From positions 7,375 to 71,374 of the forward strand of contig CAZBLC010000002.1 in NCBI GenBank assembly GCA_964492835.1: a DNA stretch of 64,000 bases. The letters are read 5' to 3'. The notes under the pieces are model-generated. The model saw only the letters and a program-made list of their open reading frames with translations, was not told the DNA's origin and did not search any database. This document shows positions 1 through 64,000 of the stretch, one piece after another. The first letter of the stretch is position 1, and each line of letters starts with the position of its first letter. Source of the stretch: an uncultured Candidatus Saccharibacteria bacterium. Its GTDB lineage: Bacteria > Patescibacteriota > Minisyncoccia > Phycocordibacterales > PALSA-1337. A program made the position numbers and the translations under genes.

Positions 1-438
1 ATATTGATTACATGGATCTGAGTAATCTACCCTACCACTAGACTCTCCATGACTATCTTTAAAAAATGTATGACTAATTTGACATGTACCCCCTCCATAC
101 CTAGAAGATCTTGTACTGGTATCAGTACGAGTATACTTCTCAGAACCATTTTTTCCAAAAAATTCGCTCTCGATTAGAAGAACATTTGGTGTTAATTCAT
201 AGGTAGATTCAATTCCCTTAAACAGCAAACCAGCTACTCCGACATAATCATCACAAGAATTATTATTTAATTTTATGCACTCGTAGACACTACTTTCCTT
301 TTTAGAATATAAGACTTGGTAGATATTTGCGCCAACTCTGTAATCTCCATCGACTATAGTATCTGCTTTGATTATTGTAGGAGTGGTGTAAGAACAAAAA
401 ATAGCAATTATTAATAGCACCTTTAATAATCTCTTCAT
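1..438 (-). CDS. hypothetical secreted protein; gene continues past window edge (C-terminus outside window)
   Basis: Minus-strand ORF with ATG at 436-438 stays open to position 1. N-terminus MKRLLKVLLIIAIFCSYTTPTIIKA looks like a signal peptide. It is missing from the supplied track only because no stop lies inside the window. Confidence 0.4.
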   Translation of the reverse strand, partial: MKRLLKVLLIIAIFCSYTTPTIIKADTIVDGDYRVGANIYQVLYSKKESSVYECIKLNNNSCDDYVGVAGLLFKGIESTYELTPNVLLIESEFFGKNGSEKYTRTDTSTRSSRYGGGTCQISHTFFKDSHGESSGRVDYSDPCNQY

Positions 439-542
439 AATAAATAAAAATTAAATAATAAAATAACTGGTATTAGTATACCAGTTATTTTATTTCCCCC
501 TCTTTTTGTTATCCCCATTCAGGGATTACTCGACCATCAATG

Positions 543-2687
543 CTATTTCCTTGTCTCAACAATAGCTGCCTCTACGTTCTTTGGAACTACTTCATAGTGA
601 TCAAATTCCATAGTTGCACTTCCCTGACCTGATGTCATTGAACGCAATTGTGTTGTGTATCCGAACATCTCTGACAATGGAACCATAGCGTGTAGCACCT
701 TTGCCTGTCCTCTCTCTGTCATTTCTTCAATTGTTCCTCTCTTTGATGAAATACTTCCTGTAACATCTCCCATGAACTTCTCTGGGAATAGTACTTCAAG
801 CTTCATGATAGGTTCTAGGATAACTGGACGAGCTCTCTTTGCTGCTTCTTGGAATGCTTGTGATCCAGCAATCTTGTAAGCAATTTCAGATGAGTCCACG
901 TCGTGGTATGATCCGAATGTTAGTTCACAACTTACATTCACCATTCTAAATCCGGCAACTACTCCACGATCCATAGCCTCATGTACTCCCTTCTCTACAG
1001 CTGGAATGAACTCATTTGGAATAACTCCTCCCTTGATTGAGTCGATGAATTCAAAGTCATCATATCTACTAACATTCTTAGGAATCTTCACTCCTGGCTC
1101 AATCTTCTCCATAGGCTTAATATTGATCTTTACGTGACCATATTGTCCCTTACCTCCAGACTGCTTGATGTACTTGTGTTCAGCCTCAGCAGTACCTAGA
1201 ATTGTCTCTCTGTATGCTACCTGTGGCTTACCAACGTTAGTCTCTACTCCGAACTCTCTCTTCATACGATCAACCATGATGTCTAGGTGTAGCTCACCCA
1301 TACCTGAGATGATTGTCTCTCCTGTCTCACTGTTTGATGAGATCTTGAATGTTGGATCTTCATTAGCAAGCTTCTTAAGAGCCATACCCATTTTCTCTTG
1401 ATCTGCCTTTGTCTTTGGTTCAACTCTTAGAGATACCACTGGTTCTAGGAATTTGATAGTTTCAAGTATTACTGGCTTGTTCTCATCACAGAATGTGTGT
1501 GATGTAAGAGCATCCTTTAGTCCTACAGCAGCTGCAATCTCTCCTGCGTATACTTTCTTCACCTCCTCTCTCTTGTCTGCCTGTAGACGCACTATACGTC
1601 CTAATCTCTCCTTCTTTCCAGTTGTCGAGTTGTAAATGTATGTTCCTGATTCAATTGTTCCAGAATATACACGGAAGAATGTAAGCTGACCTACGAATGG
1701 ATCGTTTTGTAATTTAAATGCTAGAGCTGCAAATGGCTCTTCGTCAGAAGGTCCACGGAATATCTCTTCTCCCGTATTAGGATCTGTTCCTCTAACAGCC
1801 TTAATATCTGTAGGAGCTGGTAGATAGTCAACAACAGCATCTAGTACTAGCTGAACTCCAACGTTCTTTAGAGCTGATCCAGTGAATACTGGGAACATCT
1901 TGTTGTCGATAACTAGTTTTCTGATTTCTGTCTTTAGAACATCTACTGGTATCTCCTTTCCATCTAGGTACTGTTGCATTAGAACATCGTTATGCTCAAC
2001 TGCCTTCTCAACTAGTTCAGCATGATATTTCTTAGCATCAGCTAGTAGGTTCTCAGGGATTTCCTTCTCGATGATGTTAATACCCTTCTCTCCGTCAAAG
2101 AAATATGCCTTCATCTTTAGAAGATCTACAACTCCTTCATGATCTCCTTCTGTTCCAACTGGGATTTGGAATCTTACTGCCTTCTTGTTTAGTCTCTCTA
2201 GAATAGATGCATATGATTTCTCAAATGATGCTCCCATTCTGTCCATTTTGTTAATGAAACAAAGACGAGGCACATTACTTTCATCTGCATATCTCCAGTT
2301 TGTCTCTGATTGAGGCTCTACTCCGGCTACTCCGTCAAACACCACAACAGCTCCGTCTAGAACACGTAGTGAACGCTTCACCTCTACTGTAAAGTCGATG
2401 TGTCCTGGAGTATCGATAACGTTAAAACGTACTTTCTTTGAAGTATCTGTCTTAGGCATGTATGAAGGGTTCCAGAAACAAGTAATAGCAGCTGCGGTAA
2501 TTGTAATACCACGCTCTCTCTCCTGTTCCATCCAGTCAGTAGTTGTCGCTCCGTCATGCACCTCTCCAATCTTATGGATCATACCTGTGTAATACAGAAT
2601 ACGTTCTGATGTAGTAGTCTTACCTGCATCAATATGGGCAATGATTCCGAAGTTACGAACTTTTTCTAGTGGATAGTCTCTTTGCAT
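543..2687 (-). CDS. fusA: translation elongation factor G
   Basis: 714 aa. N-terminal GTPase motifs AHIDAGKTT, DTPGH, NKMD. Length and architecture match EF-G. Follows rpsG/rpsL as in the str operon. Confidence 0.95.
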   Translation of the reverse strand: MQRDYPLEKVRNFGIIAHIDAGKTTTSERILYYTGMIHKIGEVHDGATTTDWMEQERERGITITAAAITCFWNPSYMPKTDTSKKVRFNVIDTPGHIDFTVEVKRSLRVLDGAVVVFDGVAGVEPQSETNWRYADESNVPRLCFINKMDRMGASFEKSYASILERLNKKAVRFQIPVGTEGDHEGVVDLLKMKAYFFDGEKGINIIEKEIPENLLADAKKYHAELVEKAVEHNDVLMQQYLDGKEIPVDVLKTEIRKLVIDNKMFPVFTGSALKNVGVQLVLDAVVDYLPAPTDIKAVRGTDPNTGEEIFRGPSDEEPFAALAFKLQNDPFVGQLTFFRVYSGTIESGTYIYNSTTGKKERLGRIVRLQADKREEVKKVYAGEIAAAVGLKDALTSHTFCDENKPVILETIKFLEPVVSLRVEPKTKADQEKMGMALKKLANEDPTFKISSNSETGETIISGMGELHLDIMVDRMKREFGVETNVGKPQVAYRETILGTAEAEHKYIKQSGGKGQYGHVKINIKPMEKIEPGVKIPKNVSRYDDFEFIDSIKGGVIPNEFIPAVEKGVHEAMDRGVVAGFRMVNVSCELTFGSYHDVDSSEIAYKIAGSQAFQEAAKRARPVILEPIMKLEVLFPEKFMGDVTGSISSKRGTIEEMTERGQAKVLHAMVPLSEMFGYTTQLRSMTSGQGSATMEFDHYEVVPKNVEAAIVETRK

Positions 2688-2754
2688 AAATTAAATTAAT
2701 ATAATAAGAAGTAACAGTTAGATTACCTTAAATTGGGATAAAATGCAAAATTTG

Positions 2755-3276
2755 TTATGAGTTAAACCCAATTTTATTACTTTTCTTTATAGGTTCGTCT
2801 AGCAGTCTCTTTATAAAATCATATATTGTAGCTATGTCCTTACCTTGATCTTCTTGGTTTTTCTCCAATTCTTCCATCTTTATAGCCAGATCCTTGTGGG
2901 TAGATAGCATTTCTCTGAGTTTAGCGAATGCTCTGATTATGAATATATTCATCTGTACCGCCCTATCACTCTTAAGTACTGAGGAAAGCATACCGACTCC
3001 GAGTTCGGTGAATGCGTATGGCAAGTATCTACGTCCCCCCTTTGAGATTGCAATTTGCAATCTCAAAGAATCCAACTCAACTTGAGTAAGCTGAAACATA
3101 AAATCCTCTGGAAATCTGTCCATATTACGCTTAACAGCCAGGTTTAAGTTACCAGTTTTAACTTGGTATAACTCGGCCAAAACAAAGTCCAGCATCACTT
3201 TCTGTCCGCGAATTATAAATATTCGCTTCTCTATTATTTCAGACGGAATTGTACTTAATTCTTTCTCTTCTTTCAT
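2755..3276 (-). CDS. ORF6N/KilA-N-like (phage antirepressor N-terminal type) DNA-binding domain protein
   Basis: 173 aa. Central segment RGQKVMLDFVLAELYQV...NLAVKRNMDRFPEDFMFQLT...RRYLPYAFTELGVGMLSSVLKSDRAVQMNIFIIRAF resembles the ORF6N/KilA-N fold found in phage antirepressor-like proteins. Sits between rpsG and fusA. Confidence 0.55.
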   Translation of the reverse strand: MKEEKELSTIPSEIIEKRIFIIRGQKVMLDFVLAELYQVKTGNLNLAVKRNMDRFPEDFMFQLTQVELDSLRLQIAISKGGRRYLPYAFTELGVGMLSSVLKSDRAVQMNIFIIRAFAKLREMLSTHKDLAIKMEELEKNQEDQGKDIATIYDFIKRLLDEPIKKSNKIGFNS

Positions 3277-3397
3277 GTAAGAATTATGACAAATGTGATA
3301 GTAATATCAATACTAAAAAATACAAAAATTTTATCCAGATTTCATTTCGTGGGGATAACTTTTGATTCGTTACGGAAATTTGTTAAAATACTAACAA

Positions 3398-3646
3398 ATG
3401 AGTAAGAAATCTTCGAAAATAACAGAGGATACGTTCAATTGGTGTTTTGCTATCATTAATGGAAAACTTGGACAAATATTTTTTAAGAAAGGATCGAGGA
3501 GTGTCGAGGGTATATTTGGTCATAGTTATCATAGCAAAAAAGATATTTTTAGTGCTGAAGAAAAGAAGATGATTGGTAGTGATATTAAGAAGCATCAGTT
3601 CTCCTTTCGAAAAGGAAAGTATAATCGAGTTAATGTTCCTGTTTGA
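3398..3646 (+). CDS. small basic hypothetical protein (uncertain)
   Basis: 82-aa Lys-rich ORF in the 550-bp spacer between ORF6N gene and rpsG. Ends exactly at the first palindrome of the hairpin array. No homology recognised. Confidence 0.2.
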   Translation: MSKKSSKITEDTFNWCFAIINGKLGQIFFKKGSRSVEGIFGHSYHSKKDIFSAEEKKMIGSDIKKHQFSFRKGKYNRVNVPV

Positions 3647-3810
3647 GGCTGCAAATTGCAGCCTCAAACTTGATATTGCAATTTGCAATCTCAAGTTGAA
3701 GTATCTCTGAGGTGCCAATTTGACGCCTCAGAACTTGGTATTCCAATCTGGAATACCAAGTTAAATAAAAATACCTTTGAGGTTTCAGATTGAAACTTCA
3801 AAGGTATTTT
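3641..3810. repeat. tandem array of five inverted repeats (25-44 bp) with CAAnTTG-type centres
   Basis: Palindromes read directly from the sequence. 3641-3669 is gtttgaggctgcaaattgcagcctcaaac. 3669-3695 is cttgatattgcaatttgcaatctcaag. 3706-3731 is ctgaggtgccaatttgacgcctcag. 3734-3760 is cttggtattccaatctggaataccaag. 3767-3810 is aaaatacctttgaggtttcagattgaaacttcaaaggtatttt. A sixth near-identical copy (ctttgagattgcaatttgcaatctcaaag, 3041-3070) lies inside the ORF6N coding region. Confidence 0.8.
3767..3810 (-). terminator. rho-independent terminator candidate downstream of rpsG (also the last palindrome of the array)
   Basis: About 20-bp stem with a 3-nt loop 20 nt downstream of the rpsG stop, followed on the minus strand by a U-rich tract (uuuuauuuaac). 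Confidence 0.5.
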
Positions 3811-3829
3811 TAATATAGTATTTTTGGTA

Positions 3830-4300
3830 TTACCAAGCAAAGTGAGCGAATGCCTTGTTTGCCTCTGCCATCTTGTGTGTATTCTCTCTCTTCTTTACTG
3901 CTTCTCCTTCGTTCTTTGATGCTGCAAATATTTCTTCTGCTAGTTTTTCTGCCATTGGCTTACCTTTCTTTGAACGAGCAGCTAGAACTATCCACTTCAT
4001 TGATAGGGCTCTCTGTCTCTCTGGACGAACTTCACGAGGAACTTGATAGTTAGCACCTCCAACACGTCTAGCACGTACTTCCATTGCTGGCATAGTGTTC
4101 TTTAGAGCTGTCTCGAATACTTCAAGAGCGTTATCTGTCTTAGCCTTTTCCTTTATTATCTCAAAACAATCGTATACAACCTTTCTAGCTGTAGCCTTCT
4201 TTCCTGAGTCCATAACATAGTTAATTAGCTTTGAAACCTTTACGGATTCAAAAACAGGTTCAGGTTTTAATGGATGCTTGTTCTTTATTCTTCTTCTCAT
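3830..4300 (-). CDS. rpsG: 30S ribosomal protein S7
   Basis: 156 aa. Typical S7 sequence (…[12 protein letters not shown]…). Position between rpsL and fusA. Confidence 0.95.
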
Positions 4301-4331
4301 AGTGATATTTTAATATTTTAGTAATTTAACA

Positions 4332-4751
4332 TTAAACCTTAGCTGCCTTTGGCTTCTTGTTTCCGTATTGACTTCGACCCTTTCTTCTCTTCTCTACTCC
4401 AGCTGCATCTAGAACTCCGCGAACAACTGTGTATCTTAGTCCTACGTCCTTTACACGTCCTCCTCTTAGTAGTACCACTGAGTGTTCCTGTAGGTTATGT
4501 CCTTCTCCTGGGATGTAAGCTGTAACTTCAAGACCATTTGATAGTCTTACACGGGCAATCTTACGGATAGCTGAGTTAGGCTTCTTAGGTGTCTTTGTTG
4601 TAACCTTTATACAAACTCCTCTCTTAAATGGAGATGGAAAGAAGCTAGGACGATTCTCAATACTATTGAAAGTTCGTGTTAGAGCTACTGACTTTGTCTT
4701 TCTGATAAATTTCTTACGATTCTTACGCACAAGCTGATTAATTGTTGGCAT
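4332..4751 (-). CDS. rpsL: 30S ribosomal protein S12
   Basis: 139 aa starting [10 protein letters not shown]…, conserved S12 core (…PKKPNSA(I/L)RK…). Confidence 0.95.
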
Positions 4752-4890
4752 TCTTAAATGTTATTTATTTAAAACTTAATAATTTACCCAAATATGTCTA
4801 GAGTTGATTGTTTTCACCGAGCGGTTACTCACCTCTATACGTTTTTGGACGTGGGGTTACTCTATCACAAATATGGGAAAAGGCAATTAT

Positions 4891-5622
4891 TTATCTAAGA
4901 ATGACCTTACCGACAATATCTTTAATATTAACCGGACCAAGAGTCTTTGAATCCAAACTAGCAGCTGAATTGTCTCCTAGAACAAAGTACTCCCCTTCTT
5001 TTAAATCAACAACTAGCTCTGCAGGGATTGGGGTTGATAAATACTTGTCCTCAACCAAGAGTTCGTTGATGTATAGCTGTCCATTCTCTATCTTTAGCTT
5101 TTCGCCTGGTAAACCAACGATACGATTTACAAAATAAACCCCGTAGATATTTTTAAACACAACAACATCATTTCTCTTATAATTATTTAAAAATATTTTA
5201 ATAACGAGATATTCCCCATCATTAATATTTGGTGTCATAGAATTACCAGATACCACAAAAGGCTGAAAAATAAACAATCTAACTGACATAACAATAGCTG
5301 TTAGGATTAATATTCCAAGTATGTTATTGGTGATATAAAGTAAAAAACTTTTTATCCAAGAAACTTGATAATATTTTTTAAAATATAAATAAAATATGAA
5401 GTAAGCTGCCCCAATTGTAGATATATATACAAAAGGATCTTTAATTAAAAAAAGAAATGCAAATAAATTTAAAGGGGCTCCTAATAAATTAATAAGTACT
5501 ACTTTTTTATATGATATTTCTTTTATTCTAAATAGTTTACAAATACCTAATAAAATTAATGAGCTAATTAGAAATAATATTAATGAAGATATATATGTGA
5601 TAGTTATTATAGGTAATGTCAT
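4891..5622 (-). CDS. lepB: signal peptidase I (S26 family) with extended multi-TM N-terminus
   Basis: C-terminal half has SGNSM (Ser box) …VVVF…NRIVGLPGE… and GDNSAASLDS motifs of LepB. N-terminal 100 aa is hydrophobic. Confidence 0.8.
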   Translation of the reverse strand: MTLPIITITYISSLILFLISSLILLGICKLFRIKEISYKKVVLINLLGAPLNLFAFLFLIKDPFVYISTIGAAYFIFYLYFKKYYQVSWIKSFLLYITNNILGILILTAIVMSVRLFIFQPFVVSGNSMTPNINDGEYLVIKIFLNNYKRNDVVVFKNIYGVYFVNRIVGLPGEKLKIENGQLYINELLVEDKYLSTPIPAELVVDLKEGEYFVLGDNSAASLDSKTLGPVNIKDIVGKVILR

Positions 5623-5640
5623 AATTATTAAATTATATAC

Positions 5641-6252
5641 TTAAAATGATATTCCTGTTATAGCTTTGAAGATAAATGGAATGATAGGTGCTACCAGTTC
5701 CCAAATGAAGAAAACGACTATCAAGAACAACAGTATCGAGTATATCTCTATCACCTCCCTAATCCAAATTAGTTTTCTTGGCAGAATCGCAAACAATACC
5801 TTAGATCCATCAAGTGGTGGTAATGGGATCATATTGAATACAGCTAGAACGATATTGATTATGATTACGTAAGTAGATATGTATATAAAGGAATCAGATA
5901 ATAGTGATCCGTACAATCTAATTAGCAAACCAAATACTGTAGCTATGACAATATTTGATACTGGTCCAGCGATAGCTATAGCTAACTCTCCCCATCTCTT
6001 GTTCTTTACGTTATATGGATTCCACTGTACTGGCTTAGCCCATCCAAATGTAAAACCTGCTAATGATGTGATTATAGGCACAATGAATGAACCAAATAGT
6101 TCTAGGTGTTTTAAAGGATTTAGGGTCAATCTCCCCTGCAATCTAGGTGTAGGATCACCTAAAAGATCAGCCATATAACCATGAGAAAGTTCATGTACTA
6201 CCACTGACATTATTAGTATAGCTATTTGAAAAATGAAGATTGAATCGTTCAT
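5641..6252 (-). CDS. site-2 protease family (peptidase M50) zinc metalloprotease
   Basis: 203 aa polytopic membrane protein with HELSH (HExxH) in the first TM, followed by an LDG-type motif (PLPPLDGSK). Confidence 0.75.
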   Translation of the reverse strand: MNDSIFIFQIAILIMSVVVHELSHGYMADLLGDPTPRLQGRLTLNPLKHLELFGSFIVPIITSLAGFTFGWAKPVQWNPYNVKNKRWGELAIAIAGPVSNIVIATVFGLLIRLYGSLLSDSFIYISTYVIIINIVLAVFNMIPLPPLDGSKVLFAILPRKLIWIREVIEIYSILLFLIVVFFIWELVAPIIPFIFKAITGISF

Positions 6253-6294
6253 AGCACTTGCTTAATATATTTATTATGATAGCATACTATCACT

Positions 6295-6537
6295 ATGGCT
6301 AAAGCTTGCGCAATAACAAAAAGAAGTTCAATGGTAGCTGGCGGATATTCAAACGCTACACGTGCTACTCAGTTTAACCCTACAGGAATGGTACGTAAGT
6401 ACGTTAATCTTCAAAAGAAGAAGATTTATGTTCCTGAGCTTAAGAAATCATTTATCCTTAATATTTCAACAAGAGCACTAAAGACAATACAGAAGAGAGG
6501 AGCATTTATAACTCTAAAGAAAGCAGGAATTATATAG
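6295..6537 (+). CDS. rpmB: 50S ribosomal protein L28
   Basis: 80 aa. MAKACAITKRSS…N..H…TRATQF.PN pattern typical of bL28. Confidence 0.8.
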   Translation: MAKACAITKRSSMVAGGYSNATRATQFNPTGMVRKYVNLQKKKIYVPELKKSFILNISTRALKTIQKRGAFITLKKAGII

Positions 6538-7290
6538 TCATCTACTCCAGAAAAATCCATCCGACACAAAACGGATGGATTTTTCTTTTGTAGTAAATAT
6601 ATACTTAGGTTCGATAACCTCAACAAGATTCTTAGACACCTTTGACTCTATCCCACTGTTATATAGCTCAAGTATAGATTCCATATCATCTTCAATCTCT
6701 TTAGATATACTCTTTTGTATTGTTTTAGAGAGATTACCCATTAAGTACAGATTAGTATTTTGATAATCTATCCGTACCCCCAATTCAGGCAAACTTGTTT
6801 TGTTGTACTTAAAAACTTCATATGGAAAAAGTATTTGTATTCGCATCTTACCGATATCAATCGTATCTCCCTTGTTAACCTCAACTACATGTATCTTGTT
6901 CTTTTGTATTGTCTTCATTAACTGAGTTAATACTGTGCTTGTAGACATAGTACTTGGCTTTATAACCTCCCCAATATCATGTCTCTCCAGTATTTCTATG
7001 AGTCCACCAATTTGTGCTGCAGTAGCACTTGGTATGACTACATAATCGATTCTCCTGTCATAGAAAGGCATTAGTCTCGTTATCTCCGCTATAGTTTGTG
7101 AATTCTGTCCTCCACCATAGAGGATTGTCTTGTTGTCTGAAGTCCTAATAAATATTGATCTGCCTTTGTTTAGACTCAGGAAGTTAACCTCAAGCCTCTC
7201 TTCCCTGTATTCCCACTTATATACATAAATACCAAGTAGTGTGGTAGCTAAAGTAAAGATTAATATAGAGATTTGTATTTTTCTTTTCAT
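6538..7290 (-). CDS. ComEC C-terminal-type metallo-beta-lactamase-fold protein with degenerate metal-binding motif, membrane anchored
   Basis: N-terminal TM anchor. LEVNFLSLNKGRSIFIRT.DNKTILYGGG…RRIDYVVIPSATAAQIGGL matches the ComEC/Rec2 MBL domain pattern (vtfLDVGqGd..li.t..gktiLiDgG…iD.lvlTHadaDHiGGl). The HxHxDH histidines are replaced (PSATAAQ). Confidence 0.55.
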   Translation of the reverse strand: MKRKIQISILIFTLATTLLGIYVYKWEYREERLEVNFLSLNKGRSIFIRTSDNKTILYGGGQNSQTIAEITRLMPFYDRRIDYVVIPSATAAQIGGLIEILERHDIGEVIKPSTMSTSTVLTQLMKTIQKNKIHVVEVNKGDTIDIGKMRIQILFPYEVFKYNKTSLPELGVRIDYQNTNLYLMGNLSKTIQKSISKEIEDDMESILELYNSGIESKVSKNLVEVIEPKYIFTTKEKSIRFVSDGFFWSR

Positions 7291-7304
7291 GATAGAATGT
7301 TTAT

Positions 7305-7889
7305 ATGAAAAAATTTAATGAATTACAGTTTAATATCGGAGAATTAAAAGGAATCTCTAAGAAAACTATTGAGGAACATCTAAAGCTATACTCTGGATAC
7401 GTTAACAACCTAAACACAATACATGAGATAGTAGAGAATCAGACAAACCCAGAATATGCACGTAGAGAAGCATATAGACGGCAAGGATTTGAATTCGGAG
7501 GAATGAGGAATCATGAAATATATTTCTCTCTACTTGAAGGAGGATACAAGGCACTAGATGAAAGTAGCGAGCTATACAAAAAGATAGTTGATATGGCTGG
7601 AAGTTTTGATAACTTCATTACTATCTTTAAGAATCTAGCTACAACTCGTGGTATTGGTTGGGCCATGCTTGGTTATGACAGAAAGACTGATAGATTGATT
7701 CAGTATTGGGTTGATGAACAGCATATTGGCCACCTTCCTGAAGTAGACATATTAATTGCTCTTGATATGTGGGAACATTCATACGTTATGGACTATGCAC
7801 CATCTGGTAAGAAGAACTATGTTGAGGATTTCTTCTTGAATCTAAACTGGGACAAGGTTGTAGGTAATTTCACTAATGCTACGAAATAG
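7305..7889 (+). CDS. sodA: Fe/Mn superoxide dismutase family protein
   Basis: 194 aa. YVNNLN, GG.RNHEIYFSLL and DMWEHSYVMDY motifs match Fe/Mn-SOD signatures (…H…YVnnlN, ggH.NH..fW..L, DvWEHAYY). Ligand His/Asp positions appear retained. 3' end overlaps comEC by 72 nt convergently. Confidence 0.7.
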   Translation: MKKFNELQFNIGELKGISKKTIEEHLKLYSGYVNNLNTIHEIVENQTNPEYARREAYRRQGFEFGGMRNHEIYFSLLEGGYKALDESSELYKKIVDMAGSFDNFITIFKNLATTRGIGWAMLGYDRKTDRLIQYWVDEQHIGHLPEVDILIALDMWEHSYVMDYAPSGKKNYVEDFFLNLNWDKVVGNFTNATK

Positions 7890-9181
7890 CTTAGGTAGAA
7901 ACCGGTAACTATCCAGAATGAAAACTTAGGTATATTAATTGCTGCAAAAGGTATTTTTGCAAATGTCTTTACCATAAATAGCTCATAGGACAGCAGTACG
8001 AAAGATATCCAAGCAAATATCTTTGATATAGATATCGAGATGAATCCTATAATACCTGTAAGAGTTACGAATAGCATTGTGAGTGGAATGATTGGTAATA
8101 CTAATATATTTACCACTATTCCAATCACAGACAACTGCCCCATCATATACAATATGTATGGCGAAACAAATACTTGTGTAGCGAGAGTTGATGCAACTAA
8201 TCCTCTAATACCAAATTTTTCAGTAATAAATTGAATTCTCTTCTCAATTGGCGAAGAAAGTATTATTAATCCAAGTGTTGCAAGGAATGATAGCTGGAAC
8301 GATGGATCGTATAGCAGAATATATGGATTTTGTATGAGCATTAGTATACCTGCAATGAATAGCGCTTTGCCTACGTTATAGTCTTTTCGAAGTAGACTGG
8401 CGAGTATAGCTATAGTTGCCATAATACAGGAACGGACTACGGTTGCTCCGCCACCAACTAATATACCGAATGCCACTATCCCCATTCCACCTAAACCTAT
8501 ACCAATATTTCTTGGCAGAAAAGACAATATTCTACGAATGGAATCAGCAACTATCGTAATGTTATATCCAGACAGAACAACGATATGTATTAGTCCTACT
8601 TTTCTAAAGTCATCTATCAGATCCTTTCCCAAAGCACTCTTCTCTCCAACTACTAGCCCTCCGGCTAGAGCGGCGTGTGGTTCACCGAGTACTCTCTTAA
8701 TATTTTGCAAAAATCTTTGCTTCAATTTAAACAAAATACCTGAGACATCATTACCAGTCTTAGTATCAATGACTTCTATACTAGGCTTCCTTAACTCAAA
8801 ATATATACCATCTTTCAAAAGAAAGTTAATGTAATCAAAGGTTCTTCCACCATTACTCTTGAAGTTAAATGGTGCGATTGATTTACCTACAATCTTAAGT
8901 CTCTGGCCGTATTGATATTCCAAGTACCTATCAACCGATACCTTTATGTATATATTTATTTCCTCACCATTAATACTCTCAGTATTTACCACAAATACCC
9001 TAGAGAAATCTTTAGTCTGTGGTTCATTAGATATTACCCCGTACACTTCAACTTCCTTACCTGCATACCTTGAAACAATCCCTTCCCTGTCATCACTGTG
9101 GAATACAGACCAAAATCTAAATATTAAAATGATAATTAATATTGATATAACTACTATATTTATTTTTTGATTTGTATTCAC
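7817..9181 (-). CDS. comEC: ComEC/Rec2-family competence membrane protein (N-terminal DUF4131 + competence domain only)
   Basis: 454 aa polytopic membrane protein. The core LAGGLVVGEKSALGKDLIDDFRKVGLIHIVVLSGYNITIV…IAGILMLIQNPYIL matches the ComEC competence domain. No MBL domain in this ORF. Confidence 0.75.
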   Translation of the reverse strand: MNTNQKINIVVISILIIILIFRFWSVFHSDDREGIVSRYAGKEVEVYGVISNEPQTKDFSRVFVVNTESINGEEINIYIKVSVDRYLEYQYGQRLKIVGKSIAPFNFKSNGGRTFDYINFLLKDGIYFELRKPSIEVIDTKTGNDVSGILFKLKQRFLQNIKRVLGEPHAALAGGLVVGEKSALGKDLIDDFRKVGLIHIVVLSGYNITIVADSIRRILSFLPRNIGIGLGGMGIVAFGILVGGGATVVRSCIMATIAILASLLRKDYNVGKALFIAGILMLIQNPYILLYDPSFQLSFLATLGLIILSSPIEKRIQFITEKFGIRGLVASTLATQVFVSPYILYMMGQLSVIGIVVNILVLPIIPLTMLFVTLTGIIGFISISISKIFAWISFVLLSYELFMVKTFAKIPFAAINIPKFSFWIVTGFYLSYFVALVKLPTTLSQFRFKKKSST

Positions 9182-9260
9182 TTAAATACAATATCAAAAC
9201 GAGATGAAATCCGTATAAAGTTTTAATAAAATCTTTATGAAATTTTTATTTAGATTTTAT

Positions 9261-9950
9261 CTAGCTAGCTTTAGTAAACTCAGCAATAATCTCCCTTTCA
9301 TGATCGCTTGAAATAGCTTTCTTGAATTTTGCCTTCTTTCCCTTAACTCTACCCTCACATTCTGCCCATGTCTTATGTATCTCTATCTTTCCATCAACCA
9401 TACTTACATATGAATATGCTACTGCTTTAGAATGACTCTTCTTATTAGCCTTCTCAACTACTTTTGATAGGTCTAGTATATTTTGAGTGTGATATTTAGA
9501 GAATGGACCGTTATATAGTTCTGTTGGTTCGTCATCTGCGAAACTTGTTGCTATAACATCACATCTCTCATTACCAAGTATTCCTGAATGTCCTCCTACA
9601 TAGTTCCATGATATTTTCTTTCCCTCACTTGCTGATACTAGTTTCTGCCATAAGTCTCTGTTAGACACCTCCTCTTTAGTCTTAGTAACCCATCCATTAC
9701 GAATCCAACCATTTACCCACTTTGTAATTCCATTTATCACATATGATGAATCAGTATTTAATACTATTTCTTCACTAGATAAAACAGCATTTAGGCCATT
9801 GATAGCTGCAGAAAGTTCCATTCTGTTATTAGTAGTATTATCCTCTCTCCCTCCTAGTTCTGTAACGATATTGTCAGTTACGACAACAGACCCCCAGCCA
9901 CCTCTTCCTGGATTTCCTCTAGATGCTCCGTCTGTAAAGATTGTTATCAT
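9261..9950 (-). CDS. rnhA: ribonuclease HI with C-terminal hybrid-binding (Cauli_VI / RNase H1 N-terminal-type) domain
   Basis: N-terminal 150 aa carry RNase HI motifs (IFTDGASRGNPG…, …ELSAAI…, …NTDSSYV…, …GGHSG..GNERCD). C-terminal segment YSYVSMVDGKIEIHKTWAECEGRVKGKKAKFKKAISSDHEREIIAEF matches the HBD consensus (GIY.sWaeC…vkG…a.fKkF.t..eA..f). Confidence 0.8.
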   Translation of the reverse strand: MITIFTDGASRGNPGRGGWGSVVVTDNIVTELGGREDNTTNNRMELSAAINGLNAVLSSEEIVLNTDSSYVINGITKWVNGWIRNGWVTKTKEEVSNRDLWQKLVSASEGKKISWNYVGGHSGILGNERCDVIATSFADDEPTELYNGPFSKYHTQNILDLSKVVEKANKKSHSKAVAYSYVSMVDGKIEIHKTWAECEGRVKGKKAKFKKAISSDHEREIIAEFTKAS

Positions 9951-9952
9951 TT

Positions 9953-11647
9953 CTATATTATATCAACAATTCTTAATCTTAGCTCTGGCCTCCCTCTAAA
10001 CATAGATTTTTCCATACAAGCAATTAAATCCATACTATCCCCCACCTTTAGAGCATTACCAACTCTGTTTTTGAATGTATCCATAGTCATAAAGAAACCA
10101 ATAGCATTAACTATGCTTCCATTTGTTTTCTTGAATTGTAATTCTAAATGATTCTTCTCTTTACCGAATTCCTTTATATTCGAAATACATATGTCTCTAA
10201 AGATAAATATTGGTTTTTCATTACCAGTACCAAATGGAGATAGCCTATCTATTGCATTATATGTACTCCAATCAACATTATCTAATGTTAATTCCATATC
10301 TATATACTTCACTTCTGCAATAACATCATCTTGTGCAAGGAGTTTAAATCCTTCATTCAATCTATCATCTAGATGATGTATATCATCATTAGATACAGCA
10401 AATCCTCCTGATGCACTATGTCCTCCGTACTGAAGCATTGTTCCCACAGGTGCTTTCTTCATAATATCTACAACACTTACTGTTCCTCCAGATCTACATG
10501 ATCCTTTTATAATCCCATCTCCATCTCTCCCCCATAGAAATGCCGGTTTACCATATTCCTCAGCCAAGCTATTAGCAACTAAACCAAGTAGTGATGGTCT
10601 CCATTCTGGATTGCCTATAACTATAACGTTTCTAGGGTCATCCTTATGTCTCTCATTTATTACTTTCTTTATCTCCTTCACCAACTGAGCTACCTTAGTC
10701 TTTCTCTCTGTATTTATTCCATCCAAATGTTTTACATATTCATGTGCCTCTATATCATCATTTGTTGAAAGTAGCTTAAATGCATCCATTGGTACTCCCA
10801 TTCTTGATGCTGCATTAATTCTAGGTGTAATCATAAAACCAATATCATCCTCAGTAATATATCTTTGATCTATTTTTAAATGATTTAGTAATCTAACTAA
10901 TCCTTTTCTAGGACTCATCTTAAGTACCCTTAGTCCAAAATGTGCTAATGCTCTGTTCTCTCCTACAAGCGGTACCATATCAGAGAGTGTTGCAAGGCCT
11001 ACCATATCAAGTAGCCATTTTTCATGTCCCTCCTTCAATCCAAACCTATTAACCTTAAGTATTGCTTGTATTAATTTAAATCCAACACCAGAACCACAAA
11101 GTATCTTTTCTGGATACTCACAACCTTTTTGCTTATGATCCACTATTGCATATGCATCTGGCACTTCGTCATGTGGTTCATGATGGTCGGTGATGATAAC
11201 GTCTATACCATTCTCTTTTGCTTTCTTCACTGCCTCTGTGTCTGAAATACCACAATCGAGAGTAACTAGTAGACTAACTCCGTCCTTAGCAAAAATATCT
11301 ACGGCATCAGTATTTAGTCCAAATCCCTCATCATGTCTATGCGGGATATAGTTTGTAAAATTATTAAAATTTATCTTTTTAAAGAAATCATGAAATACCA
11401 CTCCAGCTGGTATACCATCAGCATCGTAATCGCTGTATATAACTATCTTTTCATTCCCCTCTATTGCCCTTACAATCCTCTCTGCTGCTTTCTTTGCATC
11501 TTTTAGTAGGAATGGATCATGTATATGATTATCGTAGTTTGGGTTGAGGAAGTTGTCCTTGTCCTCTTTAGTCTTTATGCCTCTATAGAAAAGTAGATTG
11601 TCGACTATATCTCCATCTATTCTCTCTCTGACTGAGTATTTTGGCAT
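9953..11647 (-). CDS. recJ: single-stranded-DNA-specific exonuclease RecJ (DHH/DHHA1)
   Basis: 564 aa. …IVIYSDYDADGIPAG… (motif I/II), …VIITDHHEP… (DHH), and a C-terminal OB-like region. Abuts rnhA. Confidence 0.85.
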   Translation of the reverse strand: MPKYSVRERIDGDIVDNLLFYRGIKTKEDKDNFLNPNYDNHIHDPFLLKDAKKAAERIVRAIEGNEKIVIYSDYDADGIPAGVVFHDFFKKINFNNFTNYIPHRHDEGFGLNTDAVDIFAKDGVSLLVTLDCGISDTEAVKKAKENGIDVIITDHHEPHDEVPDAYAIVDHKQKGCEYPEKILCGSGVGFKLIQAILKVNRFGLKEGHEKWLLDMVGLATLSDMVPLVGENRALAHFGLRVLKMSPRKGLVRLLNHLKIDQRYITEDDIGFMITPRINAASRMGVPMDAFKLLSTNDDIEAHEYVKHLDGINTERKTKVAQLVKEIKKVINERHKDDPRNVIVIGNPEWRPSLLGLVANSLAEEYGKPAFLWGRDGDGIIKGSCRSGGTVSVVDIMKKAPVGTMLQYGGHSASGGFAVSNDDIHHLDDRLNEGFKLLAQDDVIAEVKYIDMELTLDNVDWSTYNAIDRLSPFGTGNEKPIFIFRDICISNIKEFGKEKNHLELQFKKTNGSIVNAIGFFMTMDTFKNRVGNALKVGDSMDLIACMEKSMFRGRPELRLRIVDII

Positions 11648-11674
11648 GGAGGTAAGTATATCATTTAAATACTT

Positions 11675-12610
11675 CTACCTTACCGCAAACACCAAATCCC
11701 TTCCCTTGTCTCCTGAAACTAGATTACCATCATTATCAACCGTATTTACACTGTATCCATATACCCTATCCATCATATCTATAATTGAATTTCTAGTCTC
11801 TATATTTGATAGCTCACAGATTATATAACTCACTCTTTTGTTTTTTAGAGTTTCTACCATTCCAAAAATTACATCAGACTCAAACCCTTCGACATCTATT
11901 TTTATAACCTTAATATTTTGACTACCTACCAAACTATCTATTGTATCCACCAATACCTCTTGTTCCAGGTTCTCTCTCCCAAATTTTTTCTCTACATCCT
12001 CTCTACTGTATCCATGTATTCCTGTTTTGTAATTTAAGAATGGTAGTAGACTATTACCTCCATGATTAAGTGGATTGATATGTAATGTCATATTCCCCTT
12101 TTTACTACCAATAGCGATATTTCTTAAGTTTGGTTTAAAACCATTAAGTTGGCTGTTGTTACTTAGTAAATTAAAGTTACCTTTTTCTGGCTCACAAGAT
12201 ATTGTATTAGTACCCAAAGATGATGAGAGCATTGTGTAATACCCAACATTAGCTCCAATATCTATGAATCTATCACCATTATGTATTTGTTTACGGATAA
12301 ATTTAGTTAATGATTCCTCATATACTTTCATGAAAAAGAGATTTCTTTGTGTCTTTTCTGATATATCTAATTTCATAACGAATCCTTCAAAATTCTTCTT
12401 GATCCAGAATGGACCACCATTATCTAGCGATATTCTACCTAGTTCCATAAAGAATGGTGATAGCAGAACTCTGACTCGTAATGGGAATTTCCAAGACATC
12501 TTAACTAGAATTACATATAGATTAAACTTAATGTATCTTGGTAGATACTTAATTATATATCCTAGTACATATGCAATTACATTTTCTATATTAAAAAATA
12601 CTTTTTTCAT
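11675..12610 (-). CDS. FkbM-family SAM-dependent methyltransferase
   Basis: 311 aa. FIDIGANVGYYT motif of the FkbM methyltransferase family. Confidence 0.6.
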   Translation of the reverse strand: MKKVFFNIENVIAYVLGYIIKYLPRYIKFNLYVILVKMSWKFPLRVRVLLSPFFMELGRISLDNGGPFWIKKNFEGFVMKLDISEKTQRNLFFMKVYEESLTKFIRKQIHNGDRFIDIGANVGYYTMLSSSLGTNTISCEPEKGNFNLLSNNSQLNGFKPNLRNIAIGSKKGNMTLHINPLNHGGNSLLPFLNYKTGIHGYSREDVEKKFGRENLEQEVLVDTIDSLVGSQNIKVIKIDVEGFESDVIFGMVETLKNKRVSYIICELSNIETRNSIIDMMDRVYGYSVNTVDNDGNLVSGDKGRDLVFAVR

Positions 12611-12673
12611 TTGTTGCTAGTATACTCTGGTTACTAACTGGTTGTCTATTGCTACTATGATATACTTTTATCC

Positions 12674-13033
12674 ATGGAAAACTGTATATTTTGCAAAATT
12701 GCTAAGAAAGAGATACCTGCTAACGTGGTATATGAGGATAATGACTTCATTGCCTTTCTAGATATCAATCCTCAATCTCCAGGACATGTTCAAGTTATAC
12801 CTAAACAACACTACAGATGGGTATGGGATGTTCCTAATACTTCAAAGTATTTTGAAATAGCTAAAAAAATAGCTTTAGCTCAAAGAAGAGCTTTTAATAC
12901 TGACTTCATTCTAAGCCGCATTGTGGGGGACGAAGTACATCATGCTCATATATGGGTATTCCCTAATAGAGAGGTAGAAGGTGATAAAAAGGATTTTGAG
13001 GGAAATGCGAGAAAGATTGTAGAGAGTTTATAA
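12674..13033 (+). CDS. HIT (histidine triad) family nucleotide hydrolase
   Basis: 119 aa. MENCIFCKI…PQSPGHVQVIPK.HY… and histidine triad VHHAHIWVFP. Confidence 0.85.
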   Translation: MENCIFCKIAKKEIPANVVYEDNDFIAFLDINPQSPGHVQVIPKQHYRWVWDVPNTSKYFEIAKKIALAQRRAFNTDFILSRIVGDEVHHAHIWVFPNREVEGDKKDFEGNARKIVESL

Positions 13034-13079
13034 CAAAATCACCCACCGAACATTTGTTGGTGGGCGTGATTCAAGACAG

Positions 13080-13313
13080 CTATTCTTCTGGGTTGCCTGG
13101 TATCATTTCAACCAGGCCTCTACCTTTACTGTTGCAGTGTCCGCAATACATTTTGCTTGCGTCTGGCTCGGCAAAGGGTTGTGGGTGGTCGCATTCATAT
13201 TTGCAGTGTGCAGTTGTGACGCCATTAGCCACATACCACTTGTCCTCTGGTTTAATTGCAGTTGGTGATTCGTTCATTCCGAGAATGAATATATCACGCA
13301 ACACAACAAACAC
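13080..13313 (-). CDS. small Cys4 zinc-ribbon-like protein (uncertain)
   Basis: 77 aa with C-x3-C … C-x2-C (HCKYECDH…CGHCNSKG). Local GC is above flanking sequence. A hairpin at about 13040-13075 (atcacccacc…ggtgggcgtgat) flanked by U-rich sequence on the minus strand would terminate it. Confidence 0.3.
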   Translation of the reverse strand: MFVVLRDIFILGMNESPTAIKPEDKWYVANGVTTAHCKYECDHPQPFAEPDASKMYCGHCNSKGRGLVEMIPGNPEE

Positions 13314-13321
13314 AAAGTAGG

Positions 13322-14401
13322 TTAATTACCCCTCCCCATCGCCTCTATCCCCGGTAACGTACCCTTTGCTAGATAATCAAGCATTGCTCCTCCACCTGTA
13401 GATACAAAGGTAAATGAATCTTCAAGTTTTAACTCTGCAATAGCAGCTAGAGTATCTCCTCCACCAACTATTGTCTTAACTCCGTTCTTAGTTGCATCAG
13501 CTAACATTCTAGACAATTCTAATGTAGGTTGCTTGTATCCTAATTCATAAGCACCAAGTGGACCATTACATAGTATAAACTTAGCTTTAGCAATCTCCTC
13601 TCTCAACATATCTACAGTCTTTACTCCTACATCCATAATTGCGGTACCCTTAAGAACTGTATCTAGAGGGAGAAGAATCTTTTTGTTATCCAAATATCTA
13701 CTTAAATCAATCCTATTATCAGAAACCAGAGAGTCACCAATATCAATCCCTTTCTCTCTTAGGAAATCATTAGCTAAAGCTCCACCGACAAACATTGTAT
13801 CTACTGAGTCTATAAACTTATCAACTAGAGGTATCTTAGTCTCAAACTTCGCTCCGCCTAGGATGAAGAGGAATGGATGTTCTGGCTTGAACGCCAAACT
13901 TAAATGCCTTATCTCCTCTTCAAACTGAAAGCCGATATAACTTGGAATGAATTCAGTTATAGCGCATACAGAAGCATGCTCTCTATGAGATACAGAAAAT
14001 GCTTCATTAACATAAATATCAGCAAGTGATGCTAATTCTTTAGCAAACTGCCTATCATTCTTCTTCTCCCCTTCATTTACACGTATATTTTCTAGAAGTA
14101 TTACCCTTTCATTACTACCGAGTACTTTTCTATAGTTCTTCTCAAAATGACAATTAACACCTAGTGTAGAAAGATGTTTGGCAACTGGTTCCAGAGTCGG
14201 ATTATCCTTTGTCTCGATATGACTCATTAGGATAACATTGGCACCACCGTCATATAGATACTTAATTAGTGGTATAGCTTTACGTATTCTAAAGTCGTCT
14301 ACTATACGACCATTCTCTACTGGTACATTCAAATCTAGTCTAACTAGAACCTTAACTCCATTTAAATTCTCTACTTCTTTTATACTTTTCATATTAGGCA
14401 A
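13322..14401 (-). CDS. pgk: phosphoglycerate kinase
   Basis: 359 aa. N-terminal …VLVRLDLNVP… and C-terminal …TIVGGGDT.AA… motifs. Overlaps tpiA stop by 8 nt. Confidence 0.9.
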   Translation of the reverse strand: MPNMKSIKEVENLNGVKVLVRLDLNVPVENGRIVDDFRIRKAIPLIKYLYDGGANVILMSHIETKDNPTLEPVAKHLSTLGVNCHFEKNYRKVLGSNERVILLENIRVNEGEKKNDRQFAKELASLADIYVNEAFSVSHREHASVCAITEFIPSYIGFQFEEEIRHLSLAFKPEHPFLFILGGAKFETKIPLVDKFIDSVDTMFVGGALANDFLREKGIDIGDSLVSDNRIDLSRYLDNKKILLPLDTVLKGTAIMDVGVKTVDMLREEIAKAKFILCNGPLGAYELGYKQPTLELSRMLADATKNGVKTIVGGGDTLAAIAELKLEDSFTFVSTGGGAMLDYLAKGTLPGIEAMGRGN

Positions 14402-15146
14402 TATCTACAGTTTTTAGTAATTCAACAAAACTTGGTGGATTAACACTCTCACGTCCAATTAATAGTCCATCTACTTGTCCTTTCTCAAATATTTCTAAAG
14501 CATTTCTAAAGTTTACTGATCCACCATATAGTATTGGAGTAGATACAGCTAGATCATGACCATATATATCTGAGAGCACTTTCTTGATGAATATTGATGT
14601 CTCATATATCTCTGAAGAATTCATAGCTTCTTTTGCTCCAATTGCCCATATTGGTTCATAGGCAACGATTAATTTATCAATATTCTTCTTATTAACCTTA
14701 TTCAAAGAATTCTTTATCTGCTCCTTTAGAAACTCTAAATGACTTCCATCCTCATTTCTCTCTTTCTCTCCAATACACAATATTGGACTAATATCTTGTT
14801 CAAGTAGAGCTTGAACCTTGTTTGATATGTTTTCGTCTGTCTCCCCCATCTTACGTCTCTCTGAGTGACCGACGATAACATGAGATACTCCTAGATCTTT
14901 AAGCATTAGTGGACTAACTTCTCCAGTGAATGATCCTTGTCCTTCTGCATTTACATTCTGTGCCCCTATAGATACTGAAGATATTGTCTTAACTAAACTC
15001 GGAATATATACAAATGGTGGACATACGATCACCTTAACTGAATTTAATTTATCTGCAGTACTTTTAGTAGATTTAAATAGCTTTTTTGCCAAATCAAGCG
15101 ATATCGGATTCATCTTCCAGTTACCAACTATTATTCTTTTTTTCAT
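14394..15146 (-). CDS. tpiA: triose-phosphate isomerase
   Basis: 250 aa. …IVGNWKMN…, …VIVGHSERR…, …AYEPIWAIG…, …ILYGGSV…. Confidence 0.9.
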   Translation of the reverse strand: MKKRIIVGNWKMNPISLDLAKKLFKSTKSTADKLNSVKVIVCPPFVYIPSLVKTISSVSIGAQNVNAEGQGSFTGEVSPLMLKDLGVSHVIVGHSERRKMGETDENISNKVQALLEQDISPILCIGEKERNEDGSHLEFLKEQIKNSLNKVNKKNIDKLIVAYEPIWAIGAKEAMNSSEIYETSIFIKKVLSDIYGHDLAVSTPILYGGSVNFRNALEIFEKGQVDGLLIGRESVNPPSFVELLKTVDIA

Positions 15147-15164
15147 GCAATCATTATATCACGA

Positions 15165-16628
15165 CTATTTAACCTCTTCCCATGACAAAGTAGTATATTG
15201 ATTTGATGTTAACGGGAAGCTTGGTGGTGGAGCGTATAGCAGGTTTCCATCATATATGATCTCACGTATGGTGTATCCTGATGATATTGAAGCTGCACTA
15301 CCCCAAGCAAAACCATATCTCTTGTTAGTACCAATCATTCCGTAGAGTGTAAGCTTGTTCTCCTTATGTGTAGAACCGCAGTTGCTTGAATAGTAATACC
15401 TTCCGGCACGACCGTTCTGTGCCATAAGGGCGGCATCTATTCTTAGATTCTCATCACCATCAAAGTCGTTGTATAGCCCGGTTGTAATATTACCCTGAGC
15501 AATTAGAGCTATTGCATCCTGTCCGTCATAGTTGGTATATAGCAGATCGTCATTTATGATAATATTCTTCCATGTTGATGGACTATCTGGAAACTTACCG
15601 GCTGCAATTGTTACTCTCGCTGAATTAATATCACCATCTACCCATACGTGATCCTCAACAAACACAATTCCATTTGCTGGTATTGCTGAGTTCTCAATGA
15701 ACGTCTGTGCACCTCCTGTATTGTTTATACTCCACACTCCCCACCCTGTCTCACTCTGCGAGTTATTACAATTAACTGGAGCTGATCTAAGAGAGTTAAC
15801 TCTGTAAATATCGAATGTATCATTCGTCTTAAGTACAATATGATATCCCTGTGCGCCTGATGCGGCATAGTACTTACCACCAGATATTGCATTTGCTTTC
15901 ATTGAAGACAAATCTGTTGTTATACCTGTGAAATCAACTACAGCTACTGGAAACTGTCTACCTGCCATAAACACATCTGGTCTACTAGGTACAACTGCAG
16001 GTGGTGTTGTATCGTTATTCAATTCTGAAGGATTAAGAGTTGTATATACTCCGAACTGATACCAGTTACTACTCTGATCTGTATCAATATATTTAGTCTT
16101 CGCACTAGTAATTACGTTATGTGCCAGTCCATCAAAATGTATTCCGTCATTTGAATGTATTGGACCGAATACCTCAGTACCAACTCCGAAGTTCATAATA
16201 TCATTTGCTACTACAGCAAACTTTGCAAATGATGGTATAGCGAGTGATACTTGCAGTGTTCTAGATACAGATGGGTCTGATATTACAGTTCCCTTCGACT
16301 TTATCTTAATCAAAGTAGAACCTACCAATGGAGGTGTGATAGTTAGAGCAAACTGACCAATTACATTACCATCCTTGTCCTCAAAATCATGAATGAATGG
16401 ACCATTTGTAGTAGTTGCATTTCCATCTTTATAGTCATTTGATGCATGAGCAAGATGCCATCTATAGTAATCAACTCCAGCTTCAGCTATCTGCATCGCT
16501 TGTTCTCTAGCTGTTAGCTGTCTTGTACTCTTAAGCATACTTCCTCCCCAATTAACTAAGGCTGATGTAACAACCATAGCTATGACTCCAAAGACCAGAA
16601 CGTTTACTAAAATAAATCCTTTTTTCAT
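15165..16628 (-). CDS. pilin-like / pseudopilin-like protein with atypical class-III signal
   Basis: 487 aa. N-terminus MKKGFILVNVLVFGVIAMVVTSAL resembles a prepilin leader plus hydrophobic helix but has N rather than E at +5. Lies directly upstream of two canonical prepilin genes. Confidence 0.4.
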   Translation of the reverse strand: MKKGFILVNVLVFGVIAMVVTSALVNWGGSMLKSTRQLTAREQAMQIAEAGVDYYRWHLAHASNDYKDGNATTTNGPFIHDFEDKDGNVIGQFALTITPPLVGSTLIKIKSKGTVISDPSVSRTLQVSLAIPSFAKFAVVANDIMNFGVGTEVFGPIHSNDGIHFDGLAHNVITSAKTKYIDTDQSSNWYQFGVYTTLNPSELNNDTTPPAVVPSRPDVFMAGRQFPVAVVDFTGITTDLSSMKANAISGGKYYAASGAQGYHIVLKTNDTFDIYRVNSLRSAPVNCNNSQSETGWGVWSINNTGGAQTFIENSAIPANGIVFVEDHVWVDGDINSARVTIAAGKFPDSPSTWKNIIINDDLLYTNYDGQDAIALIAQGNITTGLYNDFDGDENLRIDAALMAQNGRAGRYYYSSNCGSTHKENKLTLYGMIGTNKRYGFAWGSAASISSGYTIREIIYDGNLLYAPPPSFPLTSNQYTTLSWEEVK

Positions 16629-17236
16629 AAATTATCTTTTAAATTTCTAAAATTTACTTGTGTGGTATATGTTCTGATTACTGGAGACTTATTCGGATCG
16701 GCATCGATCATTAGATTGATCTTTACTAGATGTGCATTTGTTACTGTTATAGGTTGTGTGAGAGGACTACTAGTACCTGCATAGTTGCTATCATAATATT
16801 CAAATAAAGGACTTGAAGTAGCATTCTTAACATTGTATGCAAGAGTACTGAATGTCTCATTGGCTGAGTTATACGTTAGTGGATTACCACTTGGCTTTAT
16901 ACTTCCCCTCTTTAGGGTTGTGGTTGCGATATAGTATCTGATTTTTTCTTTTAATCCGTCAGTATCTGTATCGCTATAGAAAGTAATGGTATTTGTTGCT
17001 GCTGTTTGTATTGCGAATGATCCATCGTTTCCTGGTGATGCTGTTCTTAATTCTCGGACCATAACACGTAGAACATTTCTTGCATCCTGCGCACTTGTAA
17101 GTGAGTCTTGTGAGTATTTGTTATTAACAAATACATCTCTTTGGAAACTTCCAACTGCAACTGCAATAATTCCTACAATTGCAGTAACAACAACTATCTC
17201 TGCTAATGTAAATCCTTTTGTATAGTATATTTTCAT
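16625..17236 (-). CDS. type IV pilin / pseudopilin (prepilin-type N-terminal cleavage/methylation domain)
   Basis: 203 aa. N-terminus …YYTKGFTLAEIVVVTAIVGIIA has the canonical G/FTLAE prepilin peptidase site. Confidence 0.8.
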   Translation of the reverse strand: MKIYYTKGFTLAEIVVVTAIVGIIAVAVGSFQRDVFVNNKYSQDSLTSAQDARNVLRVMVRELRTASPGNDGSFAIQTAATNTITFYSDTDTDGLKEKIRYYIATTTLKRGSIKPSGNPLTYNSANETFSTLAYNVKNATSSPLFEYYDSNYAGTSSPLTQPITVTNAHLVKINLMIDADPNKSPVIRTYTTQVNFRNLKDNL

Positions 17237-19023
17237 TATGGTGTAAGTATTATCTCACTTTCTTGCCATGATGCACTAACATCCACATCAGCTGATGCTG
17301 TTGTATATCCATCTTTTACTACCTCTATATGATAGCTTCCTGCTGATAGTCCTGAGAATATCACTTGTCCTGGTGGAGTACATGAGGAAGTAACTGTGAA
17401 TGATACGTCTGAAATATTAGGTGTAGTTGTTGTACTTTGTGAGCTTAAGAATATCTTGTACCTAGCATATCTATCTCCATTGTGAGCAGAAGATATTACG
17501 GAGTTTGGTGAAGTATAGTATGTACCTGATGTTCCGTCTGGTCCTTTGTATGCCCACGTTGTAGTTGATGAAGTAGCATTTGTTGCGAATTGAAACCTCA
17601 CGCTATTAGCACCACTAGTTACTGGTTGATCATTAGGACTCCAGATTAGGTTATAGAAATTACTTATATATCCCGTATCTATAGTTGATGACTCAATAAC
17701 TCCATTTAGGTTATATTCTCCGAAAGCATTCTTTAACTTCACCTCCCCATTTGGACTTGTTACATCTATATTTCCATCATCACTAAAATATCTAGTTTTA
17801 TCTGTATATATAATTTGACTATCTCCACCCGACCAATCTGTCTGATTGATATATCCCCTGCCAGTAATTGCTGTGTCTGAGAATGAATTCCTTGTTATAG
17901 TCACCTCTGCATCTGATATTGGTAATTGCGTTGCTCCATCCTTAACTGTCACAAGAAGTCTATTAGCATCCTTAGGTGCGACAATTACGTTTATACTCTG
18001 ATTTGTATTTGGTCCTACATCTATTGGATTAAGTGGGTTTAGTCCAATGACATCATAACTACCATCTATACCTCGTATGGTATATGAATCCCATTCGATA
18101 CCAGAACTTGAATATTCGCCAGATGCATTAGTTATTAAATCTTGTGAATACTTAGCTAGATTTAATCCAATCTTTTTTTCTCCTGTCAGATTAAAATCCA
18201 TACTAGGTATTACCGTACACTCTGGAGTTACACTTGATATGGTTAATGATGATAGCCTATCAATTGAAAAACTAATTTGAGTTAGTTGTTGAATGATAAC
18301 GGTTGCATGTGGTTTAGTTGGACTTGGATTACCTCCTGTTACTGCATATGTCCTGTCAGTTGAGTATCCACTCTTTGTTACCGTTATCTGATAGCTATCA
18401 GCACTTGGTGATGCATCTACTACTTGCAGTAGCCCATCGTTATCAGTGACATCATTAATTAATATATTTGGTGTAACGCTATTGTTAACAATAGTTACAC
18501 TAGCATCTGGTACTGGCACTCCATTGGAATCAAAGACTTTAACGAAGAGTGCTCCATTGGTCGATGCGGTCTCTAGGTTCTTTGGCGCTACCCTAGTTGT
18601 TAATGTTATTGGAGTAAAGTTCTTACATGTAGGACAATTAACCTCTACTTCTACAGATTTGTTATCAGCTGGTGACAGGTCATTTGTTGTACTCCCTATC
18701 TGTCCATCGAATGGTAAATCTACGTTTCGTATTGTTGTAGTTACTACAAAAGAAATATTACTTCTAGTTAGATTCTGTATATGAGGTATCTTACCATTAG
18801 GTACTCCTCCGGGAATTCCGACATCTGTATATGAAAGGTTCCTTATTATCTCAAATTGTTCATTAGCAAGATTTAATGCAATTATCTTGTATTGATTCTG
18901 ATTGATTAGAGCGAACAATCCTAGATATGCTTGATAGCTTGCAGTAGCTATCACAAGGAATACTCCAACAGAGACAACTGTCTCTATTAGTGTGAATCCT
19001 CTTTTTTTAAAAGAATTAAACAT
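17236..19023 (-). CDS. large prepilin-type protein (pilus-associated adhesin-like minor pilin)
   Basis: 595 aa. N-terminus …KKRGFTLIETVVSVGVFLVIA is a canonical prepilin signal. The rest is Thr/Ser/Asn-rich beta-rich sequence, consistent with a tip or adhesin-type pilin. Confidence 0.65.
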   Translation of the reverse strand: MFNSFKKRGFTLIETVVSVGVFLVIATASYQAYLGLFALINQNQYKIIALNLANEQFEIIRNLSYTDVGIPGGVPNGKIPHIQNLTRSNISFVVTTTIRNVDLPFDGQIGSTTNDLSPADNKSVEVEVNCPTCKNFTPITLTTRVAPKNLETASTNGALFVKVFDSNGVPVPDASVTIVNNSVTPNILINDVTDNDGLLQVVDASPSADSYQITVTKSGYSTDRTYAVTGGNPSPTKPHATVIIQQLTQISFSIDRLSSLTISSVTPECTVIPSMDFNLTGEKKIGLNLAKYSQDLITNASGEYSSSGIEWDSYTIRGIDGSYDVIGLNPLNPIDVGPNTNQSINVIVAPKDANRLLVTVKDGATQLPISDAEVTITRNSFSDTAITGRGYINQTDWSGGDSQIIYTDKTRYFSDDGNIDVTSPNGEVKLKNAFGEYNLNGVIESSTIDTGYISNFYNLIWSPNDQPVTSGANSVRFQFATNATSSTTTWAYKGPDGTSGTYYTSPNSVISSAHNGDRYARYKIFLSSQSTTTTPNISDVSFTVTSSCTPPGQVIFSGLSAGSYHIEVVKDGYTTASADVDVSASWQESEIILTP

Positions 19024-20240
19024 TATATTACATTGACCAATGAATACATTGGAGAAATCATAGCCACAGCAAAGAATCCTACAGCTGCCCCTATAAATAC
19101 CATTAGGAATGGTTCTATGATTGTAGACATATCTTTTGTCTTTTGATCTACATCGTCTTCATAATATACAGCAACACCAAGTAGCATCTCCCCCATCTTA
19201 CCTGTCTCCTCACCTACACTTATCATCTCCCCTAGAAATATTGGATAGAATTTTTCATTTTCAGTAAATATCTTTGATATTGGATCTCCTTTTTCAATTG
19301 CTTGCTGTACTTCATCTAGTATCGCTTTATAGTGTACGTTTTGTATGACATCTTTAGTTATCTTAACCGACTCAACCACATCAACTCCTGAGGTTAGTAG
19401 TGATGCTAGAGTTCTTGCTGTTCTTGCAGCATTTACTTCTTTAATTAGATTACCGAATACTGGTATCTTAAGAACATAGTAATGTATTAGACTCTTACCT
19501 CTTACAGTCTTTGAGATATAGAAGATGAGACCAGTTAGGGCTATGAGTGCAGCTAGTACTAGTAGTCCATGATCACGCAATGCATTACTTACGAACAATA
19601 CTAGTTTGGTTGATGCTGGTAGTTCTACCTTGAGCTCTGTAAATGTCTTCATTAGAGTAGGTACTATGAAGGTAAGCATAAGTACAGTAACTACAATCAT
19701 TGCGAATACGATTATGCTTGGATACATCATCGCTCCCTTTATTCTCTTCTGTAGTGCATATGACTTATCCATCTGATTCCCCACGATCTTTAGGGACTCA
19801 GCTAGATTACCACTCTGCTCCCCTGCAGATACCATGGAAATGAATATTGGAGAGAATACTTTTTTAAATTGTGACATTGCCTGGCTCAATGTCTTACCTT
19901 CACCTATTTCTTTCTGTAGGCTAATTAATATATTCTTTAATTCCTTGTTCTTCGTCTGTCTCTCCATAACAGAAAGAGCTCTTGATAGCGCTAGACCTGC
20001 AACAATCATAGAACCAAGATTACGAGCGAAATTAATTTTATCCTGTGGCTTTACGGAGTGCATGAATGGAAGATCGATAGATATATTCTTTATGGACCTT
20101 GATGAACTCTCCTTGTACTCCACTATTTCATCTCCCCCTTCCTTTATTATCTTGTACAATTCATAACGATCAGAAGCATCCTTCTCTCCCTTGTATACCT
20201 CACCATTAGATTTTCGAGCTTTGAATATGAAATGTGACAT
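19023..20240 (-). CDS. pilC: type IV pilus assembly platform protein PilC (GspF family)
   Basis: 405 aa, two GspF repeats, three TM segments. Start overlaps the stop of the large pilin gene. Confidence 0.85.
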   Translation of the reverse strand: MSHFIFKARKSNGEVYKGEKDASDRYELYKIIKEGGDEIVEYKESSSRSIKNISIDLPFMHSVKPQDKINFARNLGSMIVAGLALSRALSVMERQTKNKELKNILISLQKEIGEGKTLSQAMSQFKKVFSPIFISMVSAGEQSGNLAESLKIVGNQMDKSYALQKRIKGAMMYPSIIVFAMIVVTVLMLTFIVPTLMKTFTELKVELPASTKLVLFVSNALRDHGLLVLAALIALTGLIFYISKTVRGKSLIHYYVLKIPVFGNLIKEVNAARTARTLASLLTSGVDVVESVKITKDVIQNVHYKAILDEVQQAIEKGDPISKIFTENEKFYPIFLGEMISVGEETGKMGEMLLGVAVYYEDDVDQKTKDMSTIIEPFLMVFIGAAVGFFAVAMISPMYSLVNVI

Positions 20241-20241
20241 A

Positions 20242-21987
20242 CTATTCAGATATTACTCTTAATACTTCCTCTATTGTTGTATTACCCTGTACCGCATTAA
20301 ATATTCCATCCTCAAGCATTGTAATCATTCCCTCCTTCTTAGCCTGAGTCTCTATATCACTACTTGTTGAGCCTTTTATGATCAAGTCCTTTATAGTCTG
20401 AGTTACCTTCAGTACTTCATGTATACCTACTCGACTCTTGTATCCATCGTCTTCTTTAGATGGGACTGGTTTCCAGAATGGAATTTTAGTCCAATCATCT
20501 ATGTTCACTATCTTTTCATCCTTTAGAGTCTTTAATACCCTGTCTAGATCTACAGTTTTACCAAGAGCGACTACTTCTTCCTTTGTTAGGAAATATTTTT
20601 CTTTCTTTTCGCTCAGTCTTCTTACAAGTCTCTGAGCAATGATTATGTTGATTGTAGATACCAGTAGAAAAGGTTCTATCTTCATATCAAGTAGTCTTGG
20701 TATTGCTCCTGCAGCTGAGTTTGTATGGAGTGTTGATAGCACTAAGTGTCCAGTTAGAGCAGCATTTACTGCAAGTGATGCTGTCTCATTGTCTCGGATC
20801 TCTCCCACCATTATGATATCTGGATCCTGACGAACTAGTGTTCTTAGTCCTGAAGCAAATGTAAATCCAATTTCTGGTTTAACTTGTGTCTGATTGATTC
20901 TCTTCATCTGATACTCTACTGGATCTTCAATTGTTGAAATGTTTACATCTGGTTGGTTTAGGATATCTAGTATTGTGTATAGCGTAGTAGTCTTACCTGA
21001 ACCTGTAGGTCCTGTTGTTAGTATCATTCCTGTAGTTAACTTTGTCGCATTGTGTATTCTCTCCAATCCTTCTCCATGAAATCCTAAGTATTCTAGAGTA
21101 AATCCAGATACGCTCTCTCTAAGTAGTCTCATTACGGTCTTTTCTCCATAGTATGTTGGGAGTATTGATACACGGAAACTAACCTTCTCTGTATTCATCT
21201 CAATCTTAAATCTTCCGTCTTGTGGTAGTCTCTTTTCATCTAGTTTTAGATTCGACAATACCTTTATACGTGCAGTTATAGATGCTTCTGCATTCTTTGG
21301 TAAAACCATGGCATCGTGTAATAGCCCATCGATACGGTATCTTACTAATAGCTGATCATCCATTGGCTCTATATGTATATCTGATGCATCTTGTATGATT
21401 GCATGCTTTAGAAGTGTATCTACTATACGTACCACTGGTAGATCCTCTGCTATCTTCTTTAGGTCCTCCTCTGTTGCAGGGTTCCCTGACTCTTCTTGTA
21501 TTGTCTTAAGTGTGGCTGATTCTTTTTGGATTATATCTCCGAACTCTGCTTTAAGAGTTTTTTGATATTGGATGATAACATTCTTCATTGACTCTACATC
21601 TGTAAGTCTTGGGAGAATCTTAAGGTTTACCTTTTTCTTAATGAAATCTATTGCTGATAGGTCATCAACATCAAGCATAGCTACTTCAAGAGTAGTATCG
21701 TCTTTCTTAAATGCAATTATGTTATGTGTACGTGCTACTGGTTCTGGTATTAGGGATAGCGTATCAAAAGGTATTTTTCTGTCTTTAAGGTCTACGAATG
21801 GTATTCCAAGTACATATGCCTGCATACGACGTAGATTGTCTTCGGTTATCTTTCCTGTACTTACCAGAACCTCTCCAAGTCTGATACCTTTTTCGTCTGC
21901 TTCTTTTTGGGCAATATCAAGATCAGATCTTGATACTAAGTTAGAATCAATTATGAACTTATTCAACTGTGAATCTTCGATGAACAT
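20242..21987 (-). CDS. pilB: type IV pilus assembly ATPase PilB (GspE family)
   Basis: 581 aa. Walker A GPTGSGKTTTLY, Asp box, His box. N-terminal GspE_N region. Confidence 0.9.
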   Translation of the reverse strand: MFIEDSQLNKFIIDSNLVSRSDLDIAQKEADEKGIRLGEVLVSTGKITEDNLRRMQAYVLGIPFVDLKDRKIPFDTLSLIPEPVARTHNIIAFKKDDTTLEVAMLDVDDLSAIDFIKKKVNLKILPRLTDVESMKNVIIQYQKTLKAEFGDIIQKESATLKTIQEESGNPATEEDLKKIAEDLPVVRIVDTLLKHAIIQDASDIHIEPMDDQLLVRYRIDGLLHDAMVLPKNAEASITARIKVLSNLKLDEKRLPQDGRFKIEMNTEKVSFRVSILPTYYGEKTVMRLLRESVSGFTLEYLGFHGEGLERIHNATKLTTGMILTTGPTGSGKTTTLYTILDILNQPDVNISTIEDPVEYQMKRINQTQVKPEIGFTFASGLRTLVRQDPDIIMVGEIRDNETASLAVNAALTGHLVLSTLHTNSAAGAIPRLLDMKIEPFLLVSTINIIIAQRLVRRLSEKKEKYFLTKEEVVALGKTVDLDRVLKTLKDEKIVNIDDWTKIPFWKPVPSKEDDGYKSRVGIHEVLKVTQTIKDLIIKGSTSSDIETQAKKEGMITMLEDGIFNAVQGNTTIEEVLRVISE

Positions 21988-22030
21988 ATGGGATCGTTAA
22001 CGATCGATATGTAAATTATATCACACTATA

Positions 22031-23701
22031 TTAGACTTCCATGTCGAAAACTACGTAGAATGTGGATCCTTTTCCTTCTCCGTCTGAAATTGCTTTGATA
22101 TGTCCCTTATGTGCATCAATTATTTGTTTTGCAATGTATAGCCCTAGACCGGTACCGTATATATTTTGTTTGTTGGCATTGTCTGCTCTAGTGAATTTAG
22201 CGAACAGCTTTGGCATTACCTCCTTTGATATACCCACACCTGTGTCACGTATACTTAGAGTGATCTTTCTTTCTAACACGTTCTTTACTATTGATATGTC
22301 TATACCACCCCTTGGTGTGTATTTGATTGAATTATCAACTAGATTAGCAACAACCTGCTTTAGCTTGTCCTTATCAGCATGTATCATGAATCTTGTGTTC
22401 ACGCCTTCTGGAGTTGATGTAAAGCTTAGCTTTAGCTCTTTCTTCTCTAGATTGGGTCTCAACTCCCCTATCACGTTATCAACTAACTCTTTTAGATCTA
22501 GAGTTGTAAAGTCATACTTCATAGTTCCCAACTCTATTCTTGATATGTTTAGGTAATCATTAACAATGTTAGTTAGAGTATTAGCTGAATCATATATTCT
22601 ACTTACAGCTTGCTTTGTCTCTTTGTTTATCTCCCCAAAGTCTCCTTCTAGAATTAGAGATGTATATCCCTTCATAGCTGTTAGTGGAGCTCTTAGTTGA
22701 TGAGTCGCTATTGATACGAACTCTGATTTCTGTTTGTCTAGACTAAGTAGTCTCGTATTGGCTAATTTTAGGTCTTCCGCCAGTGATTCTATCTTTTCTC
22801 GCTGGAGGATTTCTTTTTTAACTGATCTTATCAAAATAATTCCAAAGAATACTGACACTATCAAAGTAATCCAAGTTACTTTATGACTTATACCGATGTC
22901 TTGTATAAATAAGAGCGAGGCAGTCATAGCCCACAATGCAACAACGAGCACATTTGATCCTACCAACTTAAGATCAAATAACTTAAACCTAACTATTGAG
23001 TATGACAGAAGACTTATAAATATAGGCATTCCGAAAAGCCCGTATTGAGCCAAATTCCAGTCTTCTGTAAAACTTCCAGTAATAGCTCCCCATGAAAACG
23101 ATATTAGCATTATAAGTGTACCTATAGTCAAGAAAGCAATTTCTTTCTTTATAGATACTTTTTTCTCTGAAATGAACCTATTAATACCCACTATAACAAG
23201 CCATATAGAGTAAATAGCCTCAATTATATAGGTATAGTATGAATATACGGACTCCTGACTAAGACATGTAGCTACATCAAATGAAGTTAGAAAATACTTT
23301 GTTGGAGTAAGTATAATAACAGGTAAATAAAGTAAAAATATTACTAATTTACTTTTAAAAGACATATCTTTACCGTAAAGTAACACGAACAACAGATATA
23401 ATGCACTGGCATGAACAAGTGGTTCAACAAGTATTTGCATTGCCCAAACAAACATTATGATATCTCCCCTGTTACTTGCCCAAAATATTGAATCCATGAA
23501 TACCCACAATGAGAAAGTTAGGGTTGTAATCAAAACCAATCTATTTGATAGTGACTTACGATTCTTAAGAAATACAAAAATACCGATTACGAGTGATATT
23601 ATTATAATAGGAATATGTGAATAGTACACAAGCGGTGGTACATTATCAGAAATGACCAAAAATTTTGAAGGGTCAAAATTACAAAATGGTATCTGTAGCA
23701 T
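22031..23701 (-). CDS. sensor histidine kinase with N-terminal 7TM sensor domain (orphan)
   Basis: 556 aa. HisKA H-box …ATHQLRAPLTAMKGYTS…. HATPase_c N, G1 (DTGVGI) and G2 (GTGLGL) boxes. The N-terminal 300 aa is polytopic. Confidence 0.85.
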   Translation of the reverse strand: MLQIPFCNFDPSKFLVISDNVPPLVYYSHIPIIIISLVIGIFVFLKNRKSLSNRLVLITTLTFSLWVFMDSIFWASNRGDIIMFVWAMQILVEPLVHASALYLLFVLLYGKDMSFKSKLVIFLLYLPVIILTPTKYFLTSFDVATCLSQESVYSYYTYIIEAIYSIWLVIVGINRFISEKKVSIKKEIAFLTIGTLIMLISFSWGAITGSFTEDWNLAQYGLFGMPIFISLLSYSIVRFKLFDLKLVGSNVLVVALWAMTASLLFIQDIGISHKVTWITLIVSVFFGIILIRSVKKEILQREKIESLAEDLKLANTRLLSLDKQKSEFVSIATHQLRAPLTAMKGYTSLILEGDFGEINKETKQAVSRIYDSANTLTNIVNDYLNISRIELGTMKYDFTTLDLKELVDNVIGELRPNLEKKELKLSFTSTPEGVNTRFMIHADKDKLKQVVANLVDNSIKYTPRGGIDISIVKNVLERKITLSIRDTGVGISKEVMPKLFAKFTRADNANKQNIYGTGLGLYIAKQIIDAHKGHIKAISDGEGKGSTFYVVFDMEV

Positions 23702-23713
23702 TGAATAATTATA

Positions 23714-24679
23714 TCACAGCTTCTTTAGTATAATTTTAGCATCAGATGGTGAAGAACCGTAACTGTATTTAATAGTAACTTGTATATTATCACCTCTACG
23801 CACAGCAACTACTTTATCCAGAGGAATTACGATATCGTTATTCATAAAGTCGGTATCCTCCCTACCAATAACTCTTCCTGATGGAAGAAGTACGTCGCTA
23901 CACACTAATATAGAATTGACTAAGCCAGAGGACTTAATTTTTACTACTATTCTTTTATTAACATTATTTACTTTAACGGTGCGAAAATTTATTGAATCAT
24001 ACAAAACATACCCACTCAAAATACTTGGTCTTTCTTTAATCTCATTTAGAACAAAGAAGGTCTGCGGGCTATTAGTGATATTTATATTACATAGAGATAG
24101 TGAGGACTCTATACCTGACGGGATCACAACACCACCTTTTCTGAGTTTTTTTCTTAAAGCTTTAACAATGTCTATTTGCTTCTCAAAAAACATACCTGTG
24201 TAAATATTCTCACTTATCAGTACATCGATCATATCATCCAGTTTTATCTTCCTAGCATCCATTTTTGATATGAATAAGTTACTTAGGTCATAACCCTTTA
24301 ATTGCAGATATTCTCTTGCACCATTAACTAGTAAAAATACGTCGTTATTTATTTCACACGAAGTAACCTTTCTCGACATTTGTGAAGAATAGAATGATAA
24401 TATACCGGTACCCAGTCCTGCCTCCATTACACAATCTCCTTTTCTGACCGTCTTTTTGATCTCCTCCAAAAGAGGTATAGTCCTTCCTTTGTCAATCAAA
24501 CAATGCACAGCATCTAGCACACTAAGGCCACTTTTGTGAATATCTGATTCTACAAATCTCTCTGACTCGCTTTTTCTAAGACTAATACTCAACTCTCTTA
24601 TCAAGCCCTTTTTAACACAAAAAGAATATATGTCTTTATATAACTTATTTACGTTGACATGTTTCATTATGCGACTCAT
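23714..24679 (-). CDS. protein arginine N-methyltransferase (PRMT)-like class I SAM methyltransferase
   Basis: 321 aa. Motif I VMEAGLGTGILS (PRMT: VLDVGSGTGILS). The segment DVLISENIYTGMFFEKQIDIV aligns with the PRMT double-E loop ([20 protein letters not shown]) with identical Glu spacing. The 120-aa C-terminal beta-rich region is consistent with a PRMT barrel. Confidence 0.55.
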   Translation of the reverse strand: MSRIMKHVNVNKLYKDIYSFCVKKGLIRELSISLRKSESERFVESDIHKSGLSVLDAVHCLIDKGRTIPLLEEIKKTVRKGDCVMEAGLGTGILSFYSSQMSRKVTSCEINNDVFLLVNGAREYLQLKGYDLSNLFISKMDARKIKLDDMIDVLISENIYTGMFFEKQIDIVKALRKKLRKGGVVIPSGIESSLSLCNINITNSPQTFFVLNEIKERPSILSGYVLYDSINFRTVKVNNVNKRIVVKIKSSGLVNSILVCSDVLLPSGRVIGREDTDFMNNDIVIPLDKVVAVRRGDNIQVTIKYSYGSSPSDAKIILKKL

Positions 24680-24694
24680 GTTATCATATATTTA

Positions 24695-25096
24695 ATGTTA
24701 AAAGTAAAAACAAGAATAGATAAGAGCAGTCATCATGGAATTGGCTTATTTGCTGATGAGTTTATACCAAGTGGTACAATCACATGGAGCTATGATCCAG
24801 GATTCGATCCGACATACACCCATGAGGAGATTGATAGTATGCCACTACTTAACAAAAACAGGTTTATGGACTTCTCTTACATCGACTACAAGCAAAATAA
24901 GTATGTACTTTGTTCAGATGACCAGCGTTTTATCAACCACTCAGATAATCCTAATATAGAATCGACTCCAGATGCAGATAGAGCAATCAAAGACATACAA
25001 ATTGGAGAGGAAATGACATGCGACTATGAAAAATATGAAAAAGATTGGTTCAAGAATAGAAATCTAGACAAGAACTTTAATAAGATAGGACCCTAG
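24695..25096 (+). CDS. SET-domain protein (putative protein lysine methyltransferase)
   Basis: Likely start at the second Met (MLKVKTR…), since the first ATG would overlap the divergent neighbour. HHGIGLFADEFIPSGTI (GxG box), RFINHSDNPN (NHSCxPN-like) and IQIGEEMTCDY (ELTxDY-like) are SET-domain signatures. Confidence 0.7.
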   Translation: MLKVKTRIDKSSHHGIGLFADEFIPSGTITWSYDPGFDPTYTHEEIDSMPLLNKNRFMDFSYIDYKQNKYVLCSDDQRFINHSDNPNIESTPDADRAIKDIQIGEEMTCDYEKYEKDWFKNRNLDKNFNKIGP

Positions 25097-25648
25097 TTTT
25101 TTTCTAACTATAATTAAGGCTATCAGGGTATTGAAAAACACCATATAGATTGGATATAGATACTCAATAAATATCCAATTTTCAACAGAGAGTAAGGCAA
25201 GTAGACTGGCTATGCAAGTGATAATCCAAGGTAAGGCAGATTCAGTATCTGGCTTTAAGTAACTCTTATGGATCGTGGGGAAAATGGCAAAAAAATCTGC
25301 GAGTATATTAAGCACTAATGCCACTACAGGTAAATCTGTGATGAGCCAGAGGCATATACTTATAAATGATGTAGATAGGCACAACAAATCTACACGTGAA
25401 AAACCTCCTTCCCCGTATTTTATCGATAGAAGAAATATTAAAAATGGTCCAACAAGGTAACTCAGTTGGAACCATATAGTGCTTGTATGTCCTGCTGAAT
25501 ACGAACTTAATAAAATTAGCAGCCCTATTATACTTAGCGACATCCAAGTTACCCTACTTGGTATCGTCTTTTTAGTAATTATCGATGTAAAATAAAAAAT
25601 AAATGCCAACAAAGATATTACACCAGACAATTCTCCAAAATAAGACAT
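25064..25648 (-). CDS. hypothetical polytopic membrane protein
   Basis: 194 aa, about 6 predicted TM helices. No recognisable motif. Confidence 0.45.
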   Translation of the reverse strand: MSYFGELSGVISLLAFIFYFTSIITKKTIPSRVTWMSLSIIGLLILLSSYSAGHTSTIWFQLSYLVGPFLIFLLSIKYGEGGFSRVDLLCLSTSFISICLWLITDLPVVALVLNILADFFAIFPTIHKSYLKPDTESALPWIITCIASLLALLSVENWIFIEYLYPIYMVFFNTLIALIIVRKKLGSYLIKVLV

Positions 25649-25855
25649 ATTATTTAAAATCTTTAACTGAGTCTATTACAGTAAAGTTCTTTACAACTAC
25701 AAAATTATAGAATGTGATTATTGCGGACAATAACATTAACAAAAAGAATAGTTTTATTAAAAAGATAGATCTTTTGTCCATTACAACAATTATACCTCGC
25801 TAAAAAAATAGTTCAATGGACATTAGTATACCAATCTGATAACCTAACCTAAAAC

Positions 25856-27532
25856 ATGAATAACTGTACTGGTGCGATAGAATATGGTGACGTTGTATAC
25901 TTTTCGCATCTTATACCTATTTTTATATCACTAACCCTATCGCTAAGTGTTTTATTCAAATCTAAATTGTCACGTCTATCGTTACACTTTTTTATATTCA
26001 CATCACTATCGTGTTTATGGCTGGTATTAGATACAGTAACTTGGATCTCGACTGATTATTTTACGATAATCTTATCTTGGATACCTCTAGATCTCGTAAG
26101 CGTCCTATTCTTTATATCAGCAATGCATTTCTTAAGATGTTTATCTGATAGTAATACATATACAAAAAGGCAGTCGGTGTTCGACCTAATTCTAATATCT
26201 CCTTTTGTATTAAGCATACTATTTAAAAAATCTATTGTGGGCTTTGATATTAACTCGTGTGAAGTTATAGATAATACAGAAATTATTGCATATAAATTTA
26301 TTGTCGAGGCAATAATAATTCTCAGGATTGTTATTATGAGTAAAATTGGATGGTATAAAAAAGGTATCTCAATTGTCACAATCGCAATACTAGCCTTTTT
26401 GATTTCTTTCTCTATTACTGGTCTTGTATCTAGTCTGACAGGTATATACGAAATCAATATGTATAGTCTTTTTATATTGCCTATATCTCTTTTTATAGTT
26501 ATCTTCTCGGTAATTGACTTCAATACATTCAGCCTTAGGACGGATAGCCAGAAAATTGTAGTTTATATACTCATACTACTTGCAATGGTACAGATGTTTT
26601 TTATTAGGAAGGACAACTACTTAATAGACATAGTTAACATAGTTCTATATTTATCACTTGGCAAACTACTGATGAAATCAATAAATAATGAAATAGCTAG
26701 TACTAAAAATATAACAATTAGACTTGATCGTACTGACAAGCTAAATAGCAACCTAAACCAAATAATCCTTGACCAAACTTCAGAAATCAGACATGCATAT
26801 GAAATGGAGAAGAAATCTAAACGTGAACTAGAAAAACTAAGTGAGACTAAAGATAAGTTCATAAATATAATCCAACACAATCTAAGAGTACCCATTACCA
26901 GAATTAGTAATGAATTAAGTAAACTTAATAATTCAAATAAAGAAATTAATACAAAAGATGTTAATAGTCAGATCAACCACTTAAGGAGAGTTGCGGATGA
27001 CCTGAAGGATATTTCCAAAATCCAACTAGGTTCACAAATACTAAACCTGTCATCCTCAAGTGTATTGCCTCTACTTGAAGAAGTAATTGATGAACTTAGA
27101 ATTGATATACTGAAATCAAACATTACAGTCTTCCTCCCTATCGAAGATATACATTGGCCTAAAATAAATATTGATCAAAACAAAATTAAAGAAGTCCTCT
27201 TTGTGGTAATAGAGAATGCAATAAGATACAACAAGAAAGATGGAACTATTGAGATTAAGACGGACGGCAAGCAAGATTACTTTACTATTGAAATCTCTAA
27301 CACTGGTATTGGTATATCAAATACTGAAATAAACAAATTATTTGATAGAACATTCTACAGAAGTGATAGAGCGAGAGAGATTAATCCAACAGGTATGGGT
27401 ATTGGATTGTATGTTTCTAGATCAATTATCGAAGCTCATCATGGTAATTTAGATATATACCCAGACAGCAATAACATTGTAACTGTTAGTATATCAATAC
27501 CATACGATTTTCTTAAAGAGAGCCTTAGTTAG
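25856..27532 (+). CDS. sensor histidine kinase with N-terminal 7TM sensor domain (orphan, paralog of 22031-23701)
   Basis: 558 aa. H-box …IIQHNLRVPITRIS…. HATPase_c (ENAIRYNKKDGTIEI…, SNTGIGIS, GMGIGLYVSRSIIEAHHG). The N-terminal TM region is similar to the other kinase. Confidence 0.85.
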   Translation: MNNCTGAIEYGDVVYFSHLIPIFISLTLSLSVLFKSKLSRLSLHFFIFTSLSCLWLVLDTVTWISTDYFTIILSWIPLDLVSVLFFISAMHFLRCLSDSNTYTKRQSVFDLILISPFVLSILFKKSIVGFDINSCEVIDNTEIIAYKFIVEAIIILRIVIMSKIGWYKKGISIVTIAILAFLISFSITGLVSSLTGIYEINMYSLFILPISLFIVIFSVIDFNTFSLRTDSQKIVVYILILLAMVQMFFIRKDNYLIDIVNIVLYLSLGKLLMKSINNEIASTKNITIRLDRTDKLNSNLNQIILDQTSEIRHAYEMEKKSKRELEKLSETKDKFINIIQHNLRVPITRISNELSKLNNSNKEINTKDVNSQINHLRRVADDLKDISKIQLGSQILNLSSSSVLPLLEEVIDELRIDILKSNITVFLPIEDIHWPKINIDQNKIKEVLFVVIENAIRYNKKDGTIEIKTDGKQDYFTIEISNTGIGISNTEINKLFDRTFYRSDRAREINPTGMGIGLYVSRSIIEAHHGNLDIYPDSNNIVTVSISIPYDFLKESLS

Positions 27533-27560
27533 GCCGTATAACAAGGACATAACTTTTTGC

Positions 27561-27590
27561 TTGACTTTTACCCTATTTTAGGGTTATAAT
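27561..27590 (+). promoter_or_regulatory. sigma70-like promoter (TTGACT - 18 nt - TATAAT)
   Basis: cttgacttttaccctattttagggttataat lies directly upstream of the GC-anomalous secreted-protein gene. Confidence 0.5.
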
Positions 27591-27652
27591 ATAGCCATAT
27601 TTGGAGCACGTGTGTGCACCAAGTGTCCTTTGAAAATTTACTGTTTATCGTT

Positions 27653-28702
27653 ATGAAAGCAATCACGCTTTTATTGATGTCGGTCCTTCTCCTCGCTAGT
27701 GTCGAGGGAGGGATCTCTAAGTTCTATGACCCAGTTACGGGCATGGAAACTAACAACGGGGTTGAAATCAAATTCAACCCCACTCAAAGCAACAACAAAA
27801 TCAGCCGCTCTGGTGTAACCAAAGCTCTCCCGACTTCCCTACCGATTGGTAACGAGGGAGAACTTCGGAACCATATGGCAAGGATGATTACCGACACAGG
27901 TTTCAGTATCTATCAAAACGGGACGAATGGTGATATATACATCTATGAAATAGTTGATACTGATCTAAATTTCAGTGATTATGCGGAGTTCTTGGTATAT
28001 GCCAGAAACCAAATTGAGGTTTTGGCCAATAAGGCCATTGCGACACTTACCACGAATAGCGTTTACAATCCCGCCAGACCTATCAAGGTAGGTTTTGCAG
28101 GGATTTACTCGGAAAATTTTGGTGAGTTTAGATACTGGAATAATCTGTTCAAGTTTGCAGAATTCCCAATGATAACAGTCGACGGGGTTAAGAAAATTAG
28201 CCCAGCATTCGTTAACAGTTGGGAACCGCAGATTACAGCGTTTCCTGTGTTTGAGGTTGGCAACATTGATCGGGTTCTGTTCTTTCAAGAGCCGAACTTG
28301 GATCGACCATATCACAACACGTCTATCAACACTGACCAGTCTATGCCGATGTGGGTAGACTATGACGGGGAAGTATTACACATAAGCCGAGACTACATTC
28401 TTGGTCAGAAAGTGTGGTATGCCTCTGTCATACTCAAAAACCAGACGAGTTTCGTATTGAGAAAGAGTGGTGCTGTTGAAGTATCCACCAGCCAAATTCT
28501 TATTACTGGAATCGATGATGGTGGTGTTCTGGTAAGAGTCACCAACTCTACACCAGGAACCATCGTGGTTATTGAGACGAGTGAGGACTTGTCCACGTGG
28601 GGTAACTTCGCCAACCTGTCGATTGGTCGTGACGGGACAGGTTCTGCAGTAAAGCCAAGTGAGAATGAGGACTTAGTTAGGCAGTTTTTTAGGGTGAAGT
28701 AG
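27653..28702 (+). CDS. hypothetical secreted protein, GC-anomalous (probable horizontal acquisition)
   Basis: Track ORF 27614-28702. The likely start is MKAITLLLMSVLLLASVEG (signal peptide). GC is visibly higher than the genome background. No recognisable domain. Followed by a GC-rich terminator. Confidence 0.6.
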   Translation: MKAITLLLMSVLLLASVEGGISKFYDPVTGMETNNGVEIKFNPTQSNNKISRSGVTKALPTSLPIGNEGELRNHMARMITDTGFSIYQNGTNGDIYIYEIVDTDLNFSDYAEFLVYARNQIEVLANKAIATLTTNSVYNPARPIKVGFAGIYSENFGEFRYWNNLFKFAEFPMITVDGVKKISPAFVNSWEPQITAFPVFEVGNIDRVLFFQEPNLDRPYHNTSINTDQSMPMWVDYDGEVLHISRDYILGQKVWYASVILKNQTSFVLRKSGAVEVSTSQILITGIDDGGVLVRVTNSTPGTIVVIETSEDLSTWGNFANLSIGRDGTGSAVKPSENEDLVRQFFRVK

Positions 28703-28722
28703 AAATACTTACCCAAAGCAAA

Positions 28723-28743
28723 GCCCCCGGGGATCCCGGGGGC
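28723..28743. terminator. bidirectional rho-independent terminator
   Basis: Perfect hairpin gcccccggg-gat-cccgggggc, flanked by A-run upstream and T-run downstream. Sits between convergent genes. Confidence 0.75.
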
Positions 28744-28756
28744 TTATTTCATTTAC

Positions 28757-30841
28757 TTATATTTCCTCTATAGCACTATTTATTACATGTAAGATCACAC
28801 TACTAGTAGTATCTGGGGACTCGCCATTATCACAAGTAATTGTGAATCTGAAATCTCCGACCGTAGACGCACTAACTTCTTCTCCATCAAAAATATTTAC
28901 TAAATTGAGAGGTCTAACTGTCTTAGTCCATCCAATATCACTTTTTTGGCAATCAGTCGAACCTGAGTTTGCTAAATTCAAATAAACATTTTTACCCTTT
29001 TTAGTTGTAAGTTCACTAGAATTTTCATTTACAGCCTGTTTTCTACTTAATGACAAGTTAACACTCTTAACTGTCACCGTACCACAAGATATGTCTGGAT
29101 AAACAACATTTCCTGTACTTCTAATTTTCATACTATAACTACCACCAGTACTTGTTGTAATCGTCTTTGAAGAGACTAGACCATAATTTCTTCCATCATC
29201 AAAGCTGTACTCGATTCCAGATGGTCCAGAAGCGTTACCTGTTATAGTAACTGTAGTGTTTCTGCCTGCAATTATACTTGTTGGACTCACTGAACAACTT
29301 GCAACCAATGCTCCTCCACCTCCCCCTCCAGATGGACTAGGAGAAGGACAGTTTGTCTCAAGAACTTGACTATCTAATGTTACTGGCTGCGACCTAGCCT
29401 GTTCGACACCACCAACAACTGCAGCAACCTGATATTCATAAACTTTTCCAATCTGAGTAGGCTTCTCTATATACGTCGTTGATGTTGTAGACATTGTAGC
29501 CAGCACAGTATTCCCCGCCTTTCTATAAACGTTGTATGAGGTAGCACCCTGATACGCATTCCATGTTGCCGTCTGTGACAATTCAGACGAGTAACAACTT
29601 TTTGCTGATTTGGTAATAGCTAAATTGTAAGGATTAGCTATAACATTAACTGTGAAGGAAGTAGTCTTTGAAAGACCAGATGTTCCACTTCCCCCTCCAC
29701 TAGTCAATTGGATTGTGTCAACACGGTTTGGCACACTCACAATTTGGTAATTTATTGGACTTGATGTGATTGTACTAGCACATGCTGCATATGTTTTACC
29801 TCCCCAGACAAGACTAGTTTGTACAGGATTATATATCTGTGTACTTCCTAAATTAGATATACCAATGTACTTTATCGAATCTGATGCATCACGAACTCCG
29901 TTATCAGACATATCACATAGCTTGTTTAGCCATGCGTTTGTAGTTATTACTACACTATCCTTAGCGTTTTGGATAGAATTTGTATTATTAGCCTCCGATG
30001 CTGCATATAGCATTGATTCATCTTGTGTTTTTAGAAGTTCAATACTTGTATCACTTGGGTAAAATCCTAAACATGACAGCTGAACGATTCTTTTTCCGTT
30101 CCCCTCATACGCATCATTAATTGTAGAAACACACTCCATTATAACCCCCGCACCCGCACCAGTAGTTCCAGCACTTGTACCTTTAACTGTAACCGTATAT
30201 GTTCCAACTGGAGTAGATGTTTGTGTATTTAATGTCAATTCAGATGAACCTGTTGGTCTAACAGAACCGGAACTAAATGAATTTGATGTGGGTACGAATA
30301 TACCATTTGCCTGATCCATAACATTAGTATTAGAGCTGTTTGTTATAGAAACTACTGACAAACTAACATCTTTTGTCTCTCCGCTTGTAAGAGAGGTATT
30401 AATCATATTAACCACATCAGTACCAGCAACTACCGTCTTGTTACCACCATGACCTATTGAAAAATCAAAAACTGGAGCCGTTGAAGAGAATGTAATTGGT
30501 CTGCAATACAAACTTCCAGAAGTACTGTAGTTATTACCCATGTTATACAAATTGAATCCAACTAGAGCAGAACCGAATGGGCAGCTTGATTCTGATATCT
30601 GTGCAGGAGTAGGGCCTGCAACGTTAAATGTATATCCTAGATAGAACATTTGAAACAATTGTAGAGAATTTAGTTGTCCTGCCCCTCCCCATGGATTCTC
30701 TACCACTTTTCCATTAACAGCATATCTCTGACCAAGACTCACAGTCTGTGTCTGTGCTGATACAAAATTTGTATTAGAGAACACAATCGCCATGACAATC
30801 GCCATAAATACCACCTTTGTTATATTTTTCATTTTTGTCAT
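28757..30841 (-). CDS. large secreted surface protein with WGG/Cys repeat module, Gly linker and Ig/FN3-like regions
   Basis: 694 aa. Signal peptide. N-terminal module …VENPWGGAGQLNS…SSCPFGSALVGFNLYNMGNNYSTSGSLYC is shared with the downstream ORF. SPSPSGGGGGG linker. Thr/Ser-rich beta regions. Confidence 0.6.
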   Translation of the reverse strand: MTKMKNITKVVFMAIVMAIVFSNTNFVSAQTQTVSLGQRYAVNGKVVENPWGGAGQLNSLQLFQMFYLGYTFNVAGPTPAQISESSCPFGSALVGFNLYNMGNNYSTSGSLYCRPITFSSTAPVFDFSIGHGGNKTVVAGTDVVNMINTSLTSGETKDVSLSVVSITNSSNTNVMDQANGIFVPTSNSFSSGSVRPTGSSELTLNTQTSTPVGTYTVTVKGTSAGTTGAGAGVIMECVSTINDAYEGNGKRIVQLSCLGFYPSDTSIELLKTQDESMLYAASEANNTNSIQNAKDSVVITTNAWLNKLCDMSDNGVRDASDSIKYIGISNLGSTQIYNPVQTSLVWGGKTYAACASTITSSPINYQIVSVPNRVDTIQLTSGGGSGTSGLSKTTSFTVNVIANPYNLAITKSAKSCYSSELSQTATWNAYQGATSYNVYRKAGNTVLATMSTTSTTYIEKPTQIGKVYEYQVAAVVGGVEQARSQPVTLDSQVLETNCPSPSPSGGGGGGALVASCSVSPTSIIAGRNTTVTITGNASGPSGIEYSFDDGRNYGLVSSKTITTSTGGSYSMKIRSTGNVVYPDISCGTVTVKSVNLSLSRKQAVNENSSELTTKKGKNVYLNLANSGSTDCQKSDIGWTKTVRPLNLVNIFDGEEVSASTVGDFRFTITCDNGESPDTTSSVILHVINSAIEEI

Positions 30842-30849
30842 TTTGATTA

Positions 30850-31518
30850 TTAATTTAATTCACAAGTTAAACTATCAATACACCATGCTGGCCTCTCTTC
30901 ATCTGACCATGTGTTGTAGTTAACAACATCATTTGATGAATCAACTACTTCTCCTGATACTGGACCGCTTGTGTCGGCTAAATCAGTAAGGGAAATAGAT
31001 GCTGACCCTGTATTAGATACAGCTGATACTGAACTCTTTGCAGAAACCACCTGTCTACAATACAAATCACCGGCTATACTATAGTTCTTACCAACGTTTA
31101 GTAAGTTGAAGCCAACTAATACAGATCCATCTGGACAACTTGAGGCATCCATCTGAGTAGAATTACCGGCTGCACCCCAAGGACTCTCGATAACATGTTT
31201 CTGAACTGTTGTTGTTGCTCCTAGATTTACTGCCATTGCCTGACAATACAAGCTAGCCTGACCACTATATGACCCTCCAGTGTTGTACAAGTTAAAACCA
31301 ACTAATATAGATCCGTCTGGACAACTAGAACCACCAACATAGAATGGAGTAGTTCCATACCCGCCCCAAGGATATTCAACAACGCTCCTGTTCTTAACCT
31401 CAACCACACTTCCATAGTTTGTAGAAGGAGTCTGGGCTGAAATATATGAAGTTGATACGTATAGCCCTACAAGAGCGATTAGTATAACTAGAATTGAAGA
31501 TATTTTTTTAATATTCAT
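30850..31518 (-). CDS. secreted protein with two copies of the WGG…SSCPDGS.LVGFNL.N.G.NYS..G.LYC repeat module
   Basis: 222 aa. Signal peptide. The two internal repeats are about 45% identical to each other and to the N-terminal module of 28757-30841. Confidence 0.6.
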   Translation of the reverse strand: MNIKKISSILVILIALVGLYVSTSYISAQTPSTNYGSVVEVKNRSVVEYPWGGYGTTPFYVGGSSCPDGSILVGFNLYNTGGSYSGQASLYCQAMAVNLGATTTVQKHVIESPWGAAGNSTQMDASSCPDGSVLVGFNLLNVGKNYSIAGDLYCRQVVSAKSSVSAVSNTGSASISLTDLADTSGPVSGEVVDSSNDVVNYNTWSDEERPAWCIDSLTCELN

Positions 31519-31519
31519 A

Positions 31520-31858
31520 TTATTGATTTAATGCATTTATAACCTTTTTCATCTCGTCAGCAGATGTAGGACCATTCTTCTTGTCGTAAAGGTACATAAT
31601 ATAGTCTCTCTCCTGCTGTGTTAGTGGTCTTTCACTAACTGTATCTATTCTCTTTGTAACCTCTGCTCTTTTCTCTGATACAGAAGCTCCTTTAATATCC
31701 GCTACCTCCAAAACCTTTGCCTCCTCCCCTACAACACTCTTAGGAGTCTCATATGATTTGAATAGGACACCTGCTATTGTTATCACTCCAACTAATATCA
31801 CTAGAGAAACTAGTAATATTATCCTCTTGTTTACAATGTGCTCTGGTTCAGGTTGCAT
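31520..31858 (-). CDS. hypothetical membrane-anchored small protein
   Basis: 112 aa, single N-terminal TM, charged C-terminal domain. Confidence 0.4.
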   Translation of the reverse strand: MQPEPEHIVNKRIILLVSLVILVGVITIAGVLFKSYETPKSVVGEEAKVLEVADIKGASVSEKRAEVTKRIDTVSERPLTQQERDYIMYLYDKKNGPTSADEMKKVINALNQ

Positions 31859-32008
31859 AGATTTTAAATATAACTATTAATACATATATTTTAGCACATA
31901 TACTGTATATATAATTATCCACTTGTACACATACGCATTATGTGCTATATTAATTTACAAGAAGTTCGCTGTCGGCGAGCTATTTTTTTAAAAAAATCAA
32001 TAAAATAT

Positions 32009-33142
32009 ATGTTTGATCTAAAAGTAATTCATTCAGTTTTACAACAATTAGAGGATGAGAGAGGTATTCCTAAGGAAAAGATGCTTGAGGCTATAGAATT
32101 AGCCCTTGCTACTGCCTACAAGAAGGAATATGGCAAGAAAGGCCAGATTGTTAGAGCTATTTTCGACAATAACTCTGGAAAAGTAGAGTTTTTCCAGGTT
32201 AAGATCGTTGTAGACGAATCTAAAGTTATTATGGAAGACGAAGAGGATGAACAGGATATACAGAATATGGCTGAAGAGAACATCCGTGTTAGATTCAACC
32301 CAGAACATCATATATTGCTTGCCGACGCTAAAAAGATCAAGAAAGACGCTAAGATTGACGACGAAATCATCTTCCCTCTAGAGGAAAAGGGTGACTATGG
32401 AAGAATTGCTGCTCAAACAGCAAAGCAAGTGATAATACAGAAGATCCGTGAGGCTGAGAAGACATCAGTACTAGCTGAATATGGTAAGAAAGAAGGAGAT
32501 ATTGTCTCTGGAACAGTACAAAGAATTGAAAGAGGTGCAATATTCGTAGATATGGGACGTGCTATGGGTATAGTGTCATACGAGGATCAGATTCCTAATG
32601 AGCACTACAAGCAAGGTGAGAGAATCAGAGCCTACCTATACGCTGTAGAAGAGTCTCCTAAGGGAATTATGCTTAAACTATCTAGATCTCACCCTAAGTT
32701 CCTATCAAAACTGTTTGAAATAGAGGCTCCTGAGATAGCACAAGGTGTTGTAGAGGTAAAAGCTATAGCTCGTGAGGCTGGAGCACGCTCAAAGATAGCG
32801 GTACACTCAACTGACAGTCATATTGACCCTATAGGTTCTCTTGTAGGACAAAGAGGAGTACGTGTATCTACAGTTATGAGTGAACTAGCTGGAGAGAAGA
32901 TAGATATCATACAGTGGAATGAGGATGCTAATACCTTCATCAAAGAAGCCCTTTCCCCTGCTAAGATCATTAAAATGGACCTAAATGAACAGGAAAAGCG
33001 TGCTGTTGTACATGTTTCTGAGGATCAACAGTCACTAGCTATAGGTAAAGGAGGACAAAATGTAAGACTTGCAGCAAAACTAACAGGATGGAAGATTGAT
33101 ATTCAATCAACAGGTGTTGCATCTGAGCCAGCTAGTGTATAA
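32009..33142 (+). CDS. nusA: transcription termination/antitermination factor NusA
   Basis: Track ORF 31940-33142. The likely start is MFDLKVIHSVLQQLEDERGIPKE… (NusA N-terminal domain), followed by S1 (…GDIVSGTVQRIERGAIFVDMG…) and two KH domains (…PIGSLVGQRGVRV…, …IGKGGQNVRLAAKLTGWKIDI…). Confidence 0.9.
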   Translation: MFDLKVIHSVLQQLEDERGIPKEKMLEAIELALATAYKKEYGKKGQIVRAIFDNNSGKVEFFQVKIVVDESKVIMEDEEDEQDIQNMAEENIRVRFNPEHHILLADAKKIKKDAKIDDEIIFPLEEKGDYGRIAAQTAKQVIIQKIREAEKTSVLAEYGKKEGDIVSGTVQRIERGAIFVDMGRAMGIVSYEDQIPNEHYKQGERIRAYLYAVEESPKGIMLKLSRSHPKFLSKLFEIEAPEIAQGVVEVKAIAREAGARSKIAVHSTDSHIDPIGSLVGQRGVRVSTVMSELAGEKIDIIQWNEDANTFIKEALSPAKIIKMDLNEQEKRAVVHVSEDQQSLAIGKGGQNVRLAAKLTGWKIDIQSTGVASEPASV

Positions 33143-33185
33143 TTAACTACAAGGTTATAGACCTTTATCAGTTAATTAATACAAA

Positions 33186-34010
33186 ATGAAATTAAAATTA
33201 AATTTAACGTTTTTGCTATTACTCGCTTTGTTTGTTACTACAACAAACACAGCTTCAGCACAGCAAGGACCAGGCAATCCCCCAGTTGTTAAGCCAGCTC
33301 TCTTCAAATCAGAGGATAATAAGATGAAGTTGGAGAATAAGCCTATGATCAAGGAGAAGATTGAGGCAAACAAGGAGATCAGAAAGGATATTAGAGAGGA
33401 AAGAAAGGGTGAAGTTCGTGATATGAGAGCGTCTACAACAATGATGCTGAAGGACAAGAGAGCAGAACTTAAGGATAACAGAATGATGTTGAAGGATAAT
33501 GCTTCTACATCTCCGATGATGAAGAGAGAGATAAGAGCTTCATCAACTGAACTGTTCAAGAAGTTTAAGGATGAGAAGAGAGAGATAAAGAACACATCAA
33601 AGGTTAACGAATTTAAGATAAGAAAGGATGCTCTTGTTAAGCAACTAACTCTAACTCTTGATAACCTTACAAATATCAAAGGAAGAATTAGTGAGAGAAT
33701 CTCAGTTCTAGAAGGTGAAGGAAAAGACATGACTGATGCTAAATCAGCATTAACAGTAGCTGAAGGAAAACTAGCAGTAGCTAGAACAGCAGTTGATGCT
33801 CTAGCGAAGTATGTACCAGTTAATTCAAATGGTGCAGCAGTTGAATCAGCAACAGCTGATGTAGAACTAGCAAAGCCAAGACAAATTGGAGACGAAGCAA
33901 TCAAGGCAGTTAAAGATGCTCGCGATGCCTTCAAAGAAGTTGTAAAATACATTGCACCAGAGAAGAAGGCAGAGGTATCACCTTCTACAACAGTAGAACC
34001 TACAAACTAA
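33186..34010 (+). CDS. secreted Lys/Glu-rich coiled-coil protein
   Basis: 274 aa. Signal peptide MKLKLNLTFLLLLALFVTTTNTASA. Highly charged repetitive K/E/R sequence. Confidence 0.55.
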   Translation: MKLKLNLTFLLLLALFVTTTNTASAQQGPGNPPVVKPALFKSEDNKMKLENKPMIKEKIEANKEIRKDIREERKGEVRDMRASTTMMLKDKRAELKDNRMMLKDNASTSPMMKREIRASSTELFKKFKDEKREIKNTSKVNEFKIRKDALVKQLTLTLDNLTNIKGRISERISVLEGEGKDMTDAKSALTVAEGKLAVARTAVDALAKYVPVNSNGAAVESATADVELAKPRQIGDEAIKAVKDARDAFKEVVKYIAPEKKAEVSPSTTVEPTN

Positions 34011-34029
34011 TATAAATAACAAATAAAAT

Positions 34030-34296
34030 ATGGAATCAAATACAAATGCAAGTGGAATGATGAACGGAATGCCTCCAGTACAAAAGGAGAACAAGAAACT
34101 AGGACCAATTCTTGGTGTACTAGTTATCGCTCTAGTTATCATAATTGCAGTACTATATTTCTTCAGTCAGAAACTTAATACAAATACTGAAGTAAACACT
34201 ACAGAAACTACAGAAGTAACTTCTACATCAAGTGATGCAGCAGTTATTGAGTCAGATCTTGATGCTCAACTACAAGATATTGATTACAGTTTCTAA
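34030..34296 (+). CDS. small membrane protein
   Basis: 88 aa, single TM (LGPILGVLVIALVIIIAVLYFF), acidic Thr-rich tail. Terminator immediately downstream. Confidence 0.45.
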   Translation: MESNTNASGMMNGMPPVQKENKKLGPILGVLVIALVIIIAVLYFFSQKLNTNTEVNTTETTEVTSTSSDAAVIESDLDAQLQDIDYSF

Positions 34297-34319
34297 TTAA
34301 AATTTAGTTCAACAAAAAA

Positions 34320-34343
34320 ATCCGCTAACTGGCGGATTTTTTG
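34320..34343 (+). terminator. rho-independent terminator
   Basis: atccgctaactggcggat hairpin followed by ttttttg. Confidence 0.75.
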
Positions 34344-34358
34344 TTTATATTGTAGACT

Positions 34359-35342
34359 TTGAAAACTATGTCAAAACAAATAAAAAAAGAGGTAAAGGTT
34401 AATAAGCTTCCTAAGGCACAGGTTGAAATAACTGGTTCAGTACCCAGCGCTGAATTTGCTACATTTAGAAAGCAGGCTTTAGAGAATATTAATAATCAAG
34501 TTAATATAGATGGTTTCAGAAAAGGAAAGGTTCCTGAAGCTATACTAATTTCTAAAGTTGGTGATGCTGTAATTCTTGAAGAAATGGCGGAGCTAGCAAT
34601 TTCAAAAGCATACCCTGAGATACTTACATCAGAAAAAATTGACGCTATCGGTAGACCAGATATTGCAGTTACTAAACTTGCAGCTGACAACCCTCTTGAG
34701 TTTAAAATTGTAACTACCGTAGTTCCTGAATTTAAAATTTGTAACTATACAAAACTAGCTAAAGAAGAAAACAAGAAACCTCTTGAAACTTTTGAAGTAA
34801 CTGACAAAGAAGTTGAGGAGGCTGTCGAGAAAATTAAGAAGTCACATGCTGATCACGAAGGTCATGATCATGACTCACCTGAAGCAAAGGAGAAGATAAA
34901 GGAATACCTAGTTCAGGACAAGCAAATGAGAGCAGTTGAAAAGAAGAGAATTGCAATATCTGATGCAATGTTAGATGCTACAGAAATTGAATTACCTGAT
35001 CTAATGATAGAGAGTGAAACAAAGAGAATTGAAGCTCAGTTTGTAGATGATATAAAGAGAATGGGTGTAACACTCGAGGACTATCTAAAGCATACAAAGA
35101 AGACAATTGAGGACCTACGTACAGAGTGGAAACCGCATGCAGAGAAGAAAGCGAAGCTACAGTTAATCATTAACAAGATTGCTCAGGAAGAGAAGATTGT
35201 TGTCGATCCAAAGGATATTGAAGCTGAGGTGAAACATATAATGGATCACTACAGTGATGCAGATCATGATCATGCATACACATATGCAGAAACAGTCCTA
35301 TCAAACGAGAGAGTTTACGAATTCCTACAAGAGCAGAAATAA
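34359..35342 (+). CDS. tig: trigger factor lacking the PPIase domain
   Basis: 327 aa. The N-terminal ribosome-binding domain with …NIDGFRKGKVPEAIL… signature (GFRxGxxP) aligns to trigger-factor N-domain. The C-terminal arm domain is present. No FKBP domain. His/Asp-rich inserts (HADHEGHDHDSPE, HYSDADHDHAY). Confidence 0.75.
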   Translation: MKTMSKQIKKEVKVNKLPKAQVEITGSVPSAEFATFRKQALENINNQVNIDGFRKGKVPEAILISKVGDAVILEEMAELAISKAYPEILTSEKIDAIGRPDIAVTKLAADNPLEFKIVTTVVPEFKICNYTKLAKEENKKPLETFEVTDKEVEEAVEKIKKSHADHEGHDHDSPEAKEKIKEYLVQDKQMRAVEKKRIAISDAMLDATEIELPDLMIESETKRIEAQFVDDIKRMGVTLEDYLKHTKKTIEDLRTEWKPHAEKKAKLQLIINKIAQEEKIVVDPKDIEAEVKHIMDHYSDADHDHAYTYAETVLSNERVYEFLQEQK

Positions 35343-36035
35343 CTAGAAAACTAGTTTGGCAATAACGGCAACTACAGCTGTTTCAGAACGTAATATTTGT
35401 GGACCAAGTGAACGAGCATGCACACCATGTTTCTTAAATATTTCTTCTTCTGCTGGTGACCATCCCCCTTCTGGACCTATATATGCTCCAAGATTTTCTT
35501 CTAGATCTCGTGGAACAAATTTTGGTGCAAGTGTATGCCAAGCAATAGATTTAATATGTGCATACTTTAGTAGTGCAGACTCTAGATCACTAATCGGACA
35601 CAATACAGGAAGAGTTCCTCTTCCACTTTGTTCTGCTGCTTCGATAATAATTTTTTGAATTCTTTCTATATTAATATCTTTCTTTTCAGTTCTCTCTGAA
35701 ACTAATGGGATGATGTGAGAAACACCAAGCTCTGTTGCCTTCTGACATATCCATTCAAAGTTATCTTTCTTTACCAATGATACAAATAGGTATGTAACCT
35801 TAAGTGGTAATACAATGTTCTCTGAAACCTTTTTCAAAGTTAATGAAACGCTGTCTCCTTCATATCCTTCGATAACATAATTGAAATCAAAGCCAGAATT
35901 ATCAAACATTACTATCTCATCTCCTTTTACAAACCGAAAAACTTTTTTTAATTGACCTACTAATGACTCACGGGTGATGACTAATGAGTTCTTTCCACTT
36001 AACTTTTCTTCACTAAAAAATCGTTGTAATTTCAT
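35343..36035 (-). CDS. rsmE: 16S rRNA (uracil1498-N3)-methyltransferase RsmE family
   Basis: 230 aa. The C-terminal …GAYIGPEGGWSPAEEE…LGPQILRSETA… SPOUT knot motifs are characteristic of RsmE. Confidence 0.8.
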   Translation of the reverse strand: MKLQRFFSEEKLSGKNSLVITRESLVGQLKKVFRFVKGDEIVMFDNSGFDFNYVIEGYEGDSVSLTLKKVSENIVLPLKVTYLFVSLVKKDNFEWICQKATELGVSHIIPLVSERTEKKDINIERIQKIIIEAAEQSGRGTLPVLCPISDLESALLKYAHIKSIAWHTLAPKFVPRDLEENLGAYIGPEGGWSPAEEEIFKKHGVHARSLGPQILRSETAVVAVIAKLVF

Positions 36036-36116
36036 GTAACAATTATATACCTATTTAGATTATTTAAAAGCACATGTTACTCAAATATTAAGTCTTGAGA
36101 AACATATAAATGTTGC

Positions 36117-37169
36117 TTGACACCCCCTCCCCAAAACCACATAATGAGCCGACTATATATGCGAAGAAAGACTATTACTCCAATCCTCGGTCAGGTACTT
36201 AAAAAGATTGCTCCATCAATAGGTGCAACTGTTGTTATAGAACCTCGTTGGCAAGTTGTCGGTCAAATAACATTTCAAAATGGCAGAAGGAGATATTTCC
36301 GTGGTTCATGTATTGATCTCAATTCTCTTGGTGCATCAGAGATCGCAAAGGACAAGGATTATGCAAATATGTTTATGAATCAAATGGGCTACCCTATCGT
36401 TCCTGGAAGTAGGACTTTCTTTAAAAAGGATTTTGCTATAAAAGTTGGTGCTCCAAAAAGAGATATTAATGGTGCATGTATTTATGCAAAGAAATTAGGC
36501 TTCCCTGTCATTGTTAAACCTAACAGTGGTAGCCAAGGAACAAATGTTGCATTGGTTCACAATGAGAAGGAATTAATTAAAGCCATTAAACTAGTATTTG
36601 AAAAAGATCGTATTGCCTTGATACAAAGACCAGTATATGGAAAGGATTATAGGGTTGTTGTACTTGATAACCGAGTTATCTCAGCATATGAGCGTATTCC
36701 ATTGAATGTTATAGGTGATGGTAAGTCATCTATTGAGAAACTTCTTCTGAACAAACAAAAGCAATTCGTAAAAGACCGAAGGGATACTCGTATTAACTTC
36801 ACAGACAGAAGAATGATTGAGAAGCTGAAACATCAGGGTTTAACACTTAAGTCAGTTATTGGTAAAGACGAGCAAGTATTCCTTTTAGACAATGCTAACC
36901 TATCAACAGGTGGAGATTCTATAGATGTAACTGACAAGGTACATAAAGACTTCGAGAAAGTATCTGTGGAACTTACAAAGGATATGGGATTACGTCTGTG
37001 TGGTGTAGATCTAATGATTAACGGTGATATTGGAGAAAAACCTAATAACTACTGGATATTAGAGATCAACTCTGCGCCAGGGCTTGATCATTATGCCAAA
37101 TCTGGACTAGCACAAGAGAAGATTGTTGAGGAACTGTACCTTGAGGTATTAAAAAGCATGGAAAAGTAG
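36117..37169 (+). CDS. stand-alone ATP-grasp ligase resembling the N-terminal domain of cyanophycin synthetase
   Basis: 350 aa. …NANLSTGGDSIDVTDKVHKDF…GLRLCGVDLM…WILEINSAPGLDHY… closely follows CphA N-domain signatures (NaNLStGGtA.DvTD.vHP…GiDvv…EVNAaPGL.MH). It also has …GFPVIVKPNSGSQGTNV… (ATP-grasp B-loop). The true start may be an internal Met (MSRLYM…). Confidence 0.65.
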   Translation: MTPPPQNHIMSRLYMRRKTITPILGQVLKKIAPSIGATVVIEPRWQVVGQITFQNGRRRYFRGSCIDLNSLGASEIAKDKDYANMFMNQMGYPIVPGSRTFFKKDFAIKVGAPKRDINGACIYAKKLGFPVIVKPNSGSQGTNVALVHNEKELIKAIKLVFEKDRIALIQRPVYGKDYRVVVLDNRVISAYERIPLNVIGDGKSSIEKLLLNKQKQFVKDRRDTRINFTDRRMIEKLKHQGLTLKSVIGKDEQVFLLDNANLSTGGDSIDVTDKVHKDFEKVSVELTKDMGLRLCGVDLMINGDIGEKPNNYWILEINSAPGLDHYAKSGLAQEKIVEELYLEVLKSMEK

Positions 37170-37220
37170 GTATATTCCCTGTTTCATACATATGTTGCGA
37201 AAATTGAATCATGAGGTATT

Positions 37221-37823
37221 ATGACAACATTACTTAAATTTAAATTTGAAACAATGTTAATACCAACCGTAATTGAGAAGACAAGCATGGGTGAAAGAGC
37301 CTACGATATATATTCTAGGCTGTTAAAAGAGAATATTATATTCCTTGCTGGACCGATAGACGATCATGTAGCTAATATAGTTATAGCTCAGCTACTGTTC
37401 CTACAAGCAGAAGATCCTAAGAAAGATGTTACTTTGTATGTAAACTCACCAGGAGGAATGGTAACTGCTGGACTAGCTATCATTGATACAATGAATAACA
37501 TCAAAAACGATGTTTCTACTGTATGTGTCGGAGTTGCAGCATCAATGGGAGCCTTAATCCTATCATCTGGTAAGAAAGGTAAGAGATTTGCCCTACCAAA
37601 CTCTGAGGTTATGATTCACCAGCCACTAGGAGGTGCTGAGGGACAAGCTTCTGATATTGAGATCAGTGCGAAACACATACTTAAGACACGTGAGAGTCTA
37701 AACAAGATGCTGTCTAAGAATACAGGCCAAACTCTGTCTAAAATCGAGAAAGATGTTGATAGAAACTTCTTTATGAATGCAGAAGAGGCAGTTAAATACG
37801 GAATTGTAGACAAGATTCTTTAA
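37221..37823 (+). CDS. clpP: ATP-dependent Clp protease proteolytic subunit
   Basis: 200 aa. …[18 protein letters not shown]…, …[15 protein letters not shown]…, …[11 protein letters not shown]…, …MIHQP.GG… catalytic Ser/His context. Confidence 0.9.
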
Positions 37824-37960
37824 TCGTGATACTGTAAGTTTGTTATAAATTTAATTTTGTTCCCTTTAAAGATATTGAAATTGAGTGTCATACCTATGAC
37901 TTTATCCGGATATTTTCTGATTACACTTGGTTAGTTTCTGATTGAGGCGAACTATTTCGC

Positions 37961-39490
37961 ATGTCATTAAAATTAGTAGCTTTGTTTTTAAGTATCGCTG
38001 GTATAACCGGTATTGGTATCGGTTATTATCTGCGCCTAATTATCTCTCTAGGTAAGAAAGGGTCAATGGAACTAGAGATTAAGGAAATGCTTCTAACTGC
38101 AAAGGAGGAAGCTAAGAGAATTACAACTGAAGCTGATGTTAAATCAGCTAAGTTTCTTGAAGAAGTTAGAGTTGAATCTAAGGAGAAGGAAGACAAGATA
38201 CAGCAAACTGAGGCTAGATTGATCAAGAAGGAGGATCTTCTAGACAAAAGACAGACTGATATAGACAAAGAGATTGAATCTATCAAGCAAAAGGTGGCTG
38301 AAATCAAGGTAATTAAGGAAAGAGCTGATAAATTGGAGGCTGAGAAGGCTCAGGCCCTAGAGAAAGTTGCCCAAATGACTAATGACGAGGCTAAACAGAC
38401 ACTGTTTAAGAATATTGAGAAGAATGTTAGTGATGATCTACTTGCACGTATTTCTAAACTAGAACAGAGTGGCGAGGAGACACTAGAGAAGAAAGCTCAG
38501 GAGATACTCGCTATTTCAATACAGAGACTAGCTAATTCTGTTAATTCAGATGTAATGTCTACATCTATAGCCATAGCTAGTGATGATATAAAGGGTAAGA
38601 TAATTGGTAAGGAAGGTAGAAATATCAAAGCTTTCGAAAGAGCTACTGGTGTTGAGGTTATCGTTGATGATACTCCAGGTTTCATAACAATCTCTTCTTT
38701 TGACCCAGTTAGACGACATATTGCTAAGGTTGCGCTTGAGGAACTGATTAAAGACGGACGTATACAGCCTGCCAAGATTGAGAAGGTAGTAGATGAGTCT
38801 AAGGCTAATATTAATAAGATAATAAAGGAGAAGGGAGAACAAGCGGTATATGAGTGTGGAGTTATAGGTCTAGACCCTCGTATTGTACTAATACTAGGAA
38901 GACTGCACTTCAGAACAAGTTATGGACAGAATGTTTTACAGCATTCTATAGAGATGAGTCACATAGCTGGAATGATTGCTGAGGAAATAGGGGCTAATGT
39001 TGCTGTAGCTAAAGCTGGTGCCCTTCTACATGACCTAGGTAAAGCTCTAGATCATGAGGTTTCAGGTACACATGTTGAGATTGGTAGAAGAATATTGCAA
39101 AAGTTTGGTGCTAGTGAGGATATTGTGAAAGCAATGCAAGCTCATCATGAGGAATATCCTTATGAAACAGTTGAATCACGTATAGTACAGACTGCTGACG
39201 CTATATCTGGAGCTAGACCTGGAGCTAGACATGATAGTATAGAGAACTATCTAAAGAGACTAGGTGATCTAGAAGCTATTGCTAACAACTTCCCTGGTGT
39301 AGAGAAGTCATATGCCCTACAAGCTGGACGTGAGATACGTATATTCGTGACTCCAGAGAAGGTTACTGATCTTGAAGCGAAGAATATGGCAAGAGATATT
39401 GCACTGAAGATTGAGAAGGATCTTAAATATCCAGGAGAGATTAAGGTAACTATCATACGTGAGACTAGAGTAATTGACTTTGCTAGGTAA
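37961..39490 (+). CDS. rny: ribonuclease Y
   Basis: 509 aa. N-terminal TM, coiled coil, KH domain (…IIGKEGRNIKAFERATGVEVIVDD…), HD domain (…LLHDLGKALDHE…). Confidence 0.9.
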   Translation: MSLKLVALFLSIAGITGIGIGYYLRLIISLGKKGSMELEIKEMLLTAKEEAKRITTEADVKSAKFLEEVRVESKEKEDKIQQTEARLIKKEDLLDKRQTDIDKEIESIKQKVAEIKVIKERADKLEAEKAQALEKVAQMTNDEAKQTLFKNIEKNVSDDLLARISKLEQSGEETLEKKAQEILAISIQRLANSVNSDVMSTSIAIASDDIKGKIIGKEGRNIKAFERATGVEVIVDDTPGFITISSFDPVRRHIAKVALEELIKDGRIQPAKIEKVVDESKANINKIIKEKGEQAVYECGVIGLDPRIVLILGRLHFRTSYGQNVLQHSIEMSHIAGMIAEEIGANVAVAKAGALLHDLGKALDHEVSGTHVEIGRRILQKFGASEDIVKAMQAHHEEYPYETVESRIVQTADAISGARPGARHDSIENYLKRLGDLEAIANNFPGVEKSYALQAGREIRIFVTPEKVTDLEAKNMARDIALKIEKDLKYPGEIKVTIIRETRVIDFAR

Positions 39491-39523
39491 AATAATTTAG
39501 AAATAAAAAAATAGACAAAACAA

Positions 39524-39549
39524 AACCGCATGGCGAACCATGCGGTTTG
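39524..39549. terminator. hairpin terminator at the rny / GC-rich island junction (functional mainly on minus strand)
   Basis: aaaccgcatggcgaaccatgcggttt. On the minus strand it is followed by uuuuguuuugucuauuuuuuu. Only a short U stretch follows on the plus strand. Confidence 0.6.
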
Positions 39550-39558
39550 AGGGTGGCC

Positions 39559-40011
39559 TTACTTTGAGAAGACCACGAACTCATAGGGGGAAATGAAAAT
39601 CTTTCCCCCGATCTTACTAATCGGCAATTCCACCCAATCATACCGCTTTGGATGGTGAGGGTGGGGATCCATGTTCAAAGTTGGCACATGGAGAATCTCA
39701 CTCCGTGCCAAAGTGACACGTGACACCGACCGACGGATCTTGCCTCTGTGCTTGAGACACAGAAGCCGACTTACCGGTGCATCCTTGCGACGACATTCCT
39801 TACGAAACATCTCCTTCGCAAAATTATCCACCTCGCCACTGCCGGCGAATTTGGAATACCCAAGCCCTCGAGCACACGCCCGAATTTGAGCGAGGGTATA
39901 ATACCCTCCTTGAGTATTCCACGGGCACACAGCAATCTGCTCTGTGCCAAACCAAACACTACCAATCGGAAGAACTTCAATCTTCATCTTATGTGATTTC
40001 CAATTTTTCAA
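39559..40011 (-). CDS. hypothetical protein, GC-rich island gene 4
   Basis: 150-aa ORF (internal alternative start MKIEVLP…). About 50% GC against the one-third-GC host. Cys/His-containing. No motif recognised. Confidence 0.35.
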   Translation of the reverse strand: MKNWKSHKMKIEVLPIGSVWFGTEQIAVCPWNTQGGYYTLAQIRACARGLGYSKFAGSGEVDNFAKEMFRKECRRKDAPVSRLLCLKHRGKIRRSVSRVTLARSEILHVPTLNMDPHPHHPKRYDWVELPISKIGGKIFISPYEFVVFSK

Positions 40012-40099
40012 CCGACTCTATGAATCCACAATAATCTTTCAATTATGGACTCAAAAAAGTGAAGGATTTTTGCATCAGAATCCTCCAAAAACTCGAACA

Positions 40100-40954
40100 T
40101 CACCTAGGTTTGACAATCACTCCAGCAAACCCACGAACCGGATCGCCATAAGGTTCACCGACCCGATTTGGGAAAGTGGCCGCCCATGACATAAAATCCT
40201 GCACGATCTTAGGGGCCGTGTGTCCACCGAGAACAATCTTCCTATTGCCTGTCGGCTTTTGTGTCCGATCCTTGTCACAAATATCAGCCACGTAGGACTC
40301 ACCGGACCTAAGAGCTGCCTCTGGCAACTCTTCCACAAATCCAATGGTCCGCAGATCGCGGACTCCGTTATCAAACTTGGGAGCGGACTTGAGTATGGTC
40401 ACCGCCTTCCCAATGATTGCTTCCAGGATCCCAGGATCAGCCTTGTGGGCCAGACTCGGAATCCCTGCGTAGAACGCCACCTTCTCCGAAAGACGATGGA
40501 GACGAATGGCATCCGGGGTCACCATCTGGCACCGGCCAGCGTAAGCGGCGGCTGGACAATGGTCGCTTGCTGCGACCAAGAGTTGATACTCCGTCGGCTT
40601 GAGGCCGAGAAACATCAACAACTGTCCGAGGGATGAACCTTCGAAATACAGTTCAGGCGGAAACCCGAATCCGTAATCCCCAGGATTATGGTGGTCGCAA
40701 CGCGCGACCACCTCGAGCGAACCGGCGCATGCCGGATTGCATTCGAAGATAATGGCTCCGGTCAACTCTTCAGCTAACCCACCATCAACCACAAATCCGT
40801 CAGCCTTGTAGGCAGTGCTGGCCGAAACCAGCTGACCTTGAAATGTCGCCGTGGCGACAATATAGCCGACCGATTCAGCCGCCTTCCGGGCTTCTGCTTC
40901 CTCAACATCAGTCATACCGAAGATGACTACCGTATTTTTAGGTATAGCTTTCAT
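40100..40954 (-). CDS. divergent DHH/DHHA1-like phosphoesterase (island gene 3)
   Basis: 284 aa. FVVDGG (motif II-like Asp), VVARCDHHNPGDYG (DHH motif III) and KIVLGGHTAPK (GGGH-like DHHA1 motif) appear in the canonical order. High GC. Confidence 0.45.
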   Translation of the reverse strand: MKAIPKNTVVIFGMTDVEEAEARKAAESVGYIVATATFQGQLVSASTAYKADGFVVDGGLAEELTGAIIFECNPACAGSLEVVARCDHHNPGDYGFGFPPELYFEGSSLGQLLMFLGLKPTEYQLLVAASDHCPAAAYAGRCQMVTPDAIRLHRLSEKVAFYAGIPSLAHKADPGILEAIIGKAVTILKSAPKFDNGVRDLRTIGFVEELPEAALRSGESYVADICDKDRTQKPTGNRKIVLGGHTAPKIVQDFMSWAATFPNRVGEPYGDPVRGFAGVIVKPR

Positions 40955-41090
40955 CTTTTTTACTTGTCGAGATTTTCCTTTAGATCCACCACATCATGTG
41001 ACAGATCTATTAAGAAACCCGAATTCACGAATCGGGTTCTGGTTTACAACTTAGTAAACCTCGGCGTGTTTAGGTAACACGCGACCATCT

Positions 41091-41579
41091 TTACTTCAGC
41101 CATGAGAGCGTCGTAGCCTCACGGTCAAGTCTTCCGAGAGTTGGGTGGGTGAGGTCGCCTATGCCAAGCTTTGAAAAATAGTTGGCAAATTTTGATACCG
41201 TCCACTCTTCATAATGACTGAACTCCCAGTCATTACAGCAACCGCCACTCATGTCGTCGTAGATCGCGACGGTGCCCTTCTCCTCACCATACTGGGCGAG
41301 GAAAATTTTGTTTTGAGCCTCCAACTTGTCGAGGAATCTCTTCCTCGCAAGAAGCTCGAGATCTGAACCAAGTAGATTCAGACGTTCGTCGTCATCCCAG
41401 ACCAGATCAATGATCTGGCCCACCTCGAGGTGGTAAAGGGTGGTCGAAACAACCCCATGATCTCCACCACCACGAAAGATGTGGACTGCCACGTGTTGGT
41501 AGGCCTCACCCGGAGCGAAGCTCCAGGAGAGAACGCGTCCTTTGACGCGTTGGCCTTTTTTGCTAAAAAACCAAGACAT
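41091..41579 (-). CDS. hypothetical protein, GC-rich island gene 2
   Basis: 162-aa ORF. High GC. No motif recognised. Confidence 0.35.
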   Translation of the reverse strand: MSWFFSKKGQRVKGRVLSWSFAPGEAYQHVAVHIFRGGGDHGVVSTTLYHLEVGQIIDLVWDDDERLNLLGSDLELLARKRFLDKLEAQNKIFLAQYGEEKGTVAIYDDMSGGCCNDWEFSHYEEWTVSKFANYFSKLGIGDLTHPTLGRLDREATTLSWLK

Positions 41580-41887
41580 AATAAATTTTCCTTCTCAGAA
41601 TCACACTTGCACCAACAATAGGTACAATATGCAATCCCTCTTACCCCACCAATGTTTAAGTTTTTTACGCTATCTATATAGTGAGGCGAAGAGGAATAAC
41701 ATTGCAGTTGTCTGTTTACACAGACCATTGTTCTGCGTTCTCCATATTCGCTATTTAGTTATCAAATAACTTTCTGCTTTTCGATCCTTTTGGACCTTCA
41801 TCAGTCGGAATGCACATTCCGAGAAGCAACCCATTCGCTCAATGGGTAGAGTTAAGTTTTCTAGGTTCACCTACAACCTTGCCACGA

Positions 41888-42268
41888 CTAGTAGCTGTGG
41901 AGCTCCCGAAAGCCAGCGAATGAGAAGACGAGCTCCTTCTTCACCGTGCCATCAGACTGGGGAATGTCTTTCGACACTCGAGGGGTCACCGACTCCACCA
42001 GCTTAGCACCGGTCTTACGGCCGATGGCGTTGATGGCAGCGGCCAGCTGTTGCTGGCCCATGCAGTGGAGGGTGTCCCCCTCCTTGATGCCACCGACTGC
42101 GGTGACCACTGCCTCGGCCCGCTGGACGAACCAGTCACGGCTGAGGTTCGCGTCGTCCGGCACCACCAAGAGTTTCTTGTCCTGGAGCTGGACCACCTCG
42201 CCAACCGCCTGAGCGGCAGCGATCTGGTCGGCGGTAGGAGCGTGTTGCATGACAAAGATGAATTTCAT
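41888..42268 (-). CDS. hypothetical Rossmann-like small protein (island gene 1)
   Basis: The track ORF extends to 42451. The likely start is MKFIFVMQHAPTADQ… at 42268, just after the GC transition. The alpha/beta pattern (…KKLLVVPDD…GDTLHCMGQQQLAAAINAIG…) suggests a Rossmann-like or SLOG-like fold. No firm family. Confidence 0.35.
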   Translation of the reverse strand: MKFIFVMQHAPTADQIAAAQAVGEVVQLQDKKLLVVPDDANLSRDWFVQRAEAVVTAVGGIKEGDTLHCMGQQQLAAAINAIGRKTGAKLVESVTPRVSKDIPQSDGTVKKELVFSFAGFRELHSY

Positions 42269-42452
42269 GGCTAAAATGTCAACTATACTCAGGTAGTAAA
42301 GCGTAAGTGCTTCCTTTTCCTTTGTATCTTGTATAATCATAACACAATGAACACATTTGTCAATTGGTGTTATTCGTATTTTCCTTGTTAAATAACAATA
42401 TTCGTAATATACTTGTCTTGTATGCTTAATATTGTCATAACTTTGTAACAAA

Positions 42453-43208
42453 ATGAATGAGAAAGTACTAATAGACTGTGGTTTGAGTTTAGAGCAAGCA
42501 AAAATATATACCTATATAATAACGAATGGTCTTTCTACTGCAAAGGTAATATCATCCATAACCGGTGTAGGTAGAGCGCTAACATACAAGATATTAGATC
42601 AATTAGAGGGTTTTGATCTGGTTGAAAAGAGAGAGGACATTAGTAAGATAGCCCTTTTCTCCCCCAAACACCCAAGAAATCTTAAAAATATGATAGATGA
42701 GAAGAAAAGGGGTCTAGAGCATGCGTATAACGATTTTAATAAAGTATATGGACTTCTCTCTTCAGAGTTCAACGCACTTATTGGAAGACCGAATGTTCAG
42801 TTCTACGACGGAGTCGAGGGTATATCGAAGGTACATGAAGACATATTAGATGTAGCTCAAGACATAATGGTCATAAGTTCACCAATTAAAGAAGGGCGTC
42901 AAGAAGTATTGCATTTAATAAAGGAACAGATTGAAAAGCAGGTCGCAAAGAATATCAAGACTAAAGCCATAGCACCACACTTAGATGGGCAAAAAATTGC
43001 TACACCAATCGAGGAGGACGAAAAGTATCTTATTACTAGAAAGAAGGTTTCTATAGATAAATTGAATATTCCAGCCCAAATTATTCTATATGGCGATAAG
43101 GTATCAATAACAAACTTCAAGGAAAACATTATTACTGTTGTTATAGAGAGTAGACACATAACTGAAACGTTTAGAGTAATGTTCAATTATATTTGGAATC
43201 ACGACTGA
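42453..43208 (+). CDS. TrmB-family HTH transcriptional regulator
   Basis: 251 aa. N-terminal wHTH …LSLEQAKIYTYIITNGLSTAKVISSITGVGRALTYKILDQLEGFDLVEK… is typical of TrmB-type regulators. C-terminal effector-domain-like region. Confidence 0.6.
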   Translation: MNEKVLIDCGLSLEQAKIYTYIITNGLSTAKVISSITGVGRALTYKILDQLEGFDLVEKREDISKIALFSPKHPRNLKNMIDEKKRGLEHAYNDFNKVYGLLSSEFNALIGRPNVQFYDGVEGISKVHEDILDVAQDIMVISSPIKEGRQEVLHLIKEQIEKQVAKNIKTKAIAPHLDGQKIATPIEEDEKYLITRKKVSIDKLNIPAQIILYGDKVSITNFKENIITVVIESRHITETFRVMFNYIWNHD

Positions 43209-43320
43209 TTTTGCTAAAAAATAAATAGTATTGTCTAATTTAACCCCTATTGCGCGAAAAGTGCCTTAATATATAATTATATGGAGGTTAGAAATCATTA
43301 TTAATTAATATTGAATAACT

Positions 43321-43593
43321 ATGAACAAAGCAGGAATTGTAGATGCAGTACACGCAGTACTAGGAGGAACAAAGGTACAAGCTGAACAAGCTGTTGAGAC
43401 TTTGTTAAACTCAATCATCGGATCTCTAAAAAAGGGTGAGGAAGTTTCTATCGCAGGTCTAGGTATCTTCTCAGTAAAGGAAAGAGCAGCTCGTGATGCT
43501 CGTAATCCTCGAACTGGAGAGACAATCAAGGTACCAGCTATGAAGGTGCCTAAGTTCAGAGCTGCTAAAGCTTTGAAGGATGCAGTAAAATAG
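43321..43593 (+). CDS. hup: DNA-binding protein HU
   Basis: 90 aa. MNKAGIVDAV…SLKKGEEVSIAGLGIFSVKERAARDARNPRTGETIKVPAMKVPKFRAAKALKDAV is canonical HU/IHF. Confidence 0.9.
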   Translation: MNKAGIVDAVHAVLGGTKVQAEQAVETLLNSIIGSLKKGEEVSIAGLGIFSVKERAARDARNPRTGETIKVPAMKVPKFRAAKALKDAVK

Positions 43594-43616
43594 AATACGA
43601 GGTATATATAACAAAA

Positions 43617-43640
43617 AGACCGCATAATACGGTCTTTTTG
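43617..43640. terminator. bidirectional rho-independent terminator
   Basis: agaccgcataatacggtct hairpin flanked by A-run and T-run. Sits between convergent hup and the small membrane ORF. Confidence 0.75.
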
Positions 43641-43644
43641 TTTA

Positions 43645-43929
43645 TCACTCCCCTTCCTCACTCTTTGTTAAACTCAAGCTACCATCCTTAGCAATCTTAA
43701 TCTCTACCACTCTGTGTTTATCTACTTCACTAGTAAAAGTGAATATTCTACCCTCTCTAGTCATTGTATAGTTACCAATATCACATCTATTCTCACTAAT
43801 TGAACAGAATTTATCCATTCTATCCATAACCTTATTCAAATTTGACTGGGTATTAAGTCGTATACTAAAAAGTATAACGACAAGGATGATTGTAAGAAAA
43901 ATAAGTGTTCCTCTTAAAAATCCGTTCAT
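43645..43929 (-). CDS. small membrane-anchored hypothetical protein
   Basis: The track ORF 43645-43980 reads into tRNA-Trp. The plausible start is MNGFLRGTLIFLTIILVVILF… at 43929. Single TM. Confidence 0.35.
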   Translation of the reverse strand: MNGFLRGTLIFLTIILVVILFSIRLNTQSNLNKVMDRMDKFCSISENRCDIGNYTMTREGRIFTFTSEVDKHRVVEIKIAKDGSLSLTKSEEGE

Positions 43930-44002
43930 GGTGCGGGACGGGGGAATCGAACCCCCATCTACACATTGGAAGTGTGTCATTTTACCACTAAACTAGTCCC
44001 GC
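43929..44002 (-). tRNA. tRNA-Trp (anticodon CCA), 3' CCA encoded
   Basis: Reverse complement GCGGGAC-TA-GTTT-AGTGGTA-AAAT-G-ACACA-CTTCCAA-TGTGT-AGATG-GGGGG-TTCGATT-CCCCC-GTCCCGC-A-CCA folds as a cloverleaf. The anticodon loop CTTCCAA gives CCA. Confidence 0.85.
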
Positions 44003-44045
44003 TTATATTAAAATTTAAGAACTTTATCTATACTAGCAAGAATTT

Positions 44046-44495
44046 TTAATTTTTGCCACTATTCTCGCCTGTTTGTGGATGATTATGCTTTATCTCCTCC
44101 TTTATCTCATCCATCTCCTTCTTGATATCCAATATTGCTTCTTCTAGAACTACTATCTCCTTTTCTTCTTCTTCTATATCCTTCTTTGTCTTGTCAGCAC
44201 TCTTCTTCTGTTGCTTAAGTCCTGATATTAGGATTGTATCTCCAATGAAGTACGAAACAAACAATCCTGTAGCTAGAAGTATTACTACGGTAATGATCAT
44301 ACTTACTGGTTCATAGAAAAGAAAACCTAGTATTCCCCCTTTAGCTTGTAGTATGTCTGCTGTATGCCATATACCCCTCCAAAACAATACTATGGCCACA
44401 CTACCTATTAGAGTATATACAACCGGGAAACGACTTAAATTCCCTCTTACACCATCTTCAAATTTATCAAAAAAATCTACAACCTTTTTAATCAT
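44046..44495 (-). CDS. hypothetical membrane protein with C-terminal acidic coiled coil
   Basis: 149 aa, two TM segments, E/K-rich tail. Confidence 0.4.
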   Translation of the reverse strand: MIKKVVDFFDKFEDGVRGNLSRFPVVYTLIGSVAIVLFWRGIWHTADILQAKGGILGFLFYEPVSMIITVVILLATGLFVSYFIGDTILISGLKQQKKSADKTKKDIEEEEKEIVVLEEAILDIKKEMDEIKEEIKHNHPQTGENSGKN

Positions 44496-44507
44496 AAATG
44501 TATTATA

Positions 44508-45872
44508 TCATCCCTTTGGATCAAAAATAGAGGGATTAGGGTTTTCTCCAGACAAAATTCTAGAAATTCTGCGTCCTCCATATACAGACGGTATGATTCC
44601 TATACCATTGCAACCCAAGTTGTATAGCAATACCCTATTTTTTGGTTCCGCTCCTATTAATCTAATTCTATTAGGTGTGTAACCCATAAGACCGTGCCAT
44701 GTAAACTCATAGTCAATCTTACGGTTAGGATCAGAATCATATTCTTTCTTAATAAATTGATCTATTTTTGTAGGAATTTCATCTGGATAATCATAATTCC
44801 TCATATACTCAGCTTTATCATCCAGAGCTATCTCTGGTCCTCCCATACATACCAAGTTATGCTTCTTATCGCCATACTCATGAGGTCTTCTGGTTAGATA
44901 CAAGTACTCTGCCTTTGGGTCAGTTGGGTCATAATCATCAGTCCAATATGCTATAGCAGTTGGTGGTTTGTTTATATTCTCTAGATATCCAGACATATAA
45001 CCAACAGTTCCACCAACTAAGTGGTGAAAGTTCTTGTCTATAGCCAATCCACCGTCATTAAATATATCGAAATTCTCAAATCCATTTGTGCACAAAATTA
45101 TCTTACTAGCGTTTATCGTATGCTTTTCCACATCAAGTAGTCCGTGTTTCTCCTTCAGAACTATCTTGTTGACCCTAGTTTCTTCATACAAAGTGAATCT
45201 ATCCTTATACTTTTCCAACAAGAACAGAGCTATCTCCTGACAGAACAAAGCTGAATTCATACATGCCGCATCGTCTGAGTATAGGGCGTGAAAACTTTCA
45301 TCTTTTGTCTCCATCCTCTTTAATATTTCAGACTGTGGAACTAGTCTATACAGATTCTTGTAAATCCTAGGTATTGAATCCACAAAAGGTGCTGTTTCAC
45401 TAACTAAAAAAGTATTTTGATGTATTCCTGATCTAACTTCCATCTCTAAATCTCCAAGAGCCCTCAAGACTTGGTAAAGGTTTGAATATCCTATGTTTCC
45501 CTTAGTCTTAGAGAAGACTATATCAAGCTTTGCATCCTCATACATTTCGTCTATGAGTAACCAAGTTGAATTTAGAGCTTGTATAGCATCTTTTGTCATA
45601 TCAAATCCAAACTCTTTCTCTATATCAACCAATGGTCTTTCGAAACGTGCCACTACTTGTCCGGCATTATGACCTGTTGCACCATGAGCCAATCTTCCCT
45701 GGTCTAATATGACTACCCTTTGCTTAGTATATTTGAGAGTAAAGAAAGCTGTAGATATTCCAGCTATCCCCGCACCGATAATAGCGACATCAGTATCTAA
45801 ATCCTTATTAAGAGAGATAGATTTCCTCTCATGATCTAGTTGATGTATCCACGGTGACTTATTAATTCTCAT
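44508..45872 (-). CDS. FAD-dependent oxidoreductase (DAO family)
   Basis: 454 aa. N-terminal dinucleotide-binding motif DVAIIGAGIAGISTA. …LDQGRLAHGATGHNAGQVV…. Confidence 0.7.
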   Translation of the reverse strand: MRINKSPWIHQLDHERKSISLNKDLDTDVAIIGAGIAGISTAFFTLKYTKQRVVILDQGRLAHGATGHNAGQVVARFERPLVDIEKEFGFDMTKDAIQALNSTWLLIDEMYEDAKLDIVFSKTKGNIGYSNLYQVLRALGDLEMEVRSGIHQNTFLVSETAPFVDSIPRIYKNLYRLVPQSEILKRMETKDESFHALYSDDAACMNSALFCQEIALFLLEKYKDRFTLYEETRVNKIVLKEKHGLLDVEKHTINASKIILCTNGFENFDIFNDGGLAIDKNFHHLVGGTVGYMSGYLENINKPPTAIAYWTDDYDPTDPKAEYLYLTRRPHEYGDKKHNLVCMGGPEIALDDKAEYMRNYDYPDEIPTKIDQFIKKEYDSDPNRKIDYEFTWHGLMGYTPNRIRLIGAEPKNRVLLYNLGCNGIGIIPSVYGGRRISRILSGENPNPSIFDPKG

Positions 45873-45918
45873 AAAAAAACAAATTTTATGAGTAGATTAT
45901 ACCACAAACACTTTATTG

Positions 45919-45991
45919 TCGGAGCGCCGGGATTCGAACCCGGAGTCGCCTCTTCCCAAAAGAGGAATGTTAGCCGTTACACCACGCTCCG
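45919..45991 (-). tRNA. tRNA-Pro (anticodon TGG)
   Basis: Reverse complement CGGAGCG-TG-GTGT-AACGGCTA-ACAT-T-CCTCT-TTTGGGA-AGAGG-CGAC-TCCGG-GTTCGAATC-CCGGC-GCTCCG-A folds as a cloverleaf with the anticodon loop TTTGGGA. No CCA encoded. Confidence 0.8.
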
Positions 45992-46263
45992 ATATAGAGA
46001 TTATACTAGCATATGGATTATATAAAAGCCAAAATAATATAGTTATTGATACGCAAGCACCACTATTAGAGACGTGACCCTTATGTTCTTAAGCATCACA
46101 GGACATGTCCACAATAACAATTCCTATATTTCTACATGGTTATAAACAGACAGTGTTTATAACCTAAAAAGACAAAGGACACGAATATAGGCCATATTTT
46201 GTCTGTCTTATACCCACTATCCCCAATGTTATCCACAGTTTTACATAAAGTACCTACAAAATG

Positions 46264-46334
46264 TGCGGGTAGCGAGACTCGAACTCGCATTTTAACATTG
46301 GCAATGTCATGTTCTGCCCTTAAACTATACCCGC
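46264..46334 (-). tRNA. tRNA-Gly (anticodon GCC)
   Basis: Reverse complement GCGGGTA-TA-GTTT-AAGGGCAGAACA-TGACA-TTGCCAA-TGTTA-AAAT-GCGAG-TTCGAGT-CTCGC-TACCCGC-A. The anticodon loop TTGCCAA gives GCC. Confidence 0.8.
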
Positions 46335-47021
46335 AATGTAATTTTCCTGACTTAATTCGATAGCAAGCATCTCAATCCACTTCATAATCTTGCATTTTAA
46401 GTATGCACTAGAAACTCCAACACTGCAAACTCCGTATGATAATCTTCGAGTCTTGTGTTTGCCCAGTATAACCATACTCTTATTGAAATCCTCCGGTTTT
46501 AAGCCAGCATTATTAATCCAGTATTCTTTACACTTATCCTCATCTAAATCAGGATACAAAAGCAACCAAGCCTTCATCTTAGGACCTTCAAAACCACAAA
46601 TATTCTTTAAGAAACTCAAGAATAGCTTGATCATCAAAGGCTCAGTATTAGCAACACAACAATTGCTTTTAGAACTTTTATTACCCTCTCCCCAATAGAT
46701 CATTAAGCCAGATATAAACAGAGGGTGATACTTCAACAGATCAAACTCTTCAATCGCTTCCTTTCTAGCCTGCTCGTATAGTTGTTTAAGGTTATCACCT
46801 CTTATCTTATTAAGTCTCTGTATACGAACAATATGTGACTTCTTTGCCCTTTCTGAGAGTTTTTTAGATAGATCATTTGACCAATTCTGGTTTCTAAACC
46901 AGTCAGAAAGCGTGCTTTTAGGAACTCCTAATTCCGAAGCTATCTGATTATAGCTCTTTCCATCTCTTCTAAGTGATATAGCTTGTTCCTTATCTTTACG
47001 CATATGTGTAAAGTATATCAC
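46320..47021 (-). CDS. HTH + LAGLIDADG-like putative homing-endonuclease-family protein (copy B)
   Basis: 233 aa. N-terminal HTH (…ISLRRDGKSYNQIASELGVPKSTLSDWF…). Central …LFISGLMIYWGEGNKS… resembles a single LAGLIDADG helix with conserved acidic Glu before Gly. Paralog of 47158-47835. The last five codons and the stop lie inside the tRNA-Gly 5' region. Confidence 0.45.
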   Translation of the reverse strand: MIYFTHMRKDKEQAISLRRDGKSYNQIASELGVPKSTLSDWFRNQNWSNDLSKKLSERAKKSHIVRIQRLNKIRGDNLKQLYEQARKEAIEEFDLLKYHPLFISGLMIYWGEGNKSSKSNCCVANTEPLMIKLFLSFLKNICGFEGPKMKAWLLLYPDLDEDKCKEYWINNAGLKPEDFNKSMVILGKHKTRRLSYGVCSVGVSSAYLKCKIMKWIEMLAIELSQENYIAGIV

Positions 47022-47079
47022 ACGAGTTCGGTAAGCAAAAGTTAGAAATCTTATGTCTAATTTTTAAAGTATATCTTTG

Positions 47080-47151
47080 TGCACCCGGAGGGACTCGAAC
47101 CCCCAATAAATGCTTCGAAGGCACTTGTGATATCCATTTCACTACGGGTGC
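47080..47151 (-). tRNA. tRNA-Arg (anticodon TCG)
   Basis: Reverse complement GCACCCG-TA-GTGA-AATGGATA-TCAC-A-AGTGC-CTTCGAA-GCATT-TATTG-GGGGG-TTCGAGT-CCCTC-CGGGTGC-A. The anticodon loop CTTCGAA gives TCG. Confidence 0.75.
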
Positions 47152-47157
47152 GAACAT

Positions 47158-47835
47158 CTATAGACTATCATAATACTTAATAATTTGCTTCTGTAGTATT
47201 AACATGGTCTTTAGTGCTTCTACCTTGGTAATATCCATTCTGATACTTCCAATATAGCTACTATCCCTAATTGAATACTCTGGGGCTGGTGAGTATATTG
47301 TTTTTCTTAAATTATCCTTAGGTATTCCCAATATCCCAGACCAATAACTCTCGTTCTTCCCTATCTCCGAATACAAACCTCTCATATATAAACGATATGT
47401 CATGCTATTTGAGTATTGTGGCAGATACTTAATGATCCACCTCCGCATAATTGAGACCATGTTCGGATCTGAATTGGTAAATGAGAAATAGTTACCGCCC
47501 CTACTCCCCTCCGCCCAATATAATAGTATGCCAGTTGAGAAAAAAGGATCTTTAATGTTATCTCTAAACAAAACTTCTGTATTTGAAGAGATTTCCATAT
47601 CCTTAAATGCGCTTTTTGTCTTCAAAGCTAATATTCTACCCTTTCTGGATTTAACTCTGCCCTCTTTTACTCTCCTCTTTATCTCCAATCTTTGCTCTTT
47701 TGAAATGGAGATATCCTTGAGCCATAGAGAAAGTACTCCTTTGGATACTGGGACTTCATTCAATATCTCTGAATACGACTTACCAGACTTCCTTAGATCT
47801 ATAGCCATATTCTTTAGTTGAACATTTATAGTCAT
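47158..47835 (-). CDS. HTH + LAGLIDADG-like putative homing-endonuclease-family protein (copy A)
   Basis: 225 aa. N-terminal HTH (…IDLRKSGKSYSEILNEVPVSKGVLSLWL…). …FFSTGILLYWAEGSRGGNYFSFTNSDPNMVSIMRRWI… has LAGLIDADG-like helix and hairpin architecture. Collinear similarity to copy B throughout. Stop lies 6 nt from the tRNA-Arg 5' end. Confidence 0.45.
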   Translation of the reverse strand: MTINVQLKNMAIDLRKSGKSYSEILNEVPVSKGVLSLWLKDISISKEQRLEIKRRVKEGRVKSRKGRILALKTKSAFKDMEISSNTEVLFRDNIKDPFFSTGILLYWAEGSRGGNYFSFTNSDPNMVSIMRRWIIKYLPQYSNSMTYRLYMRGLYSEIGKNESYWSGILGIPKDNLRKTIYSPAPEYSIRDSSYIGSIRMDITKVEALKTMLILQKQIIKYYDSL

Positions 47836-47899
47836 GTTACATAACAGTATATCACATGTTCAATAATGAAAAAAAGTATATTTGTGCTAGTATATACAC

Positions 47900-49378
47900 A
47901 TGAAGCAAAACGCAATACCTAATGAAGTAGTCGGTGTAGTAGAGACTCTGGAGAAGGCAGGGTTTGAAGCTTTTCTAGTTGGTGGATGTACTAGGGATAT
48001 ATTACTAGGGAGAACACCTAAGGATTGGGATGTTACGACTAATGCCACACCAGAACAGATAATTCCGCTATTCACCAAGACCTTCTACGAAAACTCATAC
48101 GGAACTGTTGGGGTAGTTAATGAACAAACAGAAAATGAGTCATTAAAGATTGTGGAAGTCACTCCATATCGTCTTGAAAGCTCATATAATGACCACAGAC
48201 ACCCAGATCAGGTTAGTTTCAGCAAAAGTATTGCTGACGATTTAAAACGTCGTGATTTCACGATTAACGCCATTGCGATCAGTTTGTCTAATGGAGCAAT
48301 AAAAGACATTGTAGATATGTTTGATGGTATCAAGGATATAAAAGACAAAACCATAAGAGCGGTGGGGGATGCAAACGACAGATTCTCTGAGGATGCACTA
48401 CGTATGATGAGAGCTGTTAGATTAGCCACAGAATTAGGTTTCATGATTAACAATGATACCCAAAAGGCTATAGTTAGCCATTCTGATCTCATAAAGAAGA
48501 TATCGATAGAACGCGTAAGAGACGAGTTCGTTAGAATACTTATGTCCAATAACCCTAAGAAGGGAATTGAGATGCTAGATGAACTTAATCTTCTAGGACA
48601 TATAGTTCCAGAGCTTGTACAAGCTAAGGACGTTAAACAGAACCAAGCGCACGCCTATGATGTATGGGAACACCTTCTAAGAACGTTGCAGCATTCTGCT
48701 GATAAGGAGTGGCCACTAGATATTAGACTCTCAGCTCTATTCCACGACATATCTAAACCAGAGACAAAGAGATTTTCACATGAAACCAATCAAATAACAT
48801 TCTATGGACATGAAGTAGTTGGTTCACGTGTAACAAAGAAGATACTAGAGAGAATGAAGTTTCCGACAAAAACCATAGAGAAGGTGGTTAAAATGGTACG
48901 TTGGCACATGTTTTTCTCAGATACTGAGACAATTACACTGTCTGCAGTAAGGAGAATGATTAACAATGTAGGTAGGGAGAACATATGGGACCTGATGAAT
49001 ATACGTATATGCGACAGAATCGGTACAGGAAGACCTAAAGAGAATCCATACAGACTACGTAAGTACAAAGCTATGATAGAGGAGGCAATGGTAGATCCTG
49101 TATCTGTTGCCATGCTAAAGACAGATGGTAAACGCATTATGGAGGTTACACATGTAACACCAGGACCTAAGATAGGGTATACACTTAATGCCTTACTAGA
49201 GGAAGTTCTAGAGGATCCTAAGCTAAATACTACGGAATACCTAGATAAGAGGGCAATAGAGCTAGTATCACTACCGGACAAAGAACTTGAAATACTAGGT
49301 AAGCAAGGACAGAGTAAGAAAGAGGAAGTTGAGAATGAGAATCTAGAGGAAATAAGGAAGAAATACCACGTTTCATAA
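47900..49378 (+). CDS. cca: CCA-adding enzyme / tRNA nucleotidyltransferase with HD domain
   Basis: 492 aa. …FLVGGCTRDILLGRTPKDWDVTT… head domain. …RRDFTINAIA…. HD motif …LSALFHDISKPET…. Confidence 0.85.
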   Translation: MKQNAIPNEVVGVVETLEKAGFEAFLVGGCTRDILLGRTPKDWDVTTNATPEQIIPLFTKTFYENSYGTVGVVNEQTENESLKIVEVTPYRLESSYNDHRHPDQVSFSKSIADDLKRRDFTINAIAISLSNGAIKDIVDMFDGIKDIKDKTIRAVGDANDRFSEDALRMMRAVRLATELGFMINNDTQKAIVSHSDLIKKISIERVRDEFVRILMSNNPKKGIEMLDELNLLGHIVPELVQAKDVKQNQAHAYDVWEHLLRTLQHSADKEWPLDIRLSALFHDISKPETKRFSHETNQITFYGHEVVGSRVTKKILERMKFPTKTIEKVVKMVRWHMFFSDTETITLSAVRRMINNVGRENIWDLMNIRICDRIGTGRPKENPYRLRKYKAMIEEAMVDPVSVAMLKTDGKRIMEVTHVTPGPKIGYTLNALLEEVLEDPKLNTTEYLDKRAIELVSLPDKELEILGKQGQSKKEEVENENLEEIRKKYHVS

Positions 49379-49910
49379 GTAACATTTCATGTGTAACACA
49401 ATAAAATGGCTCTGTTGAGCCATTTGTGTTTTTTATATACAAAAACAGCCGTGTTTACCTGTACGATAATCTCGAGGTTAGACGATTGAGACCATTCTAC
49501 AAATAACTAACGGCTGTTACTCACGACTACGAACACAGAAGTTCATAAATAGCGAAGGAGTCATGCTGGATCCACAGATCACAGGGGACTCGCGAAATTG
49601 ACCACATACCACCTAATGGGAGGTTTTGCATATAACTTCTAATAAATTTAATGATTGGGAAGTTATGCAGTGCCTCAACAGAAGCTAAATATGGGTTACC
49701 TCTCTTCATAATTGAACTTCAAAAAAAGAGCTTGTTACTACCCATCCACACATAATTGTACAAAGAGCTATCGAACGAACTGATCCTCGGTTAAAAGTTC
49801 TTCGGATCTGGGATTATTATAGCAAGCATAAAAGACATGTAAAGGACATACAAATAAAATATGTGGATAACTTTTGTCCTTTATAAAAGACAGTAAAATA
49901 TATTTGTCTT

Positions 49911-50708
49911 TTATTTTAAAATCAACTCTATTGGACAGTGATCAGATCCCAAAATAGCGTTGAGAATATTGGCTTTTTTAACTTTTTCTAAAATACCTGG
50001 GCTTATGAAAAAATAATCAATTCTCCAACCAACATTTCTTTCTCTTGCAAAAGTTTTCATATCCCAATATGTATATGCACCAATTTTATTTGGATTTTGT
50101 TGTCTAAAAATATCTATATATCCAGAATTAATTACTTGATCTATCCACTCTCTTTCTTGTGGAAGAAAACCGGTATTTTCTTCGTTGGCTTTTGGTCGAG
50201 CTAAATCAATTTCAGTATGTGCAGTGTTTACATCGCCACAGAAAATTACTTCGTAACCTTGTTTTCTCTTTAAGTTAATATATTTCAAGAACTCATCGTA
50301 GAATCTCATCTTGAAGTCTAATCTATCTGGACCACTACCTCCGTTAGGGAAGTATGAGGTTATTAATACGAACTTTTTACCTATAATCCCAGTATCTTCG
50401 TAGAATAGGGCCAGGAATCGTCCTTCTTTGTCTAAATCCTCTGAACCAAGGGTATTAAATCCATAATCTACTGAATCTGCTTCGTATTTTGCGTATATAG
50501 CCACTCCACTATATCCCTTTTTCATCTTAGAATGGTCGAAATATGAGTAATATCCCTTGGGATTACGTATTTCCTCCTCTAATTGATCTGGGTGGGCCTT
50601 AGTCTCCTGTAGACAGAAGAAGTCTGGAGATTGCTCAATTAACCAGTCAAATCCTCCTTTTTTAGCATTAGCACGTAAACCATTAACATTCCAGCAGATG
50701 ATGTTCAT
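49911..50708 (-). CDS. xth: exodeoxyribonuclease III (AP endonuclease)
   Basis: 265 aa. MNIICWNVNGLRA…FFCLQETK…, …GDVNTAHTEIDL…, …WRIDYFF.S… and C-terminal SDHCP. Confidence 0.85.
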   Translation of the reverse strand: MNIICWNVNGLRANAKKGGFDWLIEQSPDFFCLQETKAHPDQLEEEIRNPKGYYSYFDHSKMKKGYSGVAIYAKYEADSVDYGFNTLGSEDLDKEGRFLALFYEDTGIIGKKFVLITSYFPNGGSGPDRLDFKMRFYDEFLKYINLKRKQGYEVIFCGDVNTAHTEIDLARPKANEENTGFLPQEREWIDQVINSGYIDIFRQQNPNKIGAYTYWDMKTFARERNVGWRIDYFFISPGILEKVKKANILNAILGSDHCPIELILK

Positions 50709-50727
50709 GGCACTATGATATCAGATT

Positions 50728-51684
50728 TTACTCACTCTTCCTATGGAATTTCTTATGTATCTTCTTTAATTCAGTATCAGTAACATGTGTATATATCTGA
50801 GTAGTATTTATATTTGCATGTCCTAATAGCATCTGTACTGAGCGTAGATCAGCTCCATTACGTAATAAGTCAGTAGCAAAGCTATGCCTAATCACGTGAG
50901 GTGTGACTTTCTTAGAAATACCAGAGTTAATAGCATATTGCTTTATAATCCTCTCTACAGACCTTGAAGTAATCCTTAATGAATCCTTGTTTTTAGCCAA
51001 TTTCTCTCCCTCCTTGATCTGAATGAATAGGGCATCGTCCATATCATCCCTCTTATCAAGCCATTTCTGTACAGCAATACGCGCATCGTCAGAGATAAAC
51101 ACAACTCTAACCTTTTCTCCCTTACCACGTATAGACATTTCATCAAGTTTTAAGTTGATATCCCTTGGAAGTGAACATAGTTCTGAAACACGCAGTCCTG
51201 TAGAGAAAAGTAGCTCAAGCATTGCCTTGTCACGCAATCCTCTCAGAGTAGAAGTATCTGGAGCCTTCATTATAAGATTAAGTTCCTCTATCGTAATCAA
51301 ATCTAGTGATCTTTCTGGTACTTTAGCCAACTCGATGCGGTCTGGTGATAGGGAAGTGATGTTTTGTCTAGCCAAATACTTCAAGAAAGCACGTATAGCA
51401 ATTAAATAGTAATTCTGTGTCTTCTTCTTGAGAGTAGTTAATGCTTTTCCTTTTTCACTCTTAGTTTCTTGTCTGTTTAGCCATATACGGAAGTCTCGAA
51501 CAACTGAATCAGTAATATCCTTAGGGTCCTTTAGCTTAGTATAGTCTAGGAAACGGCTCAGATACTGGTCATAGTTACGCACTGTATTTAGACTTCTTCC
51601 TTTCTCTATCTCTACATACTGTAAAAACTCAGTTTTTAGGGATAATAGATTTTGCGACATGGTTAAAGTATACAGTATATTCAA
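50728..51684 (-). CDS. xerC: tyrosine recombinase XerC/XerD-like
   Basis: 318 aa. N-terminal SAM-like core-binding domain. C-terminal catalytic domain with R…K…HxxR…LLGHANINTTQIYTHV. Confidence 0.75.
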   Translation of the reverse strand: MNILYTLTMSQNLLSLKTEFLQYVEIEKGRSLNTVRNYDQYLSRFLDYTKLKDPKDITDSVVRDFRIWLNRQETKSEKGKALTTLKKKTQNYYLIAIRAFLKYLARQNITSLSPDRIELAKVPERSLDLITIEELNLIMKAPDTSTLRGLRDKAMLELLFSTGLRVSELCSLPRDINLKLDEMSIRGKGEKVRVVFISDDARIAVQKWLDKRDDMDDALFIQIKEGEKLAKNKDSLRITSRSVERIIKQYAINSGISKKVTPHVIRHSFATDLLRNGADLRSVQMLLGHANINTTQIYTHVTDTELKKIHKKFHRKSE

Positions 51685-51729
51685 TGTTTACATTTACTTG
51701 ACAAAAAAACTAGGTATGGTAGGATATAC

Positions 51730-52065
51730 CCAGTTGATCTTCGAATGTTTGGTTGTTGCCAACAGGATCAAGCTTGCAGTAATGCAAGTTGAGTAACCGG
51801 CTCTATTGAGCCATTGCTTTAAAGGCGCCCATGACCAATGGACCTCCTCGGGGTAACAATTGTTATCCCCGTCGGCTTAAAATGATCTGAGTTCTGCGCC
51901 GGCGTCATAGCCTGCACTGGTAAATCCACAACCGATATGAAGAAAAATTGTCAATGCGGCTTCCAAAGGGTGCCGCTCAAATAAATAACCCTCAACCGTC
52001 AGGTCAGAGCTCGCAAGAGTTATATGACCACGTCACCCCGTCTAACAAACGGGGTCGATTTTTTA
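51730..52065 (+). ncRNA. candidate structured ncRNA (identity unresolved), bounded by promoter and terminator
   Basis: A 340-nt ORF-free segment with GC near 48% against a one-third-GC background. Upstream has TTGACA (51698-51703) plus an A/T-rich -10-like element. Internal GNRA-capped helices (cttgcaGTAAtgcaag, gagcucGCAAgag), helix ggggtaacaa/ttgttatcccc, and pseudoknot-like aggg…ccct complementarity. Ends in hairpin ccccgtctaacaaacgggg plus T-run at 52036-52064. Confidence 0.35.
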
Positions 52066-52119
52066 TAACACCCTCCACTCTTGCTCTTTAAACCCATTTG
52101 TGCTACTATGGTCCACATC

Positions 52120-52389
52120 ATGTTAACAACACGACAGAAGACAAATATCATAAAGAGTGTAGCAATACACGACAAGGACACTGGTTCTCCAGAAGTTCAA
52201 ATTTCTATACTTACAAAAAGAATCGACGAACTAGCAGGACATCTAAAGAAGCACAAGAAGGACAATCACTCAAGAAGAGGACTTCTAGCTATGGTAGCTG
52301 ATAGACAGTCACACATGAACTATCTAAAGAAGAAGCACCCAAAGCGTCACGCAAGTATTGCAAAGAAGCTAGATATCAAGGCTAAATAG
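52120..52389 (+). CDS. rpsO: 30S ribosomal protein S15
   Basis: The track ORF starts at 52081. Conserved S15 begins MLTTRQK…DTGSPEVQISILTKRIDELAGHLKKHKKDNHSRRGLL.MV..R…YL. Confidence 0.85.
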   Translation: MLTTRQKTNIIKSVAIHDKDTGSPEVQISILTKRIDELAGHLKKHKKDNHSRRGLLAMVADRQSHMNYLKKKHPKRHASIAKKLDIKAK

Positions 52390-52480
52390 TCACACTCTGT
52401 GATATAATATCTCTGTTAGTATATTTTTTAATATGTGTTTTAGTGTGTAATTTTAATAATTTAGTTAGTTAATTTTTTAT

Positions 52481-53104
52481 ATGTCAGTAATCAAACATAA
52501 AGAGCAGCGTGTAGGTGTATTTATAGATACACAAAATATTTATCATAGTGCAAAGAATCTATATCACTCAAAAGTAAATTTCGGTAATATCGTAAAAGAT
52601 GCAGTAGGAGAGAGATCTCTGATACGTGCAGTCGCTTATGTTATAACCACAGAAGCAGGGGATGAGAAGGCATTCTTTGAAGCATTAACAAAGATGGGTA
52701 TCGAAACAAAGACAAAAGATCTACAAATATTCGGTAGTGGAGCAAAAAAAGCAGATTGGGACGTAGGGCTTGCAATAGATGCAGTAAAACTAGCACCAAA
52801 GCTTGATGCTGTAATACTTCTAACAGGGGACGGGGACTTTGCACCACTAGTAGAGTACCTACAAGTAAACGAAGGTTGTCAGGTAGAGGTTGTATCATTC
52901 GGCAAATCAACATCAACAAAGCTAAGAGAAGTAGTAGATGACTTCTTTGATCTAGATGAAAATCCACAGAAGTATCTAATAGGGCACAGAAATGGATTTC
53001 AAAACAAAGGGAGAGGTAAAATGAATTTTGGAAAGAGAAGAGGACCTAAAGATGCAACACTAGGAACAGTTGCAGATGATATTGCAGACTTGTCAGGACA
53101 ATAA
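52481..53104 (+). CDS. NYN-domain (LabA-like, PIN-related) protein with Gly/Arg-rich C-terminal tail
   Basis: 207 aa. …VGVFIDTQNIY… and …ILLTGDGDFAPLVEYLQ… are typical of the NYN/LabA domain. The tail is NGFQNKGRGKMNFGKRRGPK. Confidence 0.65.
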   Translation: MSVIKHKEQRVGVFIDTQNIYHSAKNLYHSKVNFGNIVKDAVGERSLIRAVAYVITTEAGDEKAFFEALTKMGIETKTKDLQIFGSGAKKADWDVGLAIDAVKLAPKLDAVILLTGDGDFAPLVEYLQVNEGCQVEVVSFGKSTSTKLREVVDDFFDLDENPQKYLIGHRNGFQNKGRGKMNFGKRRGPKDATLGTVADDIADLSGQ

Positions 53105-53134
53105 TTGTAATTGTGTCGTGCTATAATATTAGAA

Positions 53135-54193
53135 ATGAACGAGGATCAAAAAAAATCTCCAATAGTAACTTCATTTGTGGGTGGGGCTATACCCAAAACA
53201 GAGGATCATCCTCTACATATACTAGATAATCAAGTAGATCCTGAAAAGAAAAATATTGGGCAGAAACCAATCCGCACATATGAAAGTGATGTAGCTGAGG
53301 CTCTTGCAAGAAAGAAGACTTCGGTAATGACAATGGCTGTGGCCGAAGGACAGAGAAGAACAGGTGAGAGTGTCATATCAAACAAACCAACCTCTAATGT
53401 GGGGAGGAAGATACTTCTTGCAATCATTAGTCTAATATTTATAGCATCCGGCGTAATTGGAGGATATTACCTTTACCTAAAGAGCCCATTATCTAAACCT
53501 CAAGTAGTAGCTACGGTGAAGAATGTTCCAAGTATCATACCTCCAGATACACAAAAGATTATTAAGATAGGTTCAGCCAAAAAAGATCAGATATTTAATG
53601 GTCTAACTAACCAATTTAAAACCCTACCAATCAACGAAGGTAAAGTCTCTGAATTTATACTTGCCTACAATGTGGGATCAAGTACCAGTAGGGTAACAGG
53701 ATCAAATTTCATTAATGAAATGGGTTTCAGTATGTCAGACATGCTAAAAAGAGCGATTACAGATAGCTGGATGACTGGTGTGTACTCAAGTAATGGAGAG
53801 AATTTCCCATTCATAATACTAACAACTGATTTCTTCCAAAATAGCTATTCTGGAATGCTTCGTTGGGAACCTAATATGGCAGAGGAGTTGGCTGATATAT
53901 TTGATATTAGAAACAAAGCTATACCACAACAAACAATAGAGGCTGAGGTATCAAGCACAACAGCTAGTACAACTGAGGTCATAAAAACTCCATCATATAC
54001 ATTGTTTAATCTAAGAGGAAGTTTTGAGGACAAGGTAATATCTAATAGGGATGTGAGGGAGTTTACGGCTACAAACGGTAACATGCTATTCCTCTACACA
54101 TTCATAGACAAAGAGAGAATACTCATTACAACATCAGAATCCGTAATACCAGCTATACTTGAGCGTATTGAAAAACAAGCATATGTAAGATAG
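53135..54193 (+). CDS. hypothetical single-pass membrane protein
   Basis: The track ORF starts at 53111. The probable start is MNEDQKK. One TM (ILLAIISLIFIASGVIGGYYLYL) and a large extracytoplasmic domain. Confidence 0.45.
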   Translation: MNEDQKKSPIVTSFVGGAIPKTEDHPLHILDNQVDPEKKNIGQKPIRTYESDVAEALARKKTSVMTMAVAEGQRRTGESVISNKPTSNVGRKILLAIISLIFIASGVIGGYYLYLKSPLSKPQVVATVKNVPSIIPPDTQKIIKIGSAKKDQIFNGLTNQFKTLPINEGKVSEFILAYNVGSSTSRVTGSNFINEMGFSMSDMLKRAITDSWMTGVYSSNGENFPFIILTTDFFQNSYSGMLRWEPNMAEELADIFDIRNKAIPQQTIEAEVSSTTASTTEVIKTPSYTLFNLRGSFEDKVISNRDVREFTATNGNMLFLYTFIDKERILITTSESVIPAILERIEKQAYVR

Positions 54194-54202
54194 AATTAGT
54201 AC

Positions 54203-54559
54203 ATGAACAAGAATGATATACAGCATTTCAAGGAAAAATTACTAAAAGAGAAAGCTTTACTAGAGAGTGAGCTTGAGAGTGTAGGGAAGAAAGATCAAAA
54301 TAGTCCTGATTGGAATGCTACATCTGGTGATATTGAAACAGATAGTGCAGATGAGAACGAAGTTGCAGACAAGTTTGAGGAACTAGCAGAGAATGAAATA
54401 ATTTTAGATAAGCTAGAGCCACAATACAGGGAAGTAAAGGAAGCATTGGATAGAATTGAGAATGGAACTTACGGAGTATGTAAGGTGTCAGGAGAGCCTA
54501 TAGAGAAGGAGAGACTAGAAGCAAATCCTTCAGCACAGACTTGCATGAAGCATATGTAA
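54203..54559 (+). CDS. DksA/TraR-family protein with degenerate zinc finger
   Basis: 118 aa. Coiled-coil N-terminus with acidic tip. C-terminal …NGTYGVCKVSGEPIEKERLEANPSAQTCMKH retains only two of the four canonical Cys. Confidence 0.55.
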   Translation: MNKNDIQHFKEKLLKEKALLESELESVGKKDQNSPDWNATSGDIETDSADENEVADKFEELAENEIILDKLEPQYREVKEALDRIENGTYGVCKVSGEPIEKERLEANPSAQTCMKHM

Positions 54560-54566
54560 TACAAAA

Positions 54567-54589
54567 AAGACCTCATTGAGGTCTTTTTT
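54567..54589. terminator. bidirectional rho-independent terminator
   Basis: aagacctcattgaggtctt hairpin flanked by A6 and T6. Sits between convergent genes. Confidence 0.75.
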
Positions 54590-54598
54590 GTATGTATC

Positions 54599-55696
54599 TT
54601 AGAATGGATTCTTCGCCCCTCTTATCTCAAAGTGTACGTGTGGACCAGTTGTCTTACCAGTCATACCTACCTTTGCAATCATTTCTCCTTGCTCTACAGT
54701 ATCTCCAACCTTAACAAAGTTCTTCTGTGTATGGGCATATAGAGTCTGACTACCATTATCATGAGAGATAACAACATAGTTTCCGTAACCTCCATTCCAT
54801 CCACCATTTGAAATACTAGAGATAACAACTCCATCAGCAGATGCACGGATTATACTTCCAACCGGAGCCGCGAAATCTATACCGTTATATCCGTGTAGAC
54901 CTTGTGACTTGATAGCGCCACTTACTGGTCTTACATAATATCCTGGATAGAAAGGGCCATCTGTATCATGAGCTTTGTTTGTTGTACCTCTAGACTGAGC
55001 GATCTTAGAAACAGCTACAGCAGTAGGTTCTGCATCTGGAATAATAATCACACTACCAACAGATAGGGTAGAAGATATGGTTAGATCGTTATAATCAAGA
55101 ACTTCCTCTAGGTTACTCTTGTATCTAAGTACAATACCCTTGATTGTATCTCCTTTTTTAACTGTATACTTAACACCTGATATAGGCAGGATAACTAGGT
55201 TCTGTCCCTCCTTTATAGAAGGATTCTTACCAAGCTCGTTCGCCCAGATGATAGTATTAACTGAAACGTCGAACATTTGAGCTATTTGGGACAGGGTATC
55301 ACCACTTCTTACAGTATATAGACTAATCTCTCCTGAAACCCTACTTTCTACATCAGATACAGTACCCTGAGGACCTATTTCAGCTGAAATAGCATTGTTA
55401 TATGCCAAAATATTACCCTCGTCATTCTTAAATGGTGTAGGATCTGAATTAACCGCCGCCTCTAGAAGGAGCATATTCTGAGAATTTACATCACTTGTAG
55501 TCTCATTAGACTTAGCTGAAGCCTTGTCACTACCCATATCACCGAAGATAGAAAACAAGCCTGCATTAGCAGACTTTGGGTAAAAACCGTATGAAAATAT
55601 GAATACTGAAACGATAGACAGTGCAATAGCCTTTTTTGCAAAAGGTATTGTTTTGGCCATTGATTTAATTGTTACTGAATTAGATAAATATTGCAT
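54599..55696 (-). CDS. LysM-domain M23 family peptidase (cell-wall endopeptidase)
   Basis: 365 aa. Signal/TM. Two LysM repeats (YTVRSGDTLSQIAQMF…, YTVKKGDTIKGIVLRY…). M23 core …GIDFAAPVGS.I.A.ADGVV…HTQK…VGMTG.TTGPHVHFEIR. Confidence 0.85.
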   Translation of the reverse strand: MQYLSNSVTIKSMAKTIPFAKKAIALSIVSVFIFSYGFYPKSANAGLFSIFGDMGSDKASAKSNETTSDVNSQNMLLLEAAVNSDPTPFKNDEGNILAYNNAISAEIGPQGTVSDVESRVSGEISLYTVRSGDTLSQIAQMFDVSVNTIIWANELGKNPSIKEGQNLVILPISGVKYTVKKGDTIKGIVLRYKSNLEEVLDYNDLTISSTLSVGSVIIIPDAEPTAVAVSKIAQSRGTTNKAHDTDGPFYPGYYVRPVSGAIKSQGLHGYNGIDFAAPVGSIIRASADGVVISSISNGGWNGGYGNYVVISHDNGSQTLYAHTQKNFVKVGDTVEQGEMIAKVGMTGKTTGPHVHFEIRGAKNPF

Positions 55697-55880
55697 AATA
55701 TAAATAGTCGTTCGGCAAGGTCTGTATGGCGTCTATACAACGCATCTGTAGCTTCAGAATTTTCAGTAGATGGCTTTGTTGAGCCATTTTTATACCTCTA
55801 TCCATAAGGTATCTATTTAGCCTACGCTAGGTGAATTTTAAAGTCAACAGGGGGTGTGAATATGTGATATAGTAGTATTT

Positions 55881-57839
55881 ATGTCATCAAATGTTGCAAA
55901 TTTAGATTTAAATCAAAGACAGAGAGAAGCTGTCGAAACTACCGAGGGACCAGTATTAATAATTGCAGGTGCAGGTGCTGGAAAGACAAAAACAATCACA
56001 CATAGAATACTTAATTTAATTAAAAATGGTGTTAAGCCATCAGAAATACTTGCCATTACCTTTACCAACAAGGCAGCTAAGGAAATGCGGGAGAGAGTAT
56101 TTCATTTAATAGAGCAGGACAAGACATTAAACATCCCAATATCATTCAATGAGAGACCCTTCGTAAGTACATTCCATGCACTTGGGGTACACATAATCAA
56201 AGAGAATGCATCTCTGTTGGGTATAACAAGACACTTCACAATATATGACAGGGGTGATTCAAAGAGAGCAGTTAAGGATGCTTTAGAGGAAATGGGGATG
56301 GATATTAAGCAATATGAGCCTGGGATAATACTAAATACCATATCTAGAGAGAAGGGAGATGGGGTAACAGTAGCAAAGTATAGATCAAATCATACTAGCG
56401 ACTACTTTAAAAAGGTAGTTGGGCAAGCTTGGGAGAAATATGAGGAGACCCTACTTAAAGAGAAGTCTTTAGACTTTGATGATCTGCTATTAAAAACCGC
56501 CAGCCTACTTAAGACATATCCTGAAGTTAAAAAGCATTACAGCAAGGTATGGAAATACATACACATAGACGAGTATCAGGATACAAACAGAGTACAATAT
56601 GAGATTGCATCATTACTAGCTGAAGAAAATCGTAATATATGCGTCGTGGGTGATATCGATCAAAACATATATAGCTGGAGAGGGGCAGACATTGCTAATA
56701 TGATGAACTTTGAGAAGGAATATCCTGAAACAAAGATAATTACCCTAGAGGAAAACTATAGATCAACACAAACAATACTTGCGGTTGCTAATAACGTAAT
56801 TAAGAAGAATGTACTTAGACCCGAAAAGAACTTGTTCACAAAGAACATAGAGGGGGAGAAGGTAGAATTACTAATATCATATACAGAACAAGAAGAGGCT
56901 CGTATGATAGCTGATGAAGCCAACAAACTCATTAAAAATGGTAATAACCCTAGAGAATTAGCCGTACTGTACCGTGCCAACTTCCAGTCTAGAGTACTAG
57001 AAGAAGCATTTCTAAAGAAAAATATTCCATATCAAGTGTTGGGAGTAAAATTCTTTGAGAGAAAGGAAGTGAAGGATGTATTGTCATTTATAAAGGCAAG
57101 TATGAATAGGGATAGTACGAATGATCTAGTAAGAGTAGTTAACGTTCCACCTAGAGGTATTGGTAAGGCAACGATAATGAAGGTAATAACTGGACAAGTA
57201 GATACACTGGGACCGAGCCTGAGAAATAAGGTGGATCAATTCACTAGCCTACTGGAGAGAATTAAAGCTGTAGCACTTAAAGAAAGTCCTTCTACCCTTA
57301 TAAAATTTATCATAACTGAATCTGGGATAGAAAGTGTATACAAGAACGGTAGTATGGAGGAGCAAGAGAAATTAGAGAACTTAAGAGAGCTAGTATCAGT
57401 TGCTAGTCAGTATGACTCTTTACCACCAGGGGAGGCTATAGAGAAGCTTCTTGAAAATGCTGCACTCGCAACAGATCAAGATGAGATGGAAAAGGATAAT
57501 AATGCAGTTAAACTAATGACTGTGCATGCATCTAAGGGTCTAGAATTTGATTATGTATTCATTGCTGGTATGGAGGAAGACCTATTCCCACACCAAAGGA
57601 TGAATGAAGAGAAAATAAGCCAATCACAAGCAGAGGAGGAGAGAAGACTCTTCTATGTAGCCCTAACTAGAGCAAGGAAGAAGATATACCTAAGCTATAC
57701 ACAACTAAGAACAATATTCGGTGCACAGAAAGTTAATACTCCATCAAGCTTCATAAGTGATATAGGGGATGAGCATATTACCTCCGTAGGGGATACTGAG
57801 GCTCCAAGAGGAATTAAGGCAATATTCATAGATTTCTGA
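55881..57839 (+). CDS. pcrA: ATP-dependent DNA helicase PcrA/UvrD family
   Basis: 652 aa. LNQRQREAV… Walker A AGAGAGKTKTITHR. …VDEYQDTN…, …TVHASKGLEFD…, …YVALTRAR…. Confidence 0.85.
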   Translation: MSSNVANLDLNQRQREAVETTEGPVLIIAGAGAGKTKTITHRILNLIKNGVKPSEILAITFTNKAAKEMRERVFHLIEQDKTLNIPISFNERPFVSTFHALGVHIIKENASLLGITRHFTIYDRGDSKRAVKDALEEMGMDIKQYEPGIILNTISREKGDGVTVAKYRSNHTSDYFKKVVGQAWEKYEETLLKEKSLDFDDLLLKTASLLKTYPEVKKHYSKVWKYIHIDEYQDTNRVQYEIASLLAEENRNICVVGDIDQNIYSWRGADIANMMNFEKEYPETKIITLEENYRSTQTILAVANNVIKKNVLRPEKNLFTKNIEGEKVELLISYTEQEEARMIADEANKLIKNGNNPRELAVLYRANFQSRVLEEAFLKKNIPYQVLGVKFFERKEVKDVLSFIKASMNRDSTNDLVRVVNVPPRGIGKATIMKVITGQVDTLGPSLRNKVDQFTSLLERIKAVALKESPSTLIKFIITESGIESVYKNGSMEEQEKLENLRELVSVASQYDSLPPGEAIEKLLENAALATDQDEMEKDNNAVKLMTVHASKGLEFDYVFIAGMEEDLFPHQRMNEEKISQSQAEEERRLFYVALTRARKKIYLSYTQLRTIFGAQKVNTPSSFISDIGDEHITSVGDTEAPRGIKAIFIDF

Positions 57840-57856
57840 TATGCTAAAGCCAATAT

Positions 57857-58645
57857 ATGACTTTTGTAGCTAAAAAATCACTAGGACAAAATTTTCTACA
57901 TGCACCAAATGTAGTTTCTGCCATGGTACACGCTGGAGGGGTTACAAAAGATAGCTTTGTACTAGAAGTAGGGCCAGGTAAAGGGGTATTAACACAAAAG
58001 CTAGTTGAAACTGGAGCAAGAGTCACTGTAGTAGAGAAAGATGATAGGGCAATACCGTTTTTGAATGAAAAGTTTGTAAATGAGGTAAAAAGTGGTCAAT
58101 TAGAGATCATACATGCTGATATTCTAGAGTTTAACGAACAAAATCTACCAAAAAGCTATATATTACTAGCTAATTTACCATATTACATAACTGGAGAGTT
58201 CCTTAGAAAGTTCCTGGAAACACCAAATCCAGCTCAAAAAATGGTCATTATGCTACAGAAGGAGGTGGCCAAGAGAATTGTTGATGAAAAAGAAAGTATC
58301 CTATCAATATCTGTAAAAGCCTATGGAAATGCTAAATATATTACTACTGTACCAAGAAAATTCTTTAGACCAATACCAAATGTAGATTCAGCGGTAATAT
58401 CTATTGAAAATATATCAAAAAACTTCTTTGTTGAATCAGAAATTGATGAGAAATACTTTTTTGAAGTACTAAAAGCTGGTTTTGCACACAAAAGGAAGGT
58501 AGTTATAAGAAATCTGGAGGATAAAATTGATAAAAATACGCTAAATACACTATGGGAAAGGGAAGCTTGGTCAAAGGATCTAAGAGCAGAGAACATAACA
58601 CTAGAAATGTGGAAAAAAATCGTAGGAAATAGTTGTATCTCTTGA
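57857..58645 (+). CDS. rsmA: 16S rRNA (adenine1518/1519-N6)-dimethyltransferase
   Basis: 262 aa. KKSLGQNFL… …VLEVGPGKGVLT… …ANLPYYIT…. Confidence 0.85.
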   Translation: MTFVAKKSLGQNFLHAPNVVSAMVHAGGVTKDSFVLEVGPGKGVLTQKLVETGARVTVVEKDDRAIPFLNEKFVNEVKSGQLEIIHADILEFNEQNLPKSYILLANLPYYITGEFLRKFLETPNPAQKMVIMLQKEVAKRIVDEKESILSISVKAYGNAKYITTVPRKFFRPIPNVDSAVISIENISKNFFVESEIDEKYFFEVLKAGFAHKRKVVIRNLEDKIDKNTLNTLWEREAWSKDLRAENITLEMWKKIVGNSCIS

Positions 58646-58651
58646 TATAAT

Positions 58652-59557
58652 TTGGTGAGTATCGATGATACTACCCATTTGAAAAATAATTGGAAAAATG
58701 TTTTGTTCATTTGTATCGCAATCCTCCTTGTAGTAGGAGCTTTTGTGTATGCGGAAAACAAGAATAACAAAGAGAAAATTGCATATGTTGCAGAAGATGT
58801 AATATCAGCAGATGGGTCAGTTGTTAGTCCACAAGAAGTTGATACTGATGAGGATGGTAGTAAGGATTGGGAAGAAATACTTTTTGGTACAAGCCCAAAT
58901 GATCCAAAAAGTAAGCCTAGTGCCACAAAAGCACCAGTCACTTCTGATGTAACTAAAGATGCACCCGAGAAACTAGAGCCTATAGATATCGTTAGCAGAG
59001 ATTTCTTTGCTAGATATCTAGAACTAAGACAGTTGGGCGCATCGCAAGACAAGGCTAGTCAGGAGGAATTAGCTAAAACTGTTGCTGGCAATATCGTACT
59101 TTCACAACCAGCTAAATATGTAATCAGTGAAATACAAGTTAAGCCTGATAGCGGAAATGCTGCAGTTATAAAATACGGGGAAGAGGTGAGTGCGATCTTT
59201 AAAAAGTATGCAATCAATTCTAGAAATGAGGCAGTGATTGCAAAAGAATCACTAGAAAAAGAAGATACTGATATACTTAAAGAAATTGATCCTAGCATAA
59301 AAAGTTACAAGAATATAATAAATGCTTTGATAAAGGTTAGTGTTCCTCAATCAATGTCTTTAATGCATCTAGATTTAGTTAACGCAATGAACGGAAGTCT
59401 GTTTGTTGCTCAATCTTTTAGAGATTCTGGTACTAATCCAGTAGAAGGGGTACAGGCGCTGTCATACTACCAAGTAGTGGAGAAGAATTTGTATGATGCG
59501 GTTACGGCAATACGAAGCTATTTTAAATACTTAGGAATATATGAAAATATTTTTTAA
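58652..59557 (+). CDS. hypothetical membrane-anchored protein
   Basis: 301 aa. One N-terminal TM. An acidic linker, then a helical domain. Overlaps the next gene by 17 nt. Confidence 0.45.
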   Translation: MVSIDDTTHLKNNWKNVLFICIAILLVVGAFVYAENKNNKEKIAYVAEDVISADGSVVSPQEVDTDEDGSKDWEEILFGTSPNDPKSKPSATKAPVTSDVTKDAPEKLEPIDIVSRDFFARYLELRQLGASQDKASQEELAKTVAGNIVLSQPAKYVISEIQVKPDSGNAAVIKYGEEVSAIFKKYAINSRNEAVIAKESLEKEDTDILKEIDPSIKSYKNIINALIKVSVPQSMSLMHLDLVNAMNGSLFVAQSFRDSGTNPVEGVQALSYYQVVEKNLYDAVTAIRSYFKYLGIYENIF

Positions 59558-61229
59558 TAAAAATATAATACTAGGATTCATAATACTTACGTTAGTTTTT
59601 TCTGTATTACCTAAAAAAACCAATGCTCTGCTAGGTGTAGGGGATGTTGTTACTGACCCTGGAAACATGGTGCAGACGACGATAACTGCTGCAAACACCA
59701 CTGCATCAGCCTTTTCCCAATACAGTATCCAATTTAAGGAATTCGTACTAGACGGACTGGGTACAATGTTTGTTAAGCAGATAATAAGACAAATTACCAA
59801 CAGTGTTGTTAATTGGATCAACTCTGGATTCGAAGGTAGTCCATCATTCTTACAAAATCCTGGAGGATTCTTTCTTGATGTAGCGGATCAACTTACCGGA
59901 GAGTTCTTGGCTGGGGCAGTGATATGCGACGAAGAAAAGATGCCAGATGGTAGTGTGGTTAAGACTAATTGTAGAGGGGGTGGGCCACTTACAGCACTTT
60001 GTTCACCATTCAGTTTGGATATCAAGATTGCATTGGCTTTTAAATACAGACCTAGAGCACAAACAAGATACAGCTGTACTCTAAGTAAAATAATCGAAAA
60101 CTCTAAAAATGCAGTAGAAAATTCTTCAATTAATGGATTTACAGCAGGTGATTTCAGGCAGGGAGGTTGGCCAGCATTCGTATCACTTACAACAGAACCA
60201 CAAAACAATATTTATGGAGCTTACTTGAGCGCCGAGAGTGATCTATCTTGGAGAGTTGCAAGCGCTCAAGCACAACAAAGAGATGAATTAGGTGCTGGAA
60301 AAGGTTTTCTTTCAATGCGTGACCCTAAGTGTATGAAGCAAGTTGCTGCTGACAAACAGAGAGTCGCTGATCAAAAACTAAAAGTTAAGAACGATCCTTT
60401 TTTGGGTGTTGATGTGGCAACAGTTGAAGGAGGGAATGGTGGACCGGATCAGTTAGTTCCAATTAAAACAAAGTTGGATTGTGACATAGTAACACCTGGC
60501 TCTGTAATAGTTAGTTCATTAGAAAGTAATATTAATGGTCCGCTGCATGAGTTGCAAATCGCTGATGAAATTAATGAGGTAGTTAACGCTCTTTTTGCTC
60601 AGCTTGTTACACAAGTACTACAGAAGGGTCTTAGTAGTGTGAGTAGTGTAAATTCTAGTGGTAGCTCATACCTAGACCAGACAGTAGCTGATCTAAATGC
60701 CGAATCTAATCCACAGATGATAAAGATAAGAGATGAGTTGGTAAAGAACGTAGATGCATACAAGGAAAATACTGAGGAGTACAGAAACAACAGAGAAACA
60801 GCACTTAATGTGATGATTGATATAAGAAGATCATACGACTCTGCTCTAGCTTGCTTTGAACAAAAGCTACAGGATAGTAGTACTAGATATGCATCTGACA
60901 AGCAAACAATAGAAAGAAACATTGCTGAAATTAATGCAACCATAATCAATCAGGTTTCATCTAAAGCAGCAAACCTACTATTACTACTTCAGGAAGCTGA
61001 GGACAGATTGAAGACACTGCAAGATATACAGAATAGAGCAAATACTGCAAGAACATTAAATGATCTAAATATTCCGAGTCAGAGATATTCAGAGCTTCTA
61101 CAGAGTAGGGGACTTACAACAGCGCAAGACGTACAGAAGTCTAAGGCGGACTTAGATACAACAAACACGGAAGCAGCACCATTAAAACAGGATGCAGTTA
61201 GAAAACTACAAACATGCCAAATACTATAA
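59541..61229 (+). CDS. large secreted hypothetical protein, first gene of T4SS-like locus
   Basis: 562 aa. Signal peptide. Cys-containing N-terminal half and a long C-terminal coiled-coil-like region. Directly upstream of a VirB6-like membrane protein. Confidence 0.45.
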   Translation: MKIFFNKNIILGFIILTLVFSVLPKKTNALLGVGDVVTDPGNMVQTTITAANTTASAFSQYSIQFKEFVLDGLGTMFVKQIIRQITNSVVNWINSGFEGSPSFLQNPGGFFLDVADQLTGEFLAGAVICDEEKMPDGSVVKTNCRGGGPLTALCSPFSLDIKIALAFKYRPRAQTRYSCTLSKIIENSKNAVENSSINGFTAGDFRQGGWPAFVSLTTEPQNNIYGAYLSAESDLSWRVASAQAQQRDELGAGKGFLSMRDPKCMKQVAADKQRVADQKLKVKNDPFLGVDVATVEGGNGGPDQLVPIKTKLDCDIVTPGSVIVSSLESNINGPLHELQIADEINEVVNALFAQLVTQVLQKGLSSVSSVNSSGSSYLDQTVADLNAESNPQMIKIRDELVKNVDAYKENTEEYRNNRETALNVMIDIRRSYDSALACFEQKLQDSSTRYASDKQTIERNIAEINATIINQVSSKAANLLLLLQEAEDRLKTLQDIQNRANTARTLNDLNIPSQRYSELLQSRGLTTAQDVQKSKADLDTTNTEAAPLKQDAVRKLQTCQIL

Positions 61230-61233
61230 CTAT

Positions 61234-63018
61234 ATGAAAAAGATACTTTCTACAATTTTTATAGTAACAATAATCCTGAGTCTAGTGGTGGTGCCAGACA
61301 TGTCTTATGCAGCAAATTTTCTGGACGCGCCAATACAGAATGTCGTTCATGGAATTATTTCTTGGGTAATGAATTTTATACTCACCATTGCCTCAGGTTT
61401 GGTAATAGCTAGTGGTCTTCTTCTAAGTGTATCGATTAACATAACAACAAATTTAGGAGTCTATTTTGACAGCATGCCTGTCATGAGAGAAATCTGGTTA
61501 ATTGTAAGAAATATATCTAGTATATTTATAATATTTGCACTTATATATGCATCTATTTCTACAATACTAGATATTGGCAAGAATAACGTTAGGGAACTTG
61601 TAATAAATATAATAAAGGTTGGATTACTAATTAACTTTAGCCTATTTTTTGCAAGGGTTGCGATAGACGCATCCAATTTGGTCTCGTTGCAGTTTTACAG
61701 AGCAATTGCACCACAGTCTGGTCAAACAAAAATAAGTAAGCTTTCATCAGCATATTATGATGGTGGTTTGTCGAATGTGTTTATGAATAGTTTGAAAATT
61801 CAAACAGTATACAATAATAGTAATAGTGGATTTTGGAAAGCTACAGACATCGCGTTCAATATGTCCGTCGCAATGTTTTTCGGAGTTATCATGATGGTTA
61901 CAGCATCTATAAGCTTCCTTGGTGCCTCTATTATGTTTATGGCACGTACCGCAATTCTCTTGTTCTGTATGGCAATGTCTCCGCTATACTTTGCTGCTAT
62001 GATTTTCCCGAATGTAAAAGAGTATTCCGACAAAATCATGAAACAGTTCAAGGCGCAATTACTCTTTATGCCAACATATCTTTTCCTTATGTATATAGCC
62101 TTAAGAGTAATTAGTAGTCCTGGATTTAATTCAGTTTTTGGCGCTGATCCTAATTCTAATTCTACTGCAGGGGAAGGTGCATTCGGAATCACACTTGCTG
62201 GTACAATAATTCAGTATGTAATTGCTCTAGTATTCTTAAATATACCTCTAATAGCAGCTATATCCGCAGGTGGAATGGGGGCTAAATTTGCTGGTGATCT
62301 TACGTCTTCAATGAATGGTTGGCTAAAGAAGCAGCCTGGTAATTTGGCGTCTGGTGCTTGGAGGAATACTGGTAGTAGAGTTGCGAGCCGAGTTGCTAAC
62401 AGTACAGCCATGCAGAGATTTGCAGGTACTAGTTTTGTTGGTCAAGGAATTAGAACAGGATTGACTGGTGTAGCTGGAGAATATAACACTAGACTCAATC
62501 AGAGAATAGCAAACAGAGAAGCTACTTATAATTCGCTAACCGATAGTCAGGCTAGGACAGATTACTCTAGAAGATTAACTGGCTCATTACAAACCAGATC
62601 TGGTCTAGTTTCTATGGCAACTACAGGTAGAGCGGATAGAGTGGGTGCGTCCAGAATACTAACCAGAAGACAAACTGAGATAACAGCAGAAATTAATAGG
62701 ATGCTGGCTAGAAGGAGACAATTGGAGGATATCGTTAGAGGTAATCCAGGAAATAATATCCCGCCTAGAACATTAAGTTATGTTGAGCAACAGGAATATA
62801 ATGATATAGGAACAGCTGCCCAACCAGGAGCAGCCTTAACAAGAGAAAATAACAACCTAGATGATATCAGAAGACAGATGATACAATTCCAAGTCAATAC
62901 TGGTGGACAGATGTCAGGTCACGTAAGAGTTCCTGGTAGAGCACCTATAATCATACCTGGGGTAACGCAAGTAACCGGAGGCGCAACACCTAGCCAGGTT
63001 AATAGAAGAAATTACTAA
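61234..63018 (+). CDS. polytopic membrane protein, VirB6/TrbL-like (type IV secretion / conjugation) with long hydrophilic C-terminal extension
   Basis: Track ORF 61192-63018. The probable start is MKKILSTIFIV. Signal peptide plus 6-7 TM helices over 400 aa, then a Gly/Arg/Thr-rich soluble tail. This architecture and the adjacent PrgI-like gene fit VirB6-family proteins. Confidence 0.4.
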   Translation: MKKILSTIFIVTIILSLVVVPDMSYAANFLDAPIQNVVHGIISWVMNFILTIASGLVIASGLLLSVSINITTNLGVYFDSMPVMREIWLIVRNISSIFIIFALIYASISTILDIGKNNVRELVINIIKVGLLINFSLFFARVAIDASNLVSLQFYRAIAPQSGQTKISKLSSAYYDGGLSNVFMNSLKIQTVYNNSNSGFWKATDIAFNMSVAMFFGVIMMVTASISFLGASIMFMARTAILLFCMAMSPLYFAAMIFPNVKEYSDKIMKQFKAQLLFMPTYLFLMYIALRVISSPGFNSVFGADPNSNSTAGEGAFGITLAGTIIQYVIALVFLNIPLIAAISAGGMGAKFAGDLTSSMNGWLKKQPGNLASGAWRNTGSRVASRVANSTAMQRFAGTSFVGQGIRTGLTGVAGEYNTRLNQRIANREATYNSLTDSQARTDYSRRLTGSLQTRSGLVSMATTGRADRVGASRILTRRQTEITAEINRMLARRRQLEDIVRGNPGNNIPPRTLSYVEQQEYNDIGTAAQPGAALTRENNNLDDIRRQMIQFQVNTGGQMSGHVRVPGRAPIIIPGVTQVTGGATPSQVNRRNY

Positions 63019-63027
63019 AATATTTTT

Positions 63028-63666
63028 ATGGATACAATATTAATAGAAAAACAATTAGAAAAAATCCCTGAAATAATTAAAAAGGCTTTCTTTTCTAATT
63101 CAGTTGCAGAAGAAATTGCAAAAATAGGAGAAAATAATGGTCTGCTTTTAGACCAAATCGATGATCTTATAGAGGAAACGGGGTATATGATAATAGGACT
63201 CAAACCATCTGGAGATTTTATAAATATAATCAGTAAAAAACTAAAAATAGAGAGTACTGCGGCACGAAAAATCTCGACTGAAATAAATGATACAGTTCTA
63301 AAAGAGATTCGAAATGAAATAATAAAGCTAAATTCATCAGAGGATATAAAAGATGACTATAAACCTACTTCCACTTCCACCACTCCTCCACCACCCATCA
63401 CTGACCCGGCTCCGATAGAAAAAGCTGGTGAATTTACTATAGAGAAACCTCCTGTAGGCATAACCACAGAACCAGTTGTTGTTAAGAAGGATGAGGTGCT
63501 GAAAGCAATAGAAGATCCTGAGGAATTACTTGAAGCTCCTAGTATAGATCATATGTTAACTACTCCTGTTGTATCAACAGAGAAGGTGGTGGAGGTAAAG
63601 AAGGTTGATGTAGCACCAGTAGAAAAGAAACCGTACACACTAGATCCATATAGAGAACAAATATAA
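63028..63666 (+). CDS. hypothetical protein with Pro/Thr-rich linker
   Basis: 212 aa. No TM. TSTSTTPPPPITDPAP linker. Lies in the T4SS-like locus. Confidence 0.4.
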   Translation: MDTILIEKQLEKIPEIIKKAFFSNSVAEEIAKIGENNGLLLDQIDDLIEETGYMIIGLKPSGDFINIISKKLKIESTAARKISTEINDTVLKEIRNEIIKLNSSEDIKDDYKPTSTSTTPPPPITDPAPIEKAGEFTIEKPPVGITTEPVVVKKDEVLKAIEDPEELLEAPSIDHMLTTPVVSTEKVVEVKKVDVAPVEKKPYTLDPYREQI

Positions 63667-63681
63667 TGATATAATAAATGC

Positions 63682-64000
63682 ATGAGATACCAAGTTCCAC
63701 AGTTCATTGAAGTAGAAGACAAGATCTTTGGATCACTAACTCTAAAGCAATTTATATATCTTGCTGGTGGGGCAGGGCTATCATTCGCTATATATCGTTT
63801 TCTACCATCTATAATATACTCATTCATACCAATAGTAGTCGTAGTAGCTTTTTCAGCTGCACTAGCATTCTACAAGATAAACAACAAGCCATTCATATTC
63901 GTAGTAGAAGCTGCGTATAAGTACTACACATCTGCGAAGCTCTTCATCTGGAAGAAGGTTCCAAGTAAAAAGACTGATAACCCAGTACAAGAAGCAAAGG
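63682..64000 (+). CDS. PrgI-family (VirB3-like) conjugation/T4SS membrane protein, 3' partial at window edge
   Basis: ORF open from ATG 63682 to the window end. MRYQVPQFIEVEDKIFGSLTLKQFIYLAGGAGLSFAIY… matches the PrgI-family N-terminal signature (VPqdI..vEDKI.G.LTlrQ..yl) and is followed by a TM hairpin. Missing from the supplied track because no stop lies in the window. Confidence 0.5.
   Translation, partial: MRYQVPQFIEVEDKIFGSLTLKQFIYLAGGAGLSFAIYRFLPSIIYSFIPIVVVVAFSAALAFYKINNKPFIFVVEAAYKYYTSAKLFIWKKVPSKKTDNPVQEAK

Follow-up and report, generated by a model that had tools for sequence, protein, structure and literature searches.

The GC-rich island at 39555–42270 of the window (the whole 64-kb stretch of DNA that was analyzed) forms the variable arm, made up of cargo genes, of an accessory locus that is anchored by TrmB and known from several ultra-small CPR bacteria. 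Homology, fold and catalytic residues identify two of its four cargo proteins as metal-dependent or CARF-type phosphodiesterases, with substrates that would be nucleotide immune signals. The preferred reading, to which a probability of about 0.5 is given, is that of a TrmB-gated, ribozyme-cut accessory array, placed near rny and HU in several CPR genomes, whose enzymes would erase such signals, probably as counter-defence.

Composition and Borders of the Island

The island has 43–64% GC, compared with 30–40% in its surroundings. In 300-nt windows, GC climbed at 39550 from 0.38–0.41 to 0.51, reached maxima of 0.58 at 40300–40750 and 0.64 at 41950–42250, and was 0.30 at 42250, so the original prediction of an abrupt rise at 39555 and a return near 42270 was borne out. 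No 600-nt stretch outside the island exceeded 0.46 in the 64-kb window. Codon usage deviated in the same manner: the GC3 values of genes A, B, C and D were 0.52, 0.55, 0.58 and 0.79, against a mean of 0.288 (sd 0.052, maximum 0.496) for the 42 other ORFs, i.e., the island ORFs had z = 4.5–9.6 and are of foreign composition. The spacers separating them have native GC (0.29–0.41). It is a puzzle of genome evolution that the cargo ORFs hold a GC3 of 0.5–0.8 in genomes near 0.3 and next to spacers that are AT-rich.

An rRNA-like or other known ncRNA element as the cause of the GC shift, which the original prediction had itself raised, was rejected: Rfam reported only four tRNAs at the gathering score, and nothing credible within 39400–42500 at E ≤ 10. 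The four ORFs, all on the minus strand and called at first with 150, 284, 162 and 126 aa, are indeed present, the first of them being better read as 142 aa from the ATG at 39987.

Concerning the origin of the island, neither structural genes of phages nor integrase or transfer genes were found in or adjoining it, and the earlier observation that it adjoins neither integrase nor transposase was confirmed. The sole tyrosine recombinase of the window is XerC/D-like (50731–51684) and lies 8.4 kb off. Integron gene cassettes were rejected, as there is no intI beside the array and that distant enzyme is the nearest tyrosine recombinase. No att-type or direct repeats were found flanking the island. 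A sequenced phage as the source of a recent insertion was also rejected, with zero matches of the island (blastn) or of B (tblastn) to 50,697 phage records. At the rny side there is a bidirectional intrinsic terminator hairpin (39523–39548, both strands; 11-bp stem with 6 GC pairs, T-runs on both strands). The strong terminator ascribed to the cassette thus exists, but its place is between rny and A, which converge on it, and it is terminator-like on both strands, so that it would serve rny as well and is not the island's alone.

The TrmB Anchor and the Conservation of the Locus

The TrmB-family regulator (42453–43208, plus strand; Pfam TrmB 36.1 bits, cut-off 25.6) has native composition and is divergent from the cargo. 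Homologues of it adjoin D at L008, L066, L067 and, twice, L068; B at L002, L004 and L071; and A at L072/L073. At other loci, A, B and D each take the first position on the divergent side of TrmB, usually near rny/HU and in CPR genomes, so TrmB belongs to the module. The view that the island was simply inserted between rny and TrmB does not hold, because the pairing of TrmB with divergent cargo is itself conserved.

D and the array have a sigma-70 promoter close to consensus (42336–42363, minus strand; TTGACA-16-TATGAT with TG upstream, 11/12 matches), which is kept in the orthologous TrmB–cargo spacers of L072/L073, L068 and L067 and has the inverted repeat ATAACAC/GTGTTAT around it. Pointing away from TrmB, it would drive a minus-strand transcript D-C-(B-A), and TrmB, judging from its position, presumably represses it. 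Compared with acr-aca operons, the adjacency of TrmB is conserved and there are inverted repeats at the promoter, but TrmB is no known Aca and is divergently transcribed.

The cargo itself is not conserved as a set. Among 11 independent CPR loci having B or D, no other locus has both, and tblastn of A–D against every locus fetched never found two of the four together. A conserved four-gene system was therefore rejected, as no pair co-occurs elsewhere and C has no homologue. The original prediction had pictured a compact four-gene cassette that resembles nucleotide-signalling antiphage defence or toxin-immunity modules and is a candidate for an undescribed system, while naming co-occurrence in other genomes as a check and its lack as evidence to the contrary. 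The compact, same-strand arrangement, the foreign composition and the nucleotide-signalling affinities of two of the genes agree with that picture. Nevertheless, it is very improbable: the genes are not co-conserved, none of them has a domain of a signal synthase or cyclase, of a sensor or of a toxic effector, the PADLOC search found Csx20 as the only system component, and both recognizable proteins would degrade signals. The proposed link to nucleotide-signalling immunity is real, since B and D resemble the signal-degrading enzymes of type III CRISPR. According to the preferred reading, the cargo genes would have been taken singly from a GC-rich pool partly common to phages and shuffled between loci.

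Cargo Genes A and C

Gene A (39559–39987, minus strand, GC3 0.52) was first called as 39559–40011, with 150 aa from a TTG; its homologues favour the ATG at 39987, which gives 142 aa. It has two real homologues (65% and 54% identity, 60 invariant columns), one of which, P0197, is directly divergent from a TrmB 59% identical to that of the window and lies beside HU and rny. A 1412-aa candidate (P0199) was rejected as a partial, spurious match to a repeat protein. Gene C (41091–41579, minus strand, 162 aa) is an orphan, its sole match among 5.8 billion proteins being itself; its GC1/GC2/GC3 of 0.58/0.38/0.58 is coding-like, and AAGGA stands 9 nt ahead of its ATG. Neither A nor C matched Pfam, PHROGs, PADLOC, NCBIfam or PDB sequences, in agreement with the earlier statement that these two are unassignable.

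Gene D, a Csx20-Like CARF Protein

Gene D (41888–42268, minus strand, 126 aa) encodes a Csx20-like protein of CARF fold, predicted to be a ring nuclease. The public call of 187 aa from a TTG is too long, because the homologues have 120–134 aa. D matched the PADLOC Csx20 model with E = 4e-5, and 31 of 31 family members matched Csx20 models (best 2e-8). Of the 74 listed homologues, 72, the window protein among them, carry a record of Pfam PF27247. Against NCBIfam NF040559 (Csx20), D scored 21.5 bits for a cut-off of 70. On these profile matches, D is classed as a divergent branch of Csx20 and not as an equivalog. The fold is CARF-like, a derived Rossmann fold resembling Crn1 (Sso2081), so that what had been described as a small Rossmann/SLOG-like ligand-binding protein can be named more exactly as a CARF-fold relative of Csx20.

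Csx20 is a cA4 ring nuclease by experiment (PMC12409355), and regulator-controlled anti-defence operons of phages include csx20 homologues (PMC13551039). From the stand-alone cA4 ring nuclease Csx20 (MJ1673), D differs in falling below the curated equivalog cut-off and in having neither a CRISPR locus nor viral copies: no type III CRISPR locus was found at or near D or its homologues, and no D relatives in viral contigs. From the phage acr-aca14 csx20 operons it differs in its regulator, a divergent TrmB instead of an RHH protein of the same operon. D is also rare, with 74 relatives in 5.8 billion clusters and 4 loci in 185,579 species genomes, and several CPR lineages keep it in synteny with TrmB, HU and rny. 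Its GC3 is 0.74–0.82 in AT-rich genomes; this high GC3 persists even though synonymous sites are close to saturation, so that recent transfer explains it only in part.

Gene B, an NrN-Like DHH/DHHA1 Protein

Gene B (40100–40954, minus strand, 284 aa, GC3 0.55) encodes a predicted NrN-like DHH/DHHA1 phosphodiesterase. The three motifs FVVDGG, CDHHNPGDYG and LGGHTA were all found in it, as were DHH motif III and the acidic motifs I, II and IV. Throughout 46 sequences of the family, D16, E18, E71, D87-H88-H89 and D131 are invariant, and G244 of the C-terminal LGGH motif is nearly so. The family profile run against the PDB gave NrN as the top match, marginal (E = 1.3e-3) and confined to the N-terminal domain, with the motifs in register. 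The AF2 model (pLDDT 95.9) was compared at full length with Foldseek, which placed NrN first (E = 5e-6, TM 0.50–0.56) and Borrelia DhhP second, with probabilities of 0.99–1.0. The model, the Foldseek matches and LGGH agree on a two-domain DHH plus DHHA1 fold, so fold and catalytic motifs concur in upholding the DHH/DHHA1 assignment of the original prediction. The family escapes Pfam: B matched neither DHH (PF01368) nor DHHA1 at the curated threshold or even at E ≤ 1, one of 46 family members touched PF01368 (E = 0.0024), and none of the 130 relatives found among 5.8 billion clusters carries a Pfam domain.

In its best reading, based on sequence and model, B has its closest solved relative in NrN, which in type III-B CRISPR acts as the SAM-AMP phosphodiesterase, and may have a similar substrate. 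NrN is both the best solved full-length fold match and the top profile match; its mutated residues E21, D85/H86/H87 and D119 correspond to the invariant E18, D87/H88/H89 and D131 of B, and in both proteins DHH motifs I and II take the DxE/E form. On the other hand, sequence identity is only about 14–15%, the TM score is only 0.5, B has the additional invariant residues C72, H132, C133 and C142 and a C-terminal GGH...RGFAG signature, and the family sits in phage contigs and CPR genomes, not in CRISPR loci. There are no corA or cmr genes near B, and neither corA nor type III-B cas genes appear in the gene lists of the homologue loci. Relatives of B occur at 54 viral-contig loci, with neighbours that match PHROG replication and methyltransferase families and with no neighbour conserved among the viral contigs. 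A search of BFVD with B gave only generic viral DHH proteins, and no published literature on this NrN-like family was found.

Possible Roles of the Phosphodiesterases

It seems reasonable to propose that D, like the cA4-cleaving Csx20, and B, like the SAM-AMP-cleaving NrN, would erase nucleotide immune signals. A more ordinary role would be nucleotide housekeeping or salvage, with B as a nanoRNase or pApA/c-di-AMP phosphodiesterase and D as a nucleotide-binding protein, in a host without de novo nucleotide synthesis. This is quite improbable in view of the rarity and patchiness of both families, the foreign codon usage, the occurrence of the B family in phages, the specific match of every D member to Csx20 models, and the unusual motif variants shared by B and NrN.

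If immune signals are the substrates, the enzymes could also serve the cell itself, D and B acting in trans to reset the cell's own signalling by cyclic oligoadenylates or SAM-AMP, whose source would be a type III CRISPR or comparable system elsewhere in the genome, with TrmB coupling them to cell state. Csx20 and NrN are as a rule enzymes of the host, associated with CRISPR (PMC12409355, PMC10600005), and 31 type III CRISPR loci have a ring nuclease without a known effector (PMC12409355). The synteny of D over several CPR lineages, together with its absence from viruses, is more in keeping with a host gene than with one recently mobilized. As to the immune system to be reset, the 64-kb window, beyond which the rest of the genome is out of view, contains no CRISPR array, and cas10, CorA and a CARF effector are not among the best 25 PADLOC and Pfam families listed for it, the others being housekeeping; a type III CRISPR or CBASS locus may lie outside. 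None of cas10, CorA, a CARF effector or a CRISPR array was found in the approximately 15–20 kb read around the 11 related loci either. This, the frequency of the B family in phage contigs, and a cargo that differs by genome, with B and D together nowhere else, make such a reset of host signalling fairly unlikely. Counter-defence derived from mobile elements is favoured over it.

With AcrIII-1, the phage SAM-AMP lyase AcrIIIB4 and the Acb1/Apyc1-type phosphodiesterases, the island would share the principle of a stand-alone remover of an immune messenger, located in an accessory region outside an immune locus. It differs in that the protein families are unrelated, save for the Csx20 and NrN analogies. 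If counter-defence is the correct reading, relatives of both known type III CRISPR off-switches, the cA4 ring nuclease and the SAM-AMP phosphodiesterase, circulate as free-standing cargo in bacteria mostly without such CRISPR, one of the families being also present in dozens of uncultivated phages. The NrN-like proteins, some 130 homologues without a Pfam domain, would then form a candidate anti-signalling enzyme family.

Structured RNAs in the Spacers

The spacers contain structured RNAs, which were absent from the original prediction and are the most distinctive anatomy of the locus. In the D–C spacer there is a type III hammerhead ribozyme (41770–41834, minus strand), with predicted cleavage after C41823, 65 nt beyond the D stop. 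The core CUGAUGA...GAAA, stems I, II and III, and the loops closing I and II are all present. As MAFFT misaligns its stem III, the window copy was tested instead against a covariance model made of 8 sibling copies from which it had been left out; it scored 54.1 bits over the full length (E ≈ 1e-13–1e-14). The siblings are 94.5% paired, with compensatory changes in 11 of 16 pairs, a result equalled in none of 500 shuffles. Rfam RF00008 did not report the window copy within 39400–42500 even at E ≤ 10, and gave sibling copies 39.6 and 37 bits, where the gathering score is 48.5. Between A9 and stem II, the window copy carries an additional A, an insertion adjacent to the core that may impair cleavage; it also has one added G·U pair.

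Just upstream of the cleavage site there is a stable hairpin (41829–41847, minus strand), with ACCCAUUGAGCGAAUGGGU in the window and ACGCAUUGAGUCAAUGCGU at the orthologous site of L068, so that the two differ in a compensatory manner; most of the listed sibling hammerheads have a corresponding hairpin ahead of them. The ribozyme would cut the transcript past D, leaving a D mRNA capped at its 3′ end by this hairpin, while the downstream RNA would start just upstream of the element E1 described below and lead into C. At the sibling locus L068, at least five hammerheads lie between cargo genes; the window has only one.

In prophages, clustered hammerheads lie on either side of single variable genes, among them the anti-restriction gene ardA, as in A. 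tumefaciens (Perreault et al. 2011, PMC3088659). Like them, the present ones are of type III, on the coding strand and between varying accessory genes, with cargo of anti-defence type and an implied cutting of polycistronic RNA into gene-length mRNAs. They differ in that the locus is chromosomal, belongs to CPR bacteria and has no phage genes; in the TrmB anchor, the preceding hairpin and the position of some copies near or before E1; and in the single window copy with its 1-nt insertion. The locus would thus be a natural case of hammerheads punctuating an accessory operon outside prophages.

E1 (41596–41755, minus strand) is a conserved multi-hairpin element of about 160 nt with a core hairpin at 41634–41697. 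A 77-nt part of it is 95% identical to L070, and more copies occur in L066, L007, L068, L008 and 23 further metagenome contigs. The core hairpin is 92.1% paired, a value that drops to 38–52% if the pairing partners are displaced by sliding, and it has 54 double changes where shuffles give 21 ± 4, the counting being restricted to P1–P3 because MAFFT misaligned the P0 stem. The loop AUAGCGUAAnAAACUU is invariant, the stems covary and the hairpins are GNRA-capped; U·G pairs are invariant, which assigns the structure to the minus strand. An integron attC site, which would have conserved ends and a variable centre, was rejected on the grounds of the invariant loop, the covarying stems, the strand-specific G·U pairs and the lack of flanking direct repeats. 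E1 is absent from Rfam, and would be a structured RNA new to that collection. It is also absent from viral contigs, and hammerheads are absent from 53 viral loci bearing B relatives, which indicates that the RNA architecture belongs to the CPR loci and not to the phage loci of B relatives.

A bolder extension, unlikely as it stands, is that E1 and the hammerhead-hairpin junctions constitute a hitherto unrecognized, CPR-specific cassette system that swaps single GC-rich ORFs, as units with these RNA elements at their ends, between TrmB-gated arrays, E1 being a new RNA class (a ribozyme, or a 5′-end or translation control element) and the NrN-like family a new, widespread group of immune-signal erasers of phages and CPR bacteria.

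The two remaining spacers are structured as well. The B–C spacer (40955–41090, minus strand) is strongly so, with a folding z of −5.2 for the minus strand and −4.1 for the plus strand; it has no Rfam match and no similarity to other loci. The A–B spacer gave z = −3.6 on the minus strand only. It contains a terminator-like hairpin with a U-run after B (40053–40086, minus strand; GGAGGAUU...AAUCCUUC then ACUUUUUUG); beyond it, at 40042–40015, A has a weak promoter-like site.

Composition of the island and its surroundings

In 300-nt windows, the GC content rises from about 0.40 to 0.51 at 39550, reaches maxima of 0.58 and 0.64, and falls to 0.30 at 42250; outside the island, no 600-nt stretch of the 64-kb window exceeds 0.46. 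The shift is confined to four minus-strand ORFs, A (39559-39987), B (40100-40954), C (41091-41579) and D (41888-42268), with GC3 values of 0.52, 0.55, 0.58 and 0.79, respectively, against a mean of 0.288 ± 0.052 and a maximum of 0.496 for the other 42 ORFs of the window. The spacers separating A-D are of native composition (GC 0.29-0.41). Both the GC profile and the GC3 values thus bear out the GC-rich island of the original prediction. Rfam and ARAGORN searches of the whole window returned four tRNAs, all outside the island. Since both searches were blank within it, rRNA or a known ncRNA is ruled out as the cause of the shift, which, being restricted to the four ORFs, is a coding one. The strong terminator that had been taken as the cassette's own is present at 39523-39548, but it is shared, working on both strands between the convergent genes rny (RNase Y) and A.

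The rest of the window holds the housekeeping genes of a small-genome bacterium (EF-G, S7/S12, PGK, TIM, ClpP, RNase Y, HU, trigger factor, NusA, ComEC and type IV pilus genes). The named sources of relatives of the island genes are Candidatus Moran-, Nomura- and Taylorbacteria and Saccharibacteria. The sole tyrosine recombinase of the window (50731-51684, minus strand) has an XerC/D-like architecture (Phage_int_SAM_1 plus Phage_integrase) and lies 8.4 kb off the island, for which reasons it is probably housekeeping. The four tRNA genes (Gly-TCC, Pro-TGG, Gly-GCC and Arg-TCG) are scattered at 43929-47151 (minus strand), on the far side of HU. Genes of this kind often serve as integration targets; no repeat joining these four to the island was found.

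Protein B is NrN-like

Concerning protein B (284 aa), the Pfam DHH model does not recognise its family, and none of its 130 homologues carries a Pfam domain. When the family profile was compared with the PDB, a single family was matched, that of NrN (9lq9, E = 1.3e-3), a type III-B CRISPR phosphodiesterase that degrades SAM-AMP specifically (PMC10600005). The GxxDxE, motif-II Glu, DHH, SxLxQ and AAxD elements are in register. In an alignment of 46 B sequences, D16, E18, E71, D87-H88-H89, D131, C133 and C142 are invariant, and the C-terminal signature is Y-G-x-P-x-R-G-F-A-G. Counted along the profile alignment, E18, D87-H89 and D131 correspond to NrN E21, D85-H87 and D119, precisely the positions mutated by Chi et al. 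2023 (PMC10600005) and in the crystal entries of NrN. The best solved fold matches of the AlphaFold model of B (pLDDT 95.9) were four NrN entries (E = 5e-6 to 3.5e-5, TM 0.49-0.56, about 290 columns), followed by Borrelia DhhP. So, the assignment of the 284-aa protein to the DHH/DHHA1 phosphoesterases was right, and profile, catalytic residues and fold sharpen it to NrN-like.

Residues 72, 132, 133 and 142 of B (in FEC, DHC and GxC) are near-invariant or invariant Cys and His with no counterpart in the aligned NrN; they may form an additional metal site. No corA or cas genes accompany the B family. CP064973 is an example of a complete or near-complete genome in which the family occurs.

Relatives of B occur in 54 viral contigs of IMG/VR (25-41% identity). 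The PHROG families near them are DNA methyltransferases, helicases, a Holliday-junction resolvase, a Sak4-like annealing protein, a replication initiator and ParA, with no single neighbour conserved across the viral contigs. The family was absent by tblastn from 50,697 deposited phage genomes, and a BFVD search with B returned only generic viral DHH proteins.

Proteins D, A and C

Protein D (126 aa) matched Csx20 over the full model length, with E = 4e-5 for the PADLOC model and E = 2.4e-4, under the model's cut-off, for that of NCBIfam; all 31 aligned members of its family (31/31) matched Csx20, the best at 2e-8. In the source database the family carries Pfam PF27247 "MJ1673". Csx20 is by experiment a cA4 ring nuclease, the commonest one in type III loci (PMC12409355), and csx20 homologues have been noted in phage anti-defence operons under regulator control (PMC13551039). 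The branch of D is small, with 74 relatives; the search of 185,579 species genomes gave 4 loci, and that of viral contigs gave none. The ATG at 42268 is supported as the start of D by the length of its homologues (120-134 aa) and by a confidently modelled first strand. The public call, 187 aa from a TTG (41888-42451), spans the promoter region.

Protein A (142 aa) has two real homologues (65% and 54% identity, 60 invariant columns), and for C (162 aa) none was found among 5.8 billion clusters. Neither matched the family libraries or PDB sequences; the codon-position GC of both is coding-like.

A TrmB-anchored accessory locus

The four genes had been proposed to form an undescribed system, but they are not co-conserved: among the related loci compared (here given by L numbers such as L002; CPR are the ultra-small bacteria), no other pairs any two of A-D. 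What recurs is a TrmB-family regulator divergent from the first cargo gene. This gene is D in the window, L008/L009, L066, L067 and L068 (twice); B in L002, L004 and L071 (3 of 5 independent contexts); and A in L072/L073, where TrmB is 59% identical to that of the window and HU and rny are adjacent. In L068 (8350-18565), between rny and HU, two inverted TrmB-D modules with D copies of 63% mutual identity enclose some 7 kb of small unknown genes, and the right-hand module is the counterpart of the D-TrmB-HU stretch of the window. From this recurrence and correspondence, the locus is a variable accessory region with TrmB as anchor, usually beside rny/HU. Through its inverted modules, L068 could be prone to inversion or recombination of its cargo.

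The TrmB of the window is of native composition and scores 36.1 bits in Pfam. A promoter is predicted for D at 42363-42336 (TTGACA-16-TATGAT, with an upstream TG); it is kept in the orthologous spacers, with inverted repeats on its flanks, which fits repression by TrmB through putative binding there.

Stretches of 0.9-1.3 kb without a called gene separate TrmB from the first cargo gene at L002:3661-4858, L071:6662-8001 and L008:6119-7001. The D-proximal part of this gap is occupied in L008, L010 and L066 by the RNA element E1; the rest of these stretches gave no Rfam match. In L004 (5256-5639), a bAvd / 23S_rRNA_IVP gene lies between TrmB and cargo that includes a B homologue. bAvd is an accessory protein of diversity-generating retroelements; no reverse transcriptase was found within 8 kb of this gene.

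Hammerhead ribozymes and the E1 element

Minus-strand folding of the spacers was more stable than that of shuffled sequences (z = -5.7 for D-C, -5.2 for B-C and -3.6 for A-B), and the D-C spacer contains two conserved RNA elements. The first, at 41770-41834 (minus strand), is a predicted type III hammerhead, identified by core motifs, stems and covariance model. It runs through stem III (UUGCUU/AAGCAG), the predicted cleavage site after C41823, stem I (UCGGAAU...AUUCCGA), CUGAUGA, stem II (GGUCC/GGAUC) and GAAA. In eight sibling hammerheads from related loci, 94.5% of cells are paired and 11 of 16 pairs show compensatory changes; none of 500 shuffles did as well, and slid partners gave 31-53% paired. 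A covariance model built from these siblings, with the window copy left out, found that copy at full length (54.1 bits, E≈1e-13-1e-14) and as its only match in the 36-46 kb part of the window. In this copy an additional A follows A9, a position where sibling L069:3601 likewise has an extra base, and stem II is longer by one G·U pair. The window copy is missed by the Rfam hammerhead model, under whose gathering threshold the siblings score, and its cleavage is a prediction from sequence.

In the related CPR loci, canonical type III hammerheads form arrays among small cargo genes. At least five separate the cargo genes of L068 (15249-17146, minus strand; 11961-12022, plus strand), and others lie at L067:10705-10766, L069:9903-9965 and 10545-10606, L070:7685-7746, L066:7824-7885, L008:13877-13962, L082:3917-3978 and L086:1315-1376. 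Two copies have an insertion of about 25 nt in stem II. A stable hairpin precedes the window copy and most siblings, and in this hairpin the window and L068 differ by a compensatory change. In the cargo regions, a twister-P1-like match (L066:12951-13073, plus strand; 32.4 bits, E = 0.004) stays under gathering, and a DUF3800-IX RNA over gathering (L008:9958-10026, minus strand) adjoins a DUF3800 gene.

The second element, E1, is a multi-hairpin RNA of about 160 nt (about 41596-41755, minus strand), recognised by conservation and covariation and not found in Rfam 15. Its 77-nt core is 95% identical to that of L070 and recurs in L066, L007, L068 and L008 (copies at L070:6329-6477, L066:4242-4390, L007:5565-5712 and L068:9661-9808). 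A pattern scan added 23 metagenome contigs (L075-L097), for a total of at least 29 loci, and found none in viral contigs. The long hairpin P1-P3 is 92.1% paired, compared to 38-52% with slid partners, and has 54 double-sided changes versus 21 ± 4 in shuffles; since its U·G pairs are invariant, the structure belongs to the coding strand. The sequence of the terminal loop, AUAGCGUAAnAAACUU, is likewise invariant. Other parts of E1, seen by inspection, are a second motif, AAUAGCGAA, upstream, a covarying P0 stem (GCAG/CUGC, GGAG/CUCC, GCGG/CCGC), often around a GNRA-capped hairpin, a 3' hairpin, and GAUUCCUNA. The gene downstream is C in the window, D in L008 and L066, and a distant B-like gene in L078 and L082. 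Four further contigs have E1 close to TrmB, and in L082 and L086 hammerheads follow E1.

Proposed function of the cargo

The observed anatomy, homologies, conserved catalytic residues, RNA structures and comparative pattern suggest the following working. TrmB would gate the strong promoter of the cargo array; the D-C-(B-A) transcript would be cut by the hammerhead, leaving the upstream mRNA with its 3' end capped by the preceding hairpin; D would hydrolyse a cA4-like second messenger, and B a SAM-AMP-like messenger or another conjugate or oligonucleotide. Such hydrolysis might also be nucleotide housekeeping, which seems unlikely, or a trans-acting off-switch of the host, a somewhat better but still doubtful candidate.

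No cyclase, sensor or effector was found in the 64-kb window, among the matches listed, or in the related loci, and the defence or toxin-immunity system of the original prediction is very improbable. The layout of the hammerheads matches one described in prophages, in which multiple copies flank single variable genes, including the anti-restriction gene ardA, and were shown to cleave the polycistronic RNA (Perreault et al. 2011, PMC3088659). The absence of those components, the phage-borne B family and this parallel to hammerhead-flanked accessory and anti-defence genes argue for cargo of a signal-erasing, counter-defence type, to which we give a probability of about 0.5.

Since each component has known relatives (NrN, Csx20, hammerhead-flanked gene blocks and regulator-linked anti-defence operons), the locus is no new category. 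What is new is an NrN-like family away from CRISPR loci, the CPR hotspot anchored by TrmB, E1 and a persistent GC3 anomaly. The locus has more structure than an ordinary island and lends itself better to testing.

Persistence of the GC-richness

The GC content of B homologues in CPR is 0.11-0.14 above that of their surroundings. In 25 of the 54 viral loci listed, it is just 0-0.04 above that of the contigs, most of them GC-rich already, though in certain viral loci the gap is as large as in CPR. The GC3 of D was measured in eight copies (window, L007, L008, L010, L066, L067, L068 and L069) from genomes of 37-51% GC; it was 0.74-0.82 in six copies, while the remaining two had 0.66 and 0.54. The spacers are AT-rich. 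Codons are identical at only about 35-70% of identical residues, so the synonymous sites of D are largely saturated while GC3 remains high. The GC-richness of the cargo is therefore not simply due to recent transfer; candidate explanations are a common pool of GC-rich mobile genes or a recombination hotspot with GC-biased conversion. The rny genes of L008 and L010 (900-2400) and of L068 (3853-5379) are about 0.10 above their neighbours in GC, which is not so for rny of the window.

What the first reader, a model, noticed from the sequence alone, without database searches (positions are those of the whole stretch)
45919..47835. tRNA genes interleaved with two paralogous HTH + LAGLIDADG-like ORFs that abut or overlap the tRNA 5' ends
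The minus-strand order is ORF A, then tRNA-Arg 6 nt downstream, then ORF B whose last five codons and TAA stop lie inside tRNA-Gly, then after 270 bp tRNA-Pro. A and B are collinear paralogs. Each has a resolvase/transposase-type HTH at the N-terminus and a single LAGLIDADG-like helix (GILLYWAEGS in A, GLMIYWGEGN in B) followed by a beta-hairpin region. That is the architecture of homodimeric LAGLIDADG homing endonucleases. Free-standing homing-endonuclease-like genes repeatedly parked against tRNA genes would be a tRNA-targeting selfish element, or a domesticated tRNA-associated factor.
Basis: partly seen in the sequence, partly recalled or inferred. Interest (0 to 1): 0.7.

Follow-up and report, generated by a model that had tools for sequence, protein, structure and literature searches.

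The report
Endonuclease-like genes parked beside tRNA genes
Two related genes in this small-genome bacterium belong to a large, undescribed family of probable DNA-cutting selfish genes that always sit just in front of one particular tRNA gene, and the tRNA beside an intact copy carries an altered anticodon stem, as if protected from being cut.

Summary
On the minus strand the order is ORF A (47158-47835), tRNA-Arg(TCG) 6 nt later, ORF B (46320-47003, last 15 nt inside tRNA-Gly(GCC)), then tRNA-Pro 271 nt on.

The family is large (1768 clusters at E<=1e-30) and unannotated. Each subfamily sits directly 5' of one tRNA species. All 77 intact B-type ORFs with downstream sequence precede tRNA-Gly(GCC). 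A-types precede tRNA-Arg(TCG) or Gly(TCC). Other members precede Arg(TCT), Lys, Gln, Cys, Leu and His, including in huge-phage-like tRNA arrays and cultured Actinomadura.

Occupancy is sporadic in syntenic relatives (B 4/59, A 17/69), with truncated, frameshifted and motif-dead copies.

Intact copies almost never neighbour the canonical anticodon stem-loop. Every B copy lacking the motif glutamate does.

Best reading (confidence 0.6): free-standing homing-type endonucleases that target the partner tRNA's anticodon-stem DNA, with compensatory stem changes giving immunity. Cleavage is untested.

The parts
47846..47856 (-). Promoter-like extended -10 box TGTGATATACT, 10 nt before the ORF A start codon
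   Evidence: Read directly. The same box precedes ORF B, and a TGATATA[AC]T box precedes ORF-less tRNA-Gly genes in L150, L056 and L005. The consensus scan did not call it. Its function is inferred.
47158..47835 (-). ORF A, 225 aa: A-type family member with HTH, a long helix and a LAGLIDADG-like domain. Motifs LLYWAEGSR and FTNSDPN are intact.
   Evidence: AF2 pLDDT is 93.4. It is 62% identical to the L005 ortholog, while the flanking genes are 92% identical.
47079..47151 (-). tRNA-Arg(TCG), the partner tRNA of ORF A, starting 6 nt after the ORF A stop
   Evidence: 64.4 bits. A-type ORFs precede this tRNA species in the window, L005/6, L030, L046, L069 and 17 metagenome loci.
47109..47125 (-). 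Anticodon stem-loop of tRNA-Arg, AGTGCCTTCGAAGCATT: a non-canonical stem variant
   Evidence: ORF-less relatives mostly have [GA]GTCTTCG[GA]AAC[CT] (53 of 96). None of the 8 alleles beside an intact A-type ORF does.
47012..47022 (-). Promoter-like box TGTGATATACT, 8 nt before the ORF B start codon
   Evidence: Read directly. Function is inferred.
46320..47003 (-). ORF B, 227 aa: B-type family member. Motifs MIYWGEGNK, VANTEP and LLYPD are intact.
   Evidence: AF2 pLDDT is 89.9. E106, G107, W104 and N119 are invariant in 38 homologs.
46263..46334 (-). tRNA-Gly(GCC), the partner tRNA of ORF B. Its first 15 nt encode AGIV plus the stop of ORF B.
   Evidence: (67.3 bits). It is only 75% identical to the tRNA-Gly of the ORF-B-less relative L005, whereas tRNA-Arg and tRNA-Pro are 100% identical.
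46293..46309 (-). Anticodon stem-loop of tRNA-Gly, TGACATTGCCAATGTTA: a variant of the canonical palindrome CGTCCTTGCCAAGGACG
46246..47075 (-). The block (promoter, ORF B, tRNA-Gly and about 20 nt beyond) that replaces a 143-nt spacer plus tRNA-Gly in the close relative L005. No target-site duplication or terminal inverted repeats were seen at either junction.
   Evidence: Alignment A2. An analogous block was seen for L056 versus L150, whose CCA enzymes are 99.4% identical.
45918..45991 (-). tRNA-Pro(TGG): a neighbour only, not part of the element
   Evidence: 0 of 48 tRNA-Pro(TGG) genes in relatives have a family ORF upstream.

Best explanation
ORF A and ORF B are two members of a large family of free-standing, homing-type site-specific endonuclease genes. 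Each protein has an N-terminal HTH DNA-binding module, a long helix, and one LAGLIDADG-like catalytic domain that probably works as a dimer.

Each subfamily is tied to one tRNA species and sits immediately 5' of that tRNA gene on the same strand. It is probably transcribed from a tRNA-type promoter together with the tRNA.

Proposed mechanism:
1. The enzyme cuts the DNA that encodes the anticodon stem-loop of the partner tRNA in genomes lacking the ORF. For tRNA-Gly(GCC) this is a 17-bp perfect palindrome, CGTCCTTGCCAAGGACG.
2. Repair of the break uses an ORF-bearing allele as template. This copies the ORF together with its linked tRNA.
3. The linked tRNA is immune because compensatory changes have rewritten its anticodon stem while keeping it paired.
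4. Copies later lose the catalytic motif, shrink and are deleted.

Shown here: the tRNA linkage, sporadic occupancy, block replacement, decayed copies, the coupling between the motif and the anticodon stem, the fold resemblance, and fused double-unit forms.

Inferred: nuclease activity, DNA rather than RNA as substrate, the identity of the target site, and homing itself.
For: 1. tRNA linkage. All 77 intact B-type ORFs with downstream sequence are followed by tRNA-Gly(GCC) at -21 to +65 nt. A-types are followed by tRNA-Arg(TCG) or Gly(TCC). Other members precede Arg(TCT), Lys(CTT) and Gln(TTG). In IMG/VR contigs with up to 28 tRNAs per 20 kb, members precede Cys, Leu, Lys and His.

2. Sporadic occupancy of one syntenic site. 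B is present at 4 of 59 sites, A at 17 of 69, the Gly(TCC) type at 1 of 33, and Pro at 0 of 48. Pairs that differ in B presence include L056/L150 (CCA enzymes 99.4% identical), L011/L089 (93.9%) and the window/L005 (91.9%).

3. Block replacement with the tRNA. In the window versus L005, tRNA-Arg and tRNA-Pro are 100% identical but tRNA-Gly is 75%. In L056 versus L150, the flank is 95% identical on one side of the block and 81% on the other.

4. Anticodon stem-loop. Of unique tRNA-Gly alleles, 35 of 40 without B carry TCCTTGCCAAGGA, against 12 of 71 with B (p=2.6e-13). There are 47 different stems and 98.8% of positions remain paired. Matched by CCA-enzyme identity (70-80% bin), stem-loop differences are 1.0 for pairs both lacking B and 5.4 for pairs both carrying B, while the rest of the tRNA differs equally (9.3 versus 10.4).

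5. Coupling to the catalytic motif. All 6 B copies lacking the Glu of YWGEG sit beside the canonical stem. They come from at least 3-4 lineages and have also lost the conserved Asn and YPD. Only 7 of 74 Glu-intact copies do so (p=5.7e-6). For A-types, 0 of 8 intact copies sit beside the canonical stem, against 6 of 13 degenerate copies and 53 of 96 sites with no ORF (p=0.0025).

6. No co-variation of protein and stem. In L001/L010 the B proteins are 96% identical but the linked stems are completely different.

8. Dimer logic. Fused HTH-domain-HTH-domain proteins occur in Actinomadura at the same tRNA-Gln site where Spirillospora has a single unit.

9. Decay stages. Frameshifts are seen in L118/119, L077 and L083, and internal deletions in L087/88/165. 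A 30-nt remnant of the ORF's 3' end survives in the 'empty' sites of L089/90.

10. Faster protein evolution than neighbours, but under purifying selection. For A, dN is 0.29 against 0.045 for the flanking genes. For B, dN/dS is 0.04-0.16.
Against: - There are no biochemical data.
- The predicted element order (helix, strand, helix, strand, helix, strand, strand, helix) is not the textbook alpha-beta-beta-alpha-beta-beta-alpha.
- B-protein identity still correlates with CCA-enzyme identity (Spearman 0.44), and dS is only mildly raised. Much of the inheritance is therefore vertical, and horizontal homing is not demonstrated.
- Seven Glu-intact B copies sit beside a canonical core.
- The Fisher tests are not corrected for phylogeny.
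- Several phage-like members and P0236 have no tRNA within 150 nt downstream.
- Many motif-dead A copies remain open reading frames, which hints at a second, non-catalytic role.
Confidence: 0.6

Rival explanations
1. The proteins act on RNA. In one version they are nucleases, or tight binders, specific for the anticodon stem-loop of the canonical partner tRNA, and the linked variant tRNA is a resistant 'antidote'. That would make the pair a toxin-antidote or addiction module, or a weapon in phage tRNA arrays. In another version they are maturase-like helpers for the co-transcribed tRNA.
For: The coupling between motif state and anticodon stem is explained equally well at the RNA level. ORF and tRNA are probably co-transcribed, and the stop codon lies inside the tRNA. 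Family members sit inside phage-like tRNA arrays next to tRNA-related genes such as TyrRS. From established knowledge, some LAGLIDADG proteins bind RNA as intron maturases.
Against: The N-terminal domain is a transposase/resolvase-type HTH, a class that binds duplex DNA. The closest structural matches are DNA endonucleases solved with DNA. A helper role does not explain why linked stems only need to differ from the canonical one and do not co-vary with the protein (L001/L010). It also does not explain why most relatives lack the gene.
Confidence: 0.13
2. The proteins are domesticated, non-catalytic DNA-binding factors, comparable to WhiA. They regulate transcription of the tRNA gene immediately downstream.
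Against: Most close relatives express the same tRNAs without the gene. The acidic residue that WhiA lacks was invariant in all 240 homologs returned by the first two protein searches. Loss of the motif tracks the tRNA's anticodon stem, which is not a promoter element. Truncated and frameshifted copies are frequent.
Confidence: 0.1
3. The ORFs are passive accessory genes. They hitch-hike at tRNA loci because conserved tRNA genes are good recombination anchors. They have no nuclease role, and the anticodon-stem differences only mark foreign origin of the block.
For: The ends of the replaced block fall in highly conserved sequence: tRNA-Arg on one side and a conserved 80-nt block on the other. 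tRNA genes are classic recombination and integration sites (established knowledge).
Against: This does not explain strict subfamily-to-tRNA specificity, constant orientation and 0-20 nt spacing across phyla. It does not explain the association between the catalytic Glu and the stem state. It does not explain why the anticodon stem changes more than the rest of the tRNA.
Confidence: 0.07

Closest known systems
Phage T4 SegB, a free-standing GIY-YIG homing endonuclease inside the T4 tRNA gene cluster (PMC2330249)
   Same: It is a free-standing endonuclease gene embedded among tRNA genes. Its 27-bp recognition site includes a conserved tRNA motif (the T-psi-C stem-loop). It drives preferential inheritance of itself together with neighbouring tRNA genes, and related phages lack the gene. 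This matches the ORF-plus-tRNA block replacement and sporadic occupancy seen here.
   Different: SegB has a GIY-YIG catalytic domain, not a LAGLIDADG-like one. It is a single phage gene, not a family with one subfamily per tRNA species. No fixed 5'-abutting position, and no immunity through rewritten anticodon stems, has been described for it. Here the hosts are mainly cellular (Patescibacteria, Actinomycetota).
Homodimeric LAGLIDADG homing endonucleases (I-CreI, I-CeuI, I-MsoI) and their fused two-domain relatives (I-DmoI, I-SceI)
   Different: No sequence-profile match was found and Foldseek was silent. The predicted strand order differs. The proteins carry an extra N-terminal HTH plus a 50-residue helix. 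The genes are free-standing beside tRNA genes rather than inside introns or inteins.
WhiA/DUF199, a bacterial regulator with two degenerate LAGLIDADG domains and a C-terminal HTH
   Different: WhiA has two domains in one chain, a C-terminal HTH and no catalytic acidic residues. It is a conserved, single-copy host gene not tied to tRNA genes. Here the HTH is N-terminal, there is one domain, intact copies keep the Glu, and distribution is sporadic.
Intron-encoded endonucleases in Patescibacteria rRNA and tRNA genes (PMC13011429)
   Same: The host phylum is the same, and the elements exploit conserved RNA genes.
   Different: Those elements lie inside group I introns within the RNA gene. In tRNA-Asn they are of the HNH type. 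The ORFs here lie outside the tRNA and involve no intron, and that survey does not mention them.

Membership tests
LAGLIDADG homing endonucleases | Dodecapeptide motif: a helix ending in a conserved acidic residue followed by Gly, at the start of the catalytic domain | tested here: met
   The motif [LM][IL]YW[GA]EG ends helix 94-106 (B) or 97-109 (A) in the AF2 models. The Glu is present in all 240 homologs returned by the first two protein searches and Glu-Gly are invariant columns in alignment A4. The motif is divergent (YWxEG rather than LAGLIDADG).
LAGLIDADG homing endonucleases | Detectable sequence homology to curated LAGLIDADG profiles (Pfam LAGLIDADG_1/2/3, Hom_end) or to solved members | tested here: not met
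   Pfam at E<=10 on 42 members returns HTH families only. NCBIfam and PHROGs do likewise. hmmsearch of the A1 and A3 profiles against PDB sequences returns HTH hits only.
LAGLIDADG homing endonucleases | The alpha-beta-beta-alpha-beta-beta-alpha fold | tested here: inconclusive
LAGLIDADG homing endonucleases | Site-specific double-strand DNA cleavage leaving 4-nt 3' overhangs | not testable with these tools
   This needs purified protein and substrate DNA.
Homing endonuclease genes in general (selfish life cycle) | Presence/absence polymorphism at one precise genomic site in related genomes, with co-conversion of flanking markers | tested here: met
   Occupancy is 4 of 59 for B and 17 of 69 for A. 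Pairs differing in B presence reach 99.4% CCA-enzyme identity. The tRNA-Gly allele is replaced together with ORF B.
Homing endonuclease genes in general (selfish life cycle) | Degenerate and deleted copies (an invasion, decay and loss cycle) | tested here: met
   Frameshifted copies occur in L077, L083 and L118/119. L087/88/165 are internally deleted and motif-dead. L049, L052, L073, L074, L079 and L081, and several A-types, have lost the Glu. L089/90 keep a 30-nt remnant of the ORF's 3' end.
Homing endonuclease genes in general (selfish life cycle) | Horizontal spread: gene phylogeny incongruent with host phylogeny | tested here: inconclusive
   Some pairs are discordant: the window versus L011 has CCA 82% and B 56%, while the window versus L007 has CCA 68% and B 70%. 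Overall, however, Spearman is 0.44 and dS is only mildly raised.
GIY-YIG Seg endonucleases (SegB-like) | GIY-YIG catalytic domain | tested here: not met
   No GIY-YIG hit appears in Pfam, PHROGs or the fold searches.
WhiA family | Two LAGLIDADG-like domains in one chain, a C-terminal HTH, loss of catalytic acidic residues, and conserved single-copy host gene status | tested here: not met
   The proteins have one domain, an N-terminal HTH and a retained Glu. Their distribution is sporadic.
Insertion sequences / transposases with an HTH | A DDE or serine catalytic domain, terminal inverted repeats and target-site duplication | tested here: not met
   Only the HTH resembles transposases. The occupied versus empty junctions show no terminal inverted repeats or target-site duplication, and the block ends fall in homologous sequence.

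The most novel reading that the evidence does not exclude
The module is a nucleic-acid-level poison-antidote pair. The protein destroys the canonical anticodon stem-loop of one essential tRNA, either in its gene or in the tRNA itself. The linked, recoded tRNA is the only copy that survives. Such a module would act as a gene drive on essential tRNA genes in cellular genomes. In huge-phage tRNA arrays it would let the phage eliminate the host's tRNA supply and substitute its own. It would also make a selfish nuclease the main driver of anticodon-stem evolution in these lineages.
Probability: 0.15. Interest if true: 0.92.

Novelty: new variant of a known kind. Interest (0 to 1): 0.78.

Why it matters
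If the reading is right, this is a very large protein family, annotated at most generically (hypothetical, HTH-domain, transcriptional regulator or transposase), that has specialised on tRNA genes. It holds 1768 clusters at E<=1e-30 and about 5000 at E<=1e-10. It spans Patescibacteria, Actinomycetota and phage-like contigs.

It would explain why anticodon stems of particular tRNAs are hypervariable in some lineages and frozen in their sisters. That would be a clear natural example of compensatory RNA-stem evolution driven by conflict with a selfish DNA element.

It would add a compact HTH plus LAGLIDADG-like scaffold, with natural single-chain fusions, to the set of programmable meganuclease-type enzymes.

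It is directly testable, because cultured Actinomadura and Spirillospora strains carry members next to tRNA-Gln.

It also matters for annotation. Gene callers name these genes only generically (hypothetical, HTH-domain, transcriptional regulator or transposase), and several end inside tRNA genes.

Tried and rejected
- **Sequence routes to a named family.** Pfam, NCBIfam, PHROGs and phmmer/hmmsearch against PDB gave only HTH hits.
- **Fold searches.** Foldseek against PDB gave no significant hit; the top matches were OmpA-like and HypE. The AFDB50 library was unavailable.
- **Known RNA families.** Rfam at E<=1 on 43500-48500 found only the four tRNAs, so there is no hidden intron or ncRNA.
- **Promoter and terminator scan.** The consensus scan found nothing useful.
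- **Annotated collections.** tblastn of phage-like and actinomycete members against INPHARED phages and PLSDB plasmids found no match.
- **Housekeeping gene.** Rejected on occupancy and decayed copies.
- **Transposon or insertion sequence.** Rejected: no terminal inverted repeats or target-site duplication, and no transposase domain.
- **Protein co-evolving with its own linked anticodon stem.** Rejected: Spearman between B identity and tRNA-Gly identity is 0.02, and L001/L010 have 96% identical B but different stems.
- **Rapid decay under relaxed selection.** Rejected for intact copies, whose dN/dS is 0.04-0.16.
- **Genome avoidance of the target.** A search for the canonical 17-mer elsewhere in the window was uninformative: 0 hits against 0.04 expected.
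- **Literature.** Searches found no description of this family or of the tRNA-stem effect.
Full report
**Observation**

ARAGORN and Rfam place three tRNA genes on the minus strand:
- tRNA-Arg(TCG) at 47079-47151
- tRNA-Gly(GCC) at 46263-46334
- tRNA-Pro(TGG) at 45918-45991

ORF A (47158-47835, 225 aa) stops 6 nt before tRNA-Arg. ORF B is best started at the ATG at 47003, which gives 227 aa, the length of nearly all homologs. It ends at 46320, so its last four sense codons and TAA (GCG GGT ATA GTT TAA) are tRNA-Gly positions 1-15. The gap to tRNA-Pro is 271 nt.

A and B are paralogs (BLASTP E=5e-13).

**What the proteins look like**

Both have an N-terminal three-helix HTH. Pfam HTH_23 matches B and 35 of 42 A-type relatives. 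A helix of about 50 residues follows, then an alpha/beta domain of about 130 residues.

The AlphaFold models are confident, with pLDDT 89.9 for B and 93.4 for A.

- WhiA, E-DreI, PI-PfuI, I-Tsp061I and I-CeuI

The first helix of the domain ends in [LM][IL]YW[GA]EG. Its Glu is present in all 240 homologs returned by the first two protein searches. A second motif, N-[ST]-[DE]-P, follows the next strand.

Against full membership, Foldseek finds nothing significant. No sequence profile links the domain to LAGLIDADG families. The predicted strand order is not the textbook one. I therefore call the domain LAGLIDADG-like, not a proven member.

**The family and its tRNA partners**

A profile search of 1.84 billion cluster representatives finds 1768 clusters at E<=1e-30 and 4990 at E<=1e-10. 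Those that carry a source name are called 'hypothetical', 'HTH-domain protein', 'transcriptional regulator' or 'transposase'.

A scan of one genome per GTDB species returned 126 matching stretches, and the 80 best were kept as B-type loci (L007-L086). Across these and loci L001-L006, every intact B-type ORF with downstream sequence (77) is followed on the same strand by tRNA-Gly(GCC). The gap ranges from -21 to +65 nt, and the commonest value is the same 15-nt overlap seen in the window.

| Family member | tRNA immediately downstream |
|---|---|
| B-type | Gly(GCC) |
| A-type | Arg(TCG) or Gly(TCC) |
| P0147 | Arg(TCT) |
| P0235 | Lys(CTT) |
| P0195 | Gln(TTG), with the 15-nt overlap |
| Actinomadura kijaniata, A. 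parmotrematis, Spirillospora sp. | Gln(TTG), 58-110 nt downstream, between an ADP-ribosylglycohydrolase gene and glmU-prs |

In IMG/VR, 17 members lie on contigs of 12-499 kb inside dense tRNA arrays of up to 28 tRNAs per 20 kb. Several of these members sit directly 5' of tRNA-Cys, -Leu, -Lys or -His. Neighbouring genes match phage families for NAD ligase, TyrRS and HNH endonuclease.

**Not a housekeeping gene**

The CCA-adding enzyme gene next to ORF A (47900-49378) lies within 3 kb of B in 61 of the loci that carry B. I used it to sample 80 related metagenome loci without reference to the ORFs.

| tRNA gene in the sampled loci | Family ORF upstream | No ORF |
|---|---|---|
| Arg(TCG) | 17 | 52 |
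| Gly(GCC) | 4 (true B-type) | 55 |
| Gly(TCC) | 1 | 32 |
| Pro(TGG) | 0 | 48 |

Close relatives differ in occupancy:
- L056 (B present) and L150 (B absent) have CCA enzymes 99.4% identical.
- L011 and L089 are 93.9% identical.
- The window and L005 are 91.9% identical.

Several stages of decay are present:
- frameshifted copies in L077, L083 and L118/119
- short copies with an internal deletion and a dead motif (YWSSG, YTLGG, YWTSG) in L087, L088 and L165
- 'empty' sites in L089/90 that still keep about 30 nt of the ORF's 3' end

Intact copies are under purifying selection but evolve faster than their neighbours. For ORF A against L005, dN is 0.29, compared with 0.045 for the flanking genes. 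For B, dN/dS is 0.04-0.16.

**The ORF moves with its tRNA**

Between the window and L005, tRNA-Arg and tRNA-Pro are 100% identical. The segment from just after tRNA-Arg to about 20 nt past tRNA-Gly is replaced, and the two tRNA-Gly(GCC) genes are only 75% identical.

L056 and L150 show the same kind of block. Flank identity is 95% on one side and 81% on the other.

Neither junction shows a target-site duplication or terminal inverted repeats. The ends of the block fall in conserved sequence, as expected for recombination or break repair rather than transposition.

**The anticodon stem-loop signal**

This is the most informative result. The canonical 17-nt anticodon stem-loop of tRNA-Gly(GCC) is CGTCCTTGCCAAGGACG, a perfect palindrome about C35.

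| Unique tRNA-Gly(GCC) alleles | Carry TCCTTGCCAAGGA | Other features |
|---|---|---|
| Without B | 35 of 40 | 21 have the full 17-nt palindrome |
| With B | 12 of 71 | 47 different stems, 98.8% of positions still paired |

The Fisher test gives p=2.6e-13, not corrected for phylogeny.

I then matched pairs of genomes by CCA-enzyme identity (70-80% bin). The 17-nt stem-loop differs by 1.0 positions in pairs that both lack B, and by 5.4 in pairs that both carry B. The rest of the tRNA differs equally, by 9.3 and 10.4 positions. In all five closest pairs that differ in B presence, the B-less allele is canonical-like and the B-linked one is not.

The stem does not co-vary with the protein. In L001 and L010 the B proteins are 96% identical and the CCA enzymes 98%, yet the linked stems are TAACA/TGTTA and GGATC/GATTC. 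The linked stem therefore only has to differ from the canonical one.

**Coupling to the catalytic motif**

Six B copies have lost the Glu: YWAHG (two), YWMHG (two), YAANG and YWSAG. They come from at least 3-4 lineages and have also lost the conserved Asn and YPD. All six sit beside a canonical core. Among Glu-intact copies, 7 of 74 do (p=5.7e-6).

The A-type and tRNA-Arg(TCG) pair shows the same pattern. The canonical stem-loop [GA]GTCTTCG[GA]AAC[CT] occurs in:
- 53 of 96 alleles with no ORF
- 6 of 13 alleles beside motif-dead or truncated ORFs
- 0 of 8 alleles beside YWAEG-intact ORFs (p=0.0025)

The window fits this pattern. Both of its ORFs have intact motifs, and both partner tRNAs have variant stems.

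**Dimer logic**

Actinomadura species encode HTH-domain-HTH-domain fusions of 424-576 aa that carry the motif twice. They occupy the same tRNA-Gln site where Spirillospora has a single unit. This is the route by which homodimeric LAGLIDADG enzymes are known to have become single-chain enzymes. It fits a dimer acting on a palindromic site.

**Mechanism proposed**

1. A dimer of the HTH plus LAGLIDADG-like protein recognises and cuts the DNA encoding the canonical anticodon stem-loop of its partner tRNA in ORF-less genomes.
2. Repair from an ORF-bearing allele copies the ORF and the adjacent tRNA.
3. The rewritten but still paired stem of that tRNA makes it immune.
4. The ORF supplies a tRNA-type promoter (TGTGATATACT, 8-10 nt before each ATG), so ORF and tRNA are probably co-transcribed.
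5. Later the motif decays, and the canonical stem is then tolerated again.

Shown here are linkage, occupancy, block replacement, decay, stem statistics, motif coupling and fold resemblance. Nuclease activity, a DNA rather than RNA substrate, the exact target and homing itself are inferred.

**Weak points**

- B identity still tracks host identity (Spearman 0.44), so much of the inheritance is vertical.
- Seven Glu-intact copies sit beside a canonical core.
- Some phage-like members lack a tRNA immediately downstream.
- Many motif-dead A copies stay open, with a recurrent Glu-to-His change in both subfamilies. This suggests a second, non-catalytic role.

**Comparison with known systems**

The closest functional precedent is T4 SegB. 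It is a free-standing GIY-YIG endonuclease in the T4 tRNA cluster whose site includes a conserved tRNA motif, and it drives inheritance of the tRNA region (PMC2330249).

The closest structural relatives are homodimeric LAGLIDADG enzymes and WhiA.

A 2026 survey of Patescibacteria tRNA introns covers endonucleases inside tRNA introns, not these upstream ORFs (PMC13011429). I found no description of the family or of the stem effect.

**Verdict**

The feature is real. I classify it as a new variant of a known kind (free-standing homing endonucleases), with a new and testable twist: immunity through compensatory recoding of an essential tRNA's anticodon stem.

Noticed in passing
window 46170-46245 (minus strand, just 3' of tRNA-Gly(GCC)): A non-coding block of about 80 nt is about 99% identical to L005/L006, although synonymous sites in the flanking genes are saturated (dS>=1). 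It contains TGTGGATAA (DnaA-box-like) and a hairpin followed by a T-run (AAGACAGACAAA...TTTGTCTTTTT). The same 20-mer occurs in L057. It has no Rfam match. It may be a terminator, a small RNA or a protein-binding site, and it forms the right-hand boundary of the ORF B block.
   Followed up: partly
window 39494-43229: The blastn HSPs against the close relative L005 jump from window 43230 to 39493. About 3.7 kb of the window therefore has no counterpart in L005 (an indel or island).
   Followed up: no
L049, L052, L079, L081 (B-type); L096, L098, L099, L100 (A-type): The motif Glu is replaced by His (YWAHG, YWMHG, YLAHG, YLSHG) independently in both subfamilies, together with loss of the N-x-D-P asparagine. 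The ORFs stay open. Seven of these eight copies sit beside a canonical anticodon stem. This could be a repeated switch to a non-cleaving function.
   Followed up: partly
P0241-P0246, P0262, P0274; loci L207, L208 (Actinomadura) versus L209 (Spirillospora): Tandem fused double-unit family proteins (HTH-domain-HTH-domain, motif YWCEG twice) occur in cultured actinomycetes at the tRNA-Gln(TTG)/glmU-prs locus. P0243 ends in GAGIV, the tail typical of an ORF that runs into a tRNA-Gly gene.
   Followed up: partly
window 47846-47856 and 47012-47022; L150, L056, L005 upstream of tRNA-Gly: ORF A and ORF B start 8-10 nt after an extended -10-like TGTGATATACT with no Shine-Dalgarno sequence, so the mRNAs are probably leaderless. 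A similar TGATATA[AC]T box precedes the ORF-less tRNA-Gly genes of L150 and L056, and L005 has a related TATATAAT box. If ORF B and tRNA-Gly are co-transcribed, RNase P cleavage at the tRNA 5' end would remove the ORF B stop codon.
   Followed up: no
L206 5295-5693: The gene neighbouring a family member is a LigD_N protein interrupted by an intein that carries a LAGLIDADG_2 endonuclease. This is a classical LAGLIDADG element in the same genome.
   Followed up: no
L203-L205 (P0236, seen in 80 blocks of the collection): This family member has no tRNA within the 130 nt downstream. It lies about 100 nt 3' of two tandem tRNA-Met genes, next to uvrB. It is an exception to the 5'-of-tRNA rule and comes from a widely sampled organism.
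   Followed up: no
tRNA-Gly(GCC) of L001 versus L010: These two genomes have CCA enzymes 98% identical and B proteins 96% identical. Yet their tRNA-Gly(GCC) genes are only 78% identical, with differences concentrated in the anticodon and T stems. The tRNA allele can therefore be exchanged independently of the ORF.
   Followed up: partly

Follow-up and report, generated by a model that had tools for sequence, protein, structure and literature searches.

Does the run of genes at the end of the window, the whole stretch of 64,000 nucleotides analyzed here, open a conjugation locus, or does it encode a secretion system of another kind? A sequence-only reading had taken it for a conjugation or type IV secretion-like locus with a VirB6-like protein and a PrgI protein, and had named a VirB4 ATPase, a CHAP or lytic transglycosylase gene, and a coupling protein as the parts to look for. 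We found that positions 58652-64000 very probably hold the 5′ half of a chromosomal, non-conjugative type IV secretion system (T4SS) of Patescibacteria, in the Paceibacteria-type arrangement. The features involved are as follows.

54599-55696, minus strand: LysM and Peptidase_M23 cell-wall hydrolase (Pfam Peptidase_M23, 104.9 bits; LysM, 70.3 bits)
57857-58645, plus strand: KsgA/RsmA rRNA dimethylase (Pfam RrnaAD, 164 bits), a housekeeping gene that anchors the synteny of the T4SS block
58652-59557, plus strand: g1, 301 aa, TTG start, single N-terminal transmembrane (TM) segment
59541-61229, plus strand: g2, 562 aa, with a signal-peptide-like N terminus
61234-63018, plus strand: g3, start taken from the family consensus; the longest open reading frame (ORF), 61192-63018, encodes 608 aa
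61275-63430, no strand: replaced segment (blastn and 90-nt sliding identity against the related locus L084)
63028-63666, plus strand: g4, 212 aa, without TM segments
63682 to beyond 64000, plus strand: g5, 106 aa visible (MRYQVPQFIEVEDKIFG...), cut by the window edge

The ORF listing and translation bore out the five co-directional, tightly packed or overlapping plus-strand genes of the earlier reading. The KsgA stop lies 6 nt before the g1 start, g1 and g2 share 17 nt, and the gaps between g3 and g4 and between g4 and g5 measure 9 and 15 nt, respectively. The 38-nt overlap of g2 and g3 is probably an artifact of taking the longest ORF, because the g3-family consensus start MKKxxxKI fits the ATG at 61234, 4 nt past the g2 stop; the NCBI call for g3 (P0001, 572 aa) starts still further downstream. 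As judged from their conservation, all five ORFs are real genes, since each has tens to hundreds of homologs and their order is kept in the related loci that reach far enough.

Gene order was compared in 83 related loci, 80 from GTDB species genomes and 3 fetched separately. The Paceibacteria-type order KsgA-g1-g2-g3-g4-PrgI-TrsD-like-VirB4 plus four further genes (K-1-2-3-4-I-D-B4-(a)-b-c-d) was present in 50 of the 83, and the rest were shorter prefixes or fragments of it. This comparison, which had been suggested for the locus, found the order conserved in every related locus extending far enough. KsgA and 11 further genes make up a syntenic block of 12, and g1, g2, and g4, previously called accessory, are instead obligate members of it, with g1 always between KsgA and g2 and with KsgA immediately 5′ of g1 in 71 loci. 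The block is flanked by the housekeeping genes uvrD and ksgA on one side and yidC, rnpA, and dnaA on the other (all three in locus L001; yidC in L084, the closest relative), and this synteny (dksA-like, M23, uvrD, ksgA ... yidC, rnpA, dnaA) is identical across about 60 related loci. A survey of Patescibacteria T4SSs (Quinonero-Coronel et al. 2025, PMC12102498) counts ksgA among the genes enriched near virB4 and places the Paceibacteria systems near ksgA, rnpA, and dnaA.

At the window edge, the partial ORF 63682-64000 matches the Pfam PrgI profile, as had been predicted (PF12666; 42.3 bits against a cutoff of 27, E = 1.1e-10), and by this match g5 is a PrgI-family (VirB3-like) membrane protein, cut off after residue 106 of about 141. 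It is 91.5% identical to the PrgI of L084 (141 aa), which also passes PF12666. Upstream of the replaced segment, about 12 kb of L084 DNA is about 86-88% identical to the window; past the segment, identity is 85% through the window's last base (last 570 nt), and L084 continues with PrgI, a TraC-like protein, VirB4, proteins of 139, 336, 370, and 418 aa, and then yidC. The VirB4 expected past the edge comes after PrgI wherever a related locus extends far enough downstream; it follows PrgI and a TrsD-like gene in 62 loci, and three others end at the TrsD-like gene, with little sequence beyond. From these relatives, we infer that this genome's own locus also has a VirB4. That of L084 matches P-loop_TraG (94 bits) and AAA_10 (44 bits) in Pfam. 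The separate TrsD/TraC-like gene preceding VirB4 in relatives encodes 210-218 aa with a precomputed PF26593 (TraC-like) match; direct hmmscan and hhalign searches gave no match for this protein. In the orthologous loci, VirB4 appears to be split between an N-domain gene of the TrsD/TraC type and an ATPase of 608 aa. The four genes after VirB4 in relatives encode exported or membrane proteins, and weak T4SS_pilin matches downstream are VirB2-like pilin signals.

The VirB4 of relatives is closest to PrgJ of the Enterococcus pCF10 Prg/Pcf system (MPF_FATA; phmmer E = 5.5e-42 for the L084 protein), and the order VirB6-like protein, PrgI, VirB4 mirrors prgH-prgI-prgJ, as would be expected if the locus were the mating-pair-formation module of a Gram-positive, pCF10-like conjugative plasmid or integrative conjugative element that transfers DNA. 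The likeness to pCF10 is nevertheless partial. The VirB4 of relatives lacks the first ~220 residues of PrgJ, its profile aligning only to PrgJ residues 222-772 (hhalign, 99.6%), the g4 gene is inserted between the VirB6-like gene and prgI, and PrgH (266 aa) aligns weakly to g3 (E = 0.13). Moreover, several pCF10 parts went undetected here: the relaxase PcfG, the type IV coupling protein (T4CP) PcfC, PrgK (a hydrolase), PrgL (VirB8-like), and PrgB (an adhesin); phmmer gave no match to a pCF10-type relaxase, T4CP, PrgK-type hydrolase, or PrgL in the window or L084. With PcfC, TrwB, PcfG, and TrwC from pCF10 and R388 as queries, phmmer found no relaxase or VirD4 in the 64-kb window, and none is annotated in the gene tables or flanks of relatives, which applies equally to the coupling protein named at the outset. 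Since no relaxase or coupling protein was found, the locus is not a conjugative element, and the initial label of conjugation locus does not hold for a block lying between housekeeping genes. The identical synteny across about 60 loci, flanks conserved as well as the core genes, and the lack of an integrase at the block borders also speak against a DNA-transferring module, as does the survey's finding of relaxases in just 103 Patescibacteria genomes, seldom close to virB4 (PMC12102498). We consider such a module highly improbable. The same survey describes T4CP homologs as often encoded far from virB4 in Patescibacteria, so the absence of one from 64 kb is compatible with one encoded elsewhere.

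The locus belongs to the origin-proximal T4SSs of Patescibacteria described in 2023-2025 and is no new kind of system. These systems (PMC12102498; for Southlakia epibionticum SEML1_0006-0019, Wang et al. 2023, PMC10633639) are likewise chromosomal, near ksgA, rnpA, and dnaA, with no relaxase or coupling protein nearby. PrgI/VirB3 and a VirB6-like protein are common to them and to this locus; a TrsD-like gene of its own, a VirB4 related to MPF_FATA, and pilin signals of the VirB2 type are common to them and to the relatives of this locus. The survey describes the class as having an MPF_FATA-related VirB4, abundant TrsD, PrgI, VirB6, and VirB2-like pilins, without a relaxase. The T4SS of S. epibionticum is essential and has no coupling or relaxase protein (PMC10633639; PMC12857230). 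By analogy with these Saccharimonadia, the present system is probably needed for epibiotic growth, for which a Patescibacteria T4SS is essential in the one species tested.

By hydropathy, g3 has eight hydrophobic segments and a polytopic topology predicted to be N-out/C-in, and hhalign delimits its VirB6 core to residues 104-367; its C-terminal tail of about 250 aa is K/R-rich and, by the positive-inside rule, predicted to be cytoplasmic. The proposed scan with PF04610 (TrbL) failed for the window protein, which matched nothing in Pfam at E ≤ 1, that family included, nor anything in NCBIfam. PF04610 is the commonest Pfam family among g3 relatives, yet just 2 of the 44 scanned match it (E ≤ 1e-4, best 9.7e-5). 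Compared with a 10-sequence VirB6 profile, the g3 family profile aligned over 242 columns (hhalign probability 83.7%, short of 95%; E = 8.1e-6), placing g3 104-367 on TrwI 28-277, and it aligned to TrwI alone at E = 0.0074. In a Foldseek search of the PDB, the g3 model found stalk chains of R388 at ranks 1-3, at an E-value of only 0.05; the top matches were 8rtd_L (prob 0.95) and 7o3v_J (prob 0.69), from entries that both contain TrwI. The gene also sits by those for VirB3 and VirB4, running g3-g4-prgI and on to virB4 in relatives. The profile-profile comparison, the fold search, and the TrbL matches in relatives back the idea that the 608-aa multi-TM protein is VirB6-like, and as judged by profiles and a predicted structure, g3 is a remote VirB6 homolog with an added tail. 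It shares the polytopic core with R388 TrwI/VirB6 at approximately 17% identity and has extra N-terminal TM segments. A large hydrophilic appendage is likewise found in extended VirB6 proteins (reviewed in PMC12857230), but the 250-aa tail of g3 differs from these and from TrwI in being hypervariable and paired with a separate, co-varying g4.

Upstream of g3, g1 has a TM segment at residues 16-34 by hydropathy, an external domain of ~200 aa that is largely helical, and an acidic DTDEDGSKDWEE (TSP3-like) motif. Pfam TSP3_bac was matched by 29 of 74 g1 orthologs (best 4.8e-10); the window g1 itself gave no match, and no PDB relative of g1 was found. We regard g1 as a bitopic membrane protein and a lineage-specific T4SS component. 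The hydrophobic N terminus of g2 (residues 5-23, by hydropathy) opens a series made up of a signal peptide, a VVTDPGN motif of the DUF4141 type, a conserved core spanning residues 80-240, and a helical bundle at the C terminus (390-561), with six conserved cysteines; the AF2 model reaches a pLDDT of more than 90 in the bundle but is poor over the N-terminal two thirds. DUF4141 (PF13605) matched the N terminus (residues ~15-60) of 16 of 71 g2 orthologs (best 6.8e-8); three of seven further relatives scanned singly reached the 30-bit cutoff (30.3-31.8 bits), the match spanning only profile positions 2-41 of 53, and the window g2 had no match in the Pfam scan. The N-terminal motif of the orthologs is of the DUF4141 type, to which TraI of Bacteroidota conjugative transposons belongs; TraJ is the VirB6-like component there. 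The Bacteroides DUF4141 gene adjoins traJ (PMC10434189), as g2 adjoins g3. The likeness to TraI covers only ~35 matching residues, with the window g2 below detection, and g2 differs in its 562-aa length, cysteine-rich core, and long helical bundle. An exported, cysteine-rich protein, g2 is a candidate for a partner of the VirB6-like g3 outside the cell. Homology of g2 to VirB5 was not supported (hhalign E = 0.32 against TrwJ and Prob 3.6% against a 7-sequence VirB5 profile; only generic helical bundles in Foldseek, with a model poor in the N-terminal two thirds), and the text of PMC12102498 names neither DUF4141 nor any VirB5 in Patescibacteria-clade systems. By hhalign, g1, g2, and g4 had no match to Prg proteins, and in these comparisons (VirB5/TrwJ for g2, Prg proteins) homology of the three to any characterized T4SS part was not demonstrated.

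No CHAP or lytic transglycosylase gene lies within the block; its conserved neighbor is the LysM-M23 peptidase instead. This divergent gene, two genes upstream of g1, keeps its position and orientation in 60 of the 61 related loci with enough upstream sequence, and VirB1-type matches with M23/LysM domains are reported to be associated with virB4 in Paceibacteria (PMC12102498). We infer a functional link that makes the hydrolase a candidate peptidoglycan-remodeling (VirB1-analog) partner.

The sharpest variation in the locus lies in g3 and g4. Relative to L084, DNA similarity drops from about 90% to 26-50% inside 61275-63430, a segment of 2.16 kb that comprises the mature part of g3 and the first two thirds of g4; L006, a third close relative, carries yet another allele, whose break begins earlier, at ~59905 within g2. 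The membrane-channel gene has been swapped as a whole between otherwise near-identical genomes. Neither a g3/g4 paralog nor a silent cassette occurs within the 64-kb window. When UvrD identity between two loci is 85% or higher, VirB4 remains 94-99% identical, whereas g1, g2, and g3 change much more quickly (median identity 53% in g2 and 49% in the TM core of g3). The g4 protein has no TM segment by hydropathy and no Pfam family, and it consists of a variable helical N-domain (1 to ~110), which co-varies with the g3 cytoplasmic tail, a Pro/Thr/Glu/Lys-rich linker, and a C-terminal ...DPYREQI. All 70 orthologs examined share D206, Y208, and E210, and R209 is conserved in 90% or more of them. A DPYR motif lies within the last 25 residues of 55 ORFs, each from a different locus; those listed occupy the g4 position, and in the window the motif occurs only in g4. 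Accordingly, we describe g4 as a soluble, adaptor-like, presumably cytoplasmic protein.

Tentatively, the VirB6-like g3 gene may form an exchangeable "specificity cassette" together with the first domain of g4, in which the g3 tail and g4 N-domain would be a co-evolving lock-and-key pair, recombined as a unit between lineages, with DPYRE plugging the variants into a conserved ATPase core. Crossovers would occur by homologous recombination at the conserved g2 3′ end or g3 leader and at the g4 linker or DPYRE end. Should the pair choose cargo or control gating, it would replace the missing coupling protein, and allele turnover would then mirror changing substrates or host-imposed selection.

The same divergence of g1, g2, and g3, far above that of VirB4, could also be read as the tuning of host specificity in an adhesion or pilus organelle without cargo, like Bartonella Trw. 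The VirB2-like pilin signals downstream in relatives, the pilin arrays reported in PMC12102498, and the absence of a T4CP would agree with this, and Bartonella Trw diversified its VirB5-VirB7 copies (trwJ-trwI-trwH) for host adaptation, with diversification around VirB6, the rest of the T4SS conserved, and no coupling protein (PMC2610397). However, Bartonella did so by tandem duplication within one genome, whereas here a single copy is present and alleles are exchanged between lineages. The most variable parts, the g3 tail and g4 N-domain, are predicted to be cytoplasmic and therefore fit poorly with surface-receptor matching, and a powerful, extremely conserved VirB4 ATPase is kept. We judge a cargo-free organelle to be unlikely.

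For the non-conjugative T4SS that we favor, g3 would serve as the membrane platform or channel, like VirB6 in R388, with PrgI anchoring the VirB4 ATPase at the cytoplasmic face. The external part would be built from the membrane-anchored g1 and the secreted, disulfide-rich g2, and the LysM-M23 hydrolase would open the wall; the g4 N-domain would pair with the variable g3 tail while the DPYRE peptide reaches a conserved partner. Contact-dependent exchange with a host cell is the most likely role of such a machine, which would more probably export proteins or take up material of the host than conjugate DNA. A reversed, ComB-like T4SS importing DNA or nucleotides from the host or environment would suit Patescibacteria, which cannot make nucleotides and for which an uptake role has been suggested; in Southlakia, ComEC-dependent competence is dispensable and the T4SS essential (PMC11665869), and the absence of T4CP and relaxase recalls Helicobacter pylori ComB (PMC12857230). 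Against it, ComB is a diderm MPF_T system and the VirB4 of relatives is of the MPF_FATA type, and no DNA-binding or nuclease component was recognized in the block by Pfam scans, so that we rate ComB-like uptake as improbable as the adhesion organelle.

Relative to the known systems, the 2.16-kb segment replacement, the co-variation of the g3 tail with the g4 N-domain, the invariant DPYRE end of g4, and the DUF4141 motif in g2 orthologs are new here; the accessible texts of PMC12102498 and PMC10633639 hold no mention of the DPYRE protein or of VirB6 allele replacement. Three unannotated genes (g1, g2, and g4) emerge as fixed parts of the machine, and a sharply bounded, recombining variable module within a highly conserved operon offers concrete candidates for specificity determinants. 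The analysis also assigns the hard-to-detect VirB6 component of the Paceibacteria-type cluster. The survey detected VirB6 homologs in only 480 proteins, and most g3-family members escape standard HMMs; public data contain about 15,000 cluster representatives that match the g3 family profile.

The T4SS-like block at the 3′ end of the window (58652-64000) was resolved by ORF calling into five genes, g1 to g5, placed directly behind uvrD and ksgA, the identities of which were checked by Pfam:

55881-57839, + strand: uvrD, preceding the block
57857-58645, + strand: ksgA, preceding g1
58652-59557, + strand: g1, 301 aa
59541-61229, + strand: g2, 562 aa
61192-63018, + strand: g3, 608 aa
63028-63666, + strand: g4, 212 aa
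from 63682 past the window end, + strand: g5, 106 aa visible

The ksgA gene ends just 6 nt ahead of g1, and the intergenic distances within the block lie between -17 and +15 nt. An apparent 38-nt overlap of g2 and g3 arises when g3 is taken as the longest ORF, and it vanishes when the ATG at 61234, which fits the family consensus MKKxxxKI, is used as the start. NCBI's own shorter call of g3 (P0001, 572 aa) is 100% identical to the window protein, and the best locus among the GTDB representatives is 55% identical. Promoter-like sites in the block occurred at chance frequency, no higher than in shuffled sequence, and we found no convincing terminators between the block genes, the terminator-like sites falling inside genes.

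Consistent with the sequence-only reading, which had assigned the final partial ORF to the PrgI family, g5 matched PF12666 in a Pfam scan (E 1.1e-10) and, at 42.3 bits, cleared the cut-off of 27. For g1 to g4, neither Pfam nor NCBIfam gave more than noise. We compared the block with contigs encoding g3 homologues and with 80 loci of GTDB species genomes, using ORF calling and phmmer. Of the 83 loci examined, 50 have the one-strand order KsgA-g1-g2-g3-g4-PrgI-TrsD/TraC-like-VirB4-a-b-c-d, in which a to d denote four exported or membrane proteins; the small protein a was detected in 33 of these 50 and undetected in 17. The remaining loci are fragments or shorter prefixes of the same order; three loci ending at the TrsD-like gene offer little downstream sequence to compare. 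The sequence-only reading had looked to comparative genomics and to a coupling protein as checks, and the block order proved to be kept in related loci, whereas phmmer gave no match to a coupling protein in the window.

The closest relative of the window, locus L084, was found through g2. Its DNA shares 86-88% identity with the window over ~12 kb ahead of a break that lies within g3, and 85% beyond the break as far as the last base of the window. Its g4 is followed by genes for PrgI (141 aa), a 210-aa TraC-like protein, a 608-aa ATPase, and four further proteins (139, 336, 370, and 418 aa), and then by yidC. The ATPase matched P-loop_TraG (94 bits), AAA_10 (44 bits), and DUF87 (29 bits), and in phmmer pCF10 PrgJ (5.5e-42) and R388 TrwK (6e-7). 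In this lineage, VirB4 is split into a TraC/TrsD-like gene of 210-218 aa and an ATPase gene of 608-610 aa (L084:14681-17145; L001:12833-15326, from a more distant locus in which yidC, rnpA, and dnaA come after the block). The VirB4 family profile covers residues 222-772 only of PrgJ (hhalign, 99.6%), which fits a separately encoded N-terminal domain.

The proposal that g3 is VirB6-like was borne out, although not by the TrbL/VirB6 model (PF04610), which left the window protein unmatched at E <= 1, as did NCBIfam. Of the Pfam families matched by 44 g3 relatives, TrbL was the most frequent, yet with only 2 of the 44 (best, 9.7e-5). The three best PDB matches of the AF2 model of g3 (mean pLDDT, 72.8) in Foldseek were chains of the R388 stalk complex, 8rtd_L (prob 0.95, E 0.05), 7o3v_J, and 8rtd_H. 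TrwI occurs in both PDB entries, and the matched chains, with 260-268 residues, are too long for TrwJ (226 aa). In hhalign, the g3 family profile aligned with TrwI alone over 105 columns (E 0.0074) and with a VirB6 reference profile of 10 sequences assembled from plasmids over 242 columns (Prob 83.7%, E 8.1e-6), the latter pairing g3 residues 104-367 with TrwI 28-277, i.e., the entire polytopic core. The likeness to PrgH of pCF10 was weak (E 0.13). Several weak but concordant lines thus indicate that g3 is an extended VirB6 homologue overlooked by standard HMMs. By hydropathy it has eight hydrophobic segments and, at residues 358-608, a tail rich in K and R (33 K+R) that the positive-inside rule predicts to be cytoplasmic. 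The g3 family is large, with 15,391 representatives of 50%-identity clusters at E <= 1e-3 and 5,191 at E <= 1e-30. A precomputed assignment to PF19590 in ~10% of the relatives was not reproduced by hmmscan and was not relied on. PDB sequence-profile searches with the g3, g2, and g1 profiles returned coiled-coil or chance matches only.

The remaining proteins, g1, g2, and g4, matched none of the Prg proteins of pCF10 or the Trw proteins of R388 in hhalign. g1, for which no PDB relative was found, has one N-terminal TM segment and an acidic DTDEDG...DWEE motif, and 29 of 74 orthologues matched the calcium-binding repeat TSP3_bac. g2 has a signal-peptide-like N-terminus, six conserved cysteines, a highly conserved core (residues 80-240), and a C-terminal helical bundle (390-561) that AF2 models with confidence. 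Directly after its signal peptide lies a VVTDPGNMVQ motif (N-terminus, window 59541-59720), and 16 of 71 orthologues matched DUF4141 at this place; when seven further relatives were scanned singly, three attained the Pfam cut-off. TraJ is the VirB6-like component of the Bacteroides conjugative transposons. DUF4141 has been known in Bacteroidota TraI, and in Bacteroides the DUF4141 gene adjoins traJ (PMC10434189). VirB5 N-termini show a short pattern, V-x-V-x-D-P..., resembling the g2 motif, but the profile comparison was not significant, and g2 was negative as VirB5 by hhalign against TrwJ, by hhalign against a 7-sequence VirB5 profile, and by Foldseek. g4 has neither a TM segment nor a Pfam family; it consists of a helical N-terminal domain of ~110 aa, a disordered, low-complexity linker rich in Pro, Thr, Lys, and Glu, and a C-terminal peptide, ...DPYRE(x)(x) (window 63628-63666), that is invariant in at least 55 loci.

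The locus is not a conjugative element: the relaxases and coupling proteins of pCF10 and R388 had no phmmer match in the 64-kb window, and neither protein is annotated in the flanks of the relatives. About 60 related loci share the same neighbour order, namely, a 360-aa protein, a DksA-like zinc finger, an oppositely oriented LysM-M23 peptidase, uvrD, and ksgA (identities checked by Pfam), with the LysM-M23 hydrolase as the sole wall-degrading candidate. The 360-aa protein (window 53111-54193) belongs to no Pfam family and, upstream of the T4SS surroundings, adjoins the DksA-like gene in 43 of 61 loci. The sequence-only reading, a conjugation / T4SS-like locus, stands in its observation and main interpretation as a T4SS, minus the word conjugation.

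The system itself is already described. According to a recent survey, a Patescibacteria-specific VirB4 clade is related to MPF_FATA and has TrsD as its commonest partner; the T4SS also comprise PrgI/VirB3, VirB6 (480 hits), and VirB2-like pilins, with relaxases almost absent, and in Paceibacteria their genes lie near dnaA, dnaN, rnpA, and ksgA (Quinonero-Coronel et al. 2025, PMC12102498). In Southlakia, the cluster SEML1_0006-0019 was shown to be essential; it has neither coupling nor relaxase proteins (Wang et al. 2023, PMC10633639). This published class matches our locus, so the latter belongs to a known system type, the function of which is called unknown in reviews. Further work would best turn to the variable module of g3 and g4 and to the DPYRE adaptor.

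Between the window and L084, UvrD is 95%, KsgA 92%, g1 94%, g2 93%, and PrgI 91.5% identical; g3 is just 40% and g4 just 52% identical. DNA identity in 90-nt windows is ~90% up to 61274, then falls to 26-50%, and recovers from ~63436. The low-identity segment (61275-63430; L084:11723-14008) is sharply bounded by flanks of ~85-95% identity, which places the ends of the replaced segment in the g3 leader and the g4 linker; it covers mature g3 and the first two thirds of g4. Three near-identical genomes, those of the window, L084, and a further locus, L006, carry three different g3-g4 alleles; L084 and L006 share 99% identity in VirB4, 98% in KsgA, and only 35% in g3, and the L006 break starts inside g2 at ~59905. 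The g3 tail and the g4 N-terminal domain of the window are closest to those of the more distant loci L004, L005, and L001 (tail, 49-62%; g4 domain, 66-78%; g2, only 40-43%).

Across all loci, identity in the tail and in the g4 domain was hardly correlated with UvrD identity (Spearman, 0.12-0.16), in contrast to KsgA, VirB4, and the g3 TM core (0.67-0.81), and tail and g4 domain correlated with each other at 0.35 (Mantel p 0.002). In 30 locus pairs with UvrD identity of >= 85%, VirB4 was 94-99% identical, median identity was 53% in g2 and 49% in the g3 core, and similarity of the g3 tails was undetectable. We read this pattern, from sequence comparison, as probable recombinational allele replacement together with fast divergence of envelope-facing genes; a limited literature search found no prior report of such replacement in g3-g4. 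No silent cassette or paralogue of g1-g5 for gene conversion was found in the window. The g3 tail and the g4 N-terminal domain, both predicted to be cytoplasmic, appear to be an interacting pair. Sorting their variants into clean types failed, since single-linkage clustering gave one cluster and the variants intergrade.

Some further features were noted. The uvrD gene of L006 has an in-frame insertion of ~1.09 kb with an intein (L006:4482-5571, ~window 56665; Intein_splicing 43.8 bits, Hint), which the uvrD genes of the window and L084 do not have. Four tRNA genes lie at 43932-47151 on the - strand (Rfam), and no rRNA or other RNA family exceeded the Rfam threshold in the window. The GC content is 0.49 at 40001-42000, a stretch with no Rfam match, against 0.33-0.41 in the rest of the window. 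A PilB/GspE-type ATPase at 20242-21987 on the - strand (T2SSE, 396 bits, with an MshEN domain) points to a type IV pilus locus in another part of the window.
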